Positions 1 through 34,476 of a stretch of DNA of 34,476 nucleotides are shown here, piece after piece. The position numbers were made by a program, and so were the translations under genes. The first letter of the stretch is position 1, and the number at the start of each line of letters is the position of its first letter. Under the pieces are notes generated by a model. The model was not told where the DNA came from. It did not search any database and was given only the letters and a program-made list of their open reading frames with translations. The stretch lies in the IMG/VR virus record IMGVR_UViG_2698536573_000006; one strand, written 5' to 3'. The DNA is from a virus (Duplodnaviria; Heunggongvirae; Uroviricota; Caudoviricetes).

Positions 1-1005
1 TTAATCCCCCGTGGACACTGCGTGGACACTTACGCCACCTTTCAGCGGATTAAGGGCCACCGCATCCTGCAGGTAATCCGGTGCAAAATGCGCATATGCC
101 ATTGTTTGCTGAATGGTTGCGTGACCAAGAATCTTCTGAAGCGCAATAATGTTTCCTCCGTTCATCACAAAATGGCTGGCGAACGTATGCCGCAGCACAT
201 GTGCAGCCTGGCCTTTTGGTAAATCGGGCTTAACTCTTTTCAGCGCCAGGCAGAATTCCCGGTACTTCACCTCAAACAAGCCGCCTGTTTCTCTGGTTTT
301 GATCGCCTCACAAACTGCCTGCGAAATTGGCACTGTTCTCTTCCGGCCATTTTTGGTTTCAAGAAACGTTACACGGTTATGAACTATCTGTTCACCACGA
401 AGCTTACAAGCTTCACTCCAGCGCGCCCCTGTGCTTAAACACAAAAGCGCAACACGCCAGTAGTCGCCCTCCAGTGTATCGAGCAATAGCGCCACTTCCT
501 TCTGTGACAGGAACGCCATTTCTCGTGGAGATACATAAAGAATAGAAATTCCCCTTACTGGATGTTCTGCATCCCAAAGACCTATTTTTTTCAGCACGGT
601 AAACATTCCGGATAACCGATTCATGTACCTGTTAGCAGATGACGGTTTCAATCCTTCAGCTATCTTTTGAGAACGCCACGCGATAATTTTCAGCTTATCA
701 AGATCCACAGCCTGCATATCAGCGCCAAGCTCATTGATTATGTTGCGCAGTTGTTTTCGGTCTTCTTCCGCCTTACGCCTGTGCTGGCCGTGATACATCC
801 ACCACAACTCAAGCAAATCATTTAGCGTTCGACGATCACGGTAGCCCTGTATATATTCCCGCTTTTCAGCGTTCGCCATGATGTAGCGTTCAGTGGCCAC
901 CGCTACCGATTTTTTGTCAAATACCTTACGCACGCGCTTTCCCTTGCGTCCGTTCGGCCTGATGTCCAGCAAATAACGACCATCTTCGAGCTTCTTAATC
1001 GACAT
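1..1005 (-). CDS. int: tyrosine integrase, P2 Int family
   Basis: ORF 1..1020; translation from MSIKKLEDGRYLLDIRPNGRKG to HAVSTGD aligns along its length with my recollection of P2 Int (ARWSEA, HVLRHTFASHF, LGH, YAHFAPDYLQDA motifs). Start chosen at ATG 1005, which follows a GGAGGG Shine-Dalgarno. Confidence 0.9.
   Translation of the reverse strand: MSIKKLEDGRYLLDIRPNGRKGKRVRKVFDKKSVAVATERYIMANAEKREYIQGYRDRRTLNDLLELWWMYHGQHRRKAEEDRKQLRNIINELGADMQAVDLDKLKIIAWRSQKIAEGLKPSSANRYMNRLSGMFTVLKKIGLWDAEHPVRGISILYVSPREMAFLSQKEVALLLDTLEGDYWRVALLCLSTGARWSEACKLRGEQIVHNRVTFLETKNGRKRTVPISQAVCEAIKTRETGGLFEVKYREFCLALKRVKPDLPKGQAAHVLRHTFASHFVMNGGNIIALQKILGHATIQQTMAYAHFAPDYLQDAVALNPLKGGVSVHAVSTGD
11..28. repeat. 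putative attL core (direct repeat with 33296-33313)
   Basis: gtggAcactgcgtggaca here versus gtggTcactgcgtggaca at 33296-33313, with a 13-nt exact core cactgcgtggaca. It lies in the last codons of int, as expected for a P2-type attP core at the int 3' end. Confidence 0.45.
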
Positions 1006-1101
1006 TACGAAGCCCTCCAATGAACCGCTCTACAATTTCTCCAGCCTCTTTCCAGCAATAATCAGACCAGACAAAAAGCAGGTCTAACCAGTTTTCTGGC
1101 C

Positions 1102-1422
1102 TCAGCGGGATAATTTTTGGATTGTTTCGGTTGAAACGCGATCTCCCTCCGAATTGCAGGAACCATCAAGAGAGAGAGCCGGAGAAATTTGCCCGACCTC
1201 CGGCATCGTTTCATCTGTTGATAACCAATAAGCATACTTCTTAAATTTAGGGTGTTTCGTAACCTTAAGTAAGGCACCCTCTGTTACTTGCTTCCCCCTC
1301 ACCTCATAGTTAGTTACCGTCCCATAAGGCAGCCCAACACAATCCGCAAACTCCTGGCGGGTCATACCTTCTGCTTCACGAATCAGGCGAAATTTTTCAC
1401 CCATGCTTGACAAAGATGCCAT
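1102..1422 (-). CDS. immunity repressor, P2 C-like HTH protein
   Basis: About 106 aa with an HTH segment MTRQEFADCVGLPYGTVTNYE and a C-terminal GQISPAL motif resembling P2 C. Divergent from cox. Start at ATG 1422 chosen for the GGAGGA upstream; alternative starts up to 1476 exist. Confidence 0.75.
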   Translation of the reverse strand: MASLSSMGEKFRLIREAEGMTRQEFADCVGLPYGTVTNYEVRGKQVTEGALLKVTKHPKFKKYAYWLSTDETMPEVGQISPALSLDGSCNSEGDRVSTETIQKLSR

Positions 1423-1535
1423 ATCGGGCATATCCTCCATCGCAACATGCCACATCGGGCACAAACATAAAAACACTCAAATAAGCCGATATAAGCCATT
1501 TTGAGCCATTCGAACGAATTAGGGAGATTACCACA
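1423..1535. promoter_or_regulatory. putative divergent early/repressor promoter-operator region (Pe/Pc analogue)
   Basis: Intergenic region between divergent C-like and cox-like genes. Contains direct repeats agccatt...agccatt about one helical turn apart (taagccattttgagccattcg). Promoter elements not mapped. Confidence 0.4.
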
Positions 1536-1823
1536 ATGAGCGAATCAGAGCTTGAGGGGTTCATTCAGGTAGCACCATATCCACTTGAAGCGGTGCCATA
1601 TCAACTATTTGCCAAGATGATTGGTCGCAAAGAATCAACCGTCAGAACCATGATTGACGCTGCAAAGTTACCAACGATTGACTTTGTGAAACCAGGTTCA
1701 GTGAAGACGCGTGCATCAGAAAACTGGGTATATCTGCCAGCATTTAACGAAGGCATGCGCAAAGCGTTTTTTGAGCAACCGAAAGAACGCCGCGACGCAT
1801 GGTTGTTGTGGCTGGGACTTTAG
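1536..1823 (+). CDS. cox: Cox-like excisionase / transcriptional regulator
   Basis: 95 aa; VPYQLFAKMIGRKESTVRTMID and WVYLPAFNEG...RDAWLLWLGL match P2 Cox motifs as I recall them. AGGGAG Shine-Dalgarno upstream of the ATG. Confidence 0.8.
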   Translation: MSESELEGFIQVAPYPLEAVPYQLFAKMIGRKESTVRTMIDAAKLPTIDFVKPGSVKTRASENWVYLPAFNEGMRKAFFEQPKERRDAWLLWLGL

Positions 1824-1829
1824 TCATAA

Positions 1830-2036
1830 ATGACCAGCCATATCATCAGCGCCATTCTGACCCTTGTTTTTATTGAGATAGGCGTAATAGAGATCTATTT
1901 GTTTCGCAAGTTAACGGGACATGAAGAACGCTTTATTGAACTCAGCATTGAATATATCGCCGCTTATACCAAAGGACTTTTCCCGGCAGCTATTGGGGCG
2001 ATGTTTATAGCGTTTGTTATCTGGTTTATCGGGTGA
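1830..2036 (+). CDS. small hydrophobic membrane protein (early region)
   Basis: 68-aa ORF with two hydrophobic segments, immediately downstream of cox. Confidence 0.5.
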   Translation: MTSHIISAILTLVFIEIGVIEIYLFRKLTGHEERFIELSIEYIAAYTKGLFPAAIGAMFIAFVIWFIG

Positions 2037-2288
2037 GAAACCTGACAACCCACAACTACTGCAATGAGGGTAATTATGTGTGGCATGGACAAATTGGACC
2101 TTATGTTAATTGTAATACTATCAATTAACTTCGGTTACCTCTTAAGCGGCGCAATTCTCATGTGCGGAGGCAAACGAAAATGAACCAGCAGTCCGCAAAA
2201 CGTGAAAACAATGCGATACGATTTAATCGCAAATATTTTGAGTTCGGCCTCTATGCCGGAATAATTAAATCTGTACAGAGTCTTTAAC

Positions 2289-2630
2289 ATGAAACAGCAA
2301 CGTAATTCACGCTTTCGCAATGGTGCAGAACGCCACGCTAACCGTTTTGCTACCAGTGCATCACGCAGCAACATCCGCTACAGCCTGAGTGATACACACG
2401 CAACGCCGGATGGCTACCCAGTAAAACAAATCGGCGAGCATGCCTGGCTGATTGAGAAAGCTGGAATCGTGATCCACAAATGCCCACGCAATCCGTTTAC
2501 CGGAAACCGCATTTTTGCTCTAAGCAGTGGCGACAATCAGTTCGGGCAGGATTTCACATTATACGAAGCACTTCGCACGGTTGATCGTCTGCTTCGCGGG
2601 CAAAGTTTTATTAAACAGGCTGATTTATAA
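2289..2630 (+). CDS. hypothetical early protein
   Basis: 113-aa ORF in the early operon; basic N-terminus; no family recognised. Confidence 0.55.
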   Translation: MKQQRNSRFRNGAERHANRFATSASRSNIRYSLSDTHATPDGYPVKQIGEHAWLIEKAGIVIHKCPRNPFTGNRIFALSSGDNQFGQDFTLYEALRTVDRLLRGQSFIKQADL

Positions 2631-2640
2631 CAGGTGCTTT

Positions 2641-2928
2641 ATGACCAAAGACCATGCACAAGGTGTATTTATCCGTTTTATTGATTTTCGCGGTGAACTG
2701 TTATTACGTGCATCCGCTATTGACGGAGTGACTCCGGCGGGTAAAAACGGAGCCGACGAAGCCACTTACGTTCATCTGAACGGCACGCGACTGCTTGTGG
2801 AACTTCCGTACCAGACCGTACGAGAAATCATTAGCGAAGCTGAAAAGGCACGCCAGGTTAATGGCGATGAACCCTATATCGAAATTATTTGTATGGATTC
2901 AGAAGCTGAAATACAGAAAGCAGATTAA
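2641..2928 (+). CDS. hypothetical early protein
   Basis: ORF 2527..2928; start set at ATG 2641 (MTKDHAQG), just after the preceding gene's stop. Confidence 0.55.
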   Translation: MTKDHAQGVFIRFIDFRGELLLRASAIDGVTPAGKNGADEATYVHLNGTRLLVELPYQTVREIISEAEKARQVNGDEPYIEIICMDSEAEIQKAD

Positions 2929-2939
2929 AGGGCGTTGTG

Positions 2940-3182
2940 ATGGGCAAAGAATATAAAACTCTCATTAACAAAGCACTTGAGCGTTTTTATTTTCGCTTAA
3001 GTGCATCAGGCGCTCATGCTGAACGTGCGGCCCGTGACTCATTGACCAGAGCAATCCGAAGTCTGTATGACGTGGCTTTTTACGCTGATGATCTGGATGC
3101 ACTTAACGAACTTTCCGAGCTGATCTGTGCCGCAGAATGCGGGGAACATATTGAACCGTATAAGCTGGGGAATATCGCATGA
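2940..3182 (+). CDS. hypothetical early protein
   Basis: 80-aa ORF; its stop overlaps the ATG of a following 37-aa hydrophobic ORF (3179-3292) in an ATGA arrangement. Confidence 0.5.
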   Translation: MGKEYKTLINKALERFYFRLSASGAHAERAARDSLTRAIRSLYDVAFYADDLDALNELSELICAAECGEHIEPYKLGNIA

Positions 3183-3327
3183 GTATATTTATCTCATGGC
3201 TTGTTCTGATTATTTCGGTGGCCTGCGCTATTGGGATTATGCGAATTATTCATTCAGTAAAAAAGATTGAGCGTTTTTTCACTGAAGAATAACAGCACAA
3301 ATAAAACACACGATTAAATAAGAAAAC

Positions 3328-3645
3328 ATGAAAACAATCCGCACTCGCGGAGGTATCCATATATATAAACACGAGGTTAGCATGCTCAGGACAAATCAAA
3401 AAATACTGAAGGATGCATATTTTGACAGGGGGCGAGATCTCGCAAAGCTTTGCGCCGCACTAAAAGAAATCAGTCAGTATTTCACTGATATTGAAGATGA
3501 TATAGCTAACAAAGGTGCCAGTATTACATTAGCGAACAGAGCACATTTTATGGGCTTTAATGTTTTCACAGCCATAAGAACATTAAAAGAACAAAAAGAA
3601 GAAATAGAAAAGCTCAAATACAGACATAAAGCCAAGAGGGTGTAA
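3328..3645 (+). CDS. hypothetical protein in an AT-rich segment
   Basis: 105-aa ORF; the region 3180-3650 is visibly more AT-rich than its flanks. An alternative start at 3382 has a better Shine-Dalgarno. Confidence 0.5.
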   Translation: MKTIRTRGGIHIYKHEVSMLRTNQKILKDAYFDRGRDLAKLCAALKEISQYFTDIEDDIANKGASITLANRAHFMGFNVFTAIRTLKEQKEEIEKLKYRHKAKRV

Positions 3646-3848
3646 TGGCAATTAAGCATTTTCCTGTCGTTCGCTTCACCTCCAGAGACCGCGAATACGA
3701 GGTCGACGAACGACTGATTACCACTATCGACAAACATCGTTCGGAAAAGGATGCACATCACATCTATCTCACTGACGGCACTTACTTCTGCGCCACGAAT
3801 GTGGTGCGGGTGAACCTTATCCGACAGGTACAGGAGTCACGCAGATGA
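3645..3848 (+). CDS. hypothetical early protein
   Basis: 67-aa ORF with an AGAGGG Shine-Dalgarno; overlapping start/stop with neighbours suggests translational coupling. Confidence 0.5.
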   Translation: MAIKHFPVVRFTSRDREYEVDERLITTIDKHRSEKDAHHIYLTDGTYFCATNVVRVNLIRQVQESRR

Positions 3849-4111
3849 CCATTCTGGACTACATCGCTACCCATCCGGGTTGTAGCGGCGGAGAAATCGC
3901 CGCAGCACTGAATACCCCAACCACAGCCATCAATGCTGAGTTACGCCGACTCTGGCGCGGCGGCTTAGTCATCAGAACAAACCGCAGCACAGGTGGTCGC
4001 GCTCGCAAAGCAGGAGGCCAGGCTTCTTACCACGTAAACCCGATGCCGTTCGAGTGTAGCAATCCACTTACTCACATGTTTAACCTGCTACTGAAGGAAG
4101 CCAGAGCATGA
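3845..4111 (+). CDS. putative winged-helix DNA-binding protein
   Basis: 88 aa; the N-terminal segment ILDYIATHPGCSGGEIAAALNTPTTAINAELRRLWRGGLV looks like a MarR/wHTH recognition unit. AGGAG Shine-Dalgarno. Confidence 0.6.
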   Translation: MTILDYIATHPGCSGGEIAAALNTPTTAINAELRRLWRGGLVIRTNRSTGGRARKAGGQASYHVNPMPFECSNPLTHMFNLLLKEARA

Positions 4112-4407
4112 GCGCCATCAACCACCAGGAATTACGCGAACTGGCGACTGACCTGCAACGAATGGCAACGCATCAAAAATTACTGGCGTTTCGCGCAATG
4201 CTCTCGCCATCTGCCGTGCTGGCACTGCTGGATGAGCTGGAGCACGCCAGAACCATGGCTCCTGCCATTCGTCTGACGCTCCATCATGAAATCAAGGATT
4301 TTTGCGCGACGCTGGAGTCACCAGGTGAATCAGAAACGCCGGAAGCAATGCAGCAGGAGCTGCTGCAACGCATCGACAACGTTTTCGATTTTTTCCTTAA
4401 CCAGTAA
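4108..4407 (+). CDS. hypothetical early protein
   Basis: 99-aa ORF, ATGA-coupled to the upstream gene; acidic and helical in appearance. Confidence 0.55.
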   Translation: MSAINHQELRELATDLQRMATHQKLLAFRAMLSPSAVLALLDELEHARTMAPAIRLTLHHEIKDFCATLESPGESETPEAMQQELLQRIDNVFDFFLNQ

Positions 4408-4418
4408 AGGACCGCGAT

Positions 4419-4622
4419 ATGAACAAAAAGACCTGGTTTCGCGCATACATGTGGGCGCTGGTATGCGTCCTCGTCTCTCTCATTCTGTATGCAGGACTAC
4501 TCCCCCGAATGATTTCATCAGACAGCTCCTTCCTGGTATTGCTGGGAATTTTCATTGCCATGCTGTACCCGGCAGGCGTTGTTCGCCTTTTCAGTAAGTA
4601 CATCAAGGAAATCAAACAATGA
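4419..4622 (+). CDS. small two-helix membrane protein, possible SPFH partner
   Basis: 67 aa with two hydrophobic helices; AAAGGA Shine-Dalgarno; its stop overlaps the start of the SPFH gene. Confidence 0.55.
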   Translation: MNKKTWFRAYMWALVCVLVSLILYAGLLPRMISSDSSFLVLLGIFIAMLYPAGVVRLFSKYIKEIKQ

Positions 4623-5449
4623 AGAAATTCAAACTTTTTCAGATTCTCCCGCTTTTTGCCGCCATCCTGCTGGTTGGTTGCGATCGCGTTGAGCCAGGTA
4701 ATGTGGGCATCAAAGTCAACAAACTGGGCGACGACAAAGGCGTCGGTGAAGTGGTTGGCGTTGGCCGCTACTGGACAGGCTGGAATACAGAGGTTTACAT
4801 CTTCCCGACCTTCAAACAAATGAAGACCTACGATGAGCCGTTCAGCTTCCAGATGAGCGACGGCACAAGCATCGGCTATCACATCGGTGTGGCCTACAAA
4901 GTTGATCCATCCAAAGTTACCACAGTGTTTCAGACCTACCGCAAAGGCGTGGATGACATTACCGACACTGACCTGCGCCAGAAGATCGCCGATGCACTCA
5001 ACCGACTGGCCAGCAAAATGACCACCGATAAGTTTATCGACGGTGGTAAGTCTGAACTGCTGGATTCAGCACTTAAAGATATTCAGGAAGAGATGACCCC
5101 CATCGGCATTCAGGTCATGAGCCTCTCTTATGTCGGTAAACCGGAATATCCGCCAACCGTTATCGACAGCATTAACACCAAAGTCACGGCAAACCAGAAA
5201 ACCCTGCAACGTGAACAGGAAGTCAAGCAACGCGAAGCTGAAGCCAACATGCTGCGCGCAGAAGCTGCCGGACAGGCCGATGCCATTCGCACAAAAGCCC
5301 AGGCTGAAGCCGACGCCATTCGTTTACGCGGCGAAGCTCTGCGCCAGAATCCCGGCGTTATGGAGCTGGAAGCGATCAACAAATGGAACGGCACGCTGCC
5401 GCAATACATGACCAGTAACACCGCTGTTCCGTTCGTTCCCGTGAAGTAA
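4619..5449 (+). CDS. SPFH/band-7 (stomatin-prohibitin-HflK/C-like) lipoprotein
   Basis: 276 aa; N-terminal signal with lipobox LLVGC; the central domain and C-terminal Ala/Glu/Gln-rich coiled coil (EAEANMLRAEAAGQADAIRTKAQAEADAIRLRGEA) are typical of SPFH proteins. Confidence 0.8.
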   Translation: MKKFKLFQILPLFAAILLVGCDRVEPGNVGIKVNKLGDDKGVGEVVGVGRYWTGWNTEVYIFPTFKQMKTYDEPFSFQMSDGTSIGYHIGVAYKVDPSKVTTVFQTYRKGVDDITDTDLRQKIADALNRLASKMTTDKFIDGGKSELLDSALKDIQEEMTPIGIQVMSLSYVGKPEYPPTVIDSINTKVTANQKTLQREQEVKQREAEANMLRAEAAGQADAIRTKAQAEADAIRLRGEALRQNPGVMELEAINKWNGTLPQYMTSNTAVPFVPVK

Positions 5450-5512
5450 TTAAATCCGGCCAGTGAAAACCGCTGGCCGGAGCAGTATCAGGATTTTTTA
5501 GTATGCCGTTCT

Positions 5513-5640
5513 CACAAAAAAACCGCTTGCCATGCCGCAATCAGTCAGGTTACATTTCCGCTGCACCTCACAAAACGGGTGCCGGGTTTCGCAGCCTGCT
5601 GACTACACAAGCGCACAACCGCGCCAGCGGTTTTTTTGTG
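5513..5640. repeat. perfect 14-bp inverted repeat flanking a roughly 100-nt structured spacer
   Basis: cacaaaaaaaccgc at 5513-5526 and its exact reverse complement gcggtttttttgtg at 5627-5640; the intergenic region also holds a GC hairpin with a ttcg loop at about 5690-5712 and reiterated ctacacaag/cttgtgtag motifs. Confidence 0.6.
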
Positions 5641-5816
5641 CGTACTGTATTGCCACGTTTTTTTCGCGTCAGAATTATGGCGGGGCGTACGGGGCCGACT
5701 TCGGTCGGGCCGGGTTCTTGTGTAGCCGGTACTGCGAACCTCGTACGTCTCGCCACCCACAGTTTCGCAGCTCTGGATGGTGAGTTTTCACAACTTACTA
5801 CACAAGGGGCCACACC

Positions 5817-6047
5817 ATGGCAAACCGCAAACCACACCGCGCTATCGCGGAGCGTCGTCACATCCAGACTGAAATCAACCGCAGGCTTTCCCGCGCATCA
5901 CGCGTCGCGCAAATCATGCACATCAATATGTTGCATGAGCGCAGCCACGCACTATCAAACATTTATTCCGCCTCTGTTTTCAGCTATCTGGCGGATGATC
6001 TGCACGAGCTTCAACAGCTCATCCAGCAGCAAAACAAACTCCATTAA
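5817..6047 (+). CDS. hypothetical small protein
   Basis: 76-aa ORF with an AAGGGG Shine-Dalgarno 8 nt upstream of the ATG. Confidence 0.5.
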   Translation: MANRKPHRAIAERRHIQTEINRRLSRASRVAQIMHINMLHERSHALSNIYSASVFSYLADDLHELQQLIQQQNKLH

Positions 6048-6119
6048 TTCCTGTTCCGGGCCTTTCCTGCACCTTGCGGCGGGAGGCCTTCGCACATCTG
6101 TAACAAGAGGATTGCCGCA

Positions 6120-6485
6120 ATGATTCTCGCCAACGACTTTCTTGAATACCTGCTCAACACAGAGCGTGATCTTGCCGCTCGCGTGCGTGATCGTTATGAC
6201 ATGTACCTGAAATCCCTGCCTGTACCGCAGCTCGCTGACGGAAAGATTGTTATTGATGGTCGCTACATGATTGACAGCCACGAGGGAAATTACAGGCTTT
6301 ACCGCATTGAAGGTGGCACCCCGTCCGTTATTGGCATTTACCAGCGCCCATCCTCTGCAATCGTCGATGTGATTGCCGACAGCATCCGCATCACACATCG
6401 CCATGCCGACACAGAAGACACCGTGCTGGAAATTCAGCGGCTGGCTACAGTCTGCCGCGACACCCTGAATGGCATGACGAAGTAA
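6120..6485 (+). CDS. hypothetical protein upstream of A
   Basis: 121-aa ORF with an AAGAGGA Shine-Dalgarno, immediately preceding the replication gene. Confidence 0.6.
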   Translation: MILANDFLEYLLNTERDLAARVRDRYDMYLKSLPVPQLADGKIVIDGRYMIDSHEGNYRLYRIEGGTPSVIGIYQRPSSAIVDVIADSIRITHRHADTEDTVLEIQRLATVCRDTLNGMTK

Positions 6486-6491
6486 ATCACT

Positions 6492-9239
6492 ATGACGGCA
6501 GAGTACATCAGGGACTGGCAACAACCGCGCCACGCAGTGGGGCGTGAAGGAACGGGGATCCCCGCTCCTGAATCCGCGCTTTCCTCCTGGCTGGATGCCT
6601 ACCGGGCAGAGAACGAGCGCCGCCAGGAAATGGCTGATGCGGCGTTCTCCGCCACGCCGCTGGGCAACCTGATTAATAAAAGCCTGGACGCACAGGAAAA
6701 ACAGGACAAAACCATCACACTGGCAGGAGACGCCAGAAAGCAGGCACGCGGCGCGGTGGATGAAGCCATGGCCTCGCTGCGCCTGCTGCCGTCCTATCTG
6801 CGCGATCCGCTTATTCGCCACCTCTCCTTCCTGCGCAAAAAACAGGAATCTGACCGCCAGAAAGGTAAAAAGAACCAGCAGGCTGAACGCTACGCGCGCG
6901 GGACCCTGCGCAAAATATTCGAACGTCTGGACCGCACCGACCACCGCTGGCTGACACCGGGTTATCGCGCCCTTGCCGGACGCGAACGCCTGGATGATTT
7001 GCTTTACCTCCCGCAGCTCAACAAGCACCAGATACAGACGCTGGCCACCATGACGGCGGCGATGTTCAGCAGCACCTTCGAAAAACTCTGCGATGGCTTT
7101 GGCGCAACCGATGGCGAGCTGACCATGGATGTAACCCTGAAGGCGTATCAGATGCTGGCCCGCATGGCGTTACACCTGCACGCCATGCCTCCACATTATG
7201 ACGCACTGACAACAGACAAAGACCGGAGGAACGAACCGGACACGGAGCTGCTGCCGGGCGCAATCCTTCGCCTGACCTGTGCGGAATGGTGGAAACGCAA
7301 ACTGTGGCTGTTACGTTGCGAGTGGAGAGAAGAACAACTCCGCGCCGCCTGTCTGGTTTCCAGAAAAACATCGCCCTATCTGAGCCAGGACGCGTTAAGC
7401 GAGTTTCGCGCACAGCGCGAGAAGACACGCGATTTCCTGAAAAGTTTCATGCTGGAAAACGAAGACGGGTTCACGATTGATCTCGAGACAGTGTATTACG
7501 CGGGAGTAAGTAACCCGGTTCACCGTAAGGCAGAAATGATGGCCACCATGAAGGGACTGGAACTTCTGGCCGAAGCCCGTGGCGACAGAGCGGTGTTTCT
7601 GACTGTCACCTGCCCGTCAAAATACCACGCCACAACAGAGAACGGTCATCCGAATCCCAAATGGAACGGGGCCACCATGCGCGACTCCAGCGATTACCTG
7701 GTTAACACGTTTTTTGCGGCTGTCCGCAAAAAACTGAACCGCGACGGTCTGCGCTGGTATGGCATCCGCACGGTGGAGCCTCACCATGACGGCACCGTGC
7801 ACTGGCATATGATGGTCTTTGCTCATCCGGAAGAAATCGACACCATTGTGTCCCACACCCGCGATATTGCCATTCAGGAAGACCGCCACGAGCTGGGCGA
7901 TGACATAACTCCGCGCTTTAAGGCGGAGTACGTCGACGGCTCAAAAGGCACACCAACCAGCTACATCGCCACCTACATCGGAAAGAACCTGGACAGCCAC
8001 GCCGTGGATGGCATCGACCCGAAAACGGGCAAGCCACGCGTTGACCACGAAACCGGAAAATCAATGGCCGAGAGCGTGGAGCGCGCCATCGGCTGGGCGC
8101 GCCTTCACCGGGTCCGCCAGTTCCAGTTCTTTGGCATCCCCTCCCGTCAGGTGTGGCGTGAACTGCGCCGCCTTGCCAGCCAGATGGCACGCAACCCGGA
8201 AGGCCCGCAACGACTGAAGGACGACGCAATGGATGCGGTACTCGCTGCCGCTGATGCCGGGTGTTTTGCCTCCTACATTGAAAAACAGGGTGGCGTACTT
8301 GTTCCACGCAAAGACTACCTGATTCGCACCGCCTACGACCTCGCCGATGAGCTGAACGATTACGGCGAACAGAGCGTACAGATTTACGGGATCTGGTCAC
8401 CACTCATCGGGGAATCCTCCCGTGTGTGCACGCATCCGGATAACTGGAAGCTGGTAAGACGTAAACCGGAAGCGGAAGACAGCGCCCGCGAAAATGGTTT
8501 TGACCTTCAGGGCGGCTCTGCCGCCCCTTGGACTCGTGGCAATAACTGTCCCCGTGTACAGGAAACGGACAACAACGGGACAGAACAGCCGGAGGAACGG
8601 CCAGCACCGTGGCCGCAGCTTCCTGAAGGCGTTGACGTGAATGAATGGATGCGCTCACTGAAACGGCACGAACGCCGGGCACTGATGCGTTCGCTGCGTG
8701 ACAAACAGGCAAAAAACAGCAGTGATGAAATGCAGAACTGGACACAGAGCCGCAAACAGCCACAGCCTTTGCCTGATAACCACGAGTTACTCGCTAAAGA
8801 ATGGCGGGAGTCTGCTGAATCTCTCGGCCTGCATATCGGTGAACAGCAGATGCAGCACCTGTTACGGGGCGGCAGTCTGTACGTTGGCGGCAGCATCATT
8901 ACACCGCAGGGATTTGAAATTGTACGCAAACCGGATACCCGCCCGGACAGCCGAATCACGCAGCTCTGGCAACGCCTGAGTCGTAATCACGGCGTAAGCA
9001 GCACGGAGATCCGCCATAACCCGGTCGCCAGCTATCTGGAACAACTAGAGGCATCAGACCCTGAAGCCGCCGCACGCCTGGCATCCACACTTCAGCAAGA
9101 CCAGAACACCATGAAAACACCAGTTACCGTACTTTCTGACATGCTGCGCGCCATCCGCGACGCAGAGCACGCACAGAGAATCAATGAAACCACTAAACAT
9201 GCTCGCAAAAAAATCAGTTTATTGCATCGAACACGATAG
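6492..9239 (+). CDS. A: replication initiation endonuclease, P2 gpA family (rolling circle)
   Basis: 915 aa; the central region (HHDGTVHWHMMVFAH ... TSYIATYIGKNLD ... WARLHRVRQFQFFGIP) matches the conserved P2 A nickase core as I recall it. Confidence 0.9.
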   Translation: MTAEYIRDWQQPRHAVGREGTGIPAPESALSSWLDAYRAENERRQEMADAAFSATPLGNLINKSLDAQEKQDKTITLAGDARKQARGAVDEAMASLRLLPSYLRDPLIRHLSFLRKKQESDRQKGKKNQQAERYARGTLRKIFERLDRTDHRWLTPGYRALAGRERLDDLLYLPQLNKHQIQTLATMTAAMFSSTFEKLCDGFGATDGELTMDVTLKAYQMLARMALHLHAMPPHYDALTTDKDRRNEPDTELLPGAILRLTCAEWWKRKLWLLRCEWREEQLRAACLVSRKTSPYLSQDALSEFRAQREKTRDFLKSFMLENEDGFTIDLETVYYAGVSNPVHRKAEMMATMKGLELLAEARGDRAVFLTVTCPSKYHATTENGHPNPKWNGATMRDSSDYLVNTFFAAVRKKLNRDGLRWYGIRTVEPHHDGTVHWHMMVFAHPEEIDTIVSHTRDIAIQEDRHELGDDITPRFKAEYVDGSKGTPTSYIATYIGKNLDSHAVDGIDPKTGKPRVDHETGKSMAESVERAIGWARLHRVRQFQFFGIPSRQVWRELRRLASQMARNPEGPQRLKDDAMDAVLAAADAGCFASYIEKQGGVLVPRKDYLIRTAYDLADELNDYGEQSVQIYGIWSPLIGESSRVCTHPDNWKLVRRKPEAEDSARENGFDLQGGSAAPWTRGNNCPRVQETDNNGTEQPEERPAPWPQLPEGVDVNEWMRSLKRHERRALMRSLRDKQAKNSSDEMQNWTQSRKQPQPLPDNHELLAKEWRESAESLGLHIGEQQMQHLLRGGSLYVGGSIITPQGFEIVRKPDTRPDSRITQLWQRLSRNHGVSSTEIRHNPVASYLEQLEASDPEAAARLASTLQQDQNTMKTPVTVLSDMLRAIRDAEHAQRINETTKHARKKISLLHRTR

Positions 9240-9284
9240 AAATATAGAGCTAAGGCCGCCCTAGGAATAAGGAGGCCTTGAAAA

Positions 9285-10058
9285 TCAACCTATCTTCTTA
9301 TGAAGTAAAATTAATTTCTGTATTAATTTGGAATGAAACATAGATATATCAGAAATTCTTATTTCATTAGGCGAGTCTATATGATTGGAAACTTCTTCCT
9401 CCAAGGAGTCACAAATACTTTCTAGATTTTCAATATCTGCATTTAATTCTGGAAAACTATTAAACAAATATAATGAATCCCGTAACTCTCCTAGTTTTGG
9501 TAAAAGAGTATTACTGAATACACTAAGAAACTCCTCTTCTGATAATGCCATGGAGTTTTTAAAACTTTGCACAACATCGAATGCCAACCCATTAATTTTA
9601 GGCATAATTACTTCTCTTACCCAATATCCTTCATTAATAGCTTCTTTACGTTCTTTTCTATGTTGAACATAAGGAATAACAAAGGATGAAACTAAGGCAA
9701 ATAAAGAGATGCCAATAGAAATCCACTCTGGACCATTTTCCGGAACCTTTACAATATTATATATATCATGGGAATTTGGAACATCTTTGAAATAATTAGC
9801 AAATAAATCTTTTTTGTTATCCCTTGCCAGAGATAACTTATGAAAGGTGTCGTTTGCCTTTTCACAAAACATCAAGCCATCATTCGGGTTTCCGGATAAC
9901 AAAAACGGTGATGATATACCACTAAGTCCTGAATCGGAAATATAAAAAGGCGTGTTTGGATAAAGTGACTCATTACATTCAATGTTTTCTTTATTGGAAA
10001 AATCTGTCACAGAGCAAGCTGCGGGGAATATAAAAAAAATGACAGACAGCGCTGTCAT
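9285..10058 (-). CDS. cargo island gene 3: signal-peptide plus single-TM membrane protein
   Basis: ORF 9285..10094. N-terminal hydrophobic signal (MTALSVIFFIFPAACS), a roughly 110-aa extracytoplasmic region, one TM helix (WISIGISLFALVSSFVIPYV), then an acidic helical C-terminal domain. AT-rich. Start ambiguous (10058 or 10094). Confidence 0.65.
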   Translation of the reverse strand: MTALSVIFFIFPAACSVTDFSNKENIECNESLYPNTPFYISDSGLSGISSPFLLSGNPNDGLMFCEKANDTFHKLSLARDNKKDLFANYFKDVPNSHDIYNIVKVPENGPEWISIGISLFALVSSFVIPYVQHRKERKEAINEGYWVREVIMPKINGLAFDVVQSFKNSMALSEEEFLSVFSNTLLPKLGELRDSLYLFNSFPELNADIENLESICDSLEEEVSNHIDSPNEIRISDISMFHSKLIQKLILLHKKIG

Positions 10059-10077
10059 TTTGATTTGAAAAATATTT

Positions 10078-10422
10078 TTAAAAGAAGGGAACATTTTTAT
10101 GTAAGCCTCTCCTTACAGCTCTATCTAATTCAGAAAGCATACCTTCTTTATATTCACGACCATCAAGTACAGTGCGACTATAAAATTCGCTAGGCGAAGA
10201 AAATTTCGGCAAAACCGTTTCAAGCATACCTAGAAAGTATGAGCTTGATACAACAATTCCCTTGGGGATCAATAGATATAATCTATCATTACTGGTTGTG
10301 CAAAATTTCCCTATATTAAAGTAATCATAGGCCTGGCGCCCATTAGAACGTCCAGCAAAAAGTTTCTTGTTACTATCTTTTACTAACTTATTGAAATCTA
10401 TGGTGATGTCAGCCATTTTCAT
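10078..10422 (-). CDS. cargo island gene 2: small STAS-like (DUF4325-like) protein
   Basis: 114 aa; the segment LLIPKGIVVSSSYFLGMLETVL resembles the conserved core of STAS-like small proteins that pair with GHKL kinases. This is from memory, not a search. Begins 10 nt after the upstream gene's stop. Confidence 0.7.
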   Translation of the reverse strand: MKMADITIDFNKLVKDSNKKLFAGRSNGRQAYDYFNIGKFCTTSNDRLYLLIPKGIVVSSSYFLGMLETVLPKFSSPSEFYSRTVLDGREYKEGMLSELDRAVRRGLHKNVPFF

Positions 10423-10432
10423 GTACCTGTCC

Positions 10433-11812
10433 TCAAGTTCGCTGGGTGGCGTTTTCTGGTAGAGGAAAACGAATATTGATCATAACTCCAGGAAATCGAG
10501 CATCCTTCATACGCTTAAGATAGTTGCGATCCGGTTCAGATTCAAGCCCTACATCATTAAAAGGGTAAGTAAAAATGTCACTTTCCTCGTCATTAACCAA
10601 CCTTTGCTTTAATTTATATGATCCATCAAAGTTAATATGAGTACTACCAGATATTAAAGTCATTTTTATCCCACCTTTAATATCTCTTCCCATTTTTTTA
10701 AGATTATCATGCATATCTTGAAATAACTTCAATAATTCAATTGTTCCGGTGCCAGAACTGTCAGTTTCTTTCTCGTTTTTACAACTCACCCGCCCTTGCA
10801 AGGCCGCTACTGTTGTTAATCCTTCCTTAAACATACCCTTTTTCTTAATATGCTTATTTATGTATGGATTAACTTGTTGACTTAATGAAAAATGATCCTC
10901 AGGTAAATTATCAAAAGTTTCGCTGATAGTTTTCCCAAAATTGAAAACAGCCAACTCACATATGGGGTTTCGTACGTTATTATTAACAAAACCTCTCAAA
11001 TACCAGCGTGGGCGTTGCTCTAACCCACAATGCCGCTCCGCATTATCAAGGAGTTCCCCCATGCAGGAAGTTAAATGCTTTTCTGCCTCATGTACAAGTT
11101 TTAAATTATGATCATTTAAGCATTCGTTTATGTATGCGGTAAATTTTTCAGCAGTGACATTTTTTCTGTCATGGGCAAAGGCAGAAGCATTCTCCTTTCC
11201 GATACTATCAGCAGAGAAGATTCGTTTCTTCGGATTCGCTTTTTTCGATGCTTCAGTAGAGTCCAGAACTTTACCTGGTGCAGCATTACTAATCTCTTTT
11301 ACAAGCCCGACATCCCTGATAATTTCAAGATACTGTTCATCTTTAGGGTAGATACCATTAATCTGAATCATCGTATCTTTGAAATTTATATTACTTTGCC
11401 TTGCTGCTGTAAGAGCAACACCTAATAGACACTCAAGACCAAGACAGTGTTTTTTGTTTTTCTTGTAATCAAAAATATATGATTTCCATTTACCTCTTGC
11501 AATTAATTTTGTGGCTGCACTAATAAATAGCAGAGATTTCTCTGGATTGTCATATAAGTCAAAATATTTAGGTATTAATATCTTCTCTGCGTCACGACGA
11601 AGAATTGATGAGTCATACTCTTTTATAATCGATATATTTTCAATGAACGTAGCGACTTGGTTTTGGACAGGAGTTGTTTCATCGGAAAAACGAAGACTAC
11701 CATTTTTCTCTTGCGCAGGCTTTTTTTTCTTAGCTCTCTCAACGCTACGAAGAAATCGCAACCATCCACGTAAAAAGGTTCTTTTAGAATCTTCTTTATT
11801 GATTTTTTTCAT
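10433..11812 (-). CDS. cargo island gene 1: protein with C-terminal GHKL (histidine-kinase-like) ATPase domain
   Basis: ORF 10433..11908; start set at ATG 11812 (MKKINK), which follows AGGAA. The C-terminal region has an N-box-like ELLDNAERH and a G-box-like SGTGTIELL; the N-terminal 250 aa or so is unrecognised. AT-rich. Confidence 0.8.
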   Translation of the reverse strand: MKKINKEDSKRTFLRGWLRFLRSVERAKKKKPAQEKNGSLRFSDETTPVQNQVATFIENISIIKEYDSSILRRDAEKILIPKYFDLYDNPEKSLLFISAATKLIARGKWKSYIFDYKKNKKHCLGLECLLGVALTAARQSNINFKDTMIQINGIYPKDEQYLEIIRDVGLVKEISNAAPGKVLDSTEASKKANPKKRIFSADSIGKENASAFAHDRKNVTAEKFTAYINECLNDHNLKLVHEAEKHLTSCMGELLDNAERHCGLEQRPRWYLRGFVNNNVRNPICELAVFNFGKTISETFDNLPEDHFSLSQQVNPYINKHIKKKGMFKEGLTTVAALQGRVSCKNEKETDSSGTGTIELLKLFQDMHDNLKKMGRDIKGGIKMTLISGSTHINFDGSYKLKQRLVNDEESDIFTYPFNDVGLESEPDRNYLKRMKDARFPGVMINIRFPLPENATQRT

Positions 11813-11930
11813 TTCCAAATGTTCCTGCAAAGTTAACGTAGCCCACAAGGCGCTAAGTATACTTTCTGCTATATTTTTTTCACTATACAAATGCACAATA
11901 GTGCACAAATTTGCACAATTTTTTTGAACG
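11813..11930 (-). promoter_or_regulatory. putative promoter/operator of the cargo operon with three 10-bp-phased TGCACAA repeats
   Basis: TGCACAA at 11892-11898, 11902-11908 and 11912-11918 (top strand), exactly 10 bp apart; on the minus strand the TTGTGCA repeats resemble a -35 element and are followed by TATAGT (top strand 11882-11887). Confidence 0.4.
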
Positions 11931-11988
11931 ACTTTTTGCCCTTCCAGCCCGCGTGGCGGCTGGATCCGTCAAGGATCCGTGCGTGCAC

Positions 11989-12013
11989 AAAAAAACGCGC
12001 TTTTTCTGCGCGC
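11989..12013 (-). terminator. putative intrinsic terminator (minus strand)
   Basis: On the minus strand: stem cgcgc, loop agaaaaa, stem gcgcg, then a 7-T run; sits between the Q end and the cargo island. Confidence 0.45.
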
Positions 12014-12014
12014 A

Positions 12015-12342
12015 GGTGACGGGGGAACAGCCCGCGTTTCAGGGGGTAAATAGCATTCCCTGAACGATGTCGCAGAGATACAACAGAATGGCTGTCTTTC
12101 TCACGCTGAGCGTGAAAAAGACGTGAGGTTTTTTGATTTGATGGGGTGGCAGATAAGGCCGTCAAAATCGCACTGAGGCGGCGAGAACATGCAGTCAGCG
12201 CGATGGGATTGCGTAAGAGCCTGACCGCCGATGATGGCAATAAGCTGGAAGGCGTCGTGAAATTATCTGATTGATACAGGAGCTGGAGAGTCGGGACATA
12301 AATTTTTTATGCCCCGGCGAAGCAGCAGACAAGCGAAGCGCG
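12015..12342. other. non-coding region expected to contain cos (packaging site)
   Basis: P2 cos lies just beyond the 3' end of Q. cos-like GC-rich strings are present (gaggcggcgag near 12175-12193; gcgtggcgg near 11951-11960), but the exact site cannot be fixed by eye. Confidence 0.3.
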
Positions 12343-13389
12343 TCAGGATGTGGGCGGGGTGTCCAGCAGTGCGTAAGGGTTAAAGCGGATCACCTCTTCG
12401 CCAAGCCAGTCATTGATGTGCTTCATGGCCTCCATAACGGGCATCAGCTCGTTAATTGCATAAACCCGCGCGGCCTTCTCCACATCACCAAACGCACTTT
12501 TTTCGCCCGGCATCGCCCCCATCAGTTGCGGCGGAACGCGGTGCGCAGCCAGCACATCATCACGGGATGCCGCCTTAACATTCATGAACTCATCCTTTGC
12601 GGTGATCTGCTGGAACGGCAAAATTTGCACCCCCTCTTTGCCCCCGTTGGGCGCATGAATGAGCACGTTTTTAAATGCACCACCACCACGTGCACCCTGT
12701 AGCGTTTCCTTCAGGGAGTCCATGCTTTCGCGGTTTACCTGCGCTGCACCGATGTAGATGATGCACCCGGCGTGGGATCCATTGTCGTAGTACAGTTTTC
12801 TGAACATGTCCGCCGAATGAGACAGGCTGGCCGAGAGTAATGCGCCGAGATATTCCGGCATGCCGTAGATTTCCTGGTTAATGTCAGGATTCATCAGGTG
12901 GCACACTTTGCCAGGGCGAAACTGAAACGCGTCCTTGCCATCCTGCACATACCACCATGATTCAAGATCGCTTCCGCGTCGCATGTATTTCGCCAGGGCG
13001 TGCCGTAATTTAAGCGGTTCGCCGAGCATATTGCTCCGAAGCTCAAGGAATGCGTTACCGAACACAAACCAGTCCAGCGCCAGCGCCGAGAAATCCTGCC
13101 GGGAAAGCAGCGGGTGCGGGATGTAGCAACTGAGCAATACATTACGCTTAAAGTAAAGCGCAGACTGATGCCAGGACGTTTGCCGGGCAGCTCTTGCCAG
13201 ACCGTACCAGTCCACCGGGGTTTCATACCACCGCCCGTTATCAGCACAGTACATATTGTCCAGCAAATCATGCCCGGTCAGGCGATAAGGACCATCAAAT
13301 GTGAATGCACTGAGCGACGATTCTTTCCTGAGCGCATCAGCGAGATCAATGCGTGAACTCATGCGCACTTTTTTATTTTTTCTGCTCAT
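12343..13389 (-). CDS. Q: portal protein, P2 gpQ family
   Basis: 348 aa; position and orientation (divergent from O, downstream of P) and overall similarity to my recollection of P2 Q. Confidence 0.9.
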   Translation of the reverse strand: MSRKNKKVRMSSRIDLADALRKESSLSAFTFDGPYRLTGHDLLDNMYCADNGRWYETPVDWYGLARAARQTSWHQSALYFKRNVLLSCYIPHPLLSRQDFSALALDWFVFGNAFLELRSNMLGEPLKLRHALAKYMRRGSDLESWWYVQDGKDAFQFRPGKVCHLMNPDINQEIYGMPEYLGALLSASLSHSADMFRKLYYDNGSHAGCIIYIGAAQVNRESMDSLKETLQGARGGGAFKNVLIHAPNGGKEGVQILPFQQITAKDEFMNVKAASRDDVLAAHRVPPQLMGAMPGEKSAFGDVEKAARVYAINELMPVMEAMKHINDWLGEEVIRFNPYALLDTPPTS

Positions 13390-15140
13390 CAGAACTCCAT
13401 AACCGTGAAACGCTCGTTTTCTCCTTCGCCGCCAATCGGTTCGTTAATGACAGCAAGCATGGTTGCCCACGCAAGGTCGCCGTGGCTGATCCCCCTCGCG
13501 CGGTCCGTTTCGTATGTGATAAAGCCGCCCGGTGTTTTCACCTTACGCACGGCGTTAAAGGCCGCGACCAGCTCACGTTCGGCGCGATCGTATTCCCACC
13601 GCCCGGCACGCATTATTTGCAACATTTTCAGTACCAGCGACCGTTTTGATGACAGCGTGAAGGTGTACGGAATAGCAGCAGGGAAAAACCGTTTCACTAT
13701 CTGATAAACAGCCTCCCCGTTCCCGCCTGTCACATCAATGCCGATGTGTTCCACGTTGTAGCGACACGTGAACTCTTCAATGACTCTGGCCTGTTCTTCA
13801 AACTCCAGCCCCTGAACGCGTCGCGTCTCCACCGTTCGAAAACGGCCTCCATGAACAGCCGGAGGAACCACCACGGACACAGCGCCGCTGTCGCCGTTTC
13901 CACTGCTGCCGTTTGCGTCATACCCAATCCATACCGGACGATTCCCCATCGGGCGGGGAGCAAAAGGTTTCCAGTCTTTCCAGTCGTCGTATCCGTCAAC
14001 ACCGCAGCCAATCAGGATATTCAGGTTAAATGCCGATTCCCCTTCGCGGACAAACTCACACATATAGAGATTGCGGAACTCGTCTTCGGTGTTTTCATCA
14101 CGAATTTCGTCAATATCGGTGTGTTTCCAGCCGTGATTAACCACATCTTCCAGCGTGACAATTTGCCGCCACGTCCGGTCAGGGCAGATAAGCCCGTTAT
14201 GCAGCGTTTTCCAGTCCACAGAAAAACGCTGGCGTTTATGCGTGGTCTTTTTCTCGTTCCAGCGGTCGCCGTTCCAGTAGGCGTATGCCTCGTGCGTTTC
14301 GGTGGATGGCGTGGAGAAGTAGGTGCGCCGCAGTCCGCTGAGGGTTGCCATAGCGCCAGCCACCTTGCGCAGTTCAGCAAAGCGACTGACCCAGAAAAAT
14401 TCATCAAAATAAAAATTGCCCGTGTAGGACTGTGCCGTCGCAGCAGAAGTACCAAGAAAATGCAGCTCTGCGCCGTTGGAGAGGATGATTTTATCGCCCC
14501 CTTTCAGCTCCACATCAACTTCAGATGCAGCCTTCTGAATAATGCTTTTAAACTGGAACGCCTGACGACGCGACGCAGACAAAAAAATCTGGTTACGCTG
14601 GTAAGGTTGCGCCACATCGTCACGCAGCGCCATCAGCAGTGCTTCCTGTGCAAAATACCAGGTCGCTCCAATCTGTCGGGATTTCAGGATCATCCTGTTA
14701 CGTATCCCGGCTTCCCTGCAAAGGGTCAGGGAGTCAAACCAGCCCCGCTGATGCCACTCCAGCCTGCTGATGATTTTTTCCCGCAGTGCGGCAATCTGTT
14801 CCTGCGTGAAATGATTTTTGAGTTTTTTCGCCCGGCTTTTCTTTCCTGTGGCCGTCGCATCCGGCTGGCCATCATGCAGTTTTTTAAGCTGCCGGGTCAG
14901 CAGGTCTATTTCCTTAAAGTCACCGCCTGTTTTATTCTTTTTTTCAGTAAGCTGGATGAGGCGCGCATCGATGGACTGCGTGACACGCTGCACGGGTGGT
15001 GTTTCATCCCACTGGTCGCGTTTTTTCCACGCATAAATCGTGTTCGGGTTTATTCCCATCAGACGTGATATTTCTGCGGGCGGATAACCCTGCCAGTAAA
15101 GTTGCCGCGCACGCTGGCGCACAAAAGCGTCCTGAATCAT
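13389..15140 (-). CDS. P: terminase large (ATPase) subunit, P2 gpP family
   Basis: 583 aa; classic P2 P position upstream of Q on the same strand; its stop overlaps the Q start. Confidence 0.9.
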   Translation of the reverse strand: MIQDAFVRQRARQLYWQGYPPAEISRLMGINPNTIYAWKKRDQWDETPPVQRVTQSIDARLIQLTEKKNKTGGDFKEIDLLTRQLKKLHDGQPDATATGKKSRAKKLKNHFTQEQIAALREKIISRLEWHQRGWFDSLTLCREAGIRNRMILKSRQIGATWYFAQEALLMALRDDVAQPYQRNQIFLSASRRQAFQFKSIIQKAASEVDVELKGGDKIILSNGAELHFLGTSAATAQSYTGNFYFDEFFWVSRFAELRKVAGAMATLSGLRRTYFSTPSTETHEAYAYWNGDRWNEKKTTHKRQRFSVDWKTLHNGLICPDRTWRQIVTLEDVVNHGWKHTDIDEIRDENTEDEFRNLYMCEFVREGESAFNLNILIGCGVDGYDDWKDWKPFAPRPMGNRPVWIGYDANGSSGNGDSGAVSVVVPPAVHGGRFRTVETRRVQGLEFEEQARVIEEFTCRYNVEHIGIDVTGGNGEAVYQIVKRFFPAAIPYTFTLSSKRSLVLKMLQIMRAGRWEYDRAERELVAAFNAVRKVKTPGGFITYETDRARGISHGDLAWATMLAVINEPIGGEGENERFTVMEF

Positions 15141-15294
15141 TGCTCCCCCTGAGTAATTACAGGAAGATTACCCGCGCGCGAAACCGTTCTCCTTAACCCC
15201 CTGTTCTGGCCGTTTTCTTACAACAAAAGCCCTTTGTATCAGCCTGTTACGCTTTGCCATCATGACTGAAGAACCAGTCAGAGGGGCGAAAACT

Positions 15295-16131
15295 ATGACT
15301 AATGAAAAAAAGACATCCCGCAAAAAGTTTCGCGTGGCTGTCTCCGGTGTGACGGCAGACGGGCGCGAAATCAACGGCGACATGCTGAAAGCTGCCGCCA
15401 CCAGTTATAACCCGTCCGTTTATGGTGCACGTGTAAATATTGAGCACATCCTGTCACCACTCCCCGGTAGCGAGTTTTCCGCTATGGGCGATGTTGTGGG
15501 GTTGAGCACCGAAGACATAACCGATGGCCCGCTGGCAGGCCGCACGGCACTGTATGCCGAAATTGAGCCGACCGCTCGCATGATGTCCCTGCTTAACGAT
15601 GGTAAAAAAATTTACTCCAGTATTGAGCTGGAACCACAGTCAACCATCACGGGAGGCCCTTACCTGCGCGGGCTGGCAATGACCGACACCCCCGCCAGCC
15701 TGGGCACGGAACGTCTGGCCTTTGCGGCACAACAACGTATGCAACTGATGACATTCAACTGTCAGCAGGGAGACGTGGCGATGTTCACCGCCGCTATGGA
15801 GTCAGAACTTATCGAACTCACCGAACAACGTCAGGAAGAAGGCACCCAGTGGTTTAACCGCGTTATGGGGATTATTGGCCGTGGCCGCAAAGCGGATGAC
15901 GCCAGTTTCTCCCGTATTCAGGAAGCGGTGGAAGGTGTCGCAACGTCACAGGCCGACATTATCGACCGTTTTAATGCACTGGAAACCCGCCATCAGCAGG
16001 ACAGCCAGAAAATCACTTCGCTGACCACAGAGCTGACAACACTGAAGGAAAAGCTGCGCACGCAGGACGGCGATCCGCAGAACCGGTTCACCGCAACGGG
16101 CGCAGCCTCCGACCAGCTGGCTGACTTCTGA
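15295..16131 (+). CDS. O: capsid scaffolding protein, P2 gpO family
   Basis: ORF 15262..16131; start set at ATG 15295, preceded by GAGGGG; FRVAVSGVTADGREI resembles the P2 O N-terminus. Confidence 0.85.
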   Translation: MTNEKKTSRKKFRVAVSGVTADGREINGDMLKAAATSYNPSVYGARVNIEHILSPLPGSEFSAMGDVVGLSTEDITDGPLAGRTALYAEIEPTARMMSLLNDGKKIYSSIELEPQSTITGGPYLRGLAMTDTPASLGTERLAFAAQQRMQLMTFNCQQGDVAMFTAAMESELIELTEQRQEEGTQWFNRVMGIIGRGRKADDASFSRIQEAVEGVATSQADIIDRFNALETRHQQDSQKITSLTTELTTLKEKLRTQDGDPQNRFTATGAASDQLADF

Positions 16132-16154
16132 TAAGACAAAGGAGCAAATTTTTT

Positions 16155-17207
16155 ATGAATCTGGTGATGTCAGATAATGCCCGTAACAAGCTGGGCTGCT
16201 ACATGACGCGACAGGCGTCGATTAACAATATCCCGGTTTCTGGACTGGTATCGCGATTTACCGTGGAACCCTCGGTGCAGCAGCGTTTTGAAAACGCCTC
16301 AAAGGATAGCACCGAACTTACAAAAAAAATTAACGTGATCGGTGTGACCGACCAGAAAAGCGAAAAAGTCCTCCTGGACACCACCGGGCCGATTGCGCGC
16401 ACAAATACCAGTTATGACGGCACAGATCGCCGCAACCCGATTAACGCTGTCGACCTGAAGTCCCGTCAGTACCAGTGTGAGCAGGTGAACTACGACACGT
16501 TTATTTCGTATCCGCAGCTTGATGCCTGGGCGGCGCACAATGACTTCCAGACCCGCATCAGCGCACAGATTGCCCGACAGGTGGCGCTTGACCGCATCAT
16601 GATCGGCTTTAACGGCACGTCACACGCGGAAAAATCCAACTTCAGCACCAACAAGCTGCTTCAGGACGTTAACGTGGGGTGGCTGGAGCACATCAGAACC
16701 AATGCCAGCGCGCGCGTAATGAATGACGTGACGCTGACCTCCCGCAACATGGACAACACCGTGGCGCACGCGGGTAAGTATGCGAATGCTGATGCACTGG
16801 TTCAGGACGCACGCTCATCCCTGCTGGATGAATGGCACAAGGAAGCTGACGACCTCGTGGTGATTATGGGGCGCAACCTGTTTAACTCGCTGCGTCTGCC
16901 CGTGCTGAACAGCATCAGCGGCCAGAATCCCAATGCGGAATTACTCGCCGGGCAGCTCATCCTGTCATCGCGCACCATTGGCGGGCTGGGTGTGTTCCTT
17001 GCGCCGTTCTTCCCGGATGCAACGATGCTGATCACCTCGTTCAACAACCTGTCGATTTACTGGCAGAAAGGTTCAATGCGTCGTCTGATGAAAGACGAAC
17101 CGGAATACAACCGCATCGCCACCTACCAGTCCATCAATGACGCTTATGTCGTTGAAGACTATGGCAAGTGCGCGATGGTCACTGGCCTGAAGTTCGCCGA
17201 CAGCTAA
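16155..17207 (+). CDS. N: major capsid protein, P2 gpN family
   Basis: 350 aa; RFTVEPSVQQ, MIGFNGTS and YVVEDYG motifs align with my recollection of P2 N; AAGGAG Shine-Dalgarno. Confidence 0.9.
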   Translation: MNLVMSDNARNKLGCYMTRQASINNIPVSGLVSRFTVEPSVQQRFENASKDSTELTKKINVIGVTDQKSEKVLLDTTGPIARTNTSYDGTDRRNPINAVDLKSRQYQCEQVNYDTFISYPQLDAWAAHNDFQTRISAQIARQVALDRIMIGFNGTSHAEKSNFSTNKLLQDVNVGWLEHIRTNASARVMNDVTLTSRNMDNTVAHAGKYANADALVQDARSSLLDEWHKEADDLVVIMGRNLFNSLRLPVLNSISGQNPNAELLAGQLILSSRTIGGLGVFLAPFFPDATMLITSFNNLSIYWQKGSMRRLMKDEPEYNRIATYQSINDAYVVEDYGKCAMVTGLKFADS

Positions 17208-17252
17208 TCAACTCACGGCGGGCATCATGCCCGCCTGTAACGGAGAGAAAAA

Positions 17253-18053
17253 ATGATTACTCCTGCACAGCAACACTGGCAGAACGTGATGGCACAGCGC
17301 GCAGGCCAGGCGAATGAAGGCGTGGACCACGCCGCGCGTACCGCGCATGAAGAGGTGCTGTATCGTCTGCGTCTGGCACAGGCCCGGCTTAAGGGCGTAC
17401 AGGCCAGAAGCGCGAAAGCCGCCATCAAAAAAGAGTTGTTGCCGGACTTTTCCGGCTGGATTGAGGGAACGCTGGAGGCTGACGGCGGGCAGCAGGATGA
17501 AGTGATTGCCACGCTGATGGTGTGGGCGATTGACTGCGACGATCTTCCGCTTGCGCTGCGTATTGGTGCGTATGTGGTCCGTCACAACCTCATCATGCCG
17601 GATAACTTTGGCCGTACTGCTGCCACAGTGCTGACCGAAGAAATCTGCAACCCGGTACTGACGCAGGCCGGGACGGATGCCGACGCGGATTTGTCCGCCT
17701 TTATCGAACCACTGGATACCCTCCGGGAGATTGTCACCGACCAGGACATGCCGGACGAAGTGCGCGCCAAATTATGCAAGGCGTGCGCCTTTGCCCGTCG
17801 TGGTCTGAGTGATGCGGACAGCATGGCCCTGTCACTGAAGCTGCTGCGCGAAGCAATGCACCTGAACCCGAACGCAGGTGTGAAACGCGAGATTGCAACC
17901 CTTTCCCGCGCCCTGAAAAAAGCCGATTCCGCAGCCGCACCAGAAGACGCCAGCACACAGCAGACGCAGGACGAAAGCAGCAAAAGTAAAAAGACAACGC
18001 GGAAGCCTGCAACACGAAAAACCACCGCGACGCAGAAGGCGAAGCGCGGTTAA
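17253..18053 (+). CDS. M: terminase small/endonuclease subunit, P2 gpM family
   Basis: 266 aa at the gpM position, with a basic C-terminal tail. Confidence 0.85.
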   Translation: MITPAQQHWQNVMAQRAGQANEGVDHAARTAHEEVLYRLRLAQARLKGVQARSAKAAIKKELLPDFSGWIEGTLEADGGQQDEVIATLMVWAIDCDDLPLALRIGAYVVRHNLIMPDNFGRTAATVLTEEICNPVLTQAGTDADADLSAFIEPLDTLREIVTDQDMPDEVRAKLCKACAFARRGLSDADSMALSLKLLREAMHLNPNAGVKREIATLSRALKKADSAAAPEDASTQQTQDESSKSKKTTRKPATRKTTATQKAKRG

Positions 18054-18146
18054 CGACTGACCCCGTCAGCGGGCGGCGTGCGCGGTGTTCCGGTTTGACT
18101 CCGTGACCGTTTACACCGCTCACCCACCGCCCGATTTTTTTCAGGA

Positions 18147-18650
18147 GTGAACCCCATGAGTATGGTTGCCAGAACCAACCCCGGCCCCGCAGAGGACGAC
18201 ATCACCGATACCGATGATGGTGATACCCGTATTTCAGCGGGTGCATTCTGGCCGGATATTGTGCTGCGTGAGCTGCGTCTGGCGGTACGACTGCCGGGCC
18301 GTGTGACCACCTCCCGTCTGCTGCATACCGCCACCGGGGCTGTGGCACACGTTACCCGCGAGCTGGAAGCATGGCAGCAGGAACAGCAGGCGGCTGGCCA
18401 TCAGACGCTGGCCGATGTTCCGGCACCCGTAATTAACGGAGAAAGCGTCAATCTCTGGCACTGGCGCAATGCGGTTTACACCGCCACACGCGCCCTGATT
18501 CTGGAGCGTTACCGCGATGCGGACACAACGGACAAGGGCGACCGCCGGGCGGACGCACTGGATATACAGACATCGGATTTGTGGCGTGATGTGAGCTGGG
18601 CCATCTCTGACATTCTGTGCCGTCCGCGAATCTTTGCGGAGTTGTGCTGA
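18147..18650 (+). CDS. L: head completion/stabilisation protein, P2 gpL family
   Basis: 167 aa at the gpL position; AGGAGTG Shine-Dalgarno. Confidence 0.85.
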   Translation: MNPMSMVARTNPGPAEDDITDTDDGDTRISAGAFWPDIVLRELRLAVRLPGRVTTSRLLHTATGAVAHVTRELEAWQQEQQAAGHQTLADVPAPVINGESVNLWHWRNAVYTATRALILERYRDADTTDKGDRRADALDIQTSDLWRDVSWAISDILCRPRIFAELC

Positions 18651-18850
18651 TGAAAGTAAAGGCACTGGAAGGCGACACCGTGGATTCGCTCTGTTTCCGG
18701 TACTACGGCACGACGCAGGGCGTCACCGAAAAGGTGCTGGATGCCAACCCCGGACTCTGCCAGCAGGTATTTCTGGACGCCGGGCAGGACGTGGAGATGC
18801 CAGAGCCGGAGAAGAAGAAACGAGAAATGATTCAGTTGTGGGGGGAGTAG
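18650..18850 (+). CDS. X: tail protein X
   Basis: 66 aa starting at ATG 18650, which overlaps the L stop (ATGA); size and position match P2 X. Confidence 0.8.
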   Translation: MKVKALEGDTVDSLCFRYYGTTQGVTEKVLDANPGLCQQVFLDAGQDVEMPEPEKKKREMIQLWGE

Positions 18851-18852
18851 CA

Positions 18853-19176
18853 GTGAGCACCATTCAAACAGGGATCACAGAGCAGGTTATTGCGTGGCTC
18901 TTTGACCACCTGCCAACGGTGTATGCAGTAGGCGCGGCGGTCAGCATTTCCGCGCTGATGAGTCTTTATGACGGACGAACACTGGTTCAGACCGTAACGG
19001 GATCGCTGGCGTGCGGCGTTCTTGCCATGGCCGTGGCCGGGTCGTTGCGCTTCTTCGGGTTTCCTGAAGATGCCGTGACGTTTATCGGCGCATCAATCGG
19101 TTTTATGGGGGCAGAGAAAGCACGCGACAAGGTTATTGCGGCCTTTAATCGCAGGGTGAAGGAGAAGGACGAATGA
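18853..19176 (+). CDS. Y: holin (P2 gpY-like)
   Basis: About 107 aa from GTG 18853, with hydrophobic helices and a charged C-terminus; sits between X and the endolysin. Confidence 0.7.
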   Translation: MSTIQTGITEQVIAWLFDHLPTVYAVGAAVSISALMSLYDGRTLVQTVTGSLACGVLAMAVAGSLRFFGFPEDAVTFIGASIGFMGAEKARDKVIAAFNRRVKEKDE

Positions 19177-19565
19177 GCAACACATTTAAATTCAGCAGCC
19201 GGAGCGAAAAGAATTTGCAGGGCGTAAACCCTGATCTGGTGAAAGTGACCCGACGGGCACTGGAAATTTCGGAAGTGGATTTTGGTATCACCGAAGGGTT
19301 GCGCAGCCGTTACCGCCAGAAGCAACTTGTGGCCACAGGTAAGAGCCAGACCATGAACAGCCGCCACCTTACGGGGCATGCCGTGGATGTTGTGGCTTAT
19401 ATCGGCAGCCAGGTGTCATGGGAATGGCCGCTGTACGAAAAAATCGCAACCGCATTCAGACAGGCCAGCCGGGAACTGAATATTCCGGTGGAATGGGGCG
19501 GCGACTGGAAGACCCTGAAAGACGGACCGCATTTTCAGTTACCACACGGAGCCTATCCGGCATGA
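19173..19565 (+). CDS. endolysin, peptidase M15-type (L-Ala-D-Glu endopeptidase-like)
   Basis: 130 aa; SRHLTGHAVDV and WGGDWKTLKDGPHFQL are characteristic of zinc M15 peptidoglycan peptidases. Occupies the gpK slot, but P2 K is a lysozyme. Confidence 0.8.
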   Translation: MSNTFKFSSRSEKNLQGVNPDLVKVTRRALEISEVDFGITEGLRSRYRQKQLVATGKSQTMNSRHLTGHAVDVVAYIGSQVSWEWPLYEKIATAFRQASRELNIPVEWGGDWKTLKDGPHFQLPHGAYPA

Positions 19566-19969
19566 AGCTCTGGCCCACGCTTGGCGTCGCTTTCCTTCTG
19601 ATTGCCGGATGGGGAACATCCATGCGTCTGTCGTGGTCGCTGGGCCGGGAGAACGCCAGAAACGAAGCGCAGGCCAGCACCCTGAAAAGTACCGCCGACA
19701 CCCTGAATATCATCAGCGCCGGGGTACAGGATATGCAGCAGGTGCTGGCGCAACTCCGCGTGGAAAATCAGCAACGCAATCAGGACGGAGAGGCCAGACG
19801 TGAACAGCTACGCAACGATATTGCAAAAGATGAATGCGCCCACGCTTTGCCTGACGCTCGTTTTACTGACAGGCTGCGCAGGCACGCAGAACGCGCCACT
19901 GCCAGCGCCGTCAGTCCGGCTTATACCGCAGACGCTGACCATACCGGTAACGCCTCCCCCCTTCCCTGA
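19562..19969 (+). CDS. lysB: i-spanin (LysB/Rz-like)
   Basis: Starts at ATG 19562 within ORF 19418..19969; N-terminal TM helix followed by a coiled-coil region. Confidence 0.65.
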   Translation: MKLWPTLGVAFLLIAGWGTSMRLSWSLGRENARNEAQASTLKSTADTLNIISAGVQDMQQVLAQLRVENQQRNQDGEARREQLRNDIAKDECAHALPDARFTDRLRRHAERATASAVSPAYTADADHTGNASPLP

Positions 19970-20120
19970 CACTCCCACATGGGGAAATCTCGGTATATGG
20001 GGCGACCGCCTTCTGGATGCACTGGAAACCTGTAACGCGGATAAACGGGCCATTGAATTACTGGAACAGCGCAGGCTGCAACGACTGAACAACGAGGACA
20101 ACAACCATGCTGAAAACTGA
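19830..20120 (+). CDS. lysC: o-spanin (LysC/Rz1-like) lipoprotein overlapping lysB out of frame
   Basis: ORF 19800..20120 in an alternative frame inside and beyond lysB; lipobox LLTGC and a proline-rich segment. Start at 19800 or 19830. Confidence 0.5.
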   Translation: MNAPTLCLTLVLLTGCAGTQNAPLPAPSVRLIPQTLTIPVTPPPFPDTPTWGNLGIWGDRLLDALETCNADKRAIELLEQRRLQRLNNEDNNHAEN

Positions 20121-20574
20121 TTCCCTGCGTGAAGCCATGACCCGTTCATGCCGATGGTGTCAGGCTAACCCGGAAAAATTCACCATTTTCGTGGAGAGCG
20201 GCAACATTGAAACGACCGGAGAAACGCCCTCGTTTGTTTACCGCTATCAGATGGTGATGTTTGTCATGGATTACGCCGGGGAGCTGGACGACCTCACGCT
20301 GCCGCTACTGGCGTGGTTATCCGAAAATCAGCCACAGTTGTTGCTCAATCCGGAGCGTAATCAGGACATCAAATTTTCCGCCGTTATCAATGACGATGAC
20401 AGCGCCGATCTCCTGTTTACGCTCCCCTTGCGGGAACGCGTTCGCATCACGCGCAGCAGTCAGGGCACACCGCAGGCAGAACACCTGCCGGAGCCAAAAC
20501 CCCGCCTGCCATCTTCCGCAGGCGACTGGTCGCATGTATTCCAGGATGTGACGTGGGGTGAAAGCGATGGATAA
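20107..20574 (+). CDS. R: tail completion protein R
   Basis: 155 aa at the gpR position. Confidence 0.8.
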   Translation: MLKTDSLREAMTRSCRWCQANPEKFTIFVESGNIETTGETPSFVYRYQMVMFVMDYAGELDDLTLPLLAWLSENQPQLLLNPERNQDIKFSAVINDDDSADLLFTLPLRERVRITRSSQGTPQAEHLPEPKPRLPSSAGDWSHVFQDVTWGESDG

Positions 20575-21202
20575 GGCATTCACCCGCGTGGATGAAACCT
20601 TTGAGGCCATTCGCGACAGCCTGAATCAGCAGGCCATCAATAACATCGCCAGAAAGCTGGCACAGGATTTACGTCGCGCCCAGCAGGCGCGTATCCGGTC
20701 ACAGAAAGCGCCGGACGGGACCGCGTGGACACCACGCAGACGCCGCGTAACCCGGATACAGGAGCGCATTCGTTTTATCTGGAATAACGAAGCACGCACG
20801 CTGAAAAACTGGCATCACGACACGGGGAAATACGGGCGAACCATCACCGGGTGGGATGAGGATAAAAACAGCATCCGCACGTTTTACCGGGATGACATCG
20901 ACCGCTTTCTGGAAATACGCACCCGGCGCATCGACCAGGACAGCACCAGGCGCGTCCCCATGTTCGTAAAACTGCGCACCGCCCGCTACCTGAAAGCCCG
21001 TGCAGATGCTTCCGGTGTGACGGTGGGTTACAGCGGCGTGGCCGCACGTATTGCACGCGTTCATCAGTTCGGTGAGCGCGATCAGGTTGCGCCGGGCATT
21101 TTCACCGATTACCCGGTACGTGAGCTGCTGGGTATCAGCCAGGCAGATGAGCGCCTGATTTATAACACGGTGCTGGGCCGGATTGCGGAGGCTGTACAGT
21201 GA
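20558..21202 (+). CDS. S: tail completion / virion morphogenesis protein S
   Basis: 214 aa at the gpS position (HQFGERD motif). Start could be GTG 20558 or ATG 20567. Confidence 0.8.
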   Translation: MKAMDKAFTRVDETFEAIRDSLNQQAINNIARKLAQDLRRAQQARIRSQKAPDGTAWTPRRRRVTRIQERIRFIWNNEARTLKNWHHDTGKYGRTITGWDEDKNSIRTFYRDDIDRFLEIRTRRIDQDSTRRVPMFVKLRTARYLKARADASGVTVGYSGVAARIARVHQFGERDQVAPGIFTDYPVRELLGISQADERLIYNTVLGRIAEAVQ

Positions 21203-21330
21203 GCGCAGAACTCATGCGACTGCTGAGCAACATCATCCGCACCGGGATCATCTCTGAAGTTGATGAGAAGTCCTGGTGCGTGCGCGTTCGCAGCGGCGAA
21301 CTGGAAACAGGCTGGTTAACACCATGGTGA
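21199..21330 (+). pseudogene. V: remnant of baseplate spike gene V (first ~43 codons only)
   Basis: Translation [43 protein letters not shown] matches the P2 V N-terminus (LRNMIRTGIIVETD...RCRVQTGG...DWLQW) then stops; the rest of V is absent. Confidence 0.6.
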
Positions 21331-23015
21331 TGGCCACAGTGGATTACGTGGATAACAAACTGAAAGAGCATGAACAGTCACGACGTCACCCGGATGCCTC
21401 GCTGACCGCAAAAGGCTTTGTTCAACTCAGTAGCGCCACTAACAGCGTGTCTGAAACACAAGCTGCAACGCCGAAAGCAGTAAAGGCCGCGTATGACCTT
21501 GCTAACGGGAAATATACTGCGCAGGATGCCAGCACAACGCGAAAAGGCCTTGTCCAGCTCAGTAGCGCCACCAACAGCGATTCTGAAACGCTGGCGGCAA
21601 CACCAAAGGCGGTAAAGGCAGCATATGACCTTGCTAACGGGAAATATACCGCACAGGACGCTACCACAGCGCGAAAAGGTCTTATCCAGCTCAGCAGTGC
21701 GACTAACAGCACTTCCGAGTCACTGGCGGCAACGCCAAAAGCCGTTAAGGCCGCGTATGAGCTGGCTAACGGGAAATACACCGCACAGGATGCAACGACA
21801 GCACAGAAAGGGATAGTTCAGCTTAGCAACGCGACCAACAGCACATCTGAAACGCTGGCGGCAACGCCAAAGGCGGTAAAGGCAGCATATGACCTTGCTA
21901 ACGGGAAATATACCGCACAGGACGCTACCACAGCGCGAAAAGGTCTTGTCCAGCTCAGTAGTGCAACCAACAGCACGTCTGAAACGCTTGCCGCGACCCC
22001 GAAAGCGGTTAAAGCTGCTAATGACAATGCAAACGGGCGTGTGCCCTCTGGACGTAAGGTTAATGGCAAACCACTGACCAATGATGTCAATGTTACATCA
22101 CAGGATATTTTTAACGGTCAGAGTATTAATATTGGTGCAAACCAGAATCTGGATAATTACAAAACGCCGGGGCTGTACCATCAACCCCTGAATGCCTATA
22201 CAAGTGCAGCGCTGAAATACCCAGAGAATCTTGCCGGTACACTGGTTGTGCTTAAAAATGCCGGGATAACACAGATTTACTATGTGTATAACACATCCAG
22301 AAGCTATACCCGCAGCCAGTACTCAACGGGTGACTGGACAGCATGGACGCCGCAGGATTCATTTCCTGTAGGTGCGGCGATTCCGTGGCCTTCTGATTCA
22401 GTGCCTACAGGCTATGCCGTTATGCAGGGGCAGACTTTTGATAAAACAACCTATCCCCTGCTTGCAGCAGCTTATCCCTCTGGTGTACTCCCCGATATGC
22501 GTGGCTGGACAATCAAGGGCAAACCCGCCAGTGGTCGGGACGTATTGTCTCTGGAACAGGATGGCATTAAATCGCACACCCACAGCGCCAGCGCATCCAA
22601 TACGGATTTGGGTACGAAAACCACATCTTCGTTTGATTACGGTACTAAATCAACGAATAACACAGGTGCACATACCCACAATGTATCTGGTACTGCAAAT
22701 AGTGCTGGCGCACATACTCATACCGTGCCATTAAGGAGACCAAACAGTGGCGGTATGAATTTCGACTGGCTGGATGGTGCATCAAGTGGCACGGTGGTAG
22801 GGAATGGAACTGTGCCTTCTTCTGGCGCACATACCCACTCAGTATCAGGCACCGCTACAAGTGCTGGGGCACATGCACACACTGTTGGTATTGGCGCTCA
22901 TACGCACTCTGTTGCGATTGGTTCACATGGACATACCATCACCGTTAACGCTGCTGGTAACGCGGAAAACACCGTTAAAAACATCGCATTTAATTATATT
23001 GTGAGGCTTGCATAA
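21324..23015 (+). CDS. H: tail fibre protein (P2 gpH-like), lacking the baseplate-proximal N-terminal domain
   Basis: From ATG 21324: [32 protein letters not shown] corresponds to an internal segment of P2 H ([33 protein letters not shown]). Followed by tandem repeats and a C-terminal GAHTH-repeat tip. Confidence 0.8.
21411..22040 (+). repeat. tandem 132-bp coding repeats (about 4.7 copies) inside the tail fibre gene
   Basis: Repeated 44-aa unit [44 protein letters not shown]; the nucleotide copies are near-identical. Confidence 0.8.
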
Positions 23016-23632
23016 TGGCATTCAGAATGAGTGAACAATCACGCACTGTAAAAATTTATAACCTGCTGGCCGGAACTAATGAGTTTATTGGTGAAGGTGA
23101 CGCATATATTCCACCTCATACAGGGCTGCCAGCTAATTCTACAGATATCGCCCCACCGGAAATTCCTGCTGGCTTTGTGGCAGTTTTTAACAGTGAAAAT
23201 GAATCGTGGAATATTGTTGAAGACCATCGTGGTAAAACGGTCTATGACGTGGCATCGGGGGACGCGTTGTTTATTTCTGAACCCGGACCGCTACCAGAGA
23301 ATGTCACCTGGTTGTCGCCAGCAGGGGAATATCAGAAGTGGGACGGCGTATCCTGGGTGAAGGATGAGGAAGCAGAAAAACTGTTTCGGATACGGGAAGC
23401 GGAAGAGAAAAAGGCAAGGTTGATCCAGGAGGCAACAGATAACATCGCAATCCTGCAGGATGCAGTTAATCTTGAAATAGCAACAAACGAGGAAAATTCA
23501 CAACTGGATTCCTGGAGAAAATACAGAGTATTAGTGAGTAGAATTGACACCAGTACAGCTCCGGATATCGTATGGCCAGAGCTGATGAATCAGGGTTATG
23601 TGCGGGAGGACGAGCAGATAACTTCAGACTGA
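23015..23632 (+). CDS. G: tail fibre assembly protein (gpG-like)
   Basis: 205 aa; its ATG overlaps the H stop; N-terminal region typical of Tfa chaperones. Confidence 0.75.
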
Positions 23633-24159
23633 AATTTAGTGATGAATGTTGAATCATCAGGAATATCATGCAATACCAATGCATGAGCACCTATTGTGAC
23701 ATTGTTTCCTATACGCACTTTGCCACCAAGAATGGTGGCATTACAACCAATGGTCACATTATGTCCTATAACAATATCCATATCATTAAAATCACCACGT
23801 AGCCCAATAGTTACCCCCGGTTTTATTGAACAATTTTCACCGATTGTTACTTTGTGACCGATAACAACACTGTTGAGATAAGAAATATCAAAACCTTTCC
23901 CTATATTTACAGTTAAAGGGACTGTTACATTATATTTATCAAGAATGAAACGTTCTATTTTCCCCGCAATCTTCCGACAGTATCCGCCTTTATCAAAAAG
24001 GTATTTGGCTATGCGCCACCAAAATAAATAACGAAGTCTTCTATGTTTTATTGCGCGAACAATTGCCTTTCGCCAGGAGAAAGGACGCTCGCTACCGATT
24101 ACTTCATAGTGAATACAGTCTTTAAGTTCATTAATATTCATATCTCTATTATTCAGCAT
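23596..24159 (-). CDS. hexapeptide-repeat (left-handed beta-helix) acetyltransferase, cargo at the Z/fun position
   Basis: 187 aa with repeated [LIV]GxxxxIG hexapeptide units ([45 protein letters not shown]); AT-rich; convergent with G and overlapping its 3' end. Confidence 0.7.
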
Positions 24160-24329
24160 AAGATAATCATGTGACCAATTATTGTAATAATTTTAATGGT
24201 ATGTTTCTACTGGCTATCCAGCGTGTCTGATACCCAGTAACAAATCGTTAACACAGGTGCAATCAAATGGTGAGTGTTAAGACTGGCCACTTATTACCAG
24301 GTATGAGGGTATGAGTGGCCAGCATTAAA

Positions 24330-24824
24330 TCAGAACAGCCCTTTAACTGAACTGGCCGCGCTGTTAAGGGATGATGTCACTTTATCTTTGAAGCCGGACA
24401 GAATATCGCTGAACGATGAGGATTGCAGGCGCTCCCGCAAATCCTCATCACAGCGTTCAAGGGTCAGTGAAAATTCTATCTTTTTCGCCTTACCGTAGCG
24501 ATCAAACTCGGAACGGGTCGTATTCGTTTCGGTCAGGACATACATGCCGTAAATCTGCCCGACGCCATCAATAAGAGGCCAGGGGCGTCCTGTATACGCC
24601 TGCGTGGTCAGCAGCGACAGCGACACTTCGCCACCTGTAATTTCAGGATAAAGCACACCAGAAAGAACGATGCGATCATCACCTGCACCGATATACTGCC
24701 AGCTTGCTGAACGGTTAACGCGTTCATTTTTCACATGCCGCCAGCTTTTGTTTTGCTGTAACTGCTGATGCGGCAGCGTGCGCAGCTCAAAAACAAACAT
24801 GCCGTAGATCATCATCATGGCCAT
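24330..24824 (-). CDS. U: tail protein U
   Basis: 164 aa; MMMIYGMFVFELRT...YPEITGG...PLIDGVGQIYGMYV matches P2 U (MMMVLGLFVF...YPELTGG...PLIDGSGHIYGMFV). Confidence 0.85.
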   Translation of the reverse strand: MAMMMIYGMFVFELRTLPHQQLQQNKSWRHVKNERVNRSASWQYIGAGDDRIVLSGVLYPEITGGEVSLSLLTTQAYTGRPWPLIDGVGQIYGMYVLTETNTTRSEFDRYGKAKKIEFSLTLERCDEDLRERLQSSSFSDILSGFKDKVTSSLNSAASSVKGLF

Positions 24825-24830
24825 GACTCC

Positions 24831-27674
24831 TCAATCTTTATCGTAAAAACTGCCACGCCCGGCATGGGCACGCCGTTCCATTTCTGCCCTGACCATTTCA
24901 CCGACCAGTTTCGCCAGTTCGCGGGGATTCTGCGTAACAACGTTATGCAGATGAACATGAATTTCACCACCAAATCCGGAGGCAACAGGCTCCCGGTTAC
25001 GGGAAGTTGCAGGAACTGATGCCACTGGCGATCGTATGGCCTCCGCCACCGGGTGAGAGCTGGCCGCAACAACAGGGACCAGCGCCGGAGGCAGCGGAGC
25101 CGGAACCACGGGGGTGATATTAATTGCGGGGGCAGGCTTACTGACCTGTGTAATCTTCCGCTCCTGCCACTCCCCACGAACAGCAAGTGCGCGGGGCAGG
25201 TTCTTAAAGACAATATCGCCGGGGCCAATGCGTTTTTTCGTCTCATCAACCAGCTTACCTGTGTTATCAGCAATTTTGCTGAGTCTGCGTAGCGTCCCGG
25301 TATTGCTGTCTGTGAGCGGTTTGTTGTCTTTGGGTTTATCACCTCCGGTGCCATTGCCATTTTCCACAGGCTTCGGCGGATTGATTTTCGCCAGGTCCCC
25401 CTGAAGTAAGGCTACCTTGTCCTGAAGAATGGCCGCACGCTGTGCGTCTTCGATTTTCTTGCGCGCCCTTTCCGCTTCATCCGGAAGGACGCCAAGTTTT
25501 TCAAGTATCCACGCCAGCGTATCCAGTAGCATTTTTGCAGGTGTCAGAACAAGTTGTAACGCACCGCCAAGAACGTTACCGAATATCTCGCCAGCACTGG
25601 TACATTTATCCAGCGTTTCCTTGCTGGACTCCATCGGTGACAGTAGCGATTTAAACCAGTTAAACACCTGGCTGATCCCGCTTCCGATTGCGTCAAAAAC
25701 AGGACCAAACCGTTCAAAAGTTTCGCGCAACGGGGTCAGCCTTTCCATAATCCCGCTGAACACCCCGGCAAAAAATGCCCTGATGGGATCCCAGTATTTC
25801 CAGATAAGAACGGCAGCTCCGGCAAGCGCAGCCACGATAAGACCAACCGGACTGAACAGCGCCCCGATAGCACCTCCCAGCAAAGAAACGGAACCCGTCA
25901 CCATTCCCCATAGTGCTGGCAGGAGCCTGACAGCATTCATTGATCCGGTCAGGAGGGAAAAACCAAGACGCAGTTTTGCCAGCGGGCCAGCAAGCACACC
26001 AAGAGCAAGCGACAACGAGCCTACGGTTGCAGTCACTGCCAGCAGCGCACCGCCTGCAATCAGTAGCTGGCGCGTCAGTACAGGATGGGCCTGCGCCAGT
26101 ACCGTCACCTTTGAGACCACCCGTGTTAGCCACTGCGTGACAGAACGCAGCGGACCGTCAACCAGATCACTGATGCGAATACGAAGACCTTCCCATGCGC
26201 TGTCGAGATTTTTCAGGTCGCCATCAAGGTTGTCGGCCATAACCTTTGCCGTGCGTTCAGCCTCACCGCGTGCGCCCTCAAGTTCTTTTCTCAGTTTGGG
26301 TAAGGAACCGTCACCCGCCGCATCAACGAGTGCCATAAACGATGTGAAAGCCTCTTCCCCGGCGATATCCTTAAAGAAGGATACCCGGTCAACTTCCCCG
26401 TATTTGCGGGTAGCTTTATAAAGGTCAGCCAGCAGATCTTCCATCGGGCGCATTTTGCCCCCGGCATCCGAAACGGACACGCCCAGCTCTTTCAGAGCTT
26501 CTGCCGCCGCCTTTGGCGGTGATGCCAGACGAGCCAGGCTGGCACGCATTGCCGTCCCGGCATCACTCCCTCTGATGCCCATATTCGCCAGCACGCCCGC
26601 CATCGCTGCGGTCTGCTCCAGCGATATTCCCAGCTTACCCGCCACCGGACCTGCATATTTCATGGTTTCGCCCAGTGCGCGAAGGTCAGTGTTGGTACGG
26701 GTAAACGCTGCGGTGAGTGTGTCACCGACCCGGTCCATCTGGTCAGCAGAAAGGCCGAACTGCGTCAGGATATTTGAGCCAATATCTGCCGTCTCGCCGA
26801 GATCCATACCGCCAGCCGTTGCCATGCTCAGCACGCCGGGAAGCGCAGCCTGAATGGCCTGCGGAGTGAAGCCAGCCATTGCAAGAAATGCCTGTCCACT
26901 GGCGGCATCGCCTGCGGTGAACTGCGTTTCAGAGCCAAGTTTTAACGCCTGCTCACGCAGCGCCTTAAACTGCGGGCTGTTCTGGTCGATTCGCGTCAGT
27001 GCCTGAACGCGGGACATCTCTTTGCCGAACCCGATCGCAGGCTGCAAAAAACGCCCGGCAGCATAGCCGCCCGCCGCTGCCGCACCAATTGCCAGTGCAC
27101 CACCTGTTTTCAGTTTTCCCGCTGTTTCCTGCGCGCGCGAATACCGCTCACGCGCCCGCGTTACACGCGCAAGCGCCTGCCGTTCGCGTTCAAGCTGATT
27201 GTTGTACTGTTCGGTGCGTCTGATGGCCTGCTGGATGGTGTTATCGCTGCCTGTCAGGGAAATGCCGTGGCGTTTCAGCTCTCCGCCAAGCTCCCGCATT
27301 TTCTGAATTTCCCGCGTGCGCGATTCATTCAGGCGTTCAAGCCGGGTGCTTAACTGCTGCATCAGCTTTTGTTGTTTTTCGCTGAGCACTGTACCCGTGC
27401 GTTGTAACTGATTAAGGGCGTTAAGCTGGCGTCGTGCTTTCACGATACCCGCATCCGCTTTACTGACAGCGTCGCGGGCGCGCTCAAATGAACGCGCCTG
27501 ACGCTCGAGATTTTTGATCGCCCCCTGCGTTCGCTGGATGGAGTCACCAAACTGCCCCATCAGGCGGCGGGCGTTTTCGGCAGGCTGGGTCAGCCTGTCA
27601 ACGGCGCTGAAAGCGACCCGGATATCAAGAGTCTTCATTGTCTGCATTCCCGCTGCGAAGTGCCGCCCGCTCAC
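24831..27674 (-). CDS. T: tail tape measure protein T
   Basis: 947 aa with a long coiled-coil N-terminal half and Gly/Ala-rich hydrophobic segments; lies between E/E' and U. Confidence 0.85.
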   Translation of the reverse strand: MSGRHFAAGMQTMKTLDIRVAFSAVDRLTQPAENARRLMGQFGDSIQRTQGAIKNLERQARSFERARDAVSKADAGIVKARRQLNALNQLQRTGTVLSEKQQKLMQQLSTRLERLNESRTREIQKMRELGGELKRHGISLTGSDNTIQQAIRRTEQYNNQLERERQALARVTRARERYSRAQETAGKLKTGGALAIGAAAAGGYAAGRFLQPAIGFGKEMSRVQALTRIDQNSPQFKALREQALKLGSETQFTAGDAASGQAFLAMAGFTPQAIQAALPGVLSMATAGGMDLGETADIGSNILTQFGLSADQMDRVGDTLTAAFTRTNTDLRALGETMKYAGPVAGKLGISLEQTAAMAGVLANMGIRGSDAGTAMRASLARLASPPKAAAEALKELGVSVSDAGGKMRPMEDLLADLYKATRKYGEVDRVSFFKDIAGEEAFTSFMALVDAAGDGSLPKLRKELEGARGEAERTAKVMADNLDGDLKNLDSAWEGLRIRISDLVDGPLRSVTQWLTRVVSKVTVLAQAHPVLTRQLLIAGGALLAVTATVGSLSLALGVLAGPLAKLRLGFSLLTGSMNAVRLLPALWGMVTGSVSLLGGAIGALFSPVGLIVAALAGAAVLIWKYWDPIRAFFAGVFSGIMERLTPLRETFERFGPVFDAIGSGISQVFNWFKSLLSPMESSKETLDKCTSAGEIFGNVLGGALQLVLTPAKMLLDTLAWILEKLGVLPDEAERARKKIEDAQRAAILQDKVALLQGDLAKINPPKPVENGNGTGGDKPKDNKPLTDSNTGTLRRLSKIADNTGKLVDETKKRIGPGDIVFKNLPRALAVRGEWQERKITQVSKPAPAINITPVVPAPLPPALVPVVAASSHPVAEAIRSPVASVPATSRNREPVASGFGGEIHVHLHNVVTQNPRELAKLVGEMVRAEMERRAHAGRGSFYDKD

Positions 27675-28154
27675 GCCAGCTAACCACTTCGCCGGGCGTC
27701 ATCATGAAGATTTCGGCGGGCGACCAGTTAAAAATAACGGCAATATCTGCCACAAAGTCTTCTATGTGCTCAAAGCACACAACCGTGATCAGGCTTCCGT
27801 CGCCTGTTCGTTCTTCCCGCCAGAGTCCGCACCGCTCAAAAAATTTACGGCAACCACACATAACTGAATAAAGTCACGGGATGCCATTTTTTTGATCGTC
27901 ACTTCATCCAGTCGCGGTGATGTCACTCGTGACAGCAGCGTAAACATGGATTCCGCTTTCAGATTCAGCACATCAGACAGCGACAAATCTCGCAGAGATC
28001 CAGCCTGCTCAATAGCCCCGGTGATCTCCACATACGTGATTTTTTCGCCGCCTCGCTCAATTGGTTGGGTAAGTTTTACGCCACGCTCACTGGTTTCTTT
28101 CACAGTGTCAGCAACTACCGTGTTTTCGGTATCGATGTTTTTCGTCTCTTTCAT
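27625..28154 (-). CDS. E+E' tail chaperone fusion made by a -1 programmed frameshift
   Basis: The -1 frame relative to E is open from the slip site to 27625, overlapping the start of T, as in P2 E/E'. Confidence 0.6.
27789..28154 (-). CDS. E: tail assembly chaperone E
   Basis: 121-aa ORF directly downstream of FII and upstream of T, containing the TTTTTTG slip site near its 3' end. Confidence 0.7.
   Translation of the reverse strand: MKETKNIDTENTVVADTVKETSERGVKLTQPIERGGEKITYVEITGAIEQAGSLRDLSLSDVLNLKAESMFTLLSRVTSPRLDEVTIKKMASRDFIQLCVVAVNFLSGADSGGKNEQATEA
27837..27843 (-). other. slippery heptamer T_TTT_TTG for the E/E' -1 frameshift
   Basis: Minus-strand ttttttg (top strand caaaaaa at 27837-27843) sits in the E zero frame as aaT TTT TTG, the same heptamer P2 uses. 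Confidence 0.55.
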
Positions 28155-28208
28155 CAGGAAACTCCTTTCAGTCAGAGGCGACGCACTGCGCCGCCTGCAT
28201 ATTACTTA

Positions 28209-28721
28209 TCAGCCAAGCCCAAGCGCGGAACGGATGCGATCGGGCACAATGTCCTTGCCGTCCTTCCGGTAAATGAAGTTCAGCAGGTCAATCTCCCACA
28301 ACGGACGATCGTTAACACTCAGCTTGTAGTAGGTGTTTTTAATGGCGTAAGTGTGTGATGTGGCTTCGCCCTGTTTGGCTTCCCCCATATCAATTTCCGT
28401 CACGCGTCCGCGCATTTCGACTTCATACAGGTCGCTTTCTGCATCGGTGTAGTATTCACCCGCAAAACGCAGTAGCGTGCCGTCAATCGTGCCGCCATAC
28501 TTAAGGAACAGCTCACGAACTGCGCCCCCCATGACAAAGCTCGCATCAAGCGCGGAGTCGTCCAGACCGAGATCAATACTTACCGCACCCATCATGCCAC
28601 CACCCCGGTAGCTGTCGGTTTTGCGCGTCAGTTTAGGCAGGGTGACGGACGTCACCTTACCCACTTCGTTTTCACCATCCACAAACAGCGTAAAAAAGCG
28701 AAGATGTTTTGGTACAGCCAT
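28209..28721 (-). CDS. FII: tail tube protein FII
   Basis: 170 aa immediately downstream of the sheath gene on the same strand. Confidence 0.85.
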   Translation of the reverse strand: MAVPKHLRFFTLFVDGENEVGKVTSVTLPKLTRKTDSYRGGGMMGAVSIDLGLDDSALDASFVMGGAVRELFLKYGGTIDGTLLRFAGEYYTDAESDLYEVEMRGRVTEIDMGEAKQGEATSHTYAIKNTYYKLSVNDRPLWEIDLLNFIYRKDGKDIVPDRIRSALGLG

Positions 28722-29905
28722 CAGGCACCTCCCAGCACCGCAAATGCGGGACCAAAGAATTCATCAGTAAACGACTGGTAAAGCTCCATGTCTTCCAGCG
28801 GAGGAACGGGCGTATATTTGTAGCGAATACGCACACGCCCCTGACGTAAATCCGTGGTGCTGTTATCCACCACGTCATACCAGCACGACGCCCCAATCAG
28901 TTTCCCGGCAGTAACCAGTGAATCCAGTTTTGCCCTGATGGCACTGATAACATCCTTCACGTTCGCAGGCGTCAGTGGACTATCGATGGTTTCAAACTGC
29001 GCTTCCGCAATTGAATCAGCCAGCACCTGTGCGGTTCGGGTATACACCTCAAAGATGTAGGCGTTCGTTTCCGGTGTGCGGTTGCCCCAGAAGCGGAACC
29101 CGTTGCGACGAATAATGGTCGTGATTTCTTTGTTGTTGAGGCTGTTGGCATCACTGTCTTCGGCCTGCAACGACCAGAACACATGCCTGGACATCCCCAG
29201 CACATTTTTAACCGGAACGTTGGACAGCGATTTGTGCCAGCCCTGCTCATGGTCAATGTACGCACGAAGGCCGCACGCATAGGCAGGCGCGGGGAACGTT
29301 TCGTTTTTGCCACTTTTCGGGTTGTAGGCGATGAAGTCCGGCCATAAGAGCATCACCTCACGTTCGTTGAATTTCTGGCGGTAGGTAATCGCCTCAGCCA
29401 TCGTGTTACAGCCGTGACATGAGGCATACACAAACGCGCGCAGTTTACCCGCAATCACGCACAGGGATTTTGTTACCGCCTCCGTGTCCAGCTCCGGCGC
29501 GGCCAGAATACGCGGACGGTATCCGATGCTTTCATCCTGCTCTGCAACAAGCAGCGCATACATCCCCGTATAGCTGCCGTCAGATTCAGAACCACCGATA
29601 ACCAGTTGATCCTGCGTTTTTCCGTCTTCTTCTTTGTGTTCAGCCACGCGAACGACGATCACCTTTGTACTCACCTGGTCTGCGATGGCCTTAAGCGCAC
29701 GATAAAGCGTCCCCGTTGTCCCGCATTTTCCCAGCACGTCATTGACGCGGGTCAGCAGTGTGGGCTTGTTCAGCGGGAACAGCTTCGCGTCCGCATCATC
29801 CGCCGTTGCCACGATACCGATAACGCTGGAATCAACATCGTTAATCGCTGTTACCAGGTCGGTATTTTCCGTAACACGGGCACCATGAAAACGAGTTTCA
29901 CTCAT
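28721..29905 (-). CDS. FI: tail sheath protein FI
   Basis: 394 aa; KLRAF, WPDF, DHEQGWHKSLSNV, IRRNGFRFWGNRT and YTRTAQV align with my recollection of P2 FI. Confidence 0.9.
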   Translation of the reverse strand: MSETRFHGARVTENTDLVTAINDVDSSVIGIVATADDADAKLFPLNKPTLLTRVNDVLGKCGTTGTLYRALKAIADQVSTKVIVVRVAEHKEEDGKTQDQLVIGGSESDGSYTGMYALLVAEQDESIGYRPRILAAPELDTEAVTKSLCVIAGKLRAFVYASCHGCNTMAEAITYRQKFNEREVMLLWPDFIAYNPKSGKNETFPAPAYACGLRAYIDHEQGWHKSLSNVPVKNVLGMSRHVFWSLQAEDSDANSLNNKEITTIIRRNGFRFWGNRTPETNAYIFEVYTRTAQVLADSIAEAQFETIDSPLTPANVKDVISAIRAKLDSLVTAGKLIGASCWYDVVDNSTTDLRQGRVRIRYKYTPVPPLEDMELYQSFTDEFFGPAFAVLGGA

Positions 29906-30062
29906 AGCTTCAGCCCCTTGTATCCGTTAAATGATTCGGCAACAATCATCACCCACCACGCGCGTAATCTCACCCCTGCGCCGTTCTCTCGCCACGGCGA
30001 CAACAAAAAGCAGTAACCCCCTCCGCACGCACATGCGACCATGCCGCACAGGGAGGGAGCAG

Positions 30063-31172
30063 ATGACCGACACCACCATGCAATTGCTCAGTCAGGGCAC
30101 AGACCCCGTAAAAATGCCGGATTTTGATATTCTCGCGGAGGGTAAAACGCTGTCAGGCGTGGCAGAGCGCCTGATGAGCCTGTCACTGACCGACAACCGG
30201 GGATTTGAGGCGGACCAGCTCACCATCACGCTGGATGATGCGGATGGTCAGTTGCAGCTACCGCCACGGGGCGCGCGCCTGACGGTTCTCATTGGCTGGA
30301 AGGGAGAACCGCTGACAGAAAAAGGCACTTACATTGTTGATGAAATCGCTCACGAAGGACCGCCGGACAGGCTGACTGTTTCAGCCAGAAGCGCAGATTT
30401 TCGGGATGAATTTAACGTTAAACGTGAGGTGTCCTGGCATGATGTGACCGTTGAGCGTGTGGTATCCGCCATCGCTCATCGGTATGGTCTGAAACCGCAA
30501 ATCAGCGAAATGCTGATGGATATCGAAATCGACCACGCCGACCAGACCGAAGAAAGCGACATGTCCTTCCTTACGCGCATGGCGGAAATGCTGGGTGCAA
30601 TCACCACGGTAAAAAGCGGCAATCTGTTATTCATCATGCCAGGTGGTGGCGTGAACGCACAGGGCCAGCCGTTGCCCTCGTTCGCCATTACACGCAGCAG
30701 CGGCGATCGCCATCAGTTCCGCATTGCTGACCGCGAGGCGTATACGGGGGTACGCGCCTACTGGCTTGATCTTAATTACGGGAAAAAGAAAAAAGTCAGC
30801 GTGAAACGCCGTAAACCGCCAAAACCCAAAAAGGAGAAAAGCAGCAGCCGTGAAGGTGATTATATGGAAGGCGCGGAAGGCAATGTGTTTGTGTTACGCA
30901 AGACTTATCAGAACGAGCAGGCAGCAAGACGCGCAGCGGCGGCAAAGTGGCAGCAACTACAACGCGGAGCCGCATCATTCTCCATCACGCTGGCGCGTGG
31001 ACGTGCAGAACTCTACCCCGAAATGCATGGCACGTTAACAGGATTTAAAAGCGAGATTGATAATCAGGACTGGATTATTGCAAAAGCCGGGCACACCATT
31101 GATAACAGCGGCTTTACCACGCAGCTTGAGCTTGAGGCAAAAATCCCGGAATGGATAGCGGAAACAGAGTGA
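30063..31172 (+). CDS. D: tail protein D (late control gene D family)
   Basis: ORF 29931..31172; start at ATG 30063 after GGGAGGGA. DNRGFEADQLT, SARSADFR, NSGFTTQLELE and a KR-rich insert match P2 D. Confidence 0.9.
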   Translation: MTDTTMQLLSQGTDPVKMPDFDILAEGKTLSGVAERLMSLSLTDNRGFEADQLTITLDDADGQLQLPPRGARLTVLIGWKGEPLTEKGTYIVDEIAHEGPPDRLTVSARSADFRDEFNVKREVSWHDVTVERVVSAIAHRYGLKPQISEMLMDIEIDHADQTEESDMSFLTRMAEMLGAITTVKSGNLLFIMPGGGVNAQGQPLPSFAITRSSGDRHQFRIADREAYTGVRAYWLDLNYGKKKKVSVKRRKPPKPKKEKSSSREGDYMEGAEGNVFVLRKTYQNEQAARRAAAAKWQQLQRGAASFSITLARGRAELYPEMHGTLTGFKSEIDNQDWIIAKAGHTIDNSGFTTQLELEAKIPEWIAETE

Positions 31173-31214
31173 GCAACTTAGAATAGCGGCAGCACCACGT
31201 TAAGGGAGGTAGCT

Positions 31215-31475
31215 ATGTTCCGTTGTCCGCTTTGTGGCGCATCTGCCCGTATCCGCACCAGTCGTCCGGAAAATGATTCAAACACCGTGCGGCAAAAGTA
31301 TTACCAGTGTAACAATCTGGAATGCGGCGTATGCTTCTCAACACTGGAAGCTTTCCATAAATTCACATCGAAACACGCCTCCGGCGTTCACTCATCAGAA
31401 GGTATCCCGTGGCATGAGCTGCCAGCTTCACACAGGGGAAACAATCAGATGAGTTTGCCTTTACCTCAGAATTAA
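31215..31475 (+). CDS. ogr: late gene activator Ogr (zinc finger)
   Basis: MFRCPLCGASARIRTSR...YYQCNNLECGVCF matches the P2 Ogr Cys4 zinc-finger N-terminus (MFHCPLCQHAAHARTSR...YHQCQNVNC); AGGGAGG Shine-Dalgarno. Confidence 0.8.
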   Translation: MFRCPLCGASARIRTSRPENDSNTVRQKYYQCNNLECGVCFSTLEAFHKFTSKHASGVHSSEGIPWHELPASHRGNNQMSLPLPQN

Positions 31476-31665
31476 CAGGCAGAATTGCCGGAGTAACAAA
31501 AAAGCGATAGATTACGTGCGGGTGCCTTTCGGCTGATGGTCGGAGGGAATACCCGAAGGCCGGATGTGGAAAGGCCCCGGAAAACATATCTGTTTAACCG
31601 AGGCCCTAACCGCATTACCTTGACAAGTGAAAGGTTAGCGCCTCTCCGGAAAAGGAGCAAGTGCT

Positions 31666-31806
31666 ATGTCGCAAAAATCGCTTACGGCCATCACGTTCTG
31701 CGTGACGGCAATCCTCATCATCTGGATGCTGCACGGTTCGCTGTGTGAAATACGGATGAGTTTCTGGGGAGCGGAGTTTGCGGCGTTCTTACAGTGTAAG
31801 CAGTAA
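31666..31806 (+). CDS. Hok/Gef-family type I toxin candidate
   Basis: 46-aa ORF MSQKSLTAITFCVTAILIIWMLHGSLCEIRMSFWGAEFAAFLQCKQ: one TM helix followed by SLCEIR and AAF motifs typical of Hok/HokA. AAAGGAG Shine-Dalgarno. An overlapping upstream frame (31536..31748) could be mok-like. Confidence 0.6.
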   Translation: MSQKSLTAITFCVTAILIIWMLHGSLCEIRMSFWGAEFAAFLQCKQ

Positions 31807-31983
31807 GGAAACCGCGACGGGGGAGCAATCCCCCGTCAATCAGTTGCCAGAGTAAGGTCGATAAGGCATCCTGTCTCACTCTATACCAGCTAATCAATTG
31901 ACACATATCAATAAAAAGTCTGATAAAATCAAAATGTTTTGTTACAAACGTCAGCTAGTAGAGAGCCAAAGGAGGCAGATTAT

Positions 31984-32316
31984 ATGGCATTAATCAAATG
32001 TCCTGAATGCCAGAAAGAGGTGATCGATTCAGTATTGTCTTGCCCTGCTTGTGGCAAACAACTGAAAAAACTTAAACGTTCATTTTTTGGAGAACTCATT
32101 AAGTATTTTTTCATATTATTTAATATTTTTATAATCTACACGATTTGTGTTGGGCTAAGAGAGGTGGGTGAAATAATAAACAACGCCACATCCGATGCCG
32201 AAAAAGCCGGTACAGTTATTGGTACGGGCTTAGGTTTAATTGCTATTGGAGGCTTATGGGTTATTTGCAATATCATTATCGGAAATTTAGTATTTCTTAC
32301 TAAACCAAAGGGATAA
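31984..32316 (+). CDS. zinc-ribbon membrane protein (cargo)
   Basis: ORF 31939..32316; start at ATG 31984 after AGGAGG. N-terminal CPECQ...CPACGK zinc ribbon followed by two TM helices; AT-rich. Confidence 0.55.
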   Translation: MALIKCPECQKEVIDSVLSCPACGKQLKKLKRSFFGELIKYFFILFNIFIIYTICVGLREVGEIINNATSDAEKAGTVIGTGLGLIAIGGLWVICNIIIGNLVFLTKPKG

Positions 32317-32320
32317 CAAA

Positions 32321-33231
32321 ATGAAAAATATGATTATTTCTATAGGTGCATCATTTATATCAATTAGTGTGCTACCTGCTCACGCAGCAACTGAGCATAA
32401 TAACTTTAAGTCATCACTCCAGTGCCGAGCAATAGAAAATAATAAAGAAAGACTTTCTTGTTATGATAAGTCAATACAACCGACTCGAACGACAGTTGCT
32501 GAAAAATTCGAAAGCAGAGATCAATGCCCTGATGAGAAAGATGATGACAGACGTTTATCTTGTTATGACCGTTTTTTTCTCCAACATTTACTCCGCCTGT
32601 AAGCTCAAAATCTAAAGCGAAACAGCTAGTAACAACAGAGGCTCAGCAACCAAATCTTTCTGAGATATCTAAATGCCGAGCAGAAAACGATAAAGAAACT
32701 AGAGTAAACTGCTACGATAAACCATTTCCACAGGAAAAAGTTGCGCAATCTAAATCAAAATTAGAGAAAGCCACAGACACAGGAAAATGGCACACATCCA
32801 TTACTACATCGCCAATTGATGATTCGAAAAATGTAATTTTATCGTTAGAAAGTGATGATTATATAAGAACTCCATTTGGAGAAGCGGTTACCCCTACTCT
32901 GTTTATAGCTTGCCGAGAAAAGAAAACCGAAGTATTTCTTAATTGGGATGTATATTTAGGCCTTGAACAAACCAGCATGCTGTATCGCCTTGATAAACAG
33001 AAAGCAGTTGAGCGAAACTGGCTAGTATCTACAGATACAAAGGCTGTTTTTTATAAAGGCAATGACATTAACTTCATCAGAAAACTAGCCAACTCAAACA
33101 AAATGTATGCAAAAATAACCCCTTATAATGAAAGCCCTGTAAGTGCAACTTTCAATTTAAACGGCCTGTCAACCACGCTAAAACCGCTTCAAGAAGCCTG
33201 TAACTGGAAACAGTATAAATCATGCGGCTAA
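32321..33231 (+). pseudogene. secreted protein with repeated RLxCYD(K/R) Cys motifs, reading frame broken at a T7 tract
   Basis: ORF 32321..32602 (signal peptide MKNMIISIGASFISISVLPAHA; motifs RLSCYDKS, RLSCYDRFF) stops shortly after the T7 run at 32572-32578. The -1 frame is open from 32569 to 33231 and continues the same motif (RVNCYDKPF). One extra T or a -1 slip would give a continuous protein of about 300 aa. Confidence 0.5.
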
Positions 33232-33247
33232 GCCACAATCACAGATA

Positions 33248-33275
33248 ACACAAAGCCCGTGAAAACGGGCTTTGT
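33248..33275 (+). terminator. putative terminator hairpin after the right-end cargo
   Basis: acaaagcccg / tgaaaa / cgggctttgt forms a 10-bp stem followed by a T-rich stretch (gttatct); the U tract is weak. Confidence 0.35.
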
Positions 33276-33295
33276 GTTATCTATAACTCGAAAAT

Positions 33296-33313
33296 GTGGT
33301 CACTGCGTGGACA
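33296..33313. repeat. putative attR core (direct repeat with 11-28)
   Basis: gtggtcactgcgtggaca shares 17 of 18 positions with 11-28; lies between ogr-side cargo and the first host-like gene. Confidence 0.45.
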
Positions 33314-33480
33314 TGCGCCGATACAAATCCTTTTATATCAAAAAGTTAAATCAACATCTTTTTCATCAACAAGGATTTTCACGTTTGTGTTACCTGTATG
33401 AGACGAGAGTTAACCGGACAAGTGTGCCATAATCTCGCGGCCAGGCATACTTGCGAAGATTTCAGGTATAAGGATACGTA

Positions 33481-34476
33481 ATGATACAACCTATTTCCGG
33501 CCCTCCTCCTGGGCAACCACCAGGTCAGGGAGATAATCTGCCGTCTGGCACGGGCAATCAGCCTTTATCCAGTCAGCAACGTACTTCGCTGGAAAGCTTA
33601 ATGACGAAAGTGACCTCACTGACGCAACAGCAAAGAGCAGAACTGTGGGCGGGTATCAGGCACGATATTGGTCTGTCGGGAGATTCACCGCTGCTTTCGC
33701 GTCACTTCCCTGCCGCTGAGCATAATCTGGCGCAACGTCTGCTGGCCGCGCAAAAAAGCCATTCTGCCCGCCAGCTTTTAGCGCAATTAGGGGAGTATTT
33801 ACGTCTGGGGAATAATCGTCAGGCGGTCACGGATTATATCCGTCATAACTTTGGTCAGACGCCGCTGAATCAGCTCTCACCGGAGCAATTAAAAACCATT
33901 CTCACCCTGTTGCAGGAAGGGAAGATGGTTATTCCGCAACCACAGCAGCGCGAGGCGACCGACCGTCCTTTATTACCGGCGGAGCACAATGCGCTAAAAC
34001 AGCTGGTGACCAAACTTGCGGCGGCAACGGGGGAACCCAGCAAACAGATCTGGCAATCGATGCTGGAACTTTCCGGGGTGAAAGATGGCGAGTTAATTCC
34101 AGCGAAACTGTTTAACCATCTGGTGACCTGGCTACAGGCGCGTCAGACGCTAAGCCAGCAAAATACGCCGACGCTGGAATCACTACAGATGACGCTAAAA
34201 CAACCTTTAGATGCCAGTGAACTGGCGGCGTTATCGGCATATATCCAGCAAAAATATGGTCTTTCTGCGCAATCATCGCTTTCTTCTGCCCAGGCCGAGG
34301 ATATTCTTAATCAGCTTTATCAACGGCGGGTTAAAGGGATTGATCCGCGTGTTATGCAACCGCTGCTTAATCCTTTTCCACCGATGATGGACACGTTGCA
34401 AAATATGGCAACGCGTCCCGCGCTGTGGATACTGTTAGTCGCGATTATCCTGATGCTGGTCTGGCTGGTTCGTTAA
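33481..34476 (+). CDS. host-like tail-anchored membrane protein, function unknown
   Basis: 331 aa; Pro/Gly/Gln-rich N-terminus and a single C-terminal TM helix (ALWILLVAIILMLVWLVR); outside the proposed attR and not phage-like. Confidence 0.7.
   Translation: MIQPISGPPPGQPPGQGDNLPSGTGNQPLSSQQRTSLESLMTKVTSLTQQQRAELWAGIRHDIGLSGDSPLLSRHFPAAEHNLAQRLLAAQKSHSARQLLAQLGEYLRLGNNRQAVTDYIRHNFGQTPLNQLSPEQLKTILTLLQEGKMVIPQPQQREATDRPLLPAEHNALKQLVTKLAAATGEPSKQIWQSMLELSGVKDGELIPAKLFNHLVTWLQARQTLSQQNTPTLESLQMTLKQPLDASELAALSAYIQQKYGLSAQSSLSSAQAEDILNQLYQRRVKGIDPRVMQPLLNPFPPMMDTLQNMATRPALWILLVAIILMLVWLVR

Follow-up and report, generated by a model that had tools for sequence, protein, structure and literature searches.

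Results

A two-gene cassette in the early operon of a P88-like prophage

The window analysed here, the whole 34,476-nucleotide stretch of viral DNA recorded as IMGVR_UViG_2698536573_000006, is a P88-like (P2-family) prophage. The genes running from cox (1536) to gpA (6492) all share one orientation and follow each other closely, with the C/cox divergent promoter region upstream of them. Both ORFs of interest were found on the + strand, where the earlier note had placed them. The features of the locus are as follows.

4408..5510, + strand: accessory cassette, the whole presence/absence segment (alignments with the EC958 and AST240 prophages)
4419..4622, + strand: ORF of the 67-aa two-transmembrane partner (ORF list; PHROG 1130 match)
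4619..5449, + strand: SPFH/Band-7 lipoprotein precursor, 276 aa (PF01145, PHROG 200, 99.3% identity to P88 gp12, AlphaFold/Foldseek)
4619..4681, + strand: signal peptide with lipobox L18-V19-G20-C21 (sequence; L-x-G-C-[DE] conserved in alignment A1)
4679..5146, + strand: SPFH alpha/beta domain, residues 21-176 (model secondary structure; P0124 model; Foldseek)
5153..5347, + strand: single long helix, residues 179-243, rich in Ala/Glu/Gln/Arg (models; profile match)
5366..5446, + strand: C-terminal conserved motif L-E-A-I-N-K-W-N-G-x-L-P...P-F-x-x-x-K (alignments A1 and A4)
5455..5481, + strand: GC-rich stable hairpin directly 3' of the SPFH stop (RNA fold -22.3 kcal/mol, z -4.1)

The two ORFs meet in an ATGA overlap in which the TGA stop of the partner (4620-4622) runs over the ATG of the SPFH gene (4619-4621), and the junction reads AACAATGAAG. 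Shine-Dalgarno-like AAAGGA and AAGGAA sequences lie 8 and 11 nt 5' of the two starts. The overlap suggests that translation of the 67-aa ORF and the SPFH ORF is coupled. The region shares 96% DNA identity with phage P88 over 1.6 kb, with the same neighbour genes. P88 gp11 (membrane protein) and gp12 (lipoprotein or "putative SPFH domain protein") are essentially the same two genes, and the PHROG 1130 and PHROG 200 profiles match end to end with no substantive difference.

Alignment with the EC958 and AST240 prophages delimited the cassette as a clean presence/absence polymorphism of ~1.1 kb inside the Cox-to-gpA early operon. Its left edge falls directly after the TAA (4405-4407) of an Ead/Ea22-like gene and its right edge at ~5505-5512. 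The slot is empty in EC958. In AST240 it holds a 183-aa double-HTH ORF instead, for which a PADLOC search gave no meaningful match, only weak HTH-level similarity at E 1e-4 or worse. Many near-identical P88-like prophages have no cassette, so the pair is dispensable. The proposal that the pair stands outside the core early genes of the P2 family is thus borne out by the neighbourhood comparison among P88-like prophages, in which relatives such as EC958 lack exactly this ~1.1 kb and the slot is either empty or occupied by a different gene.

Absence from related phages is what would be expected of a moron, an autonomous insert that the lysogen expresses from its own promoter and that ends in its own terminator. 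However, the search for sigma-70-like sites performed at background level (9 found, 8.5 expected), and in that scan none was seen between 2993 and 5527. A T-run is present at 5494-5499, 13 nt past the stem of the 3' hairpin; as it is not adjacent, the hairpin is not a canonical intrinsic terminator. At this level the scan is uninformative, so an internal promoter may be present.

The same pair occupies early, repressor-side operons in Stx/lambdoid and P1-like phages. Lambdoid prophages carry it on the leftward strand, downstream of cI, and in P1-like phages it replaces tciABC within the C1-operator-controlled ban operon.

The larger gene encodes an SPFH lipoprotein

The 276-aa product matches Pfam Band_7 (PF01145) over residues 23-209 with an E value of 1.2e-30 (107.3 bits against a cutoff of 23.6), covering profile positions 2-176 of 176, and it matches PHROG 200 "lipoprotein" at E 2e-111. 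Band_7 is the sole Pfam match, and the "serine protease" annotation carried by P88 gp12 and the Stx-phage copies has no sequence support. The signal peptide consists of MKKFK, a hydrophobic core and L18-V19-G20-C21, which conforms to the bacterial lipobox [LVI][ASTVI][GAS]C. Among 36 homologues (alignment A1), the lipobox Gly is nearly invariant and the Cys is kept in all but four, the exceptions being plasmid-type sequences with GYD (Cys to Tyr). Together with the PHROG 1130 match of the partner, the Band_7 match and the lipobox uphold the original description of an SPFH-family lipoprotein next to a small two-helix membrane protein.

By the Lol-avoidance rule of E. coli, Asp at position +2 keeps a lipoprotein in the inner membrane. 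Codon 22 (4682-4684) encodes Asp directly after the Cys, and inner-membrane retention is accordingly predicted from D22. Asp is also the commonest +2 residue among the close homologues in A1, with Glu in a few. Since the +2 residue is Glu, Ser or Asn in some relatives, retention by the E. coli rule is not universal in the family; the Sutterella relatives have a transmembrane helix as anchor in place of the lipid.

AlphaFold models gave a pLDDT of 73 for the window protein and 81 for homologue P0124, which has a deeper alignment and exceeds 90 over most of the SPFH domain and the long helix. In both models an alpha/beta domain is followed by a long helix, the arrangement of the SPFH superfamily. 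Foldseek matched the full length to chains of cage-forming SPFH proteins at E ~1e-13 (PHB1/2, erlin1/2, HflK/HflC, stomatin), with weaker matches at E 1e-8 to 1e-5 to flotillin, QmcA and major vault protein. The long Ala/Glu-rich "coiled coil" anticipated from the sequence is one predicted helix of 65 residues, 58% of them A/E/Q/R/K. Profiles of HflK and of the prohibitin-2 coiled coil match this stretch, which corresponds to the wall helix of SPFH cages. In the C-terminal motif, W256, N257, G258, P261, P271, F272 and K276 are invariant in A1, and the W, G and P are also invariant in A4 (50 sequences of 42-56% identity); model confidence is low here in both models.

The partner is a two-helix membrane protein, fused to the SPFH protein in distant relatives

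The partner matches PHROG 1130 "membrane protein" at E 1.3e-22, and no Pfam or NCBIfam family matched it. Both of its termini are basic (MNKKTWFR at the N-terminal end, RLFSKYIKEIKQ at the C-terminal end) and flank two hydrophobic segments, and we predict an N-in/C-in topology with the periplasmic loop L27-P-R-M-I-S-S-D-S-S. Its homologues conserve a G..P-x-[LM]-[IV]-S motif and a Gly in the second transmembrane helix, and the protein diverges freely outside the loop motif. An NfeD domain (PF01957) gave no Pfam match in the partner, in its homologues or in the N-terminal part of the fusions described below, and 67 residues are too few for an OB-fold. A partner of the NfeD type was therefore rejected.

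As in the window, where the PHROG 1130 and PHROG 200 genes are adjacent and co-oriented, nearly all loci examined have a small PHROG 1130 ORF directly upstream of the SPFH gene, usually overlapping its start, including relatives whose SPFH protein is only 44-54% identical. The pair is present in P88-like, Stx, P1-like and SSU5-like elements, in Pantoea, Yersinia and Kluyvera prophages, and also in those of Chimaeribacter, Sutterella, Dyella, Nevskia and Pseudomonas. Pairing is thus conserved from 44% to 99% SPFH identity. In the virulent phage 4MG, the PHROG 1130 ORF lies one gene away. The partner is missing beside the homologues of Bruynoghevirus DL54 and Ounavirinae SeKF_13 and beside the chromosomal Shigella and E. 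coli copies (L085/L086), so the SPFH protein may be able to work without it.

In distant relatives the two parts form one chain, in which the hairpin is followed by a third hydrophobic helix, a lipobox-like Cys and then the SPFH domain. About 17 of the top 150 cluster representatives are fusion-like, and the fusions P0124 and P0135 match PHROG 1130 (E 1e-7 and 2e-6) as well as PHROG 200. Given their three helices, the SPFH domain would lie across the membrane from the basic termini; in the P0124 model, the transmembrane segment is of low confidence (pLDDT 49-68).

The family is widespread and strongly conserved

Homologues were found in 412 of 50,697 phage records (~0.8%), some of them from virulent phages, and about 13% of complete E. 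coli genomes (715 of 5,426) have one. The virulent carriers comprise Vequintavirinae, Ounavirinae, Bruynoghevirus, phiCbK-like and jumbo phages, and the family is common among virulent phages of soil, plant and aquatic bacteria. "Prophage-encoded", as the pair was first called, is correct for the window and too narrow for a family that also occurs in strictly virulent phages. The homologues are currently labelled "lipoprotein", "hypothetical protein" or, wrongly, "serine protease"; NCBI calls some relatives "prohibitin family protein", and looking up cluster names contributed nothing beyond Serratia "SPFH domain-containing protein" entries.

Between phage lineages, the mature SPFH part has a dN/dS of 0.011-0.077 at dS 0.4-1.1, and its pN/pS among P88-like alleles is 0.02; the pN/pS of the partner is 0.28 (39 P88-like allele pairs). 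These ratios indicate that the mature SPFH part is under very strong constraint. DNA homology to the Stx-phage and P1-like copies becomes detectable from the lipobox on (window ~4676-4679). Recent horizontal spread was rejected as the cause of this jump in divergence for the P1-like comparison, where dS of ~1.1 with dN of 0.012 argues for strong constraint, not recency. Such spread of the SPFH body may explain the jump in the Stx comparison (dS 0.38).

Discussion

A putative periplasmic scaffold made early in infection

The module is a real and widely distributed phage two-gene unit. Judging from the sequences, it probably forms a periplasm-side scaffold at the host inner membrane, made early in infection. 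The SPFH body would face the periplasm, its lipid anchored in the outer leaflet of the inner membrane, and the hairpin partner would be the membrane-spanning part in a 1:1 ratio. The long helix may drive multimerisation into a ring- or dome-shaped assembly enclosing an area of inner membrane, as in prohibitin, HflK/C, erlin and stomatin. The fold and the near-total residue conservation suggest such an oligomer, the models themselves being single-chain predictions.

The early and cI-proximal operon positions, together with homologues in virulent phages, point to a role in lytic growth rather than to a function expressed in the lysogen. In the window, the module would be made early in lytic development within the Cox-to-gpA operon. 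It might condition the host inner membrane through a conserved host component or property and not through a variable phage protein; an FtsH-type protease, membrane integrity or proton-motive force, and DNA entry are candidate targets. That the pair is one accessory membrane module of many unrelated phages, serving early conditioning of the inner membrane through an SPFH assembly, is the reading we prefer, and we hold it with about even confidence.

Relation to known SPFH systems

The best Foldseek match is the prohibitin PHB1/PHB2 ring of the mitochondrial inner membrane (9o9z, E 1.3e-13), and the prohibitin-2 coiled coil aligns with the phage helix, including GEAL-x-x-NP-x-x-x-x-L. The phage protein differs in its bacterial/phage origin, its lipoprotein anchor and its KWNG-x-LP motif, and identity is 14-16%. 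SPFH-NfeD operons (E. coli QmcA-YbbJ; archaeal stomatin PH1511/PH1510) likewise combine an SPFH gene with a co-transcribed small membrane partner, and QmcA in the QmcA-YbbJ complex (8z5g) is a structural match. In contrast, the phage partner has only 67 aa and no NfeD/OB-fold, and QmcA faces the cytoplasm whereas the phage SPFH protein is predicted to face the periplasm. Bacillus subtilis YdjI (SamI), an SPFH protein with the membrane proteins YdjG/YdjH and PspA as partners, is reported to need small membrane proteins dedicated to it and is tied to membrane-stress handling (PMC8581546; 10.64898/2026.02.06.704340). YdjI is cytosolic and recruited to the membrane, however, has other partners and is related in sequence at the superfamily level only.

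A possible mimic of HflK/C acting on FtsH

The earlier note linked the pair to HflK and HflC. A periplasmic SPFH ring might enclose or bind host FtsH and alter substrate access, whereby phage membrane or regulatory proteins would be stabilised or the lysis-lysogeny decision biased. The analogy has a basis in E. coli HflK/HflC, which share the SPFH domain, the long helix and a body on the periplasmic side of the inner membrane, and match the phage protein structurally over its full length (E ~1e-12 to 1e-13). The orientation is also, topologically, that of mitochondrial prohibitin, which partners an FtsH-type AAA protease. HflK/C does so in E. coli (PMC12048511). Profile comparison finds the phage protein weakly similar to the prohibitin-2 coiled coil as well as to HflK and HflC, its very low dN/dS fits a conserved host target, and an HflKC/FtsH/CII speculation for another phage-borne SPFH protein was printed in 2016 (PMC4936722).

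The link holds at the superfamily level and fails below it. Identity to HflK/HflC is 17-19%, and the protein scored 19-25 bits against cutoffs of 134-660 for the equivalog models TIGR01933, TIGR01932, NF008181 and NF008259, on which basis we rejected HflK/HflC membership. Its structural likeness to HflK/C is no better than that to prohibitin, erlin or stomatin. In place of an N-terminal transmembrane anchor there is a lipobox signal peptide, and instead of a K and C pair there is a single SPFH gene with a two-helix partner. Moreover, P2-type, P1-type and virulent phages carry the module, and none of these is known to use the CII/FtsH switch. We therefore regard action on FtsH as unlikely.

Possible exclusion of other phages

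The pair might alternatively serve superinfection exclusion or abortive infection, the scaffold barring the inner membrane to incoming genomes of other phages. In a variant, a holin-like two-helix protein would be restrained until a second infection triggers membrane collapse; the partner does have class-II-holin-like features (two helices, N-in/C-in, a basic tail). The cassette is an accessory indel in a prophage, and the pair is predicted to be membrane-located. The lambdoid copies take the cI-proximal leftward position where lambda has rexAB, and the P1-like copies replace TerB-like tciABC, annotated with mention of colicin resistance. Virulent phages encode exclusion proteins too, such as Imm and Sp of T4.

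Several findings count against this. In PADLOC-DB 2.0 no model matched the SPFH protein, and the partner reached no more than noise level (E 0.008 across 21 residues); a known defence system was rejected on that account. Our literature search on SPFH proteins with anti-phage, prophage or superinfection exclusion returned no functional study. The site is not known to be one of the recognised P2 defence hotspots, and the only alternative cargo of the slot is the DNA-binding protein without a meaningful PADLOC match. Exclusion and defence proteins typically diversify rapidly, whereas the sequence here is extremely conserved from one phage lineage to another, and a constitutive complex accounts more readily for covalent fusion of both parts than a toxin-keeper pair does. 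Phage lipoproteins that alter the host envelope are exemplified by T5 Llp and phi80/N15 Cor; these are small, reside in the outer membrane and plug a specific receptor. The phage SPFH protein, in contrast, is a putative scaffold of 28 kDa that carries a signal for retention in the inner membrane and shows nothing to suggest specificity for a receptor. Exclusion is, in our estimate, somewhat less probable still than an effect on FtsH.

Lysogenic conversion and neutral carriage as improbable alternatives

A third alternative is lysogenic conversion, in which the lipoprotein would affect the animal host or the fitness of the bacterium instead of phage biology, perhaps as a TLR2 agonist that leaves the cell in vesicles; this appears very improbable. 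Virulent phages of soil, plant and aquatic bacteria commonly carry the family, the early operons that house the cassette are under repressor control, and bacterial lipoproteins activate TLR2 generically. In its favour, the Pasteurella multocida prophage protein PM0222, which is HflK/C-like and of similar size (25-35 kDa), was detected in an ordinarily growing lysogen and in outer-membrane vesicles, signals through TLR1/2, and attenuates virulence in mice when deleted (PMC9872710). Its likeness to the PHROG 200 family is one of description. If it does belong to the same family, it argues against strictly lytic expression and a strict inner-membrane location.

That the genes are a hitch-hiking or decaying pair without current function would fit their dispensability in near-identical P88-like prophages and a pseudogenised copy in Candidatus Symbiopectobacterium (L092), yet this reading is effectively refuted by the selection analysis (SPFH body dN/dS 0.01-0.08, partner 0.28), by reading frames intact in hundreds of phages, and by pairing kept from 44% to 99% identity with several distant cluster representatives naturally fused.

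Implications

For the window itself the practical gain is modest, both genes being already annotated in phage P88. SPFH cages (HflK/C, prohibitin, erlin, stomatin, flotillin) are a focus of structural work, and their cellular roles are debated. A compact phage version that is lipid-anchored, has an adaptor of 60-80 aa and is dispensable to the phage could be a tractable probe of cage function. A bolder form of the preferred reading, early conditioning of the inner membrane, is that an almost invariant, periplasmic, prohibitin-like cage with a transmembrane adaptor captures a universal inner-membrane machine early in infection by many unrelated phages; FtsH might be fenced in, or the membrane sealed against entry or damage. 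We consider this form a long shot. If it is true, cage-based capture would be a general, previously unrecognised step of host takeover.

The gene pair and its setting

A P88-type prophage of the P2 family makes up the window, and its genes between Cox and gpA are small, all co-oriented and tightly packed. The gene pair lies within this early operon. The features concerned are as follows.

1..1020, minus strand, integrase, at the left end of the window
1102..1476, minus strand, HTH repressor, at the left end
1536..1823, plus strand, Cox, at the left end
4419..4622, plus strand, partner ORF of 67 aa (PHROG 1130 'membrane protein', E 1.3e-22)
4619..5449, plus strand, SPFH ORF of 276 aa (Pfam Band_7, E 1.2e-30; PHROG 200 'lipoprotein', E 2e-111)
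5527-5556, plus strand, sigma-70-like site ahead of the isrK-like RNA
5563..5637, plus strand, isrK-like RNA immediately past the cassette (Rfam, 64 bits against a cutoff of 50)
5650-5678, plus strand, sigma-70-like site ahead of the C4 RNA
5673..5760, plus strand, C4 antisense RNA (Rfam, 83 bits against a cutoff of 45)
5817..6047, plus strand, ORF of 76 aa (Pfam PF25738 'Derepression protein family', E 7e-8)
6492..9239, replication protein gpA, ending the run of small genes from Cox

The earlier note had called an SPFH-family lipoprotein adjoined by a small membrane protein. Both calls are borne out, the first by the Band_7 and PHROG 200 matches and a lipobox, the second by a PHROG 1130 match, two hydrophobic segments and a stop codon that shares an ATGA overlap with the SPFH start. 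The 67-aa protein matched PHROG 1130 alone, with no match in Pfam or NCBIfam. Window 4108-5700 is 96% identical to phage P88, whose counterparts are gp11, annotated 'membrane protein', and gp12, annotated either 'lipoprotein' or 'putative SPFH domain protein'. The pair is real and correctly described, and was known already from the P88 annotation and the PHROG families.

A highly stable hairpin (5455-5481, plus strand; -22.3 kcal/mol, z -4.1) begins six bases past the SPFH stop codon with its T-run displaced by 13 nt; a terminator, an RNA-processing site or a recombination scar is conceivable. The stretch 5527-6047, labelled pseudo 'ash family protein' in RefSeq, resembles an antirepressor module of P1/P7 immI type or P4 type, under antisense RNA within a P2-family prophage. 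The promoter scan gave hits at background level. Directly past gpA, the P88 record (L001 8856-10131) carries the annotations of a ParM-like protein for segregation and of a partition protein; an integrating phage of the P2 family does not usually have these.

Accessory status and distribution

Comparison of neighbourhoods upheld the earlier claim that the pair stands outside the canonical P2 early set, as presence or absence is clean among P88-like prophages. The P88-type context carries the cassette in 141 complete E. coli genomes, and in many others the flanks are joined without it, the flank-to-flank length being 1,554 bp in EC958 and O157:H7 strains versus 2,641 bp in the window. The left boundary is the stop codon of an Ead/Ea22-like gene (4407), and the right one, at ~5510, falls immediately ahead of the isrK-like RNA. 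In some P88-like prophages, such as that of AST240 (L106 857-1408), the slot is filled by a 183-aa ORF with two HTH/winged-helix regions and no assigned function.

At a threshold of at least ~75% DNA identity, an SPFH homologue occurs in 715 of 5,426 complete E. coli genomes (417 of the places are on chromosomes, 389 on plasmids). By tblastn, homologues were found in 412 of 50,697 phage records, including virulent Vequintavirinae, Ounavirinae, Bruynoghevirus, phiCbK-like, jumbo, Lak and crAss-like phages. The two 'bacterial' chromosomal copies that we examined, from Nevskia and Pseudomonas putida, both lie within prophages.

The SPFH lipoprotein

The N-terminus consists of MKKFK, a hydrophobic core and the lipobox L18-V19-G20-C21, followed by Asp22. 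Asp at position +2 is the inner-membrane retention signal for lipoproteins in E. coli. Among 36 homologues (72-96% identity), the lipobox Gly is near-invariant and +2 is mostly Asp. Tyr replaces the Cys in four of them, apparently the SSU5-like phage-plasmid type, and the anchor of these G-Y-D variants would be an uncleaved signal helix rather than lipid. The four sequences (homologues P0113, P0114, P0117 and P0120) are otherwise intact and come from contigs of ~110-250 kb, P0117 alone being found on 175 contigs; the SSU5-like copy on a plasmid, L108 3945-4775, probably belongs to this type.

The AlphaFold model (pLDDT 73) contains four elements.

Element 1, signal helix
Residues 21-176, alpha/beta SPFH domain
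Residues 179-243, single 65-residue helix, 58% A/E/Q/R/K
C-terminal element, short helix and flexible tail

The model of P0124, a natural partner-SPFH fusion with a deeper alignment, has the same architecture, the SPFH domain and the long helix being mostly at pLDDT >90. Foldseek against the PDB returned full-length matches (E ~1e-13, 14-19% identity) to prohibitin PHB1/2, erlin1/2, HflK, HflC and stomatin, none of them best by a clear margin, and weaker ones (E 1e-8 to 1e-5) to flotillin, QmcA and major vault protein. Sequence-profile matches were limited to HflK, HflC and the prohibitin-2 coiled coil (E ~1e-3). Close relatives share an invariant C-terminal motif, KWNG-x-LP...PF, of which W, G and P are retained down to 42% identity. 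The protein is a member of the SPFH superfamily outside every characterised branch. Assignment as an HflK/HflC orthologue was rejected.

The small partner protein

The two hydrophobic segments and basic ends of the partner (MNKKTWFR and RLFSKYIKEIKQ) imply an N-in/C-in topology with a short outward loop, LPRMISSDSS. A PHROG 1130-type ORF stands directly 5' of the SPFH gene, usually with a start overlap, in P88-like, Stx2a/phiP27-type lambdoid, P1-like (RCS47) and SSU5-like elements, in Pantoea, Yersinia, Kluyvera and Lelliottia, in Chimaeribacter, Sutterella and Dyella (SPFH just 44-54% identical), and in Nevskia and Pseudomonas prophages and Pseudomonas phage 5400; in virulent phage 4MG it is one gene away. 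Only the loop G..P-x-[LM]-[IV]-S and a Gly in the second helix are common to all these partners.

About 17 of the best 150 cluster representatives look like fusions, one polypeptide comprising the hairpin, then a third hydrophobic helix that bears a lipobox-like Cys, then the SPFH body. Two match both PHROG 1130 (E 1e-7 and 2e-6) and PHROG 200 within one chain. The fusions are Rosetta-stone evidence for a 1:1 physical partnership, and their three membrane passes with inside basic ends place the SPFH body outside the cytoplasm. Adjacency across lineages and fusion together mark the small protein, at the level of gene organization, as an integral partner. Among the loci examined, no adjacent partner was found at Bruynoghevirus DL54, Ounavirinae SeKF_13 or the chromosomal Shigella/E. 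coli copies; thus it is not obligatory everywhere.

Two loci are incomplete. At L092 5001-5828 (Candidatus Symbiopectobacterium), a stop splits the SPFH gene into pieces of 50 aa and 209 aa and the start of the partner gene is cut short, a pattern that fits gene decay in the genome of a symbiont. Locus L099 (contig JANQNF010000027.1, from a MAG labelled 'archaeon') encodes a typical partner plus the N-terminal ~100 residues of an SPFH lipoprotein with 65% identity to that of the window; it is probably a mis-binned bacterial/phage contig or a truncated gene.

Selection on the pair

Comparison of the P88-like, P1-like and Stx copies gave identities of 95-97% for the mature SPFH protein, only 25-45% for the partner and 32-65% for the signal peptide. 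Their mature SPFH dN/dS values are 0.011 (dS 1.08), 0.077 (dS 0.38) and 0.028 (dS 1.06). In 39 pairs of P88-like alleles, the SPFH body has a pN/pS of 0.02 and the partner one of 0.28. Dispensable phage genes are not usually so constrained, and the constraint argues against a neutral passenger. It would fit an all-interface surface, as in a closed oligomer, and/or contact with a conserved host component.

Divergence jumps abruptly at the lipobox (window 4679-5446 versus 4419-4678; loci L002 and L003). In P88-like alleles, synonymous diversity (pS) is 0.145 in the SPFH gene and 0.037 in the adjoining partner gene, a fourfold difference that hints at recombination inside the cassette.

Position, timing and possible function

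In P1-like phages the pair takes the place of tciABC and is flanked by upl and by the tRNA that precedes ban, inside the ban operon that the P1 record annotates as under the C1 operator Oban. Its place in lambdoid prophages is on the leftward strand downstream of cI, ahead of xis and int. These positions, with that in the window, and the presence in virulent phages favour a function during lytic development, as far as gene order can indicate; the pair would be expressed early. The background level of the promoter scan and an HflK/C-like Pasteurella prophage protein seen in an uninduced lysogen (PMC9872710) count against certainty on lytic timing.

We propose that the SPFH body sits on the inner membrane facing the periplasm, with the partner as a putative transmembrane adaptor. 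It may form a ring or dome, by analogy with solved full-length SPFH proteins, every one of which is such an assembly according to PMC12624060. The obvious candidate target by analogy is an FtsH-type protease, given the topological likeness to HflK/C and prohibitin; against this, the window protein is no HflK/HflC orthologue and some carrier phages have no CII-type switch. A membrane-integrity role is equally compatible. Superinfection exclusion or abortive infection is possible, since the pair is close to cI in lambdoids, the partner resembles a holin and TerB-like genes are replaced in P1, but PADLOC and the literature offered nothing supportive and the constraint on the SPFH body is atypical of exclusion proteins.

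The host-proteolysis and superinfection-exclusion ideas of the earlier note stay plausible analogies, and are not new. Phage SPFH genes have been on record since 2006 with no function given (PMC1524935), HflKC/FtsH/CII speculation was offered in 2016 (PMC4936722), and, according to a paper of June 2026, why a phage genome has the gene 'remains unclear' (PMC13239085). The only experimental work that we found concerns PM0222, an HflK/C-like Pasteurella prophage protein and possible relative, which is described as a vesicle-borne TLR1/2 agonist and virulence factor (PMC9872710). What the analysis adds is the small protein as an integral partner, the clean indel status with an early, repressor-side operon position in three backbones, and the very strong constraint on the SPFH body.

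Follow-up and report, generated by a model that had tools for sequence, protein, structure and literature searches.

The RNAs of the C4 class are stable molecules of about 77 nt that are processed from a precursor, with RNase P acting at the 5' end, and that repress the expression of genes downstream. In the satellite phage P4, Rfam matches to isrK (8615-8692) and to C4 (8420-8507) lie upstream of the epsilon gene (7888-8175), and the name "IsrK-C4 immunity system" is that of Barquist et al. (PMC3632133). Phage P1 carries an RNA of the same C4 family (68.8 bits) with its elements in the order a1, b1, c4, a2, b2, and it is to differences in the specificity of a' and b' that PMC12197685, with reference to Citron and Schuster (1990), traces the heteroimmunity between P1 and P7. 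In the isrK-orf45(STnc1160)-anrP region of Gifsy-1, IsrK pairs with the downstream region both in cis and in trans, a processed RNA of ~80 nt has been seen, and IsrK has been demonstrated to activate, on balance, the anti-repressor gene behind it, this phage also being the only one in which Hfq binding by IsrK and its action in trans on read-through RNA are shown (PMC4825925); in Gifsy-1 lysogens, IsrK and STnc1160 are highly transcribed (PMC7067206). Finally, P22 has in immI, a second immunity region, the sar RNA-ant pair, in which the small antisense RNA sar keeps the anti-repressor from being translated (PMC12197685).

The stretch of DNA analyzed here (the window, 34,476 nucleotides of a viral sequence) has a gap after its SPFH gene that the initial annotation put at about 370 bp and that measures 367 bp up to the next real ORF, with its ATG at 5817 (Table 1). 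A small RNA was one of the readings then offered for this gap, and it in fact encodes two RNAs recognized by Rfam, one IsrK-like and one of the C4 type. As these RNAs are known, and as the loops of one match sites before an anti-repressor gene, the locus appears to be a further case of an RNA immunity switch that is already known: we consider it very probable that 5513-5816 is a P4/P1-type IsrK-C4 RNA immunity module lying within the early operon of an E. coli prophage of the P2 type that resembles P88 (Xuanwuvirus). The region is matched in 1153 of 5426 complete E. coli genomes, or about one in five, and our literature searches found no description of an IsrK-C4 module in P88-like phages.

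Table 1. Features of the module and of the genes around it, in window coordinates.
Feature	Position	Strand	Remarks
SPFH gene	4619-5449		Pfam Band_7 match
Hairpin 3' of SPFH stop codon	5455-5481	+	9-bp perfect stem
Left arm of inverted repeat	5513-5526	+	A7 tract directly 5' of -35 hexamer
Predicted sigma-70 promoter of IsrK-like RNA	5527-5556	+	TTGCCA-18-TACATT, consensus scan
IsrK-like RNA	5563-5637	+	Rfam RF01394
a1 (TTCGCAG)	5588-5594	+	complement of a' of C4
b1 (CTACACAAG)	5603-5611	+	complement of C4 b' loop
IsrK intrinsic terminator	5617-5640	+	stem AACCGC/GCGGTT, loop GCCA, then T7
C4-type antisense RNA gene	5673-5760 (folded core ~5678-5758)	+	Rfam RF01695
b' (CUUGUGUAG), in 12-nt loop of C4	5717-5725	+	specificity determinant
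a' (CUGCGAA), single-stranded junction of C4	5732-5738	+	specificity determinant
a2 (TTCGCAG)	5764-5770	+	downstream target of a'
Invariant GGATGGTGAG, between a2 and b2	5775-5784	+	
b2 (CTACACAAG)	5798-5806	+	downstream target of b'
76-aa epsilon-like gene	5817-6047	+	Pfam PF25738, BLASTP vs P4 epsilon
121-aa ORF, phrog_3237	6120-6485	+	co-transcribed downstream
P2-type replication endonuclease gpA	6492-9239	+	Pfam PF05840, E 7e-131

The likeness to P4 extends to the order and strand of the two RNAs and to the position of the module, which in each case precedes the replication gene of the element, but P4 is a satellite with the alpha primase whereas the element here is a complete phage of the P2 type that has gpA and a C/Cox switch. 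Furthermore, the epsilon-like gene of the window directly follows the target sites, whereas P4 has an Icd-like ORF in between (with the NCBIfam model phage_ICD_like, the ORF of P4 gives a match and the corresponding part of the window, from b2 to the anti-repressor gene, gives none), and the spacing between IsrK and C4 is shorter in the window. P1 shares with the window not only the order of the elements but also their spacing, with 66 nt separating b1 from C4 and 10 nt separating b2 from the start codon in each case, as well as an anti-repressor as the controlled product, identified in the window by homology. It differs in its leader, which matches Rfam c4-a1b1 (RF03163) rather than isrK, and in having icd and the large Ant1/2 proteins. 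With Gifsy-1, our model of the window has in common the isrK family, read-through of a terminator and a downstream anti-repressor gene, and MFE predictions for the window show the middle of IsrK in a cis pairing with the C4-like region that follows it, as is the case in Gifsy-1 (PMC4825925); Gifsy-1 is lambdoid, however, and its anti-repressor belongs to another family. The sar RNA of P22, in contrast, is a true cis-antisense RNA from the opposite strand, with no homology to C4 or IsrK and without the a/b two-site arrangement.

A search with Rfam covariance models, proposed as a check in the initial annotation, placed both RNAs above their gathering scores: 64.1 bits against 50 for isrK (RF01394, plus strand) and 83.2 bits against 45 for C4 (RF01695), the latter over the whole model (positions 1-87 of 87). 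With the same isrK model, 60.8 bits are obtained for the seqA region of P4, and the IsrK-like RNA is the counterpart of P4 seqA and of the P1 a1b1 leader. It folds into a 5' hairpin, a hairpin that displays a1, a linker bearing b1 and an intrinsic terminator, with stems that are maintained across 37 distinct sequences. The terminator had already been suspected from a GC stem followed by seven T residues (5616-5637), and a terminator scan indeed found a hairpin at 5617-5632 with the T7 run at 5631-5637; this element is invariant in 58 of 58 relatives. The predicted promoter would put the start of the transcript near 5563, and both of its hexamers are kept in 56 of the 58 relatives while the spacer varies. 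This promoter-like site was overlooked by the initial annotation. As far as can be judged from sequence, there are thus a promoter and a Rho-independent terminator directly 5' of a C4-type RNA, the arrangement expected of an IsrK. A second possible promoter in the gap (TTGCCA at 5650, AATTAT at 5673) was not relied on because its -35 hexamer is not conserved (TTGCCA in 30 of 58 relatives, TCGCCA in 21) and its -10 hexamer is part of the 5' flank of C4.

The C4-type RNA has a predicted MFE of -47.6 kcal/mol (z -3.95) and the architecture of its family: a closing stem of 17 bp surrounds two hairpins, one at 5695-5708 that is capped by UUCG and another at 5709-5730 whose loop is 12 nt long. The first of these hairpins (CCGAC-UUCG-GUCGG) is the one with a ttcg loop that had been picked out at about 5690-5712, and it now finds its place as an internal hairpin of C4. 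The stems are paired in 99.9% of cells in the 37 sequences, with three pairs changed on both sides. Besides the full-length model score, what assigns the RNA to the C4 family is the closing stem with its two hairpins, the existence of targets for a' and b', and the position of b2 at the ribosome-binding site. In the MFE structure of the read-through RNA, GGATGGTGAG can form a helix with positions 5749-5758, the 3' strand of the closing stem of C4, leaving a2 in the resulting loop; this alternative hairpin is 99.7% paired across the 37 sequences, with zero two-sided changes.

Copies of a ctacacaag motif in both orientations had been noted, and they are indeed present, as CTACACAAG at 5603 and 5798 on the plus strand and at 5717 on the minus strand (three against 0.2 expected, a number reached in none of 100 shuffles); they are the b' loop of C4 together with its targets b1, which lies inside IsrK, and b2. 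A second trio, which the initial annotation overlooked, consists of GTTTCGCAGC at 5586 and 5762 and CTGCGAA at 5732, and the exact complements are 7 nt long for the a trio and 9 nt for the b trio. b2 overlaps the Shine-Dalgarno sequence AAGGGG (5804-5809) of the gene that starts 10 nt after it, and matches to b2 are usually 1-2 nt longer in the direction of the Shine-Dalgarno sequence. In 10 related prophages a1 equals both a2 and the reverse complement of a', and b1 both b2 and the reverse complement of b', even though the sequences themselves vary from locus to locus. Indeed, the six a/b patches hold 79% of all variability in 5563-5816. Viral contigs scanned for a DNA pattern gave 131 loci with 32 different combinations of a' and b', almost all of which have exact complements of 7-11 nt on the upstream as well as on the downstream side.

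A comparison of conservation and covariation across relatives, as had been suggested, showed that the stems are kept and that the a/b patches co-vary three ways. In the 37 distinct sequences, a1:a' and b1:b' are 99.8% paired, with 11 of 16 pairs changed on both sides and 145 two-sided-change cells against 40 in shuffles (none of 500 shuffles reached 145); sliding the register lowers the pairing to 25-50%. For a':a2 and b':b2 the pairing is 98.5%, with 10 of 16 pairs changed on both sides. Duplexes between C4 and its cognate targets average -23.8 kcal/mol and non-cognate ones -10.4 in loop-only calculations (a whole-molecule prediction of C4 with its flanks was discarded because it unfolds C4), and each of the 17 types compared pairs best with its own target. 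Among the variants there are G-U pairs, which fits pairing between RNAs rather than repeats in DNA.

This last point bears on the suggestion that a phage protein such as a repressor, Cox or the replication protein binds the repeated motifs as DNA iterons or operators. Short motifs that occur in triplicate and in both orientations, that are over-represented and that lie upstream of a replication gene block do fit such a role. However, the copies in the middle read as the reverse complement of those on either side and occupy a loop and a junction in an RNA fold that is conserved, the motifs tolerate G-U-compatible substitutions, the C-repressor operator motif of the early promoter has no copy around the IsrK promoter, and in P1, P4 and Gifsy-1 the same architecture has been found by experiment to work through RNA. 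Protein-binding iterons thus find no support here, the motifs being RNA partners whose complementary sequences co-vary and admit G-U pairs, and we think it extremely improbable that this is what they are.

A second alternative would trace the conserved features to coding, or to a coupling of translation with that of the gene that follows, with the region encoding either an Ash-family protein or a translated upstream ORF like Gifsy-1 orf45, here from the AUG at 5677. The initial annotation had set its structured noncoding region against clear protein homology of an ORF spanning it, and formally there is such homology: the 206-aa ORF at 5503-6123 passes the gathering score of Pfam PF10554 (Phage_ASH), if marginally (26.6 bits against 26), although it lacks a codon-position signal. 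Its frame is free of stop codons in 83 of 86 unique relatives, and RefSeq, which variously annotates a hypothetical protein, an "ash family protein" pseudogene or (in P88) an opposite-strand ORF at this location, has that pseudogene at the same position in one relative. In Gifsy-1, moreover, the ORF that overlaps the C4-like RNA is translated and required for coupling (PMC4825925). Yet entropy by codon position in the Ash frame is 0.29/0.33/0.29 (0.11/0.11/0.10 outside the six patches), without the third-position excess of variation seen in the epsilon-like gene (0.35/0.34/0.60), and we rejected the Ash-protein reading on these statistics. The variation is instead clustered in six patches that co-vary as RNA pairs, which also argues against coding. 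Given the missing codon-position signal and the out-of-frame overlap with a real gene, we read the Ash match as the translation of conserved RNA genes. Coupling by termination and reinitiation is inapplicable because, whereas the Gifsy-1 ORF stops before the anti-repressor gene whose translation it couples, the frame in the window continues through the next gene, covering the whole epsilon-like gene out of frame and ending at 6123. The "cI" ORF of P4, which matches the Ash frame, was reportedly found by Forti et al. in 1995 not to be the immunity factor. Even for orf45 it is the nucleotide sequence that is conserved and not the amino-acid sequence (IsrK paper, PMC4825925), and a coding role, in either form, seems improbable to us.

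The feature to which the initial annotation gave most prominence, an exact 14-bp inverted repeat with a 100-nt spacer (CACAAAAAAACCGC at 5513-5526, GCGGTTTTTTTGTG at 5627-5640), is certainly present and is not expected by chance, none arising in shuffles; it can be extended to 15 bp exact, or to 28 nt at 82% complementarity. As the key element of the region, it would act in transcripts from the early promoter, in which base pairing between the left arm and the terminator (its 3' half and U-tract) would alter termination or make a processing stem, so that the fate of the RNA would be set by the promoter that made it. Both arms are essentially invariant within the P88-type family, and in the MFE structure of an RNA spanning 5490-5645 the inverted-repeat helix displaces the terminator hairpin (-55.3 kcal/mol, z -4.0). 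Against this, the left arm is invariant in 55 of 58 relatives and its three variants are uncompensated, so that there is no covariation, and the repeat was sought in P4, alpha-type and lambdoid modules and was absent from them; on these grounds we rejected it as a conserved RNA helix, and with P1-type modules lacking it as well it is not the functional core of the region. Because the left arm has the same sense as the 5' half of the terminator, we infer that it would not kinetically pre-empt formation of the hairpin. Each arm also has a simpler reading, the right one as the 3' half and tail of the IsrK terminator and the left one as an A-tract beside the -35 hexamer, which we take to resemble an UP-element proximal subsite. 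A central role for the inverted repeat is therefore unlikely, but the IsrK-C4 model leaves the repeat itself unexplained.

The limits of the module are set by comparison with relatives: those with other upstream genes diverge in sequence to the left of 5513, which marks its left boundary. The hairpin behind the SPFH gene is the end of a variable cargo cassette and lies outside the conserved module. It had been taken for a terminator (5455-5479), and the 9-bp hairpin does exist, but the T-run is only T6 and begins 12 nt beyond the stem, so it is not a canonical plus-strand terminator. On the other side, the 76-aa protein matches PF25738, the P4 epsilon derepression family, with 32.5 bits (gathering score 27) and is 29% identical to P4 epsilon by BLASTP (E 4e-9). 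The gene is thus, by sequence homology, a homologue of the P4 anti-repressor gene epsilon and would be the first under control of the module. The block behind the module ends with gpA, which is 31% identical to P2 A. Of 132 loci with a C4 core of the window type, 99 have an epsilon-like gene downstream and 89 have gpA.

If this prophage resembles its studied counterparts in how the promoter is used, how efficient the terminator is, how C4 is processed and which sign the regulation has, the module might work as follows. The predicted promoter would give rise to a short IsrK-like RNA that ends at the terminator (5617-5637), and transcripts that read through would yield the C4-type RNA (~5678-5758), probably cut out of its precursor as in P1, P4 and Gifsy-1. 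With b' presented in the 12-nt loop and a' in the single-stranded junction, C4 would pair with a2 and b2 in the leader of the next gene, where b2 adjoins the ribosome-binding site, and by the same analogy would block translation of the epsilon-like anti-repressor in the lysogen. Through polarity, Rho-dependent if the analogy holds, this block would also lower expression of replication gene A. The idea of an attenuator raised by the initial annotation is in this respect half right: an intrinsic terminator does follow IsrK, while polarity of C4 on the downstream genes is only probable, by analogy with P1 and P4. As a' and b' can also pair with a1 and b1, IsrK may serve both as a partner in cis and as a decoy in trans, lifting the block at high levels of transcription. 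A read-through transcript has two sets of targets and only one C4, so repression would need C4 to be far more stable than the mRNA. The CI RNA of P4 is much more stable than mRNA. The 76-aa protein would, as in P1, P4 and Gifsy-1, act as an anti-repressor, here against the P2-type C repressor of the phage, and the hypervariable a/b sequences would define immunity specificities.

Control of the module by C or by LexA was considered as well. The repressor of the prophage (1102-1422, minus strand) shares 37% identity with P2 C, and its direct-repeat operator motif occurs at the early promoter (1416-1430 and 1447-1461). P1 has a C1 operator at one of its c4 promoters (Oc4), whereas in the window there is no copy of the C operator within three mismatches near 5500-5570, around the IsrK promoter, and control by C was dropped as an explanation. 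LexA control was dropped as well, since the two CTGT-N8-ACAG (LexA-type) sites in the window, at 8546 inside gpA and at 33198 in an ORF near the right end, are not near the module. A scan of the window for tRNA and tmRNA genes found none.

The principle known from P1, P7 and P4 is unchanged by the module described here; what changes is that an unannotated or misannotated gap becomes a defined regulatory module. The three-way covariation, with its 17 of 17 cognate preferences, also amounts to a ready catalogue of orthogonal RNA-target pairs. The a/b barcode has at least 32 combinations that reassort, and modules co-resident in one genome differ in b' while a' can be common to them. It is tempting to speculate, if only tentatively, that P2-type helper phages of the P88 group share with the satellite P4 its RNA immunity and epsilon cassette and that the hypervariable barcode forms a cross-regulation network among prophages, satellites and lambdoid phages, in which the module may be a second, RNA-encoded layer of immunity gating replication gene A. 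If so, type-specific cross-regulation would link co-resident P2-like prophages, P4-like satellites and lambdoid phages, and the derepression cassette of a satellite would have been exchanged with phages of the helper type. P88 itself is inducible by mitomycin-C (PMC5285337). The prediction is that P2-like phages of the P88 type have a second, RNA-based immunity layer over an anti-repressor and the replication initiator, a layer that would bear on prophage induction, on superinfection immunity and on the interplay between helper and satellite.

The prophage, of P2 type and adjoining pdxB, carries an integrase, a C repressor, Cox and early genes, and between its SPFH-domain gene and a 76-aa ORF lie 367 bp without a credible ORF. 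All of the sequence features named there in the initial annotation are present: the 14-bp inverted repeat is exact (none expected from shuffles), there are three copies of CTACACAAG, in both orientations (0.2 expected), and the hairpin with its T7 run and the UUCG hairpin both stand; in the further hairpin behind the SPFH gene the stem is real but the T-run is set apart from it. A second repeat trio, two copies of GTTTCGCAGC and one CTGCGAA, had been missed. The proposed interpretation, a small RNA, an attenuator or protein-binding iterons, is supported in part.

A search with all Rfam families at gathering thresholds over the 34-kb window, suggested earlier as a check, returned exactly two matches, isrK and the C4 antisense RNA, both inside the gap. 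The terminator is that of IsrK, and of the two hairpins inside C4 the first is the UUCG hairpin; the second has a 12-nt loop, b', which is the reverse copy of CTACACAAG, and the forward copies are b1, in the IsrK linker, and b2, immediately ahead of the Shine-Dalgarno sequence that serves the 76-aa ORF. The second trio consists of a' at the C4 junction, a1 in the loop of an IsrK hairpin and a2 shortly beyond the 3' end of C4. For the C4 core the predicted fold has -47.6 kcal/mol (z -3.95). Between a2 and b2 lies a block, CTCTGGATGGTGAG, that is invariant or nearly so among 58 relatives; its 3' part could base-pair with the closing stem of C4, on the 3' strand, in a predicted alternative hairpin with a2 shown in the loop.

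Positions of the RNA module, its signals and the neighbouring features
Feature	Position	Detail
Predicted early promoter	1407-1436	TTGACA-18-TATCCT, between C and cox genes
Direct repeats ATGCCA(T/C)ATCGGGCA	1416-1430, 1447-1461	within 1413-1461
SPFH gene and small membrane ORF	4419-5449	SPFH gene 4619-5449
Hairpin after SPFH gene	5455-5481	AAAACCGCTGGCC at 5466-5478
Long frame	5503-6123	
Inverted repeat	5513-5526/5627-5640	left-arm region AAAACCGCTTGCC at 5519-5531
Promoter-like site	5527-5556	TTGCCA-18-TACATT
isrK (RF01394)	5563-5637	64.1 bits, gathering score 50
GTTTCGCAGC	5586, 5762	
Hairpin with T7	5617-5637	GCCAGCGGTTTT at 5623-5634
Second promoter-like site	5650-5678	
C4 antisense RNA (RF01695)	5673-5760	83.2 bits, gathering score 45
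UUCG hairpin	5695-5708	
CTGCGAA	5732	
Predicted alternative pairing	5749-5758/5775-5784	
CTCTGGATGGTGAG	5771-5784	
76-aa ORF	5817-6047 (+)	
gpA	6492-9239 (+)	

In ten related prophages nearly all substitutions are confined to six short patches, and at every locus a1 and a2 are the reverse complement of a', and b1 and b2 that of b', while the sequences themselves differ, five a types and eight b types being freely recombined. Scanning viral contigs by pattern with the invariant C4 core added at least 120 further loci; 131 usable loci hold 32 a'/b' combinations, and nearly all have exact 7-11-nt complements on both sides, upstream and downstream. When 37 distinct sequences were aligned, a1:a' and b1:b' were paired in 99.8% of cells, with 11 of 16 pairs changed on both sides, in 145 cells (shuffles gave 40, and none of 500 came to 145); for a':a2 and b':b2 the values are 98.5%, 10 of 16 and 142, and the internal stems of both RNAs are kept, with 99.9% of cells paired and three compensatory pairs. 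Pairing falls to 25-50% when the partners are shifted by 1-3 columns. The six patches hold 79% of all variability in 5563-5816, and predicted loop-target duplexes average -23.8 kcal/mol for cognate versus -10.4 kcal/mol for non-cognate partners, the own target being preferred in 17 of 17 types. The analysis thereby establishes the pairing, its specificity and its position. That the motifs are DNA iterons is scarcely credible given their complementary orientation, their structural context and the G-U pairs among the variants, which fit recognition of RNA and not of DNA.

The promoter-like site before isrK, with both hexamers kept in 56 of 58 relatives and a variable spacer, has its predicted start at about 5563, where the Rfam isrK match begins; no copy of the early-promoter operator direct repeats lies near it, so nothing suggests repressor control. 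Those repeats sit either side of the -10 of the predicted early promoter, an arrangement that would be expected of P2-type C operators. The second promoter-like site has a -35 that is not conserved among the 58 relatives. Were the 14-bp inverted repeat the functional core, with a role specific to early-promoter transcripts, one could point to its arms, both essentially invariant in the P88-type family, and to the prediction that in transcripts started upstream the repeat helix would thermodynamically displace the terminator hairpin. We think this unlikely, however: three left-arm variants are uncompensated, the P4, alpha-type and lambdoid modules lack the repeat, and it is more simply read as the terminator tail opposite an A-tract that lies immediately before the -35.

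The 76-aa ORF matches the derepression protein family of Pfam (PF25738; 32.5 bits, gathering score 27), is 29% identical to P4 epsilon and varies in excess at third codon positions, as coding sequences do. P4 epsilon targets P2 C, with which the repressor of the prophage shares 37% identity; gpA is homologous to P2 A. Of the 132 loci that share this C4 core, an epsilon-like ORF is present in 99, gpA in 89 and a P4 alpha-type primase in six, the remainder being mostly Rha-type anti-repressor loci in lambdoid contexts. Protein homology across the region, which according to the initial annotation would count against an RNA, comes down to one long frame, just above the Pfam Phage_ASH threshold and open in 83 of 86 relatives; yet it carries no codon-position signal and runs across the epsilon-like gene in another frame, and the homologous P4 "cI" ORF is known not to serve as the immunity factor, so that an encoded protein is quite improbable. 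Translation of the IsrK-C4 region seems to account for both Pfam PF10554 (Ash) and the old P4 "cI" ORF. Also annotated on the RNA genes are hypothetical protein SF19_gp13 of phage P88 (NC_026014, L002; 5033-5221, opposite (-) strand) and an "ash family protein" pseudogene in a RefSeq genome (L005, 1504-1767).

P4 has the same two Rfam matches, in the same order, upstream of epsilon. The curated P1 record lists a1, b1, c4, a2, b2, icd and ant1, and its spacings from b1 to C4 (66 nt) and from b2 to the start codon (10 nt) equal those of the window; the P1 leader matches Rfam c4-a1b1 rather than isrK. The P2 early region gave no Rfam match. The presence of an IsrK-C4 pair in APSE phages is on record (PMC7313666). 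In Gifsy-1, IsrK base-pairs in cis as well as in trans with the region downstream and turns on the anti-repressor AnrP, and a processed ~80-nt RNA (STnc1160) has been detected (PMC4825925); lysogens express the two RNAs at high levels (PMC7067206). Such cis pairing is likewise predicted here, as the MFE structure of the read-through RNA (5563-5830) joins a1/b1 to a'/b'. Our literature search found no paper that describes such a module for P88-like phages.

Many E. coli chromosomes contain the region in identical or nearly identical form (the near search matched 1153 of 5426 complete genomes, a more sensitive one 1801); it is 89% identical to phage P88 and, across the conserved part, 87-100% identical to other Xuanwuvirus (Peduoviridae) records. 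IsrK-C4, the 76-aa ORF, a ~121-aa ORF and gpA form a constant block; conservation begins at exactly 5513, and the gene to the left varies (SPFH, DNA-binding protein, ead-like or others). The lipoprotein-like SPFH gene and the small membrane ORF ahead of it are variable cargo of some P88-type prophages only, with other genes at the same junction elsewhere. In the hairpin behind them, AAAACCGCTGGCC, whose first 12 nt complement GCCAGCGGTTTT of the IsrK terminator without a mismatch, is 92% identical to AAAACCGCTTGCC; the likeness may be microhomology at a cargo insertion junction, or chance. Five lambdoid viral contigs (L016, L034, L096, L106, L115) carry 2-3 tandem units of C4-type RNA and Rha-type anti-repressor, ~850 bp apart, and neighbouring units mostly differ in a'/b' specificity, two in L106 being identical. 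Within four pairs of contigs, each pair from one source genome (L015/L059, L016/L043, L018/L024, L081/L085), the b' loops of the two C4 modules differ, a' being common to L081 and L085; this would fit heteroimmune co-residence, but four pairs are far too few for a test of it. A full enterobacterial IsrK-C4 module, with an 88% identical epsilon-like gene, lies on a 226-kb contig of a Firmicutes assembly titled Vagococcus sp. WN89Y (L014, NZ_JBQPOM010000071.1), which seems likely to be contaminated or mislabelled.

The module is very probably an RNA immunity device. By analogy with P1, P4 and Gifsy-1, read-through of the IsrK terminator would yield C4, which is probably then processed; C4 would pair with a2/b2, masking the ribosome-binding site of the epsilon-like putative anti-repressor, and probably also cause polarity on gpA, so that the lysogen would be kept quiet, while IsrK, bearing the same target sequences, would serve as cis partner and decoy. 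The region belongs to the known IsrK-C4 or P4/P1-type antisense immunity modules, and its setting is a P2-like Xuanwuvirus prophage, in which the module stands before an epsilon-type putative anti-repressor gene and gpA.

Follow-up and report, generated by a model that had tools for sequence, protein, structure and literature searches.

The closest described relative of the cassette analysed here is VapKSC, which comprises the STAS+GHKL kinase VapK, the DUF4325/STAS antitoxin VapS and the PIN toxin VapC (Chambers et al., EMBO J 2026, PMC13373217). VapKSC protects against phage Bas42 by a kinase-STAS-effector logic that is based on phosphorylation, yet it has no phosphatase; the activation cue of VapK, and likewise of CapK, is single-stranded DNA (PMC13373217). 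The cassette lies in the window (the whole stretch of 34,476 nucleotides that was analysed) in the slot between the gpA and portal genes of a P2-like E. coli prophage, a known cargo slot. It resembles VapKSC in being a three-gene operon with the same order of putative kinase, small STAS protein and putative effector, in a first protein with STAS and GHKL domains that has phrog_3364 in common with VapK, in a small DUF4325-type protein of about 115 residues that ends in a helix and has a single conserved Ser/Thr at helix alpha-2, and in being found both near defence genes and in mobile elements.

The two systems differ most visibly in the third gene. The effector of VapKSC is a PIN nuclease, whereas the effector candidate of the cassette is a single-pass membrane protein that combines a signal peptide and one transmembrane helix with a helical domain, and for which no PIN match was found. 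Gene 1 is also longer than VapK (459 versus 302 aa); a basic region is added at its N-terminus, and both its ATP lid and its C-terminal sheet are extended. Its family has [NS]xGx[TS] in place of the DxGxG G1 box of VapK, and the ssDNA-contacting Phe of VapK, which lies in the STAS/GHKL groove, is not evidently conserved in it (F54 aligns to K121, in an alignment of low confidence). VapKSC has been experimentally characterised and offers a tested mechanism for a homologous kinase-STAS pair.

In CapK/CapS, as in the cassette, a STAS+GHKL kinase is directly followed by a STAS-domain substrate with a conserved phospho-serine (PMC13373217). CapK, however, carries an N-terminal HTH where gene 1 has a single basic helix, and CapS ends in a wHTH, which represses an immune operon lying downstream; gene 2 (112-114 aa) is too short for a wHTH, and a membrane-protein gene alone follows it in place of such an operon. 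The comparison with RsbW/RsbV made in the initial annotation is apt. SpoIIAB/SpoIIAA and RsbW/RsbV are the best structural matches of the GHKL and STAS-like domains of gene 1, and share with the cassette the ExxxNAxxH N-box and a STAS-partner serine at the start of helix alpha-2. But those modules are housekeeping regulons, whereas the cassette is phage-borne cargo with neither a sigma factor nor a PP2C phosphatase, its kinase-like protein carries its own fused STAS-like domain, and its output would be a membrane protein. The end-point that we propose, in which infection sets free a small membrane protein that abolishes membrane integrity, is the same as in membrane-effector abortive-infection systems (RexAB and the TM effectors of CBASS, Thoeris and retrons). 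In those systems a nucleotide messenger or a direct sensor acts upstream, whereas a kinase/STAS switch is proposed for the cassette, and PADLOC and Pfam searches revealed no sequence relation of the cassette to them.

Gene structure and borders of the cassette

The three co-directional minus-strand ORFs between gpA and the portal gene were found where they had initially been placed (Table 1), including the 10-nt gap between genes 1 and 2, with the exception of the start of gene 3. The end of gene 3 at 9285 stands, but its start is more likely at 10094 (as in PGAP, 269 aa) than at 10058, because an AAGGAG Shine-Dalgarno sequence lies ahead of 10094 and none ahead of 10058, and because the 12-residue N-terminal extension is kept in most homologues. 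With this start, gene 3 overlaps gene 2 by 17 nt, which suggests translational coupling of the two genes. All three are annotated as hypothetical proteins in RefSeq. The cargo had also been described, by eye, as AT-rich relative to its flanks, and this is borne out by a GC content of 35.1% (9245-11890) versus 52.9% for the rest of the prophage. The three genes fill the 2.65-kb cargo, in which there is no further effector gene, phosphatase or sigma factor.

The claim of a dedicated promoter and terminator fared less well. A consensus scan found 8 promoter-like sites, with 9.4 expected from shuffled sequences and thus no enrichment, and the hairpin downstream of gene 3 is weak. A separate cassette promoter in the region upstream of gene 1 is plausible because a strong terminator at 11995-12013 closes the portal operon upstream of the cassette. 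The TTGTGCA repeats belonging to the P2 backbone are kept upstream in other P2-like loci, and the sequences of these loci part just past the repeats.

Table 1. Features of the cassette and its flanks, in order of position in the window (aa, residues of the encoded protein)
Feature	Position	Strand	Basis or remark
gpA-like replication endonuclease	6492-9239	+	Flank
Weak hairpin, possible terminator	9245-9264	-	Terminator-like scan: 6 pairs, 3 GC; between convergent gene 3 and gpA
Gene 3	9285-10094	-	ORF and RefSeq CDS, 269 aa, WP_000484450
Gene 3 conserved cytoplasmic helical domain, aa 143-269	9288-9668	-	
Gene 3 transmembrane helix, aa 122-142 (PEWISIGISLFALVSSFVIPY)	9669-9731	-	Hydropathy; conserved alignment block
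Gene 3 fast-evolving predicted periplasmic segment, aa 28-118	9741-10013	-	
Gene 3 signal peptide, aa 1-27, lipobox-like ...AAC end	10014-10094	-	Homologue alignment, translation
Gene 2	10078-10422 (PGAP: 10078-10416)	-	ORF, 114 aa or 112 aa, WP_000763711
Gene 2 only invariant serine, S61 (114-aa form) = S59 (112-aa form)	10240-10242	-	Candidate phospho-acceptor, N-terminus of helix alpha-2; codon confirmed by translation
Gene 1	10433-11812	-	ORF, 459 aa, WP_000723541
Gene 1 GHKL (Bergerat-fold) domain, SpoIIAB/RsbW type, aa ~236-452	10457-11107	-	
Gene 1 G2 box GTGT (G354, G356, T357), aa 354-357	10742-10753	-	At N-terminus of helix 356-373 in model
Gene 1 G1 box NFGKT, non-canonical	10928-10942	-	Asp of DxGxG replaced
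Gene 1 N-box ELLDNAERH (E253, N257, H261), aa 253-261	11030-11056	-	Fits ExxxNAxxH anti-sigma kinase signature; confirmed by translation
Gene 1 STAS-like alpha/beta domain, aa ~72-205	11198-11599	-	Borders inferred from model secondary structure
Gene 1 Lys/Arg-rich N-terminal helix, aa 1-30	11723-11812	-	AF2 model: helix 6-29
Upstream region, cargo side, one promoter-like site	11813-11890	-	Candidate -35 GTGAAA 11883-11878, -10 TATACT 11861-11856; consensus scan
Three TTGTGCA direct repeats, P2 backbone	11891-11918	-	Backbone/cargo junction marker
Portal gene	12343-13389	-	Flank

The three cassette proteins

The VapK-like protein encoded by gene 1 combines STAS and GHKL domains and is the putative sensor and serine kinase of the module. 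It is a remote VapK homologue, as judged from a transitive link through the shared family phrog_3364, which is matched by gene 1 at E 2.4e-7 (aa 75-453), by its relatives at 4.6e-17 to 5.2e-10 and by VapK at 3.6e-38; the direct comparison of gene 1 and VapK was not significant (1.7 bits, hhalign E 0.18). The STAS domain is fused N-terminal to the GHKL domain, as in VapK/CapK-like kinases. Ahead of it, the first 70 residues hold 16 K/R versus 9 D/E, and an HTH at this end was considered and rejected on the AF2 model, which has a single basic helix there. The protein has the Bergerat fold of the GHKL superfamily, and both motifs on which this had initially been proposed are present and conserved. 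Across 222 non-redundant relatives, E253, N257, G354 and G356 never vary and H261 is present in 221, and the N-box aligns to EIYANSFEH in VapK.

The G1 box is where gene 1 departs from the superfamily. In GHKL enzymes, the Asp of DxGxG contacts adenine. In gene 1, NFGKT aligns to D190-F-G-V-G of VapK (the equivalence with D190 being alignment-based), and position 291 is Asn in 197 of the 222 relatives, Ser in 23 and Asp in 1, whereas G293 is invariant. Because Asn or Ser thus takes the place of the adenine-binding Asp in 220 of 222, the kinase activity or ATP specificity of gene 1 is uncertain. The systematic loss of this Asp from an otherwise intact GHKL site is a biochemical oddity that can be tested.

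Gene 2 had been called STAS-like, and it is so in the DUF4325 sense: its relatives and its HHpred label in Rousset et al. 2022 (Table S5B) point to a divergent DUF4325 protein. In the Pfam search, gene 2 and 32 close relatives gave no PF14213 (DUF4325) match at E<=1; distant relatives matched PF14213 at 4.4e-4 and 5.6e-3 (20.3 and 16.8 bits versus a cut-off of 23), and gene 2 relatives matched phrog_37359 at E of about 1e-10. VapS matches PF14213 at E 2.7e-17, and its direct comparison with gene 2 was not significant (7.9 bits, hhalign E 0.033). The AF2 model of gene 2 (pLDDT 89.6) consists of a single alpha/beta domain and one helix. Serine S61 is conserved in 35/35 non-redundant relatives, begins helix 58-65 of the model, and aligns at most one residue from phospho-Ser48 of VapS. 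Gene 2 is the putative kinase substrate and antitoxin-like switch of the module. VapK gives a GHKL-type match to the central part of the family phrog_5816 (441 positions; E 0.032), and the C-terminal end of the same profile receives DUF4325-type matches from a gene 2 relative (E 1.3e-5) and from VapS (E 0.067), which hints at a kinase-STAS fusion.

Gene 3 encodes a single-pass membrane protein, the putative effector. The topology given initially (a signal peptide and a single transmembrane helix, followed by a cytoplasmic helical domain) agrees with the Phobius labels in Table S5B of Rousset et al. 2022 (signal peptide and 1 TM), with hydropathy peaks at aa 8-26 and 125-143, and with the homologue alignment. 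Cys27, at the end of the signal peptide, is conserved in at least 90% of the aligned homologues, and gene 3 may be a lipoprotein. Identity is about 30% in the predicted periplasmic segment, versus 44-70% in the C-terminal part and 57-79% for gene 1. The segment is missing in many distant homologues, and the third proteins of Erwinia (locus L007) and of an alphaproteobacterial clade start at the TM helix; because many third proteins do so, the periplasmic part is dispensable for the core function. In the alignment, the cytoplasmic domain has the invariant motifs INEGxW..EVI.PK, L..LR...YL and CD..E; searches of Pfam, NCBIfam and PDB gave no match to this domain, and it has no detectable relatives of known function.

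Spread of the cassette and its prior record

The three genes are a conserved unit in a defence hotspot, as had been suggested. In 49 of 50 other loci, gene 2 is the next gene after gene 1, the one exception being cut by the contig end, and a single-pass membrane protein comes after gene 2 in 47 of these 49. In 33 other loci, the gene right after gene 2 belongs to the gene 3 family; in 14 further loci, gene 3 is replaced by a protein of 167-233 aa whose N-terminal segment is hydrophobic and whose C-terminal domain is long, and the similarity of the distant-clade third proteins to gene 3 is marginal (hhalign P 7e-4, probability 26%). The loci belong to Gammaproteobacteria, Betaproteobacteria, Alphaproteobacteria and Bacteroidota, and the family, annotated only as hypothetical proteins, amounts to at least 1177 clusters at 50% identity in Proteobacteria and Bacteroidota. 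At least 16 IMG/VR contigs, and also Yersinia aleksiciae, carry the cassette in the P2 gpA-portal hotspot. Elsewhere, in a P2-like prophage of Sphingomonas, it lies between the terminase and scaffold genes, and in a lambdoid prophage between those for the tail fibre and the integrase; in one locus it is cargo of a Tn7-like element, and it is also present on plasmids. In some loci it adjoins AbiE, SIR2 (SIR2_2) or KAP NTPase genes.

The initial annotation had not recognised the triad as a named defence system, and this still holds. PADLOC-DB v2.0.0, which we take to cover Rst_3HP and the PD-T4/T7/lambda systems, gave no match for genes 1 and 2 and only a chance-level match to PDC-S02 for gene 3 (E 0.018), and Pfam and NCBIfam gave no significant match for the cassette proteins. 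The triad is not, however, undescribed: homologous VapKSC was characterised in 2026, and the same cassette is listed as P2-hotspot system #19, 'HATPase_c | DUF4325', with 155 occurrences (Rousset et al. 2022, Table S5B), where the three protein sequences agree with those of the window as far as they are printed (that of gene 1 is truncated). That entry is a catalogue record with HHpred and Phobius labels, without a name, a test, a mechanism or a link to STAS+GHKL kinases, and the cassette is not among the tested systems in the tables of Rousset et al. 2022. Their tested system of 'three hypothetical proteins' was considered as a possible match to this triad and rejected, the triad peptides being missing from Table S2. 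Many untested cassettes of the P2 hotspot have proved defensive (Rousset et al. 2022). We therefore regard the cassette as already catalogued, and as a putative membrane-effector relative of VapKSC rather than a new class.

Candidate mechanism and rival readings

We see about an even chance that the cassette is a mobile VapKSC-like anti-phage toxin-antitoxin or abortive-infection module in which the role of the PIN toxin falls to a membrane protein. In the uninfected cell, gene 2 would bind the conserved cytoplasmic domain of gene 3 and keep it inactive. An infection cue would activate gene 1, which would then phosphorylate gene 2 on its invariant serine, where helix alpha-2 begins; phosphorylated gene 2 would release gene 3, and free gene 3 would oligomerise and damage the inner membrane, stopping cell and phage. 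We infer the anti-phage function, the kinase activity, the binding partners and the toxicity of gene 3 in this scheme. If the cassette does defend, the CapKS/VapKSC kinase-STAS switch would be a modular controller able to drive a membrane effector too, a widespread family of hypothetical proteins would gain a function, and one of the 30 most frequent unexplained E. coli P2-hotspot cargos would be resolved. Two observations on gene 3 sit poorly with the membrane-effector model: a single transmembrane helix makes a modest toxin, and the signal peptide and variable periplasmic segment have no role in it.

In a rival reading, gene 3 is an envelope sensor, that is, an immune receptor or superinfection exclusion protein. 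Its periplasmic segment, possibly lipid-anchored, would detect adsorption or DNA injection, and its conserved cytoplasmic domain, which could dock on gene 1 or gene 2, would signal to the kinase-STAS pair, which would act on host or phage targets or block DNA entry. The signal peptide, the conserved Cys27 and the rapid divergence of the periplasmic segment form the pattern of diversifying recognition surfaces. We nevertheless consider this reading improbable: many homologous cassettes do without the periplasmic segment, the cargo offers no other effector gene, and the kinase is the sensor in the characterised relatives. There is an even slimmer chance that the cassette represents outside-in partner-switching immunity, a large unnamed class and not a simple VapKSC variant, in which gene 3 would be a transmembrane receptor whose hypervariable lipid-anchored periplasmic part senses envelope attack and gates a non-canonical GHKL enzyme, possibly of other nucleotide specificity, together with the DUF4325 switch.

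The altered G1 box raises the question of whether phosphorylation is involved at all. SpoIIAB, the best structural match, acts as a kinase as well as a binding protein and sequesters sigma-F. Gene 1 could likewise be a pseudokinase, a nucleotide-gated binder or ATPase that sequesters one of two partners, gene 2 or the gene 3 cytoplasmic domain, with the choice set by its nucleotide state or by some nucleotide that is not ATP. The loss of the Asp alongside invariant Mg/phosphate-binding residues would fit such a protein, as would the lack of a phosphatase gene in the cassette. But VapKSC phosphorylates although it likewise lacks a phosphatase, the single invariant serine of gene 2 is at the phospho-acceptor position of SpoIIAA, CapS and VapS, and an Asn or Ser side chain could still take the hydrogen bond from adenine N6, so that partner switching without phosphorylation seems doubtful to us.

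It is also possible, though we think it rather unlikely, that defence is not the main role of the cassette. It could be an addiction module, a kinase-controlled TA system that stabilises prophages or plasmids, or a regulatory switch responding to stress or DNA damage (e.g., in prophage induction or lysis timing), with any anti-phage effect being incidental. The architecture is that of a TA system, the cassette occurs on plasmids and integrative elements and is retained here in a prophage that is probably defective, and a general DNA-damage signal drives VapKSC-like modules (Chambers et al., PMC13373217). Its location argues otherwise, as the cassette recurs at sites where validated defence systems are exchanged (the gpA-portal hotspot of P2, the ends of prophages and Tn7 cargo) and adjoins the AbiE, SIR2 and KAP genes. 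Its foreign composition and its patchy spread (23 of 5426 complete E. coli genomes carry it) are features typically seen in defence cargo.

The gpA-portal cassette and its boundaries

The window is identical in sequence to part of the E. coli O6:H16 M9682-C1 genome (NZ_CP024275.1, 2529028-2563503) and contains a P2-like prophage with a three-gene cassette in the slot between gpA and the portal gene. ORF calls and annotation both confirm the three minus-strand genes recognized in the initial annotation, and the AT-rich character ascribed to the cargo is also borne out, with 35.1% GC compared to 52.9% in the remaining prophage. The genes code for a GHKL kinase-like protein (gene 1), a small STAS-like protein (gene 2) and a single-pass membrane protein (gene 3). 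The start previously proposed for gene 3, at 10058, is less likely than 10094, because AAGGAG precedes 10094, nothing comparable precedes 10058, and the resulting extension is kept by most homologues. Given this start, genes 2 and 3 overlap by 17 nt.

Features of the prophage, the cassette and the gene 3 protein
Feature	Position	Strand	Remarks
P2-like prophage	integrase 1-1005 to ogr 31215-31475		
gpA-like replication endonuclease	6492-9239	+	flanks cassette
Gene 3	9285-10094	-	269 aa, WP_000484450
Gene 2	10078-10422	-	114 aa, WP_000763711; start 10416 in PGAP
Gene 1	10433-11812	-	459 aa, WP_000723541
Strong terminator of portal operon	11995-12013		
Portal gene	12343-13389	-	flanks cassette
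Gene 3, signal peptide			ends in lipobox-like AAC; Cys27 kept in at least 90% of homologues
Gene 3, variable segment	aa 28-118		
Gene 3, transmembrane helix	aa 122-142		one
Gene 3, helical domain	aa 143-269		well conserved

The upstream boundary of the cargo lies just past three TTGTGCA direct repeats (11918-11891, spaced by 10-11 nt). These repeats are kept in other P2-like gpA-portal slots with any cargo, and the sequences diverge immediately beyond them. Since they are conserved whichever cargo follows, we consider them a backbone feature near cos that marks the recombination junction, and a role as operator of the cassette was rejected for the same reason, namely that they are part of the P2 backbone. 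The dedicated promoter and terminator proposed earlier found little backing: a consensus scan gave one promoter-like site (11883-11856), of a kind no commoner than chance predicts, and gene 3 is followed by a weak hairpin. PGAP also predicts a hypothetical protein of 42 aa (WP_001507679, 12146-12274, plus strand) in the cos-proximal spacer that separates the cargo from the portal gene.

Gene products and their relation to VapKSC

The cassette had been put forward as undescribed, which is wrong, because it is catalogued by Rousset et al. (2022, PMC9122126), who analysed this P2 hotspot, and because a homologous system with a different effector has been characterised by Chambers et al. (EMBO J 2026, PMC13373217). 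System #19 in Table S5B of Rousset et al. consists of exactly these three proteins, with Pfams HATPase_c and DUF4325, 155 occurrences among 18,150 loci and no note; Phobius assigns a signal peptide and one transmembrane segment to the third protein there too. Peptides of the triad do not occur in the tables in which that study lists its validated and its additionally tested systems. Identity with the three-hypothetical-protein (3HP) system tested there, which protects against P1, was rejected for this reason. Literature searches on DUF4325, on partner-switching with anti-phage, on STAS with HATPase and defence, and on the WP accessions retrieved no paper on the cassette, a 2026 P2/P4 preprint makes no mention of it, and PADLOC gave nothing significant for the three proteins among known defence systems.

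In the work of Chambers et al. (PMC13373217), CapK is an HTH-STAS-GHKL kinase activated by ssDNA, whereupon CapS, a STAS-wHTH repressor, is phosphorylated on a conserved serine. VapK, a STAS and GHKL kinase, phosphorylates the STAS antitoxin VapS at S48, thereby releasing the PIN toxin VapC, and the VapKSC operon provides ~100-fold protection against phage Bas42. For vapKSC, location within 10 kb of DefenseFinder or PADLOC hits is reported at 36%.

Gene 1 had no significant match in PADLOC, Pfam or NCBIfam, nor among PDB sequences, which were searched with the protein and with its family profile. The exception was phrog_3364, matched over aa 75-453 (E 2.4e-7). VapK matches the same family at 3.6e-38 and relatives of gene 1 match it at 4.6e-17 to 5.2e-10; this shared family makes gene 1 a remote homologue of VapK. 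Direct comparison (hhalign, hmmsearch) of the profiles of genes 1 and 2 with the single VapK and VapS sequences, which were taken from the deposited AlphaFold 3 model file of the paper (PMC13373217), gave colinear alignments in which N-box and G1 box line up, yet none was significant. VapK had no relatives in IMG/VR and only 2 distant matches on plasmids, too few for a profile. The two kinases also differ in length (302 aa in VapK, 459 aa in gene 1) and in the G1 box, which is DFGVG in VapK and non-canonical in gene 1.

Structural matches of gene 1 include the STAS domains of RsbV (8.6), TM1442 (8.4), SLC26 proteins, MlaB and SpoIIAA. The succession of secondary-structure elements in the predicted model suggests that gene 1 comprises a basic helix (aa 6-29), a STAS-like domain (about aa 72-205) and a GHKL domain (about aa 236-452). 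With these boundaries, the half that the initial annotation left unrecognised is the putative STAS-like domain. Among 222 non-redundant relatives, E253 and N257 of the N-box and G354 and G356 of the G2-box are invariant, and H261 is found in 221. At position 291, that of the G1-box aspartate (aa 291-295, window 10928-10942), there are 197 Asn, 23 Ser and a single Asp. Thus 220 of the 222 relatives carry Asn or Ser where VapK retains Asp, while the remaining nucleotide-binding residues are all invariant. Judged from this alignment, the departure from DxGxG is constant throughout the family, and it could reflect altered nucleotide specificity or pseudokinase behaviour.

For gene 2, neither PADLOC, Pfam nor NCBIfam returned anything significant, DUF4325 was not found by Pfam over all 33 members of the alignment, and a PDB sequence search with the profile had no match. 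The fold match to solved STAS proteins is weak, and hhalign detected no similarity to the STAS-like domain of gene 1. We consider gene 2 STAS-like on the basis of the DUF4325 label given by HHpred in Table S5B (PMC9122126), sub-threshold matches of distant family members to PF14213 (4.4e-4 and 5.6e-3; VapS scores 2.7e-17), matches to phrog_37359 (about 1e-10 for distant family members, 0.006 for the window protein) and the motif itself. In an alignment of 35 non-redundant relatives, invariance is confined to two glycines, another glycine and a serine. This serine, S61 (114-aa numbering, codon 10240-10242), is at the start of helix alpha-2, where SpoIIAA, CapS (S54) and VapS (S48) have their phospho-acceptor (PMC13373217), and the HMM alignment places it within one residue of VapS S48. 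The 441-position family phrog_5816 may be a natural kinase-STAS fusion, judging from a weak GHKL-type match of VapK to positions 191-284 (E 0.032) and DUF4325-type matches to its C-terminus (about 348-439; E 1.3e-5 for a gene 2 relative and 0.067 for VapS).

Gene 3 had no family or structure match, with nothing significant in PADLOC, Pfam or NCBIfam or in a PDB sequence search with its profile. Its periplasmic segment is only about 30% identical where gene 1 is 57-79% and the C-terminal part of gene 3 is 44-70% identical.

Distribution and candidate mechanism

A word-indexed search returned 59 clusters for gene 1, 33 for gene 2 and 21 for gene 3, often on the same contigs. The exhaustive profile search for gene 1 gave 1177 clusters at 50% identity (E<=1e-3), or 565 at E<=1e-30, and the best 150 of the 1177 are mostly full length (about 400-460 aa). 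No match to gene 1 was found by tblastn among 50,697 deposited phage genomes, so among phages it is known only from prophages. Within complete E. coli genomes, 23 of 5426 carry the cassette; NZ_CP097001.1 (E. coli NCCP 15734) has two copies.

Synteny was assessed in 50 loci (GTDB species genomes, 24; IMG/VR, 26). In 49 of them gene 1 is followed directly by a gene 2 homologue, the exception stopping at a contig edge. Gene 3 family members, recruited by HMM iteration, follow gene 2 in 33 loci, and two duplicate loci are without an obvious third gene. In 14 others (an alphaproteobacterial clade, Candidatus Enterousia, a Bacteroidota MAG and a single contig of IMG/VR) a protein of 167-233 aa takes its place. 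This protein has a long C-terminal domain and, at its N-terminus, a hydrophobic segment that a hydropathy cut-off predicts to be a transmembrane helix in about half of the cases; it resembles gene 3 only marginally (hhalign P 7e-4, probability 26%). Also among the fetched loci is a 3147-bp contig (DEQA01000158.1) of the Firmicutes MAG 'Planococcaceae bacterium UBA3378', which carries genes 1-3 with HMM scores equal to those of the E. coli cassette and a gene 1 with 100% identity in tblastn; mis-binning or contamination is the most likely explanation.

The cassette occupies the gpA-portal slot in Yersinia aleksiciae and in at least 16 P2-like contigs of IMG/VR, whose portal shares 46-100% identity with that of the window. 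In a Sphingomonas P2-like prophage (L021, L051), a distant triad lies between the divergent terminase and capsid-scaffold genes (about 6100-8600 in L021), which points to a second cargo site in P2-like phages of alphaproteobacteria. Elsewhere, the cassette is found between the tail-fibre genes and the integrase of a Proteus lambdoid prophage, next to TnsD/TniQ genes in a Tn7-like element, next to an integrase and a DUF927 primase, and on plasmids of Pantoea, Vibrio, Salinivibrio, Providencia and Spirosoma. Its neighbours include AbiE, SIR2_2 and KAP NTPase genes.

Given the homology of the kinase-STAS pair and where the third gene lies, we favour as most economical a VapKSC-like logic with a membrane effector and give it about an even chance; the domain reading and partner-switching analogy of the initial annotation were largely right. 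Gene 2 would keep the cytoplasmic domain of gene 3 inactive until an infection cue activates gene 1, which would then phosphorylate the invariant serine of gene 2, so that gene 3 would be released and the membrane compromised. The analysis establishes the architecture of the cassette, its homology, invariant residues and synteny, and its setting in mobile elements or beside defence genes; from these we infer the function of the cassette, the kinase activity of gene 1, the binding partners and the toxicity of gene 3. A phosphoserine step that releases a membrane toxin is the more tentative part, and we hold it somewhat less probable than the general logic.

The missing G1 aspartate of gene 1 weighs against this model, and a competing explanation is nucleotide-gated sequestration without phosphorylation. 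That gene 2 matches the fold of solved STAS proteins only weakly also counts against the VapKSC-like model, as do the signal peptide and variable periplasmic segment of gene 3, which it leaves unexplained; gene 3 might instead be an envelope-sensing receptor. The cassette as a whole might also be an addiction or regulatory module. It is widespread and cheap to test.

Other features of the prophage

The prophage looks defective (window 21214-23015 and 30319-31172). PGAP annotates a baseplate protein V without its C-terminus (21214-21318) and a tail fibre without its N-terminus (21429-23015), truncations which imply that the genes V(C-terminal part)-W-J-I-H(N-terminal part) have been deleted. 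At the second site, a pseudogene fragment stands before a short gpD-like gene (30372-31172).

Between the tail-fibre assembly gene and the tail operon there is a serine acetyltransferase gene in opposite orientation (23596-24141, minus strand), so that the prophage probably has a second cargo (moron) slot here. The early operon contains, upstream of gpA and amid small hypothetical genes, a possibly accessory gene for an SPFH-domain protein (4619-5449, plus strand). Just beyond the ogr end there is a Hok/Gef-family toxin gene (31666-31806, plus strand), followed by genes for a zinc-ribbon protein and a TagO-like product.

Follow-up and report, generated by a model that had tools for sequence, protein, structure and literature searches.

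Three short direct repeats lie immediately upstream of a cargo operon in a P88-like (P2-family) prophage, about one helical turn apart, and they raise the question of whether they control that operon or serve the phage that carries it. The window, by which we mean the whole stretch of DNA analyzed here (34,476 nt; IMG/VR record IMGVR_UViG_2698536573_000006), is such a prophage, and its nearest relatives are P88-like phages of the genus Xuanwuvirus. The original prediction described three phased copies of TGCACAA as an operator- or iteron-like array through which a dedicated DNA-binding protein would govern the cargo. The copies themselves were confirmed as exact matches on the plus strand at 11892-11898, 11902-11908, and 11912-11918, with start-to-start distances of 10 and 10. 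A fourth exact copy, missed at that time, was found at 11984-11990, 72 bp past the third. As a word, TGCACAA is not overrepresented in the window (7 occurrences observed versus 8.8 expected). The phased triple, on the other hand, is the window's sole 7-mer triple at a period of 8 to 13; a 7-mer triple at period 10 appeared in 0/300 dinucleotide-preserving shuffles of the window (1/300 for periods 8 to 13), and none of 5,000 shuffles of the intergenic region contained such a triple. A search of the rest of the window for TGCACAA-like clusters (no more than 1 mismatch) found none, including in the C/cox region (1476-1536) and the winged-helix gene (3845-4111), and the suggestion that C, Cox, or the winged-helix protein controls the island is thus left without a second motif cluster at either locus.

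The gene content of the window is that of a P2-family prophage. Cox is encoded at 1536-1823, and the replication protein gpA is encoded at 6492-9239, so that the array lies 2.6 kb from the end of gpA. Between gpA and the portal gene gpQ (12343-13389, minus strand), which closes a conserved array-cos-Q block, lies the cargo operon (9285-11812, minus strand; three open reading frames of 459, 114, and 269 amino acids). Rousset et al. (PMC9122126) describe the gpA-gpQ locus as a hotspot of variable antiphage cargo adjoining cos. None of the three cargo proteins had a match in Pfam, PADLOC, or NCBIfam, and the GHKL label previously given to the first of them therefore went unconfirmed. Beyond gpQ, the terminase large subunit gpP (13389-15140, minus strand) carries an N-terminal helix-turn-helix (HTH) at residues 6 to 63 (Terminase_5/HTH_23), and the terminase small subunit gpM (Pfam Phage_term_smal) is encoded at 17253-18053 on the plus strand.

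Comparison with related genomes revealed that the array belongs to the phage and not to the cargo. In megablast searches of Escherichia coli genomes and phages, prophage homology started at ~11890 and extended to the portal gene, and the array-to-gpQ block was present in 1143 E. coli records. When the window was aligned with P88 and with the E2348/69 prophage, homology broke exactly at the first repeat. The array is thus part of the phage backbone, and the first copy marks precisely where the gpA-gpQ cargo hotspot ends on the right, with the array on the conserved side. Among IMG/VR contigs, more than 120 carry the exact array, and their 40-nt left flanks are of at least 70 different kinds; cargos of both orientations were found beside it, many of them on the plus strand and ending just short of it. 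An operator dedicated to this one island finds no support in an array that stays with the backbone beside so many different cargos. In P88, in the E2348/69 prophage, and in phiT5282H (an Enterobacter phage of another genus that has the same cos and array as the window), the cargo is on the plus strand and a terminator lies just left of the array; because these cargos end before the array is reached, the array cannot be a promoter element there. A sample of loci anchored on the portal gene, and thus selected independently of the array, gave the same picture: the array was present in 77/78 loci, and in the 78th an extra open reading frame between cos and Q shifts it beyond the scanned stretch. 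The array is indeed conserved in front of homologous islands, as the original prediction had proposed to check, but this is uninformative, since it is conserved beside every island in the hotspot. We therefore regard the cargo operon as the array's neighbor and not its partner, and we are highly confident that the array is a backbone element linked to cos.

The putative cohesive-end site, cosN, lies at 12015-12033 on the plus strand (GGTGACGGGGGAACAGCCC) and matches the P2 cos sequence, GGCGAGGCGGGGAAAGCAC, at 13 of 19 positions. It is located 328 bp from the Q stop codon, in the P2-like orientation relative to gene Q, and within the best-conserved stretch of the array-Q block. At this locus, phiT5282H matches the window in the array, in the fourth copy, and in the string GCGCAGGTGACGGGGGAACAGCCC, and nowhere else; the final 19 nt of this string correspond to 12015-12033. 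A search for deposited phage genomes starting at 12015-12033 found none, and homology to P2 cos is what leads us to predict that these 19 nt are the cosN of the P88-like phage.

Relative to the start of the predicted cosN, the three distal copies (11892-11918, plus strand) begin at -123, -113, and -103. Immediately 3' of the third copy is a T-tract, TTTTTTTG (11919-11926, plus strand), which is kept in nearly all P88-type lineages and which could conceivably bend the DNA or form part of the binding site. It is followed by an intervening segment (11940-11981) that contains GC-rich palindromes, with TCCAGCC/GGCTGGA at 11943-11964 and two copies of GGATCCGT at 11962-11980; the sequence of this segment varies by lineage, and its length is constant. 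The proximal (fourth) copy, TGCACAAAAAAAC, occupies 11984-11996 on the plus strand. Between it and cosN is a GC-rich hairpin (11995-12013) that is terminator-like on the minus strand (GCGCGCAGAAAAAGCGCGT followed by T7). The proximal element thus consists of TGCACAAAAAAA at -31 and then the hairpin at 11995-12013, which together give a layout of TGCA core, A run, and GC hairpin.

We then scanned flanks anchored on cos, with separate scans for the P2-type and P88-type cosN sequences. Among 124 distinct flanks of the P88 type, YGCACAA was present at -123±1 in 106, at -113±1 in 121, at -103±1 in 120, and at -31±1 in 121. It is thus the distance to cosN, and not the distance to a gene start, that stays constant for the array.

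Conservation of the motifs is evident only among divergent lineages. In close relatives (portal proteins at least 99% identical), the whole 450-bp block was 93 to 99% identical, and the motifs did not stand out. For footprinting we took divergent lineages from the cos-anchored scan. The consensus of 13 divergent P88-type lineages keeps the three YGCACAA motifs, the T-tract, ccCtT..gcCc, the proximal TGCACAAAAAA, and the cosN-adjacent bases; the 3-nt spacers have diverged, as has most of the 60 bp of intervening DNA. Pairwise identities were computed on flanks that had not been selected through the array. For the P88 type, mean pairwise identity was 0.31 left of the array, 0.87 in the motifs, 0.73 in the spacers, 0.94 in the T-tract (the maximum in the flank), 0.71 in the intervening DNA, and 0.91 in the proximal copy; in the P2 type, the distal motifs had a value of 0.61, the proximal copy had one of 0.98, and the DNA between them had one of 0.36. 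As in a cosB-like element, then, the motif lies at a fixed distance from the predicted nick site and is kept while spacers and flanks diverge. This much of the operator-like description stands: the array has the behavior of helically phased binding sites that a phage-specified DNA-binding protein would recognize, with the 7-mers retained as spacers and surroundings change.

An equivalent array, with a different motif, is present at the same distance from cos in P2, 186, PSP3, and P4, and this finding, too, speaks against a cargo operator. P2 has TGCAT at -123, -111, and -101 and TGCATT at -29. P4 has TGCAT at -124, -111, -101, and -29, and the DNA between its copies is unrelated to that of P2; 186 and PSP3 follow the same TGCAT pattern as P2. 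In the 104 distinct flanks of the P2 type, TGCAT was found at -124 to -120 in 75, at -111±1 in 83, at -101±1 in 91, and at -29 in 99; the background rate in these flanks is 0.0008 per position. Conservation of the distal copies is only moderate in P2-type phages, with all four copies exact in 24/74 distinct flanks, whereas all four were present in 20/21 distinct flanks of P4-like satellites. In the P2-type and P88-type groups alike, 72 bp separate the third distal copy from the proximal one. Replication iterons do not fit the array, given that the P2 record annotates the origin inside gene A and that the array adjoins cos, 2.6 kb from the end of gpA. In P4, the annotated ori repeats have another location and another sequence.

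The phased direct repeats bound by small phage excisionase or regulator proteins, namely, the Cox boxes of P2 and the Apl sites of 186, are another precedent. Like them, the window repeats are short, direct, and spaced by about one helical turn. Unlike them, the window repeats have no counterpart in the form of a TGCACAA-like cluster at the Pe/Pc switch or attP, where Cox and Apl sites lie. Moreover, the DNA-binding specificities of P2 Cox and 186 Apl are unrelated, and the TGCAT array is nevertheless common to P2, 186, and P4.

The proximal copy corresponds to a known part of cos. In both P2 and P4, its counterpart is TGCATTAAAACC at -29, followed by CCGCCCCG..CGGGCGG, and this TGCATTAAAACC marks the left edge of the stretch around cos that is conserved between the two. 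In our reading, it is this stretch that the literature calls the "55-bp cos region," which is described as conserved among P2-like phages and P4 and as required (Ziermann and Calendar, 1990, as cited in PMC3931495, PMC5247547, and PMC9594776). P4 is reported to have only the packaging signal in common with P2 (PMC9122126 and PMC9594776). The window resembles the P2/P4 cos region in lying between the gpA-side hotspot and gene Q, in having a G-rich 19-nt cohesive end (13/19 identical), and in having a GC hairpin before the cohesive end and a TGCA-containing motif with an A run at about -30. It differs in its motif, which is YGCACAA instead of TGCAT, and in the sequence of cosN. The distal triple, at -103 to -123, falls outside the 55 bp as these are given in the citing papers and may accordingly be dispensable or merely stimulatory. 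The full texts searched, which do not include the 1990 P2/P4 cos paper, speak only of a "55-bp cos region" and do not describe the distal repeats.

More distant relatives extend the comparison. The Peduoviridae phage phiCTX has YGCAGRR at -109, -99, -83, -37, and -28, and its record (NC_003278) annotates repeats R4 to R6 across cos without stating their function. Like the window, phiCTX has a YGCA-core repeat with three distal copies left of cos; unlike the window, it has two proximal copies and less regular spacing, and attP and int adjoin its cos. HP1 has a different repeat, CACGGAAA, in a different layout. The YGCACAA array also occurs, together with cos, in a satellite-like element without a portal gene (L120; 12.7 kb), of which L105 is a partial copy. 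L120 encodes a P4-like integrase, a Toprim protein, a P2-family capsid homologue, and a PemK toxin. Satellites bearing the signal of a terminase that they would use in common with a phage were thus found for both types, P4-like elements for the P2 type and L120 and L105 for the P88 type. In our sample, there were no P4-type satellites with a P88-type cos, and only a different kind of element, the capsid-encoding L120/L105, was found.

Which protein might read the repeats? The three motif types pair with three cosN types (P2/186/PSP3/P4, P88-like, and phiCTX), a correspondence that involves too few independent lineages to be decisive and that linkage by itself could produce. TGCAT and YGCACAA coexist in phages of E. 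coli, each following its own cosN type. P2 and 186 have different immunity regulators, both help P4, and TGCAT is common to both. Because the motif follows the cosN type, and because P2 and 186 have TGCAT in common, a phage packaging protein is favored over a host factor or an immunity regulator. The candidate readers are gpM and the N-terminal HTH of gpP. By local BLASTP alignment with P2, gpM was 35% identical, gpN was 41% identical, gpP was 44% identical, and gpQ was 48% identical, so that gpM is the head/packaging protein that has diverged most from P2. The corresponding identities to phiT5282H, which has the same cos and array, were 58% for gpM, 47% for gpN, 79% for gpP (88% in the HTH and 78% in the rest), and 69% for gpQ. 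In phiT5282H, Q and P (and M) are therefore closer to the window than is gpN, for which the identity is little above that to P2, and this indicates that the cos type travels with a Q-P(-M) module. This link between cos type and module is suggestive, and physical linkage alone could also explain it.

Taken together, these results point to a role in packaging. We think it probable, though by no means assured, that the four TGCACAA copies form a lineage-specific cos recognition array that is bound by terminase. We hypothesize that, late in infection, terminase (through gpM and/or the N-terminal HTH of gpP) binds the proximal copy beside the GC hairpin and cosN and also binds the three distal copies, which are presented on one face of the helix. 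The fixed distance of 72 bp would let the intervening DNA bend or wrap, allowing both sets to be held by a single terminase assembly, and the outcome would be specific and efficient recognition of cos on circular monomers. P2-family phages, unlike lambda, package circular monomers. Packaging of circular monomers is noted for some phages in PMC6893505. In this proposal, cargo exchange in the gpA-gpQ hotspot would stop exactly at the first copy because the phage needs the array; the cargo operon would use its own promoter in cargo-specific DNA, and if the array acted on that promoter at all, it would do so secondarily.

The cosB site of phage lambda offers a mechanistic parallel. Lambda cosB has the order R3-I1-R2-R1, in which the R sites are bound by the small terminase subunit gpNu1 and IHF bends the DNA between them. 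As in lambda cosB, several copies of a short motif lie near the nicking site and are separated by DNA that must bend, with presumed recruitment of terminase. Unlike lambda cosB, the window array has no 16-bp R sites but three tightly phased 7-mers and a single proximal copy; it shows no evident IHF site, and cosN separates it from the terminase and portal genes. By analogy with lambda, a terminase-binding cosB is expected on the end that is packaged first, and in P2 the end packaged first is the gene Q side. The location of the array on the side opposite gene Q would thus, if the analogy holds, count against a role in packaging.

The alternative that survives best is that the array is a promoter or operator that the backbone supplies to any minus-strand cargo in the hotspot, read by a phage protein or by RNA polymerase in the lysogen or upon induction, much as the P2 old-tin promoter might be. 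In P2, the annotated old-tin transcript starts (3925/3927 in our P2 stretch, L206) lie 26 to 28 bp outside the array, to the left of the first TGCAT, and a -35-like TTGAAT overlies that copy. In the window, the array is immediately upstream of a minus-strand cargo gene, and a TATAGT follows the last TTGTGCA. The original prediction took this TATAGT (11887-11882, minus strand) as the -10 element of a promoter overlapping the repeats. The hexamer is present, but the 15-bp spacer that separates it from the TTGTGC of the middle repeat is short for sigma-70, and it reads TATGGT in a diverged copy of the island. We found the same cargo island in 23 E. coli genomes, two of which have a copy at 78.5% identity in the same phage context. 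In this diverged island, the 5' untranslated region has changed, and TTTGTAT(A/G)GTGAAAAAAA..AGAAAGTATACT is kept upstream of the start codon; GTGAAA-N15/16-TATACT is conserved, whereas TATAGT is not. Together with a promoter scan, this conservation indicates that the most likely cargo promoter (11856-11883, minus strand) comprises a -35 element, GTGAAA (11883-11878), a 16-nt spacer, and a -10 element, TATACT (11861-11856). GTGAAA-N16-TATACT, which lies in cargo-specific DNA, is thus the more likely cargo promoter. With this promoter, the array would be at about -43 to -69, a typical position for an activator or UP element, and the array or proteins bound to it may have a secondary influence on leftward transcription. 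Such an effect cannot be the reason for conservation of the array. P88, the E2348/69 prophage, and phiT5282H keep it intact despite their plus-strand cargo, the equivalent array of P4 is downstream of psu with no gene read out of it, the array is fixed to cosN, and the window has no second cluster of the motif. For these reasons, we consider it unlikely that the array is primarily a promoter or operator.

A second possibility is that the array is architectural: a bend in the DNA, or a set of host nucleoid protein sites, would shape cos or insulate it from transcription nearby, with no sequence-specific reading by a phage protein. A 10-bp phasing of TGCA steps, with A/T tracts on their flanks (A7 at 11920-11926 on the minus strand, AAATTT, and the T-tract), is typical of curved DNA, and lambda cosB does use host IHF between its R sites. 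However, phages of a single host species keep two different motifs, each with a cosN type of its own, and seven motif positions are conserved beyond what curvature needs while the spacers drift. Inspection of the array also showed nothing that matches the IHF consensus, WATCAANNNNTTR. We give a purely architectural function only a slim chance.

It is also conceivable, if quite improbable, that the array is a recombination site for the exchange of cargo modules, with the junction at the first copy as the crossover point. In dozens of unrelated cargo junctions, the homology break lies within 1 to 2 nt of the first copy, and that copy is the most variable one. A sharp edge of this kind is nonetheless expected from selection on an essential element beside freely exchanged DNA. 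The cargo that we examined encodes no recombinase, P4 has the array even with its hotspot on the far side of cos (PMC13586616), and the fixed distance to cosN would be left unexplained. Finally, a pattern scan lists a terminator-like site at 11901-11916 plus a T run, and the first two TGCAT copies of P4 form a hairpin stem after psu, but an intrinsic plus-strand terminator (GTGCA-CAAATT-TGCAC plus T7) that stops early-operon or cargo transcripts before cos is scarcely credible, given that its fold is weak (-6.1 kcal/mol) and no better than those of shuffled sequences (z = -0.7 and -1.0), that one lineage (L210) keeps the three motifs without a hairpin (-2.6 kcal/mol, z = 0), that plus-strand cargos bring strong terminators of their own, and that P2 lacks a T run after its third copy. 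An Rfam search of the intergenic region returned only a chance-level gyrA match (E = 0.49), which lies outside the array.

Returning to recognition of cos by terminase, we also put forward a broader and more tentative proposal, which we hold to be possible but would not yet favor. According to this proposal, the cos signal of the P2 family would exceed 55 bp and would include a distal phased triple with a YGCA core, 72 bp from the proximal copy, with ~100 bp wrapped on terminase. The motif variants (TGCAT, YGCACAA, and YGCAGRR) would constitute packaging-compatibility groups that decide which satellite is paired with which helper, and the distal module would set the limit of the hotspot. P4-like satellites would then belong to the TGCAT group, and the capsid-encoding L120 would belong to the YGCACAA group.

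If the array is a packaging signal, it would explain the one-base precision with which the hotspot ends in P88-like and P2-like prophages, since the phage could not do without the DNA past that point. In that case, TGCAT or YGCACAA, together with the cosN type, should predict which helper packages which satellite or cosmid. The design of P2/P4 transducing particles should likewise retain ~125 bp on the right-end side, and the 55-bp cos would probably be incomplete. A cosmid study reports P2 transduction of 0.035 with longer cos flanks versus 1.7e-5 with a short cos, in constructs that also differed otherwise, so that the comparison is confounded (PMC9594776). More generally, repeats beside a defense island are not necessarily its regulator, and the array described here is a testable refinement of a known kind of element.

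Two minor observations concern the repeats themselves. Inspection by eye led us to set aside DnaA boxes, CRP half-sites, and Ogr-type TGT-N12-ACA dyads, which either fit poorly or have no role in P2 biology at this site. Within the array, sequence variation was greatest in the first copy, for which TGCACGA, CGCACAA, and TGCAAAA variants were seen.

The AAA ATPase and S8 peptidase cargo is common to the E. coli E2348/69 prophage (L003) and Enterobacter phage phiT5282H (L204). The two share an identical terminator and an identical junction between cargo and array, and in both the first repeat copy reads TGCACGA. They are nevertheless phages of two genera, and to the right of cos they have unrelated DNA. 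We suggest that this cargo, the array, and cos were transferred as a single piece.

The cargo of the window comprises three minus-strand genes (459, 114, and 269 aa; 9285-11812), the products of which had no matches in Pfam, PADLOC, or NCBIfam. This three-gene set was present in 23 of 5,426 complete E. coli genomes, every time at the gpA-gpQ hotspot, and it occurs in E. coli in two versions with 78.5% identity between them. We consider it a candidate uncharacterized defense system. The neighboring gpA reading frame on the plus strand (6492-9239), as listed, encodes 915 aa, compared to 2,286 bp (761 codons) for the A gene in the P2 record, and its Pfam GPA domain begins only at residue 179; thus, this gpA has either an N-terminal extension or an artifactual upstream start codon.

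A satellite-like element of 12.7 kb (L120, 1-12700; L105 is a partial copy) carries a P88-type cos at about 3918-3936 and a YGCACAA array at about 4031-4059. It encodes a P4-like integrase, a second integrase-like open reading frame (ORF), an 897-aa Toprim protein, and a PemK toxin, as well as a 470-aa homologue of the P2-family major capsid protein, and the portal gene is absent from the element. P88-like phages may serve as helpers for L120, which would then be a capsid-encoding satellite. For the P2 type, we counted TGCAT copies in the cos flanks of L251 to L369; all four exact copies were present in 20 of 21 distinct flanks from P4-like satellites but in only 24 of 74 from P2-type phages. 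This could reflect stronger selection on satellites than on phages to display an optimal packaging signal.

In the window, a GC hairpin (11995-12013, minus strand) separates the proximal copy from cosN, and it has a counterpart in P2 (L206) at about 4055-4076. In both, the minus-strand reading resembles an intrinsic terminator whose U tract would come from the proximal copy's A run. The hairpin may block entry of late P-Q transcripts into the hotspot, or it may belong to cos recognition. The segment that links the distal array to the proximal copy is otherwise hypervariable, and flanks of both cos types (P2-type and several P88-type) share within it a semi-conserved GGCGCGG(T/A)(C/T)C(T)GA string, about -60 to -45 from cos. 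Examples lie in P4 (L207, 11569-11581) and phiT5282H (3566-3578); the counterpart in the window is GGCGGCTGGATCC (11955-11967). The string could be an additional recognition element.

In some P88-like prophages, an additional 197-aa ORF has been inserted into the interval from cos to the portal gene, as in E. coli 23CRST027 (L376, 6464-7057) and also in L199. This site is a second small insertion point, with cos lying between it and the main hotspot. The window itself carries a 14-nt inverted repeat, GTCTTTCTCACGCT / AGCGTGAAAAAGAC (12094-12122), in the stretch from cosN to the portal gene, and this repeat is kept in close relatives.

Follow-up and report, generated by a model that had tools for sequence, protein, structure and literature searches.

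In the late region of the prophage studied here, the frame of the baseplate gene V breaks off early and the next open frame begins inside the tail fibre gene H. This raises the question of whether the genes between them have really been lost, and what such a loss would mean for the ability of the prophage to form particles. The stretch of DNA analysed (the window, 34,476 bp) was found at 100% identity in NZ_CP024275.1, the closed chromosome of E. coli O6:H16 strain M9682-C1, by megablast against 5,426 complete E. coli genomes, and the prophage site is adjoining flk. In strain 67-1 (NZ_CP035826.1) this prophage occupies the identical site, with the same integrase and flk on either side, and in that copy V (188 aa), W, J, I, H (710 aa) and tfa are all intact. 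The features around the joint are the following.

20558..21202, plus strand: gpS-like tail completion/virion morphogenesis gene, full length, 98% identical to PhiR44_2 gpS

21199..21330, plus strand: remnant of the baseplate spike gene V (ORF list, PGAP, tblastn, comparison with 67-1)

21317..21318, no strand: deletion junction (base-by-base comparison with strain 67-1, blastn)

21318..23015, plus strand: 5'-truncated tail fibre gene H, codons 146-710 of 710 (ORF list, PGAP, tblastn, Pfam)

23015..23632, plus strand: tail fibre assembly gene (tfa/gpG analogue), intact, 205/205 identical to strain 67-1 (Caudo_TAP)

The ORF of the V remnant is 43 codons long, and its GTG start at 21199 overlaps the stop of the gpS-like gene. 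A preliminary description of this DNA matched the frame, with its stop at 21328-21330, to the N-terminus of P2 V, and the match is real: the remnant aligns with residues 9-50 of P2 gpV (46% identity), 97.5% of its first 40 residues are identical in gpV of phage PhiR44_2, and from ATG 21214 all 35 of 35 residues are identical to the intact V of strain 67-1. The same description let V be cut after about 43 codons. An ORF of that length exists, but authentic V sequence ends at 21318 and makes up only 40 codons counted from GTG 21199, or 35 counted from ATG 21214. The last three codons, T-P-W, and the TGA are H DNA read out of frame; the V and H frames differ and the deletion is a multiple of three, so translation of V passes into H in the wrong frame and ends right after these codons. 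The Pfam domains of intact V are the OB domain Phage_base_V (9-76), the spike trimer domain Phage_spike (113-165) and Apex (166-188). Codons 36-188 (PGAP numbering) are lost, which leaves about half or less of the OB domain and nothing of the spike and Apex domains.

On the other side of the joint, the H frame is open from 21276 to 23015 with in-frame ATGs at 21324 and 21330. The ORF from ATG 21324 was previously read as an internal segment of P2 H, and it is indeed in the H frame, 84% identical to P2 gpH residues 144-251. Codons 146-710 encode the same residues as the intact H of strain 67-1 (710 aa; 100% identity) and are open to the native stop. In intact H, Pfam finds Phage_tail_fib (PF12571) at residues 6-153, five Phage_fiber_2 repeats and a Collar domain. 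The lost codons 1-145 correspond almost exactly to the N-terminal PF12571 domain, the only domain that the remnant lacks, and the five repeats and the Collar are kept. The earlier statement that the remaining fibre and Tfa genes are intact is therefore right for tfa and for the receptor-binding part of H, but not for H as a gene, which is 5'-truncated. When the proteins of strain 67-1 were compared with the window by tblastn, V 1-35, H 146-710 and G 1-205 were recovered, each at 100%. The breakage of both genes is already known: RefSeq marks them as partial pseudogenes, with PGAP giving 'phage baseplate assembly protein V, incomplete, missing C-terminus' at 21214-21318 and 'tail fiber protein, incomplete, missing N-terminus' at 21429-23015. 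The Phage_fiber_2 unit of about 132 bp (44 aa) occurs five times in tandem at 21400-22100, plus strand, and the copies have a mutual DNA identity of about 82%.

The breakpoint was located by nucleotide alignment to strain 67-1 and lies at 21317/21318. A base-by-base walk together with blastn showed that window 500-21318 is colinear with positions 1-20819 of the 67-1 segment (5 substitutions), and window 21317-34476 with positions 23488-36647 (2 substitutions). The two prophages thus differ by 5 + 2 = 7 substitutions over about 34 kb, 99.98% identity at the same chromosomal site, and by one gap of exactly 2,670 bp (about 20820-23489 of the 67-1 segment), which is their sole structural difference. 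M9682-C1 is thus without V codons 36-188 and H codons 1-145, and W, J and I are gone altogether. The two parents have TA (2 nt) in common at the junction: the left one reads ...GGTTA and continues with CGCTGG, the right one reads ...GGATA and continues with ACACCATGG, and the junction itself is GGCTGGT[TA]ACACCATGG. Both flanks are colinear with strain 67-1, with no extra bases and no nearby mismatch, as in a pair of pseudogenes left by a deletion.

A microhomology of at least 2 nt is expected at 16% of random V x H junctions. No 9-mer or longer is common to the two breakpoints within +/-200 nt, no direct repeat or recombinase site that could serve a homology-driven or site-specific deletion was found at them beyond these 2 nt, and the annotation of the prophage contains neither an invertase nor a resolvase gene. 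Since the breakpoints share so little, the deletion is non-homologous (illegitimate), and neither recombination between repeats nor a collapse of repeats in the assembler fits. Repeat-mediated collapse or slippage at the junction was rejected on the same ground, the breakpoints being without repeats. End joining, or replication slippage at negligible homology, is the probable mechanism.

It is conceivable that the joint was made during assembly, 2.67 kb having been dropped by a collapse or a misjoin from a genome whose baseplate module is intact. The five repeats of about 132 bp in H can trouble assemblers, but the breakpoints lie outside them and have only 2 nt in common, so that there is nothing to collapse across, and the repeat region downstream of the junction is identical to strain 67-1 in copy number and in every base. 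The junction is seen in one complete genome only, but this genome is a closed chromosome, and the exact remnant products are recorded elsewhere, the 38-aa V remnant from NCBI and from a Logan assembly, and the 563-aa H remnant on two contigs. These records give modest, assembly-independent support for the junction, the Logan contig possibly deriving from the same strain. We consider an assembly error very improbable, and collapse across repeats, which the preliminary description named as the danger, finds nothing to act on here.

W, J and I are lost whole. Neither the strain 67-1 nor the P2 proteins found a tblastn match for them in the 34,476-bp window (E <= 1e-3), so no homologues elsewhere in it replace the missing genes. 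According to the preliminary description, W, J and I are missing together with most of V and the N-terminal H domain, and the 2,670-bp gap relative to the intact 67-1 prophage, tblastn and Pfam all agree with this. To look for a helper in the rest of the chromosome, we used chimeric blastn queries with a portal/terminase anchor that kept M9682-C1 among the top matches. The anchor joined to the W-J genes of strain 67-1 matched two places in the M9682-C1 chromosome, but so did the anchor alone, and an anchor shortened by 10 nt joined to the P2 W-J genes matched only one. The second place vanishes with the 10-nt shorter anchor and is therefore a marginal anchor match, not W-J DNA. At the sensitivity of blastn (about 65% DNA identity), no P88-type or P2-type W-J DNA was detected elsewhere in the M9682-C1 chromosome. 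A resident prophage too divergent for blastn (under about 65% DNA identity), or a superinfecting phage of the P2 family, might still complement the missing genes.

The prophage had been compared with P2. It does belong to the P2 family (Peduoviridae), but by its sequence it is a P88-like Xuanwuvirus and not P2 itself. High DNA identity extends over most of the structural region: phage 500465-2 covers 84% of window 12300-31500 at 96.5% identity, PhiR44_2 has the same coverage at 96.4%, and P88 and Xuanwuvirus P884B11 each cover 49% at 95.3-95.5%. The late gene set of the group is present (Q P, O N M L X, lysis, R S, FI FII E E' T U D ogr), and Pfam finds the P2 families Phage_cap_P2, P2_Phage_GpR, Phage_P2_GpU and Phage_GPD in the window. 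The gene order, with FI-FII-E-T-U on the minus strand and D-ogr on the plus strand, is that of PhiR44_2, 500465-2 and the intact 67-1 prophage. An intact, viable member of the group has a complete V-W-J-I set and a full-length H, whereas here there is only V 1-35 and H 146-710. The likeness to P2, which belongs to another genus, lies in the V-W-J-I-H-G operon, where the genes are homologous and their order is unchanged. In contrast to P2, S and V abut without the P2 orf30 and pV region, the FI-U block lies on the other strand, and differences from P2 H and G are seen in the fibre tip and in tfa.

The other late genes were compared with PhiR44_2, and Q, P, O, N, M, L, X, holin, endolysin, R, S, U, T, E, E', FII, FI, D and ogr were all of full length, with identities of 80-100%. 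Among the late genes, the baseplate deletion is the only lesion found; for the early region the comparison was with strain 67-1 and at the DNA level only. Two further candidate lesions were rejected. An inversion of the minus-strand FI-FII-E-T-U block can be dismissed, as the free phage PhiR44_2 and the intact 67-1 prophage share this layout. A truncated gpD, of which PGAP calls the last 801 nt, can also be dismissed: the ORF at 30063-31172 (plus strand, 369 aa) is full length and 98.9% identical to PhiR44_2 gpD. On the opposite strand, at about 30319-30411, PGAP also has a short 'hypothetical' gene marked as a partial pseudogene, and the short gpD call looks like an annotation artefact.

Taken together, we are highly confident that a single, recent, non-homologous deletion of 2,670 bp in a P88-like prophage joined V to H and removed the baseplate genes, so that the prophage should form no infectious particles of its own. 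The gene anatomy and the gene absence are read directly from the DNA, and the breakpoint is known from assemblies. The near identity to the 67-1 prophage suggests that the event was recent, whether in nature or while the isolate was passaged in the laboratory. One illegitimate deletion joined V codon 35/36 to H codon 145/146, taking with it the rest of V, the wedge genes W, J and I, and the N-terminal domain by which H is anchored to the baseplate. V ends three codons past the junction, and H is left as a 5'-truncated frame with the intact tfa behind it.

In P2, gpV, W, J and I make up the baseplate (PMC4604203), growth of a V amber mutant fails on a non-suppressor host (10.1101/2023.02.25.529910), and fibres of this type anchor to the baseplate via their N-terminal domain (PMC11762384). 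Because the baseplate consists of these four proteins and V is essential, the M9682-C1 prophage should make no infectious particles by itself. It should still be able to replicate, to produce heads along with the sheath and tube proteins, and to cause lysis, but it would fail to nucleate tails, and neither tail assembly nor plaques would be expected. The suspicion that the prophage is defective is thereby made probable, by analogy with the known essentiality of V and the four-protein baseplate of P2. Prophage-prediction tools will score this element as near complete, though infectious particles are not expected from it.

The junction is confined to one of the 5,426 complete E. coli genomes (megablast), M9682-C1 being the sole genome to cover window 20500-22000 contiguously. 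More than 3,600 other genomes match this query partially, and in the best 30 of about 1,160 records whose best match has at least 95% identity the matching ends at window 21315-21318. A 35-mer spanning the junction was absent from the IMG/VR viral contigs.

At least 22 contigs from draft genomes of other E. coli, found via the same protein cluster, carry a different V-H lesion. In it, V codons 1 to about 67 are connected through 82 bp of gene I to H from position 23867 of the 67-1 segment, in the third repeat. The result is an in-frame ORF of 537 aa, at 8001-9614 in each of the four contigs L006-L009, which NCBI names 'baseplate assembly protein V'. These copies also carry P/O and M-L-X deletions and an inverted holin fragment. 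As the breakpoints differ, the lesions in M9682-C1 and in L006-L009 are independent events. In NZ_CP080233.1 (1830436-1834555) and NZ_CP172217.1 (1445823-1449720), portal/terminase lies within a few hundred bases of baseplate J/I, an arrangement which implies that other large internal deletions have probably occurred in P2-family prophages.

The remnant could also have been kept for a function. The lesion would then 'ground' the prophage, which keeps its lysis, cargo and fibre genes, and the fibre, re-initiated at UGAUG, would be made together with Tfa as a free receptor-binding trimer, serving for example in receptor masking or as a recombination donor. The H ATG at 21330 is in frame and overlaps the V-remnant stop TGA 21328-21330 by one base, all repeat and collar domains are kept and tfa is intact, but neither this ATG nor the one at 21324 has a recognisable Shine-Dalgarno on sequence inspection, and a scan for promoters and terminators gave no site close to the junction. 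The H remnant lies in the late transcript, where the UGAUG overlap could, speculatively, permit re-initiation. N-terminally truncated fibres of the P2 type can still bind cells, as is reported for R pyocins (PMC6363177). The allele occurs in 1 of 5,426 complete genomes, which gives no sign of spread or selection. The second, independent V-H lesion, with its in-frame 537-aa V::H ORF in at least 22 contigs of other E. coli, might point to such a function, but its breakpoints are different and it sits in a copy riddled with deletions, as neutral decay predicts. We regard a selected function as extremely improbable.

A broader version, that V-H lesions are a recurrently favoured way of disarming P88-like prophages, with the fibre C-terminus and Tfa made as a soluble receptor-binding protein, is likewise very unlikely; if it were true, the host, or phages that recombine with the prophage, would profit from this soluble product. 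A putative role as donor of the fibre/tfa module in recombination, which had been suggested earlier, is plausible.

The V-H junction is ordinary, strain-specific prophage decay, already annotated. The loss of essential genes by deletion in grounded or defective prophages of E. coli has been reviewed (PMC6379469, which also includes strain M9682-C1 in its survey of the Qin prophage), and in line with this, internal deletions are a common fate of the P88-like prophage family. As in other grounded or cryptic E. coli prophages, the element is integrated, essential morphogenesis genes are deleted and other modules are kept. M9682-C1 represents a very early stage with one lesion and all other late genes intact, whereas the copies in L006-L009 have multiple deletions and an inversion. 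The deletion tells nothing new on mechanism. As a single lesion in an otherwise intact element, with an isogenic undamaged copy for comparison, it shows cleanly how prophage domestication begins in nature.

It was also possible to observe several genes that lie outside the late functions. Between tfa and gpU, on the minus strand at 23596-24159, there is a hexapeptide-repeat acetyltransferase gene (PGAP: serine acetyltransferase), whose 3' end overlaps tfa by 37 nt. It has the position of P2 fun(Z) and may be a candidate lysogenic-conversion gene. A block of three genes (269, 114 and 459 aa; 9285-11908, minus strand) is found between the replication gene A and the portal gene Q, at the position of P2 tin/old; it is conserved in strain 67-1 and partly in contigs L006 and L009. 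The block gave no Pfam match and no PADLOC match, and could be candidate uncharacterised cargo, possibly anti-phage. The early region also has a gene for an SPFH/Band 7 protein (4619-5449, plus strand), and directly after ogr there is a Hok/Gef toxin gene (about 31666-31806, plus strand); both are present in strain 67-1 too.

Follow-up and report, generated by a model that had tools for sequence, protein, structure and literature searches.

An acyltransferase gene linked to a tail-fibre tip and its assembly gene in P88-like prophages and in 47-kb and P1-like phage-plasmids

Several phages carry genes that act against superinfection beside the genes through which they recognise their hosts. In T5 the receptor-binding gene for pb5 is adjoined by the oppositely transcribed gene for the receptor blocker Llp, and the lambdoid Cor genes are similarly placed; in these systems the blocker co-varies with receptor specificity. 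The record for phage P2 lists Fun(Z) as a non-essential lysogenic-conversion gene that blocks T5. This gene lies in P2 at 'moron position 2', which has been defined as the site between genes G and FI (PMC3573123). The same position in the P2-like prophage of strain CFT073 holds neaT, an AT-rich gene on the opposite strand that affects both interaction with phagocytes and fitness during bacteraemia (PMC3573123). A further precedent for surface remodelling by prophage acyltransferases comes from Klebsiella, where prophage-borne acetyltransferases show an association with capsule type. For the acyltransferase gene described here, a literature search found no functional study, only passing mentions: the authors of the paper on the P1-like phage-plasmid JL22 did not know the reason for its presence, a paper on Citrobacter rodentium prophages classes the copy in phiNP as 'fitness' cargo, and the papers on P2 hotspots, which deal with the A-Q hotspot and touch on Z/fun in passing, do not have it in their tables.

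In the region of the gene, the window analysed, meaning the whole stretch of 34,476 nucleotides, matches at 100% identity a prophage that E. coli O6:H16 M9682-C1 shares with many other E. coli and whose insertion site adjoins flk/fabB. The element is a P88-like (Xuanwuvirus, Peduoviridae) prophage and is defective: RefSeq gives gene V as truncated and gene H as missing its N-terminal part, and there is no W, J or I. The acyltransferase gene is intact in this prophage without baseplate genes. To its left are the tail-fibre gene (21276..23015, + strand), with Phage_fiber_2 repeats and a Collar domain, and the tail-fibre assembly gene of the P2 G / lambda Tfa family (23015..23632, + strand; Caudo_TAP, 1.6e-39), here called tfa. 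The acyltransferase gene is convergent with tfa, and at the 3' ends the two genes share 37 nt (23596..23632). To its right, the tail block of gpU, tape measure, E, FII and FI is read from the - strand (24330..29905), beginning with gpU (24330..24824), which belongs to the backbone flank rather than to the mobile module described below.

The first-pass annotation had placed the gene between G and the tail block, in the slot where P2 carries Z/fun. The first part of this is confirmed, with the correction that the right-hand neighbour is U and not FI because the backbone is P88-like; in P88 the FI-U block natively runs against the direction of H-G, and between G and U lie an invertible alternative fibre/Tfa pair and a DNA invertase. 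The slot is nevertheless an analogue of moron position 2 with a different geometry, as the gene follows G, opposes the late genes, is foreign in composition and has its own promoter. The likeness to Z/fun holds in that this is cargo of a non-essential type after G, on the opposite strand and with a promoter of its own. It fails in that the gene is not bound to the slot, and there is no homology, the window protein having no similarity to P2 Fun(Z) by BLASTP (E 7.7).

An AT-rich, oppositely oriented gene encoding a left-handed beta-helix acyltransferase had also been described at 23596-24159, and on both counts that description stands. Exactly this ORF is present on the - strand, with a maximal length of 187 aa. 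Translation probably begins at the second ATG (24141), which would give a CDS at 23596..24141 of 181 aa, since the first ATG is missing from 90%-identical relatives and the homologues all begin at the equivalent of M7; this is also the start chosen by RefSeq. The GC content of the CDS is 0.374, against 0.508 for the whole window, and falls to 0.35-0.38 over 23650-24400 between flanks of 0.48-0.60; relative to the window, the gene is foreign in composition. Comparison of the window gene with its 95% and 90% groups gives dN/dS of 0.07-0.12, and the copies in Hafnia phage yong2 and in P0014 differ with a dN/dS of 0.047. Such purifying selection shows that this is a real gene and excludes a chance ORF. 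The N-terminal helices of the product are basic (pI 10.1).

No intrinsic terminator is predicted for the gene. A sigma-70 promoter is predicted at 24181..24209 on the - strand (TAGAAA-17 nt-TACAAT), with a -10 box of TATAAT in the P1-like and 90%-identical copies, and it is kept in 6/6 genomic contexts compared. Beyond the -35 box the sequences of the different backbones are unrelated, the shared DNA ending just upstream of it. This places the promoter within the mobile module.

The product matches the Pfam Hexapep family (PF00132) at 47.5 bits against a gathering cut-off of 27. In an AlphaFold2 model of the monomer (pLDDT 91), four N-terminal helices precede a left-handed beta-helix (LbH), the short beta-coils of which start at residue 77. 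The fold is of the serine acetyltransferase (SAT) type, and the closest solved structures are SATs, with QdtC and WlbB also among the structural neighbours; a fold search of viral proteins in BFVD returned poor matches only (TM <= 0.31). The protein has a full-length match to PHROG 2154 ('unknown function'; E 7.2e-79, residues 5-186 on positions 2-184 of a 185-position profile). Across the family the CoA-side coils IGCNA.ILGG and IG.NV.IGA are invariant, and the N-terminal motifs C..EV.G....FSW and FWWR are distinct to it. The protein is presumably a soluble or peripheral, acyl-CoA-dependent, trimeric LbH transferase, the use of acyl-CoA being something that we infer. Profile classification of the subfamily, which the first-pass annotation had suggested, places it in the LbH superfamily and in PHROG 2154 and below the curated cut-offs for SAT, WcaB and EpsC. 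A profile search of genome contigs with a 12-sequence core alignment recovered no close copy (51% identity at best) and added homologues from Proteus, Salmonella and Enterobacter.

Both RefSeq and GenBank name the gene 'serine acetyltransferase'. The protein has the fold of these enzymes and yet is not CysE. It scores 70.6 against a cut-off of 210.65 for TIGR01172 and 44.4 against 397 for NF008349, and Pfam finds no SATase_N domain (PF06426) in it, while the true CysE encoded beside the Proteus homologue matches this domain at 2.7e-38. Active-site positions were assigned by HMMER alignment to SATs in the PDB, by a MAFFT alignment of the family and by BLASTP against that CysE, and the three agree. 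In the E. coli and H. influenzae enzymes, we take Asp157-His158 to form the catalytic base, together with Asp143, and serine to be bound by Asp157, Arg192 and His193, the last two as ligands of its carboxylate. His158 aligns with Tyr94 of the 187-aa form (Tyr88 from the probable start), Asp157 with Ser93, Asp143 with Thr79, and Arg192/His193 with Met125/Asp126; the placement of Tyr94 relative to the CoA thioester is a prediction from these alignments. With the catalytic residues of SAT replaced, the database label describes the protein at the level of its fold and does not imply its function.

Membership of other characterised acetyltransferase families was also rejected. The scores for EpsC (81 against 150) and WcaB (59.8 against 194.65 and 61.9 against 196) fall short of their cut-offs, and the gene lies in a prophage tail region rather than in a polysaccharide locus. 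NeuD, Vat and CatB models likewise score under their cut-offs, Vat and CatB reaching 22-27 bits where 300-475 are needed.

The replacement of the catalytic His is confined to one part of the family. Of 94 aligned sequences, 83 have His at this position, 8 have Tyr and 3 have Asn, and all eight Tyr sequences are members of the clade of the window protein. Among the 121 family ORFs in the loci that were fetched, all members that are 53% or more identical to the window protein have Tyr, and all more distant ones have His. The former are found in E. coli prophages, phage-plasmids, Hafnia phage yong2 and P0014, and protein alignment also places Tyr in clusters P0007-P0010 and P0013; the latter include Quadragintavirus ev015 and ev040, Citrobacter phiNP, the P1-like JL22, outgroups and the chromosomal copies of Salmonella, Enterobacter and Proteus. 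A neighbour-joining tree groups the Tyr clade with a bootstrap of only 61/200, so that a single origin of the replacement is likely but not firmly shown. As dN/dS within the clade is 0.05-0.12, the altered protein has been kept by selection. Loss of the His implies that catalysis, if there is any, proceeds through another residue or by a mechanism of N-acyl type that is independent of a base. Some LbH N-acyltransferases, including QdtC and WlbB, need no catalytic base, and either His102 or Asp126, which are candidate compensating residues, is present in most of the clade. Judged from the alignments, the activity of these His-less proteins is not assured.

The DNA shared between otherwise different elements extends well beyond the acyltransferase gene. 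The minimal mobile module (22362..24210, about 1.85 kb) comprises the receptor-binding fibre tip, which is the C-terminal ~218 codons of the fibre gene (22362..23015, + strand; Collar and His-rich tip), together with tfa, the acyltransferase gene and its promoter. Its DNA is 82-97% identical across P88-like, 47-kb and P1-like phage-plasmid backbones. In nearly every backbone the left edge falls at 22362-22380, equivalent to fibre codon ~363, where the Collar part starts; in L088, a member of the 90% group, the match is in two pieces with a gap. On the right the shared DNA ends at 24210 in the 90% group, at 24229 in the P1-like elements and at 24420 in the 47-kb phage-plasmids and vB_EcoM-613R2. 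As the last of these takes in 91 nt of the 3' end of gpU, it implies a P88-like donor. Within the assembly gene, ~86% identity to the tfa of lambda and Rac covers the first 398 nt; the final 220 nt (23413..23632) are peculiar to the form linked to the acyltransferase.

A survey of homologous sites, as had been proposed, found the gene with the fibre-tip module in P88-like, 47-kb and P1-like backbones. The acyltransferase recurs at 94-99% identity in other P88-like prophages, in 47-kb RepA phage-plasmids (a set that includes the 'phage' vB_EcoM-613R2) and in P1-like phage-plasmids of 94-99 kb, and in all three backbones it is convergent with the same tfa and overlaps it by 37 nt. The identities of acyltransferase, Tfa and tip also co-vary. 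They are 94-100%, 99-100% and 91-100% across the three backbones, 90%, 83% and 72-81% in a second group, 52%, 57-59% and 64% in other P88-like phages with a His-type gene, and 39%, 53% and 65% in the phiNP group. Of ~40 close loci in the three backbones, none was decoupled. Most of the 121 family ORFs, at 36-100% identity, have a tfa-like ORF directly 3' and convergent, the gap ranging from -36 to +50 nt; the more distant homologues linked to tfa in this way (36-53% identity) include those of Hafnia yong2, Citrobacter phiNP, Salmonella and JL22 and of many IMG/VR contigs.

Of 5,426 complete E. coli genomes, 184 (~3.4%) carry the gene together with the intergenic region upstream of it; the matches fall in 186 records, at 159 places on chromosomes and 59 on plasmids. 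The cognate tip and tfa are found at >=90% identity in 192 records, so that the association is close to 1:1. The stf-tfa copies of lambda, Rac and Qin type, of which there are thousands, match at ~86% identity as far as 23412 only and are without the gene. The gene is tied to the tip/Tfa module and not to the Z/fun slot, and there is firm support for recombination of the whole 1.85-kb cassette, with the acyltransferase gene at its distal end, among P2-family, P1-family and phage-plasmid backbones.

More distant members of the family occur in other contexts. Homologues lie beside the integrase and att site in P2-like Quadragintavirus phages, in one of which, ev040, the neighbour is an 'abortive infection family protein', and in an E. 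coli prophage beside mntR; three paralogues stand in tandem in an enterobacterial chromosome. All Proteus species sampled have a homologue, 39% identical to the window protein, that borders the O-antigen region in the gene order secB-gpsA-cysE-[homologue]-[GT2 glycosyltransferase]. This glycosyltransferase neighbour is the sole contextual hint of a glycan substrate. A Proteus serotyping paper reported two 'serine acetyltransferase' genes at this place in all 60 serotypes, and its authors doubted a role in the O-antigen. The presence of homologues at integrase/att and non-phage chromosomal sites implies that the protein needs no fibre partner.

A possible function can be outlined from the sequence and from analogy with known conversion genes. 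As a cargo gene, or 'moron', with its own sigma-70 promoter, the acyltransferase gene is probably expressed in the lysogen. Its product would acylate a sugar of an envelope-glycan intermediate on the cytoplasmic face, candidates being the LPS core, the Und-PP-linked O-unit, ECA and colanic acid, and the acylation would alter the surface of the lysogen, amounting to lysogenic conversion. Given the fixed linkage to one fibre tip, the modification might hide that fibre's receptor or co-receptor, which would guard against superinfection and keep progeny from being lost on debris. Acylation of such an intermediate with conversion of the lysogen surface, and possibly with masking of the receptor of the module's own tip, is the preferred reading, one that is quite possible but falls short of probable; we infer both the glycan substrate and the masking. 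A more specific version, which appears rather unlikely, has the cassette consist of a receptor-binding tip, its chaperone and a receptor-masking enzyme acting on the target of that same tip, with an active site remodelled in the Tyr clade so as to work with Tyr or with no general base.

Some observations weigh against the preferred reading or limit what the target might be, and the loss of the catalytic His is one of them. The carriers include the O-serotypes O6, O166 and O139, which argues against an O-antigen-specific target of the predicted acylation. The receptor of lambda Stf is the protein OmpC, and the fibre tip and the N-terminal part of tfa are ~86% identical to lambda/Rac stf-tfa; if the tip, being lambda-Stf-like, has a receptor of OmpC type, a cytoplasmic sugar acetyltransferase could not modify that receptor directly. 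The co-inheritance with tfa could also reflect no more than proximity, if the end of the late operon is a place that tolerates insertions.

This last consideration bears on the most substantial alternative, that the enzyme modifies the host surface, or something else, for fitness or virulence, as a moron comparable to neaT that has no tie to the fibre receptor. The precedent of neaT, which occupies the same slot and affects bacteraemia fitness, is in its favour, as are the att-proximal cargo sites and chromosomal non-phage sites of the homologues, the persistence of an intact gene in a prophage that has lost baseplate genes, and the classification of the gene as 'fitness' cargo by the authors of the phiNP work. 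What makes it somewhat unlikely is that the convergent position after tfa holds over 36-100% identity and several phage families, and that co-occurrence with one type of tip and tfa is ~1:1, with no decoupling in the ~40 close loci of the three backbones. The same strict linkage to tip and Tfa is all that would point to a role in the virion, the enzyme acylating the linked fibre or Tfa or helping it to mature. This seems very improbable, as the gene lies on the strand opposite to the late operon with its own sigma-70-type promoter and an AT-rich, foreign composition, many fibres with related tips (lambda, Rac, Qin) are without it, and some homologues have no fibre gene nearby. A function in anti-phage defence, in anti-defence or in xenobiotic acetylation, through modification of a phage component, a signal molecule or an antibiotic, might be suspected from the frequent housing of defence systems in P2-family cargo slots, from the abortive-infection neighbour of the ev040 homologue and from the weak NCBIfam similarity to Vat and CatB. 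Against this, the defence models of PADLOC-DB 2.0 gave no match at E <= 0.01 (0 families), leaving the suggestion of a modification-based defence gene in the first-pass annotation unsupported; the Vat and CatB scores are an order of magnitude too low, no partner gene is conserved and the gene is missing from the tables of the P2 hotspot papers, so that such a function is judged quite improbable.

Two further alternatives concern the protein rather than its setting. The LbH protein might have become non-catalytic or been re-purposed, acting by binding a ligand or protein, by sequestration or by inhibition. Tyr has replaced a His kept in 83/94 relatives, the equivalents of SAT Asp143, Asp157, Arg192 and His193 are absent too, and the strong purifying selection on the altered protein shows that it has kept a function. 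Such a change of role is nonetheless decidedly unlikely when set against the invariant CoA-side motifs of the beta-helix, the ability of its structural neighbours QdtC and WlbB to work without a catalytic base and the possibility of compensation by His102 or Asp126 in most of the clade. That the gene instead encodes a genuine serine O-acetyltransferase, an auxiliary metabolic gene boosting cysteine synthesis, is what the database names and the nearest solved structures would suggest. This is hardly credible for a protein that misses TIGR01172 and NF008349, lacks SATase_N, has Tyr for His158 and replacements of the serine ligands, and is without the Ile tail, the more so as the Proteus homologue adjoins a true cysE as a separate paralogue.

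Among the carriers of the gene are isolates of ETEC and ExPEC, as well as P1-like phage-plasmids through which resistance genes spread. If, as in the preferred reading, a glycan is altered, the gene would be an unrecognised lysogenic-conversion factor that could change phage susceptibility, a matter of concern in phage therapy and in predicting host range, and perhaps serology or immune recognition as well. The linkage to the tip provides a testable case of host range and exclusion being exchanged as one recombination unit between unrelated backbones; were the cassette to act on the target of its own tip, a backbone acquiring that tip would also gain exclusion against it. With Tyr maintained by selection in place of His, the clade offers a natural experiment in the catalysis of LbH enzymes of the SAT fold.

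Compared with described systems, the element is a prophage acyltransferase moron, one that databases already contain but name misleadingly. From CysE (4N69, 6WYE, 1T3D) the window protein differs in being ~90 residues shorter, without SATase_N, in having Tyr in place of the catalytic His and replacements of all of Asp143, Asp157, Arg192 and His193, and in lacking the C-terminal Ile tail that binds CysK; cysE belongs to the cys regulon, whereas the window gene is prophage cargo. The best NCBIfam neighbours are EpsC (81 bits) and WcaB of colanic acid (60-62 bits), short polysaccharide acetyltransferases from the same branch of LbH proteins, which are of similar size (160-190 aa) and share with the window protein a basic helical N-terminus and the region of a G-K-G-F/L-x-I-x-H motif. 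The window gene differs from them in its location outside a polysaccharide locus, in N-terminal motifs of its own, in Tyr for His and in scores under the cut-offs. NeuO, the K1 polysialic-acid O-acetyltransferase of prophage CUS-3 (3JQY), is of another LbH subfamily, of which the beta-helix alone aligns (111 residues), and carries a phase-variable 5' repeat tract.

Among genes in the same slot, NeaT is also encoded directly after G on the opposite strand by an AT-rich, rare and laterally acquired gene, but is an integral-membrane protein of the Acyl_transf_3 family (PF01757), with an unrelated fold and no described linkage to a fibre tip. P2 Fun(Z) shares the position after G and the opposite orientation; it has 528 aa and its neighbour is FI, in place of the U found here. 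As a functional model for the module, the closest are T5 pb5/Llp and Cor, in which a small gene lies beside a receptor-binding gene. Those blockers are lipo- or membrane proteins that bind a protein receptor, whereas the candidate here would be a cytoplasmic enzyme, so that the likeness is one of analogy. Two features make the element worth attention: the acyltransferase gene is transferred together with a receptor-binding module, and selection has maintained a replacement of its catalytic His.

Inspection of the acetyltransferase cassette in 47-kb RepA phage-plasmids reveals a 91-nt remnant of the 3' end of a P88-type gpU gene upstream of the acetyltransferase (positions 6748..7000 of locus L012, CP088608; also in locus L003, vB_EcoM-613R2). 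This remnant indicates that the combination of fibre tip, Tfa and acetyltransferase found in these phage-plasmids came from a P88-like phage. A more distant, His-type homologue, labelled 'sacF', is present in the P1-like phage-plasmid Punavirus JL22 (locus L017, region 1773..9140), where it has U on one side and an inverted tfa/stf pair on the other, and adjoins cin. Its site belongs to the invertible C-segment region, in which it takes the place of the alternative U' as well as a portion of the S' arm.

Homologues are also found at chromosomal sites. In every Proteus species sampled (loci L024-L032), the gene order is cysE, a 185-aa His-type homologue with 39% identity and a GT2 glycosyltransferase (5165..7545 of L031, from Proteus mirabilis). 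The pairing of homologue and glycosyltransferase is conserved, at a site between secB/gpsA and the O-antigen cluster. An enterobacterial chromosome (CP138199) contains a tandem array of three paralogous LbH genes of the acetyltransferase family (5992..7697 of locus L009), with no phage genes nearby.

The prophage in the window is itself defective (21200..21430 and 20558..23015). According to the RefSeq annotation, baseplate gene V is reduced to a 105-nt remnant fused towards an N-terminally truncated tail-fibre gene; genes W, J and I are missing. Within this defective prophage the acetyltransferase, Tfa and fibre tip are intact, and they are 100% identical across many genomes. Among complete E. 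coli genomes, an IS1 insertion splits the acetyltransferase gene in at least one (NZ_CM180507.1), hence this gene is occasionally inactivated. Elsewhere in the window, the gpD ORF (29931..31172, plus strand) matches Phage_GPD only from residue 135 onward, RefSeq places its start at 30372, and an opposite-strand pseudogene fragment is annotated just upstream; together these features suggest that the FI/D junction has undergone a second rearrangement.

Three genes on the minus strand at 9285..11812, encoding proteins of 269, 114 and 459 aa (RefSeq WP_000484450, WP_000763711 and WP_000723541), have no match in Pfam or PADLOC. They have replication gene A on one side and portal gene Q on the other, the position of the old/tin defence hotspot in P2. 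Table S5 of Rousset et al. 2022 gives these three accessions together under the entry 'hypothetical + hypothetical + hypothetical'; the paper describes a P1-protective hotspot system of three domain-less genes, and the triple may represent a candidate for that system.

At the right end of the prophage (31200..32900), with the host gene flk beyond, are ogr, a hok/gef toxin gene, a gene for a zinc-ribbon protein and fragments of TagO/VasI-like T6SS-associated genes. Similar VasI-family cargo has been reported in C. rodentium phiSM.

What the first reader, a model, noticed from the sequence alone, without database searches (positions are those of the whole stretch)
31480..31810. Hok/Sok-like type I toxin-antitoxin candidate between ogr and the right-end cargo
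A 46-aa ORF (31666-31806) has the Hok hallmark: one TM helix followed by SLCEIR and an AAF motif near the C-terminus, closely resembling my recollection of HokA/Hok. An overlapping upstream reading frame (31536-31748) is placed like mok, and the GC-rich, structure-prone leader (31500-31660) is where fold-back elements and an antisense Sok RNA would lie. A type I TA at the prophage end could stabilise the prophage or contribute to abortive infection.
Basis: partly seen in the sequence, partly recalled or inferred. Interest (0 to 1): 0.6.

Follow-up and report, generated by a model that had tools for sequence, protein, structure and literature searches.

The report
Known Hok toxin–antitoxin module, prophage-borne
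A 46-residue membrane-toxin gene of the Hok family, with its antisense-RNA control elements, sits near the end of a P2-like prophage; it is real, but it is already annotated, common in E. coli, and a preprint reports the identical peptide among the toxic Hok homologs it tested.

Summary
Window 31666-31806 (+) encodes a 46-aa Hok/Gef toxin (Pfam PF01848, 29.9 bits, above the cut-off of 22).

A 20-locus alignment supports the parts with compensatory base changes:
- a 5'-3' fold-back (tac-fbi);
- an alternative fold after 3' trimming;
- a hairpin that is the target and mirror image of a Sok-like antisense RNA.

The antisense promoter (minus strand, 31660-31632) has the same -10 hexamer that was mutated experimentally in sokW.

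This may therefore be a mok-less variant.

Nothing else is new:
- RefSeq annotates the identical protein (WP_000078916.1) as "Hok/Gef family protein".
- The locus matches 1750 of 5426 complete E. coli genomes.
- P2-like phages annotate it "MokW-like host killing".
- A 2025-26 preprint lists the identical peptide (72_1621) among 45 homologs tested, and it is not one of the three reported non-toxic.

Its biological role here (prophage stabilisation, lysis aid or phage exclusion) is untested.

The parts
31485..31513 (+). Putative hok promoter: -35 TTGCCG (31485-31490), 17-nt spacer, -10 TAGATT (31508-31513). It begins 10 nt after the ogr stop codon.
   Evidence: Read from the sequence. Homology between copies in unrelated contexts (P2-like, lambdoid, genomic island) starts at the -35 ATTGCC, and the -10 is kept as TA[GAC]A[TG]T. 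At 8 of 12 consensus matches it is below the threshold of the consensus scan.
31520..31871 (+). Inferred full-length hok mRNA (about 352 nt), from GGGUGCC at the 5' end to the fold-back element at the 3' end. The ends are inferred, not mapped.
   Evidence: The Rfam hok-leader model starts at 31520. The MFE closes the 5' end on the 3' end with z -6.2. In the consensus structure over 20 loci, 96.9% of cells are paired and 21 pairs show compensatory changes, against 8 or fewer in slid controls.
31520..31532 (+). tac-like 5' element (GGGUGCCUUUCGG). It pairs either with the fbi (31858-31871) or, after 3' trimming, with 31569-31578.
   Evidence: Helices 1 and 2 have four pairs with compensatory changes. 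The alternative helix shows that alignment columns 10 and 11 covary with both partners.
31536..31748 (+). It is probably not a functional mok.
   Evidence: It is present in the window. In 6 of 10 diverse loci and 23 of 84 near-identical loci no upstream ORF reads across the hok ribosome-binding site, and its stop position varies. The same test finds the mok AUG at -57 in hokW and in an R1-like locus.
31570..31625 (-). Predicted Sok-like antisense RNA of about 56 nt. It has a 5' single-stranded tail (31625 to about 31606), a GC-rich hairpin (31605 to 31573) and a short U tract. The ends are approximate (about 2 nt at the 5' end, up to about 7 nt at the 3' end).
   Evidence: It is placed by homology to the sokW annotated in phage 933W, which starts 7 nt after its -10 and ends after GGGGCUUUU. 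The minus-strand fold is -31.4 kcal/mol, z -4.9. The hairpin pairs covary (columns 54/89 change GC to AU in 5 loci, and 56/87 in 1 locus). No transcript data are available.
31632..31660 (-). Sok-like promoter on the minus strand: -35 TTGCTC (31660 to 31655), 17-nt spacer, -10 TAACCT (31637 to 31632). The -35 overlaps the hok Shine-Dalgarno sequence.
   Evidence: The block AGGTTAGCGCCTC is almost invariant in 20 loci. The same TAACCT hexamer is the sokW -10. The published promoter-less mutant changes TAGGTTAG to CCGGCTCG and loses antitoxin activity (primer YO-421 against wild type; PMC8621323). It is below the threshold of the consensus scan.
31618..31630 (+). ucb-like leader segment (CCUUGACAAGUGA). 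It overlaps the target of the Sok 5' tail and pairs with 31840-31852 in the full-length fold.
   Evidence: Helix 7 has 10 pairs, 4 with compensatory changes, and 93% of cells paired.
31652..31657 (+). hok Shine-Dalgarno sequence AAGGAG, 8 nt before the AUG. In the full-length fold it lies within the stem-loop closed by 31636-31641 pairing with 31661-31666.
   Evidence: Sequence. Helix 8 is 99.2% paired. Pair partners are listed.
31666..31806 (+). hok coding sequence, 46 aa, a Hok/Gef family toxin.
   Evidence: RefSeq annotates the identical protein as WP_000078916.1, 'Hok/Gef family protein'. The identical peptide is entry 72_1621, cloned as LRP137 and tested for toxicity, in bioRxiv 10.1101/2025.08.07.668861.
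31816..31837 (+). 3' GC-rich hairpin (GACGGGGGA...UCCCCCGUC). It is the likely stop point for 3' exonucleolytic trimming.
   Evidence: Helix 15 has 9 pairs, 5 with compensatory changes. The terminator scan detected it as a stem.
31840..31852 (+). dcb-like 3' segment that pairs with the leader at 31618-31630.
   Evidence: Helix 7; coordinates.
31858..31871 (+). fbi-like fold-back element (UCGAUAAGGCAUCC), complementary to the mRNA 5' end.
   Evidence: Helices 1 and 2. The compensatory pattern is E. coli UCGG:UCGA/CCGA against Salmonella CGAC:GUCG. Module homology between different genomic contexts ends just after it.

Best explanation
This is a hok/sok-type type I toxin-antitoxin module carried as cargo at the ogr end of a P2-like prophage.

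Shown by sequence comparison:
- The + strand carries a small promoter followed by an mRNA of about 352 nt that encodes a 46-aa Hok-family inner-membrane toxin.
- The mRNA 5' end (tac) pairs with its 3' end (fbi), and a leader segment pairs with a 3' segment. The hok ribosome-binding site lies within a local stem-loop.
- An alternative fold is conserved. In it the 5' end pairs internally and the leader forms a long hairpin that presents the region complementary to the antisense RNA.
- A minus-strand promoter homologous to the validated sokW promoter would drive an antisense RNA of about 56 nt, complementary to leader positions 31570-31625.

Inferred by analogy with R1 hok/sok and hokW-sokW:
- The full-length mRNA is a stable, inert reservoir.
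- Slow 3' trimming removes the fbi and triggers refolding.
- The unstable Sok-like RNA binds the refolded mRNA, and the duplex is cut by RNase III, so no toxin is made while the locus is transcribed.
- When antisense transcription stops (loss of the DNA, host shut-off, rifampicin) or antisense is out-titrated, Hok is translated and depolarises the membrane.

Unlike R1 and hokW, this subfamily has no conserved mok leader ORF. Sok therefore most likely acts through mRNA decay and structure switching rather than by blocking mok translation.

The biological role is not shown. My ranking is: selfish stabilisation of the prophage end and its cargo, about 0.4; help with lysis on induction, as for hokW, about 0.25; exclusion of other phages, about 0.2; no measurable role, the remainder.
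For: Protein:
- Pfam HOK_GEF is above its gathering score, and PHROG 251 gives E 1.3e-22.
- The conserved Hok residues and their spacing are present. dN/dS is 0.12-0.45.
- The identical peptide 72_1621 was cloned and tested. The preprint reports 42 of 45 homologs toxic, and the three non-toxic ones are other sequences.

RNA:
- Rfam RF01794 hits 31520-31679 (+) with E 1.3e-8. That model is hok-sense, as the canonical loci show.
- The full-length fold has z -6.2 with 5'-3' closure.
- In the 20-locus consensus structure 96.9% of cells are paired and 21 pairs have compensatory changes, against 1-8 in slid controls. No shuffle of 500 reaches the observed value for four of the five measures.
- The alternative fold is 96.2% paired, and the same tac columns covary with both partners.
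- In diverged pairs the leader is as conserved as the coding sequence or more so, for example 86% against 62%.

Antisense:
- The -10 is identical to the sokW -10, whose mutation abolished antitoxin activity.
- The antisense hairpin has z -4.9.

Context:
- The locus lies between ogr and AT-rich cargo, inside a candidate att repeat. The same slot is used in phages P88, P884B11, 500465-2 and Shae_phiSM.
- hokW-sokW is an experimentally shown type I TA in a prophage (PMC8621323).
Against: - There are no transcript, RACE or RNA-seq data for either RNA, so all ends are inferred.
- Both promoters are weak by consensus (8 of 12 and 6 of 12 matches), and the consensus scan missed them.
- The Rfam score is 45.8, below the gathering score of 59. 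The NCBIfam HokA and Hok-family models are far below their cut-offs.
- The mok ORF considered essential for hok translation in R1 (PMC9841398) is not conserved here. It is therefore unclear how hok is translated.
- My thermodynamic test of ribosome-site accessibility gave the expected direction but a small effect: median unpaired probability 0.41 full-length, 0.45 truncated, 0.39 with the Sok target masked.
- The 20 aligned loci are related to each other, and several are tandem paralogs, so cell counts overstate the number of independent events.
- The toxicity report is a preprint. I read that this clone was toxic from the text's list of exceptions, not from a figure.
Confidence: 0.88

Rival explanations
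1. It is a canonical three-gene hok-mok-sok locus. The 31536-31748 frame, perhaps starting at TTG 31620 inside the Sok target, is translated as mok. Sok would then control hok indirectly by blocking that translation, as in plasmid R1.
For: The frame is open in the window and in 61 of 84 loci with identical or near-identical Hok. It reads across the hok ribosome-binding site and ends inside hok, as R1 mok does. R1 mok is also out of frame with hok. A vestigial GAGG is kept where R1 and hokW have the mok Shine-Dalgarno sequence.
Against: In 6 of 10 diverse loci and 23 of 84 close relatives no ATG, GTG or TTG ORF in any frame crosses the hok ribosome-binding site. These include the viable phage P88, whose Hok is 98% identical. 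None of the 20 loci has a start codon 5-13 nt after the conserved GAGG. TTG 31620 has no purine-rich ribosome-binding site upstream. ATG 31536 lies inside the 5' stem. The ORF's stop position varies between +80 and +131.
Confidence: 0.15
2. It is a decayed, silent hok remnant, like several chromosomal hok loci of E. coli K-12, and does nothing.
For: Many chromosomal hok copies are known to be inactivated (Pedersen and Gerdes 1999, from my own knowledge). The promoters are weak by consensus. One Salmonella copy (L098) has lost the 5' promoter and tac region.
Against: In the window every element is intact, and each is conserved or changes in a compensatory way across 20 loci. The ORF is always exactly 46 codons and is under purifying selection. 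The identical peptide is reported toxic. The module is carried by phage genomes deposited as complete, such as P88.
Confidence: 0.05
3. Role: a lysis helper. On prophage induction the Sok-like RNA is lost or out-titrated, possibly by read-through from the co-directional late operon D-ogr. Hok then damages the membrane and speeds phage release, as shown for hokW-sokW in Sp5.
For: hokW-sokW advances growth arrest by about 40 min and doubles Sp5 release (PMC8621323). No + strand terminator was detected between ogr and hok, and the hok -35 starts 10 nt after the ogr stop codon. The same module also sits in late-region slots of lambdoid phages, after lom or gpJ.
Against: hokW belongs to a different Hok subfamily and has a mok. 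P2-like prophages are generally not SOS-inducible (my own knowledge). A read-through transcript would lack the exact 5' end needed for tac pairing, so its behaviour cannot be predicted. There are no data for this locus.
Confidence: 0.25
4. Role: abortive infection. Host transcription shut-off by a superinfecting lytic phage stops Sok synthesis, so Hok kills the cell before the phage matures. This protects lysogens.
For: [quoted passage not shown] Prophages often carry defence cargo, and hok genes are about four-fold enriched in prophages.
Against: The protein has no PADLOC model hit. The Hok catalogue found no enrichment of hok genes near defence systems (section title; discussion). There are no data for this subfamily.
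Confidence: 0.2

Closest known systems
Hok 'cluster 72' of the Escalera-Maurer et al. catalogue (bioRxiv 10.1101/2025.08.07.668861), annotated in RefSeq as WP_000078916.1 'Hok/Gef family protein' and in phage records as 'MokW-like host killing' (PHROG 251)
   Same: It is the identical 46-aa peptide (entry 72_1621). It belongs to a high-abundance cluster and was cloned and tested for toxicity. The DNA is identical in many ETEC and other E. coli genomes. P2-like phages P88, P884B11 and 500465-2 use the same slot.
   Different: Nothing differs at the protein level. The catalogue analysed only coding sequences and explicitly did not define Sok, mok or the mRNA structure. The RNA anatomy given here is therefore not in that work.
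hokW-mokW-sokW of Stx2 phages 933W and Sp5 (PMC8621323)
   Same: It is a prophage-borne Hok toxin with an antisense RNA. The antisense -10 is the same (TAACCT), as is the layout in which the antisense -35 overlaps the hok Shine-Dalgarno sequence. The 5' end GGGUGC, the fold-back architecture and the Rfam RF01794 match are shared.
   Different: HokW is 51 aa and belongs to the HokC/HokD (Gef/RelF) type, whereas this Hok is 46 aa. hokW has an in-frame mok AUG 57 nt upstream, which is absent here. The Rfam score is 113.5 bits for hokW and 45.8 here. 933W also carries a separate copy of the present subfamily after lom, 82% identical in nucleotides and unannotated in that record.
hok/mok/sok of plasmid R1 (parB), the paradigm type I TA
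   Same: The architecture is the same: tac-fbi 5'-3' closure, activation by 3' trimming, ucb/dcb-like long-range pairing, a short hairpin antisense RNA with a single-stranded 5' tail, and the SLCEIR and AAF motifs in the toxin.
   Different: R1 Hok is 52 aa. R1 needs mok translation up to the hok Shine-Dalgarno sequence (PMC9841398), and no conserved mok exists here. The host element is a prophage rather than a plasmid. The NCBIfam Hok-family model scores 21.6 bits against a cut-off of 73.
HokA of E. coli K-12
   Same: It is the best-scoring NCBIfam model (NF007290, E 2.2e-8), and it shares a ...AAFL.C... C-terminus (the HokA sequence is from my own memory).
   Different: The score of 34 bits is far below the equivalog cut-off of 89, so this is not HokA. 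The catalogue places HokA in a different 60% cluster, 93 rather than 72.
AapA1/IsoA1 of Helicobacter pylori (from my own knowledge: Arnion et al. 2017)
   Same: It works similarly. The toxin mRNA is locked by a 5'-3' interaction and activated by 3' trimming. The antisense RNA then binds and RNase III cuts the duplex, with no leader ORF involved. This is the mechanism I infer for a mok-less hok.
   Different: The toxin family and sequences are unrelated. The comparison is by mechanism only and was not tested here.

Membership tests
Hok/Gef toxin family (Pfam PF01848) | Profile match at or above the curated gathering score | tested here: met
   29.9 bits against a cut-off of 22, E 4.1e-07, covering residues 7-44 and profile positions 5-42 of 42. 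PHROG 251 gives E 1.3e-22.
Hok/Gef toxin family (Pfam PF01848) | A peptide of about 50 aa with one N-terminal transmembrane helix and the conserved C..T, LCE and E positions | tested here: met
   The peptide is 46 aa. The hydrophobic stretch covers residues 4-27. C12, T14, L26, C27, E28 and E37 match logo positions C16, T18, L30, C31, E32 and E41 with identical spacing.
Hok/Gef toxin family (Pfam PF01848) | Toxic to E. coli on overexpression | not testable with these tools
   From the literature only. [quoted passage not shown]
NCBIfam HokA equivalog (NF007290) and Hok-family subfamily (NF007279) | Score at or above the curated cut-off | tested here: not met
   34.0 bits against 89, and 21.6 bits against 73. 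It is therefore neither HokA nor the R1-type subfamily. This explains the generic RefSeq name.
hok/sok-type type I TA locus | Match to the hok leader / Sok region RNA family (Rfam RF01794) at gathering score | tested here: not met
   45.8 bits, below 59, with E 1.3e-8 and a full-length match to model positions 1-157. Canonical loci score 113.5 and 87.2 bits. It is a homologous but diverged leader.
hok/sok-type type I TA locus | mRNA 5' end (tac) pairs with the 3' end (fbi) | tested here: met
   Pairs 31520-26:31865-71 and 31529-32:31858-61. All four pairs of the second helix show compensatory changes. The structure is present in the MFE and in the RNAalifold consensus.
hok/sok-type type I TA locus | A conserved alternative fold of the 3'-trimmed mRNA that presents the antisense target | tested here: met
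   tac pairs with 31569-78, and 31600-11 pairs with 31633-44. 96.2% of cells are paired, and the tac columns covary with both partners. The processing itself was not observed.
hok/sok-type type I TA locus | A cis-encoded short antisense RNA gene (own promoter, hairpin, 5' tail) opposite the leader | tested here: met
   This is met at the sequence level only. The -35 and -10 lie at 31660-31632 (-), and the -10 is identical to the experimentally validated sokW -10. The hairpin has z -4.9 and covaries.
hok/sok-type type I TA locus | The antisense transcript is actually made and neutralises the toxin | not testable with these tools
   No expression data are available. This needs Northern blots or dRNA-seq, and promoter mutants.
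Canonical three-component hok-mok-sok (R1, hokW, hokC) | A conserved leader ORF (mok) that starts in the Sok target and reads up to the hok Shine-Dalgarno sequence | tested here: not met
   No such ORF exists in 6 of 10 diverse loci or in 23 of 84 close loci. None of the 20 loci has a start codon at the homologous position. As a positive control, the same test finds ATG at -57 in hokW and in an R1-like locus.

The most novel reading that the evidence does not exclude
The 46-aa Hok subfamily (catalogue cluster 72), which matches about a third of complete E. coli genomes and occurs in P2-like and Stx phages, may be a naturally mok-less hok/sok system. Hok translation would not depend on a leader ORF. 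The Sok-like RNA would act only by triggering RNase III decay, or by releasing the anti-Shine-Dalgarno segment (31633-31644) from the target hairpin so that it re-closes the hok ribosome-binding site. If so, the textbook requirement for mok would be a feature of some Hok lineages only. The published delta-hokW-sokW phenotype in Sp5 would also have been measured with a second, unrecognised hok module still present.
Probability: 0.45. Interest if true: 0.35.

Novelty: already known. Interest (0 to 1): 0.18.

Why it matters
As a discovery it matters little. The gene is already annotated in RefSeq, has a PHROG family, and is catalogued and tested in a recent preprint. Its mechanism class has been a textbook paradigm since the 1980s.

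It has some practical value:
- Current annotation covers only the 141-nt coding sequence. The promoter, the Sok-like RNA, and the tac, fbi and alternative-fold elements that make it a working module are unannotated. They extend 65 nt beyond the stop codon.
- The module appears to lack mok. This is a testable exception to the standard hok model.
- The same subfamily sits unannotated after lom in the older 933W and VT2-Sakai (Sp5) records, next to the studied hokW-sokW. It could mask phenotypes in single-deletion experiments.
- It lies at prophage ends and survives in prophage remnants and tandem arrays. This fits a role in stabilising prophage DNA and neighbouring cargo, which affects how easily such prophages can be cured.

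Tried and rejected
- The sigma-70 consensus scan of 31380-32000 found no promoter on either strand. Both promoters fall below its threshold of 9 of 12 matches, so I assigned them by homology and conservation instead.
With an alignment, genome contigs returned only 4 loci, two of them probably contaminated non-enterobacterial assemblies. The viral-contig scan returned 80 loci, all with 100% identical Hok. These were useful only for the mok-frame test.
- I first assumed that mok must be in frame with hok, as in hokW and an R1-like variant. I dropped this after PMC9841398 showed that R1 mok is out of frame. The test was redefined as 'any ORF with a start codon in the leader that crosses the hok Shine-Dalgarno sequence'.
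- A 3-codon mini-ORF, GTG AAA GGT TAG (31627-31638), was considered as a coupling ORF. I rejected it because several loci have GTA, GTT or GAG at that position.
- The thermodynamic test of whether 3' trimming opens the hok ribosome-binding site and Sok masking closes it gave the expected direction in most loci. The shifts were only 0.04-0.06 in unpaired probability, which is too weak to count as evidence.
- Literature searches for 'MokW-like' or WP_000078916, and for hok together with P2-like and ogr, returned nothing relevant.
- PADLOC has no model that matches the protein.
Full report
**1. What is in the sequence**

Window 31666-31806 (+) is an ATG-initiated 46-codon ORF that translates to MSQKSLTAITFCVTAILIIWMLHGSLCEIRMSFWGAEFAAFLQCKQ.
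- An AAGGAG Shine-Dalgarno sequence lies 8 nt upstream, at 31652-31657.
- The overlapping 70-codon ORF 31536-31748 also exists.
- ogr (Pfam Ogr_Delta, 52 bits) ends at 31475. A zinc-ribbon membrane protein and a TagO/VasI-like gene follow.

**2. Is it more than chance?**

Yes.
- Pfam HOK_GEF scores 29.9 bits, above the gathering score of 22, with E 4e-7. PHROG 251 'MokW-like host killing' gives E 1.3e-22 over the full length.
- All seven positions that a recent survey finds conserved in more than 80% of Hok peptides are present with the right spacing.
- Homologs down to about 48% protein identity are always exactly 46 codons long. dN/dS is 0.12-0.45.

**3. It is already annotated and catalogued**

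- The 385-nt locus is 100% identical in many E. coli genomes, for example ETEC O6:H16. There RefSeq calls the product 'Hok/Gef family protein', WP_000078916.1.
- Matches occur in 1750 of 5426 complete E. coli genomes.
- P2-like phages of the genus Xuanwuvirus (P88, P884B11, 500465-2, Chuche, Citrobacter phage Shae_phiSM) carry it in the same slot. Several annotate it 'MokW-like host killing'.
- The protein search found only 'Hok/Gef family protein' relatives, in Escherichia, Shigella, Salmonella and one Klebsiella oxytoca.
- The identical peptide is entry 72_1621 in Table S2 of Escalera-Maurer et al. (bioRxiv 10.1101/2025.08.07.668861). It belongs to high-abundance cluster 72 and was cloned as LRP137. 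The text says 42 of 45 tested homologs were toxic and names three other sequences as the non-toxic ones.

**4. Relation to known loci**

- The nucleotide sequence aligns end to end with an R1-type hok/sok locus and with an 82%-identical copy in Stx phages.
- That Stx-phage copy lies after lom (933W 45491-45841) and is unannotated in the 933W record. It is distinct from the annotated hokW/mokW/sokW at 58460-58734. So 933W, and by the search hits also VT2-Sakai (Sp5), carry two hok modules.
- hokW-sokW has been shown experimentally to be a type I TA. Its antitoxin activity partly requires RNase III and Hfq. It speeds lysis and doubles phage release after induction (PMC8621323).
- NCBIfam places the window protein nearest HokA but far below the cut-off (34 bits against 89). 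It is also far below the R1-type 'Hok family' model (21.6 bits against 73). It is a separate subfamily.

**5. RNA anatomy**

Promoter and 5' end:
- A promoter-like pair, TTGCCG-17 nt-TAGATT (31485-31513), precedes GGGUGCC at 31520. The Rfam model RF01794 starts there (E 1.3e-8; 45.8 bits, below the gathering score of 59).
- RF01794 is named 'sok' but is modelled on the hok-sense strand. At the canonical hokW locus it hits the hokW strand, not the annotated sokW strand. In an R1-like locus the hit ends at the hok AUG. The + strand hit in the window is therefore what is expected for a hok leader.

Full-length fold:
- Folding 31520-31876 gives -151 kcal/mol, z = -6.2, with the 5' end paired to the 3' end.
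- I aligned 20 loci from the predicted 5' end to the 3' fold-back element. They come from E. coli P2-like and lambdoid prophages, an O157 island, and prophage-flanked or unassigned loci in Salmonella and Klebsiella oxytoca.
- RNAalifold predicts 80 pairs. On this structure 96.9% of cells are paired and 21 pairs carry compensatory changes. Structures slid by 1-3 columns give 35-41% paired and 1-8 such pairs. No shuffle of 500 reaches the observed value for four of the five measures.

Helices in window coordinates:

| Helix | Coordinates | Note |
|---|---|---|
| tac-fbi | 31520-26:31865-71 and 31529-32:31858-61 | E. coli UCGG:UCGA/CCGA against Salmonella CGAC:GUCG |
| Sok-target hairpin | 31573-79:31599-31605 | |
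| ucb/dcb-like long-range helix | 31618-30:31840-52 | |
| Hairpin enclosing the Shine-Dalgarno sequence and start codon | 31636-41:31661-66 | |
| Start region with distal coding region | 31667-74:31778-85 | |
| 3' hairpin | 31816-24:31829-37 | |

Alternative fold:
- Removing the 3' end after the hairpin changes the MFE. The 5' end then pairs with 31569-78, and 31600-11 pairs with 31633-44. This makes a long hairpin whose tip carries the region complementary to the antisense 5' tail.
- These alternative helices are 96.2% paired across the 20 loci. The same two tac columns covary with both the fbi and the internal partner. This three-way covariation is the signature of the hok two-state mRNA.
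- In diverged pairs the non-coding leader is as conserved as the coding sequence or more so, for example 86% against 62%.
- Homology between copies in unrelated genomic contexts begins at the -35 and ends just after the fbi. The module therefore spans about 31485-31871.

**6. The antisense RNA**

- On the minus strand, TTGCTC (31660-31655), a 17-nt spacer and TAACCT (31637-31632) lie inside a nearly invariant block.
- The hokW locus has the same TAACCT at the same relative place, and the annotated sokW starts 7 nt downstream of it.
- The published 'promoter-less' sokW mutant changes exactly this hexamer: primer YO-421 carries CCGGCTCG where the wild type has TAGGTTAG. That mutant lost protection.
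- By analogy the window's Sok-like RNA starts near 31625, forms the hairpin 31605-31573 and ends after a short U tract near 31570, giving about 56 nt. The fold is -31.4 kcal/mol, z -4.9.
- No expression data exist here, so this RNA is inferred, not shown.

**7. mok**

- In R1, translation of mok up to the hok Shine-Dalgarno sequence is required for Hok synthesis (PMC9841398). hokW and an R1-like variant have a mok AUG 57 nt upstream of hok.
Its possible starts are ATG -130, GTG -100 and TTG -46.
- In 6 of 10 diverse homologs, including phage P88, no ORF in any frame crosses the Shine-Dalgarno sequence. The same is true of 23 of 84 loci whose Hok is identical or nearly identical.
- None of the 20 aligned loci has ATG, GTG or TTG 5-13 nt after the conserved GAGG, which is where R1 and hokW have the mok start.
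A lineage-specific leader ORF in the window's own clade cannot be excluded.

**8. Mechanism**

Shown: the toxin family, both mRNA folds, and the antisense promoter and hairpin at the sequence level.

Inferred from R1 and hokW:
- The full-length mRNA is inert.
- 3' trimming triggers refolding.
- The Sok-like RNA binds the exposed target and RNase III destroys the mRNA.
- When antisense synthesis stops, Hok is made and kills the cell.

Without mok, one possible switch is this. The anti-Shine-Dalgarno segment 31633-44 is held in the target hairpin in the active form. Sok binding releases it, and it re-closes the ribosome-binding site. An ensemble calculation over the 20 loci gave the expected direction but small effects: median unpaired probability 0.41 full-length, 0.45 truncated, 0.39 with the Sok target masked. 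I give this step low weight.

**9. Context and role**

- An 18-nt direct repeat at 11-28 and 33296-33313 is a plausible att core. If so, hok lies about 1.5 kb inside the right prophage end, followed by AT-rich cargo (35-37% GC). In strain E41-1 it is the last gene before the host gene serS.
- The module also persists in a prophage-end remnant on a 146-kb ETEC plasmid, in an O157 island next to transposase fragments, and as two or three tandem copies in Salmonella, three of them directly after ogr in P2-like prophages.
- This pattern fits a selfish stabilising element. A lysis-helper role as for hokW, and phage exclusion, are alternatives. None of these was tested here.

**10. Verdict**

The finding is correct in substance, apart from mok and the right-hand boundary. 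It describes an already annotated, widespread and experimentally sampled Hok module. The one mildly novel point is the apparent absence of mok in this subfamily.

Noticed in passing
L004 1521-1875 (= phage 933W 45491-45841); L006 8460-8734: Stx2 phage 933W carries two hok modules, and VT2-Sakai (Sp5) matches in the same way. One is the studied hokW/mokW/sokW. The other is a cluster-72 copy just after lom, with no feature annotated in these older records. The published delta-hokW-sokW phenotypes were therefore probably measured with the second module still present.
   Followed up: partly
L101 1505-2641 (also L102, L103, L104): Salmonella loci carry two or three tandem copies of the whole 46-aa hok module about 495 bp apart. 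Each copy has its own leader and fbi. In L101 and L102 the three copies follow ogr directly in a P2-like prophage.
   Followed up: partly
L105 (plasmid p120899_146, NZ_CP025917.1 about 127384-134768): A 146-kb ETEC plasmid keeps a fragment of the prophage right end (partial gpD, ogr, the identical hok locus, the zinc-ribbon gene and the split TagO) beside a group II intron. Similar plasmids occur in other ETEC strains.
   Followed up: partly
window 32321-33213, around 32575: The TagO/VasI-like cargo gene has a 1-nt deletion relative to the intact 297-aa copy in strain FDN-9 (L012). This splits it into a 93-aa ORF and a downstream frame. RefSeq annotates two ORFs in the identical genomes.
   Followed up: partly
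window 11-28 and 33296-33313: An 18-nt direct repeat (GTGGACACTGCGTGGACA and GTGGTCACTGCGTGGACA) lies 33,285 bp apart. One copy is at the 3' end of the 339-aa ORF at the left edge of the window (1-1020, probably the integrase; not checked against a profile). The other is just before flk. It is a plausible attL/attR core of the P2-like prophage.
   Followed up: no
window 31872-33213: The cargo downstream of hok is AT-rich (35-37% GC against 51% for the window). It encodes a zinc-ribbon membrane protein (31984-32316; PHROG 6586, function unknown) with no PADLOC hit.
   Followed up: partly
window 31520-31679; L006 8610-8784; L003 332-503: Rfam RF01794 is labelled 'sok antitoxin', but it matches the hok-sense strand from the mRNA 5' end to the hok AUG. 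The strand of a hit therefore does not give the strand of Sok.
   Followed up: yes
L098 2300-2740: A Salmonella copy has an intact 46-aa ORF, Sok promoter block and fbi, but its hok promoter and tac region is replaced by unrelated sequence. It is probably a silenced copy.
   Followed up: no
L007 2545-2896: In strain AVS0756 the same ogr-flk prophage slot holds a module whose leader is 86% identical to the window but whose coding sequence is only 62% identical. This suggests recombination within the module. The cargo after it is com and a DNA methyltransferase rather than TagO.
   Followed up: no
L014, L015: Contigs assigned to a Planococcaceae MAG and to a Vagococcus isolate encode a 98%-identical Hok. 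This is most likely enterobacterial contamination of those assemblies.
   Followed up: no
window 21410-22069: Four tandem copies of a 132-nt unit (72-83% identity) lie here, with further short repeats at 22665-22885.
   Followed up: no

Follow-up and report, generated by a model that had tools for sequence, protein, structure and literature searches.

A probably inactivated VasI-domain cargo gene with a one-nucleotide deletion in a T tract at the flk end of a P2-like prophage of Escherichia coli

The DNA analysed here, called the window, is a stretch of 34,476 nt from an E. coli chromosome which comprises essentially one whole P2-like prophage and the start of flk. It is 100% identical to genomes of enterotoxigenic E. 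coli (ETEC) of serotypes O6:H16 and O166:H15. With the Peduoviridae phages PhiR44_2 and 500465-2 the prophage shares about 96% identity across 76% of its length, and judged by its sequence it is a P2-like, P88/Xuanwuvirus-like member of the Peduoviridae integrated next to flk in ETEC. An 18-nt direct repeat, identical at 17 of 18 positions, occurs at 11-28 and again 33,285 nt further on at the probable attR, which places the gene studied here inside the prophage. It is the last gene there, the order being gpD, ogr, hok, a zinc-ribbon gene, the split gene, attR and flk (Table 1). The GC content of the cargo block at 31900-33240 is 36% versus 51% for the whole window, as is typical of a horizontally acquired moron, and the split gene is probably cotranscribed with the zinc-ribbon membrane protein gene in front of it. 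Between ogr and these cargo genes an open reading frame for a toxin of the Hok/Gef family is found at 31666-31806. A scan of 31100-33600 at Rfam gathering thresholds found no family, Sok or hok RNA included. The hairpin behind the split gene was not called by a consensus promoter and terminator scan, which was otherwise uninformative.

Table 1. Features of the split gene and its surroundings, in positions of the window
Feature	Position	Strand	Description
Partner gene, 110 aa	31984..32316	+	N-terminal zinc ribbon, hydrophobic C-terminal part; 4 nt lie between its end and the ATG at 32321; present in all loci examined
Upstream remnant	32321..32602	+	93 codons, ATG at 32321, stop (TAA) at 32600-32602; predicted signal peptide, two C-x9-10-RLxCYD motifs, 7 out-of-frame residues LQHLLRL; RefSeq "hypothetical protein" WP_223351500.1
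Rest of the gene in the -1 frame	32569..33231	+	Linker, third CYD motif, VasI domain; TAA at 33229-33231
T7 tract	32572..32578	+	Site of a 1-nt deletion from an ancestral T8; in phase as T_TTT_TTT (CG-T TTT TTT CTC)
Junction peptide of the frame-restored protein			(R)FFSPTFTPPVSSK
VasI (PF11319) domain	32671..33207	+	Residues 118-296 of the repaired protein; IalB-like beta fold
CAG where every intact allele has the TAG stop	33211..33213	+	Second lesion; the frame runs 6 codons further to the TAA at 33229-33231
Hairpin directly 3' of the gene	33250..33275	+	acaaagcccg-tgaaaa-cgggctttgt; by eye; possible terminator
Probable attR core	33296..33313	.	GTGGTCACTGCGTGGACA; repeats 11-28, the probable attL

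The original prediction had described a gene interrupted at a run of seven T, with a -1 frame open behind it and CYD motifs on both sides, and all of this, coordinates included, was confirmed on the sequence. By eye, MKNMIISIGASFISISVLPAHA/ATEH at the N-terminus resembles a signal peptide of the Sec type. Upstream of the shift are found RLSCYDKS and RLSCYDRFF, and downstream of it RVNCYDKPF. Around the tract the zero frame reads GAC CGT TTT TTT CTC CAA CAT TTA CTC CGC CTG TAA, and a -1 shift at the T7 would yield the wild-type junction RFFSPTF. A or T runs of at least 7 nt occur about 20 times in the window and the T7 run alone is not unusual. Chance would not explain the end-to-end alignment of the two halves with a single orthologous coding sequence, which bears out the claim that they are one gene. 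The further claim that one extra T would restore a protein of about 300 aa holds as far as restoration is concerned, a continuous protein of 303 aa being obtained. The intact length has to be corrected to 297 aa, the difference arising because the natural stop has also been lost in the window (TAG to CAG).

The gene is carried by 237 of 5,426 complete E. coli genomes, and at all chromosomal loci inspected it was found at the same site. Intact alleles consist of a single coding sequence of 297 aa ending in ...ACNWK-TAG. Their tract is either T8, with RFFS encoded as CGT TTT TTT TCT, or a synonymous TTTCTTTT, the latter in many E. coli and Citrobacter alleles. The peptide RFFSP is kept across orthologues and the homopolymer is not, the codons being AGA TTT TTC TCG (T5) in Klebsiella phages and CGT TTC TTT TCT in Citrobacter and other E. 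coli alleles. Among intact alleles dN/dS was 0.09-0.35 overall, 0.06-0.37 in the N-terminal part, and 0.05-0.19 in the VasI domain. Both halves of the intact alleles are thus under purifying selection, and the two parts therefore form one functional gene elsewhere. The orthologue comparison proposed with the original prediction hence yielded intact single-frame genes at the same locus and not two independent ones. Infectious phages also carry the gene as one coding sequence, and in P88_4B11 the same gene pair adjoins the integrase.

The possibility that the downstream half is a gene of its own was rejected for the same reason and for a second one: ATG, GTG, and TTG are absent from the -1 frame across 32569-32976, about 400 nt. 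In the identical genomes RefSeq (PGAP) nevertheless lists this half as a separate 188-aa "TagO" coding sequence from an ATA at 32665 with no Shine-Dalgarno sequence, which is an artefact of homology-guided calling. By the frameshift the VasI domain, which itself has neither a canonical start codon nor a signal peptide, is thus cut off from the signal peptide and from motifs one and two. The secreted 93-aa remnant could keep some activity.

Residues 118-296 of the repaired protein match the Pfam VasI model (PF11319) with an E value of 1.7e-23 and 83.7 bits against a gathering cut-off of 26.5 bits, and the whole VasI domain therefore lies downstream of the frameshift. The protein also matches phrog_1848 (E 6e-37). 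Homologues in Enterobacterales exist in versions with one, two, and three motifs. In the AlphaFold model the C-terminal domain is predicted with confidence (pLDDT near 90 at residues 155-297), and the only significant PDB match of the modelled VasI domain in a Foldseek search was Bartonella henselae IalB (3DTD; E 3e-6, TM about 0.63 on the target). A sequence-profile search of the PDB gave no match, IalB having come from the fold search alone, and one family member also matches PF06776, the family of IalB. Sequence identity to IalB is only about 15% and IalB lacks the N-terminal CYD repeats. The intact product would accordingly be a Sec-exported periplasmic protein of 297 aa with three Cys-x9-10-RLxCYD motifs followed by a VasI/TagO domain of IalB-like fold, export and disulfide bonds being deduced from these features.

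With the VasI/TagO proteins proper (PF11319, TIGR03360; V. cholerae VC_A0118, Aeromonas, and the TagO of Pseudomonas H4) the protein shares a predicted N-terminal signal peptide, a C...RLxCYD motif at the start of the domain, and a C-terminal pair of cysteines, besides the RefSeq name TagO. In contrast to them, the repaired protein falls short of the cut-off of the TIGR03360 VasI equivalog (71.8 versus 124.2 bits), has three CYD motifs versus one in the shorter relatives, and has its gene in a P2-like prophage where type VI secretion (T6SS) genes are not found nearby. At the loci inspected the gene does not belong to a T6SS cluster; it stands between P2-type ogr/hok and the attR by flk, and its neighbours are phage tail genes. 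The function of TagO/VasI is listed as unknown in a 2026 review (PMC13584744). The PADLOC defence models matched neither of the two cargo proteins.

Close relatives are the phrog_1848 morons which P2-like phages (PhiR44_2, 500465-2, Shae_phiSM, P88_4B11, and Klebsiella 3LV2017) carry at the ogr-att end, in the same position and behind the same zinc-ribbon gene. The copies in E. coli phages are 88-90% identical in protein sequence to the repaired protein. Unlike the copy in the window, with its 1-nt deletion and lost stop, these phage copies are intact. A paralogue of 250 aa with two motifs lies near tamB at the ogr-proximal end of a different P2-like prophage, where it is paired with a TM2-domain protein (6001-7126 of that locus). 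P2-like prophages repeatedly carry VasI-like cargo at the ogr-att end, always paired with a small membrane protein and with no T6SS genes nearby. The point worth keeping from these comparisons is that VasI/TagO-like secreted proteins are a recurrent cargo of P2 phages which is unrelated to any T6SS locus.

The distribution of tract lengths was determined by a census based on exact matches to probes of 76-78 nt, by which T7 or T9 alleles with an additional mismatch in the flank could be missed; in the group of window-type alleles it gave T7 in 41 records (32 chromosomes and nine ETEC plasmids) and T8 in five. The loss of the stop (TAG to CAG) is linked to T7 in 40 of the 41, and no window-type record was found which combines the CAG marker with T8, so that there are no revertants among them. 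The deletion is thus fixed in this lineage. The remaining T7 record, RIVM_C019217, has kept the TAG and has a different background of single-nucleotide polymorphisms, and its T7 is for these reasons regarded as a separate event. The one plasmid locus that was inspected is a prophage remnant in which part of gpD is followed by ogr and hok and then by the zinc-ribbon gene and the split gene.

Of the 191 genomes with an allele of the second group, four have T7 (H1, 504211, Z1323HEC0462, and DEC5A), and T9 was looked for in both groups without being found. There is no difference between the alleles of H1 and 504211, and Z1323HEC0462 differs from both at 40 sites. DEC5A shares with FDAARGOS_946 an independent frameshift at codon 5 (T6 to T5) and has also lost a T from the T8, this second loss having occurred in an already dead allele because the first one is shared. 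Besides the window type, T7 thus occurs on no fewer than three allele backgrounds, in one case in a dead allele, though some of the singleton T7 alleles may be homopolymer errors of long reads, which would make the independent events fewer. Its appearance in the dead DEC5A allele fits mutation bias rather than selection. From this distribution the tract is a hotspot of recurrent, one-way deletion, in line with the exponential climb of insertion and deletion rates with run length (PMC8510543).

Further changes are seen in the T7 lineage. A leucine beside the third CYD motif is replaced by proline only in the window-type chromosomal copy, all other alleles having leucine, and a plasmid copy has tyrosine for cysteine in the first CYD motif. 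Together with the lost stop these are additional lesions, in a number too small for statistics. Compared with the nearest intact allele the T7 lineage has three nonsynonymous and no synonymous changes, too few for relaxed selection to be tested by dN/dS.

A frameshift pseudogene is expected to have intact single-frame orthologues at its locus, a stop soon after the lesion, and a downstream part that lacks a start of its own, and all three are seen here. It is therefore with good confidence that the gene is regarded as a recently inactivated lysogenic-conversion (moron) gene, a fixed pseudogene that arose by an ordinary slipped-strand deletion and not a programmed switch. The original prediction had left three options open, and it is its recent pseudogene that is favoured by a T7 uniform across the lineage and by decay elsewhere in the gene, the very combination which that prediction had put forward as speaking against its reading. 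In the course of events suggested here, replication slippage would have deleted one T from the T8 of the RFFS codons. Translation now runs into a premature stop eight codons after the deletion, and the VasI/IalB-like domain is left with neither signal peptide nor start codon, with presumable loss of function. The allele has become fixed and has spread with the prophage and on plasmids, and decay seems to have begun with the loss of the stop and the missense changes. Spontaneous -1 slippage on U_UUU_UUU would rebuild the exact wild-type sequence, at a level of roughly per mille and not as a programmed event. Similar cases are the homopolymer-slippage pseudogenes with adventitious restoration of the frame, such as the G-run mutants of herpes simplex virus thymidine kinase and the poly(A) genes of Buchnera, in which a 1-nt insertion or deletion also leaves a run that can rarely slip back. 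They differ from the present case in that the run in the window has only 7 nt and the gene is a dispensable cargo.

The spread of the T7 allele over several host backgrounds and plasmids could also reflect selection for the inactive state instead of neutrality. The T8 would then be a slow and mostly one-way OFF switch under selection, loss of the periplasmic VasI/IalB-like protein being advantageous in some hosts such as ETEC. Such a switch would explain the at least four OFF origins, the spread by lysogeny, and the capture on ETEC plasmids, and slippage on U_UUU_UUU at the per-mille level would keep a trace of the full-length protein. It is considered improbable.

About as improbable is phase variation proper, in which the tract would act as a slipped-strand contingency switch that reversibly alternates between T8 (ON) and T7 (OFF) and so varies a periplasmic protein encoded by the prophage. 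An 8-nt run of A or T is short for switching at high frequency in E. coli proficient in mismatch repair. It is true that T7 arose on four or more allele backgrounds, that about 45 of 238 copies are in the OFF state, that a T8 run is a known hotspot for insertions and deletions (PMC8510543), and that UUUUUUU is avoided in E. coli genes, being under-represented in all frames (PMC4066793). Reversibility is what the data speak against: the 40 CAG-marked copies, from several host lineages and nine plasmids, all have T7 with no revertant, the other T7 alleles are singletons or pairs, and T9 did not turn up, so that no reversible variation of tract length was seen among close isolates. Neither is the homopolymer conserved in orthologues, where synonymous interruptions are common and Klebsiella has a T5, and T7 also arose in the allele that was already dead. 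The claim of phase variation was given up on the unconserved tract, the missing revertants, and the absence of T9.

Programmed recoding, either -1 ribosomal frameshifting on T_TTT_TTT or transcriptional slippage, would make a short and a full-length product by design. The tract is indeed a slippery heptamer of the X_XXY_YYZ type exactly in zero-frame phase, the shift would give the wild-type RFFSPTF, and in E. coli a stimulator makes H_HH.U_UU.Y motifs efficient (PMC4066793). No such stimulator was detected here. Sequences of 89 and 171 nt that span and follow the site showed no better folding than their shuffled counterparts (z = -0.06 and -0.83), and a Shine-Dalgarno-like sequence resembling GGAG or AGGA is absent within 20 nt upstream of the tract. 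A motif with no stimulator gives only about 0.1-0.5% frameshifting, U_UU.U_UU.U in E. coli just over 0.10% versus a background of 0.055%, with ratios of motif to no motif of 2-10 (PMC4066793). For efficient transcriptional slippage some 9 A or T in a row are needed, in keeping with the hybrid of 9-10 bp (PMC5009743), or else a shorter run aided by a structure, whereas the run here is 7 nt with no adjacent structure. From the weak unstimulated slip site, the lack of stimulators, and a run below 9 it follows that any restoration would be adventitious and in the per-mille range. In addition the two-frame arrangement occurs only in the young T7 lineage, all orthologues outside it being single-frame, and T7 is derived from T8. 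A programmed -1 shift, as the original prediction had offered, is on these grounds very unlikely in spite of the heptamer in phase.

Least likely of all is a homopolymer undercall during sequencing or assembly of the window; long-read assemblies often drop homopolymer bases and DEC5A shows two such deletions in one gene, but the identical T7 allele in 41 agreeing records from many unrelated projects, 40 of them linked to the same stop-loss polymorphism, rules this out as the cause of the missing T.

To return to the inactivated moron gene, its lesion is of an ordinary kind and already annotated, sibling alleles with the same lesion being marked "frameshifted" by RefSeq. In the genomes identical to the window RefSeq gives neither half a pseudogene flag, and the two RefSeq coding sequences in these ETEC genomes should become one pseudogene. 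The finding carries little biological weight, being a homopolymer frameshift of a routine kind in a prophage cargo gene that is dispensable.

Some further observations concern annotation at related loci and other genes of the window. The GenBank record of Citrobacter phage Shae_phiSM gives the label "tagO" to the zinc-ribbon gene (1164-1496 of the locus) and calls the product of the true VasI-domain gene a "hypothetical protein", which looks like an annotation slip. In strain 94-3024 the neighbouring flk is flagged "frameshifted" (6162-7156 of the locus). The tail-fibre open reading frame of the prophage (21276-23015) contains five tandem repeats of 44 aa with a period of 132 nt at 21410-22069 and repeated GAHTH motifs near its C-terminus (22665-22885). 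It is followed by an open reading frame at 23015-23632, the 3' end of which is overlapped by one on the opposite, minus strand (23596-24159) encoding 187 aa with hexapeptide repeats, acyltransferase-like, which may be another cargo gene for lysogenic conversion.
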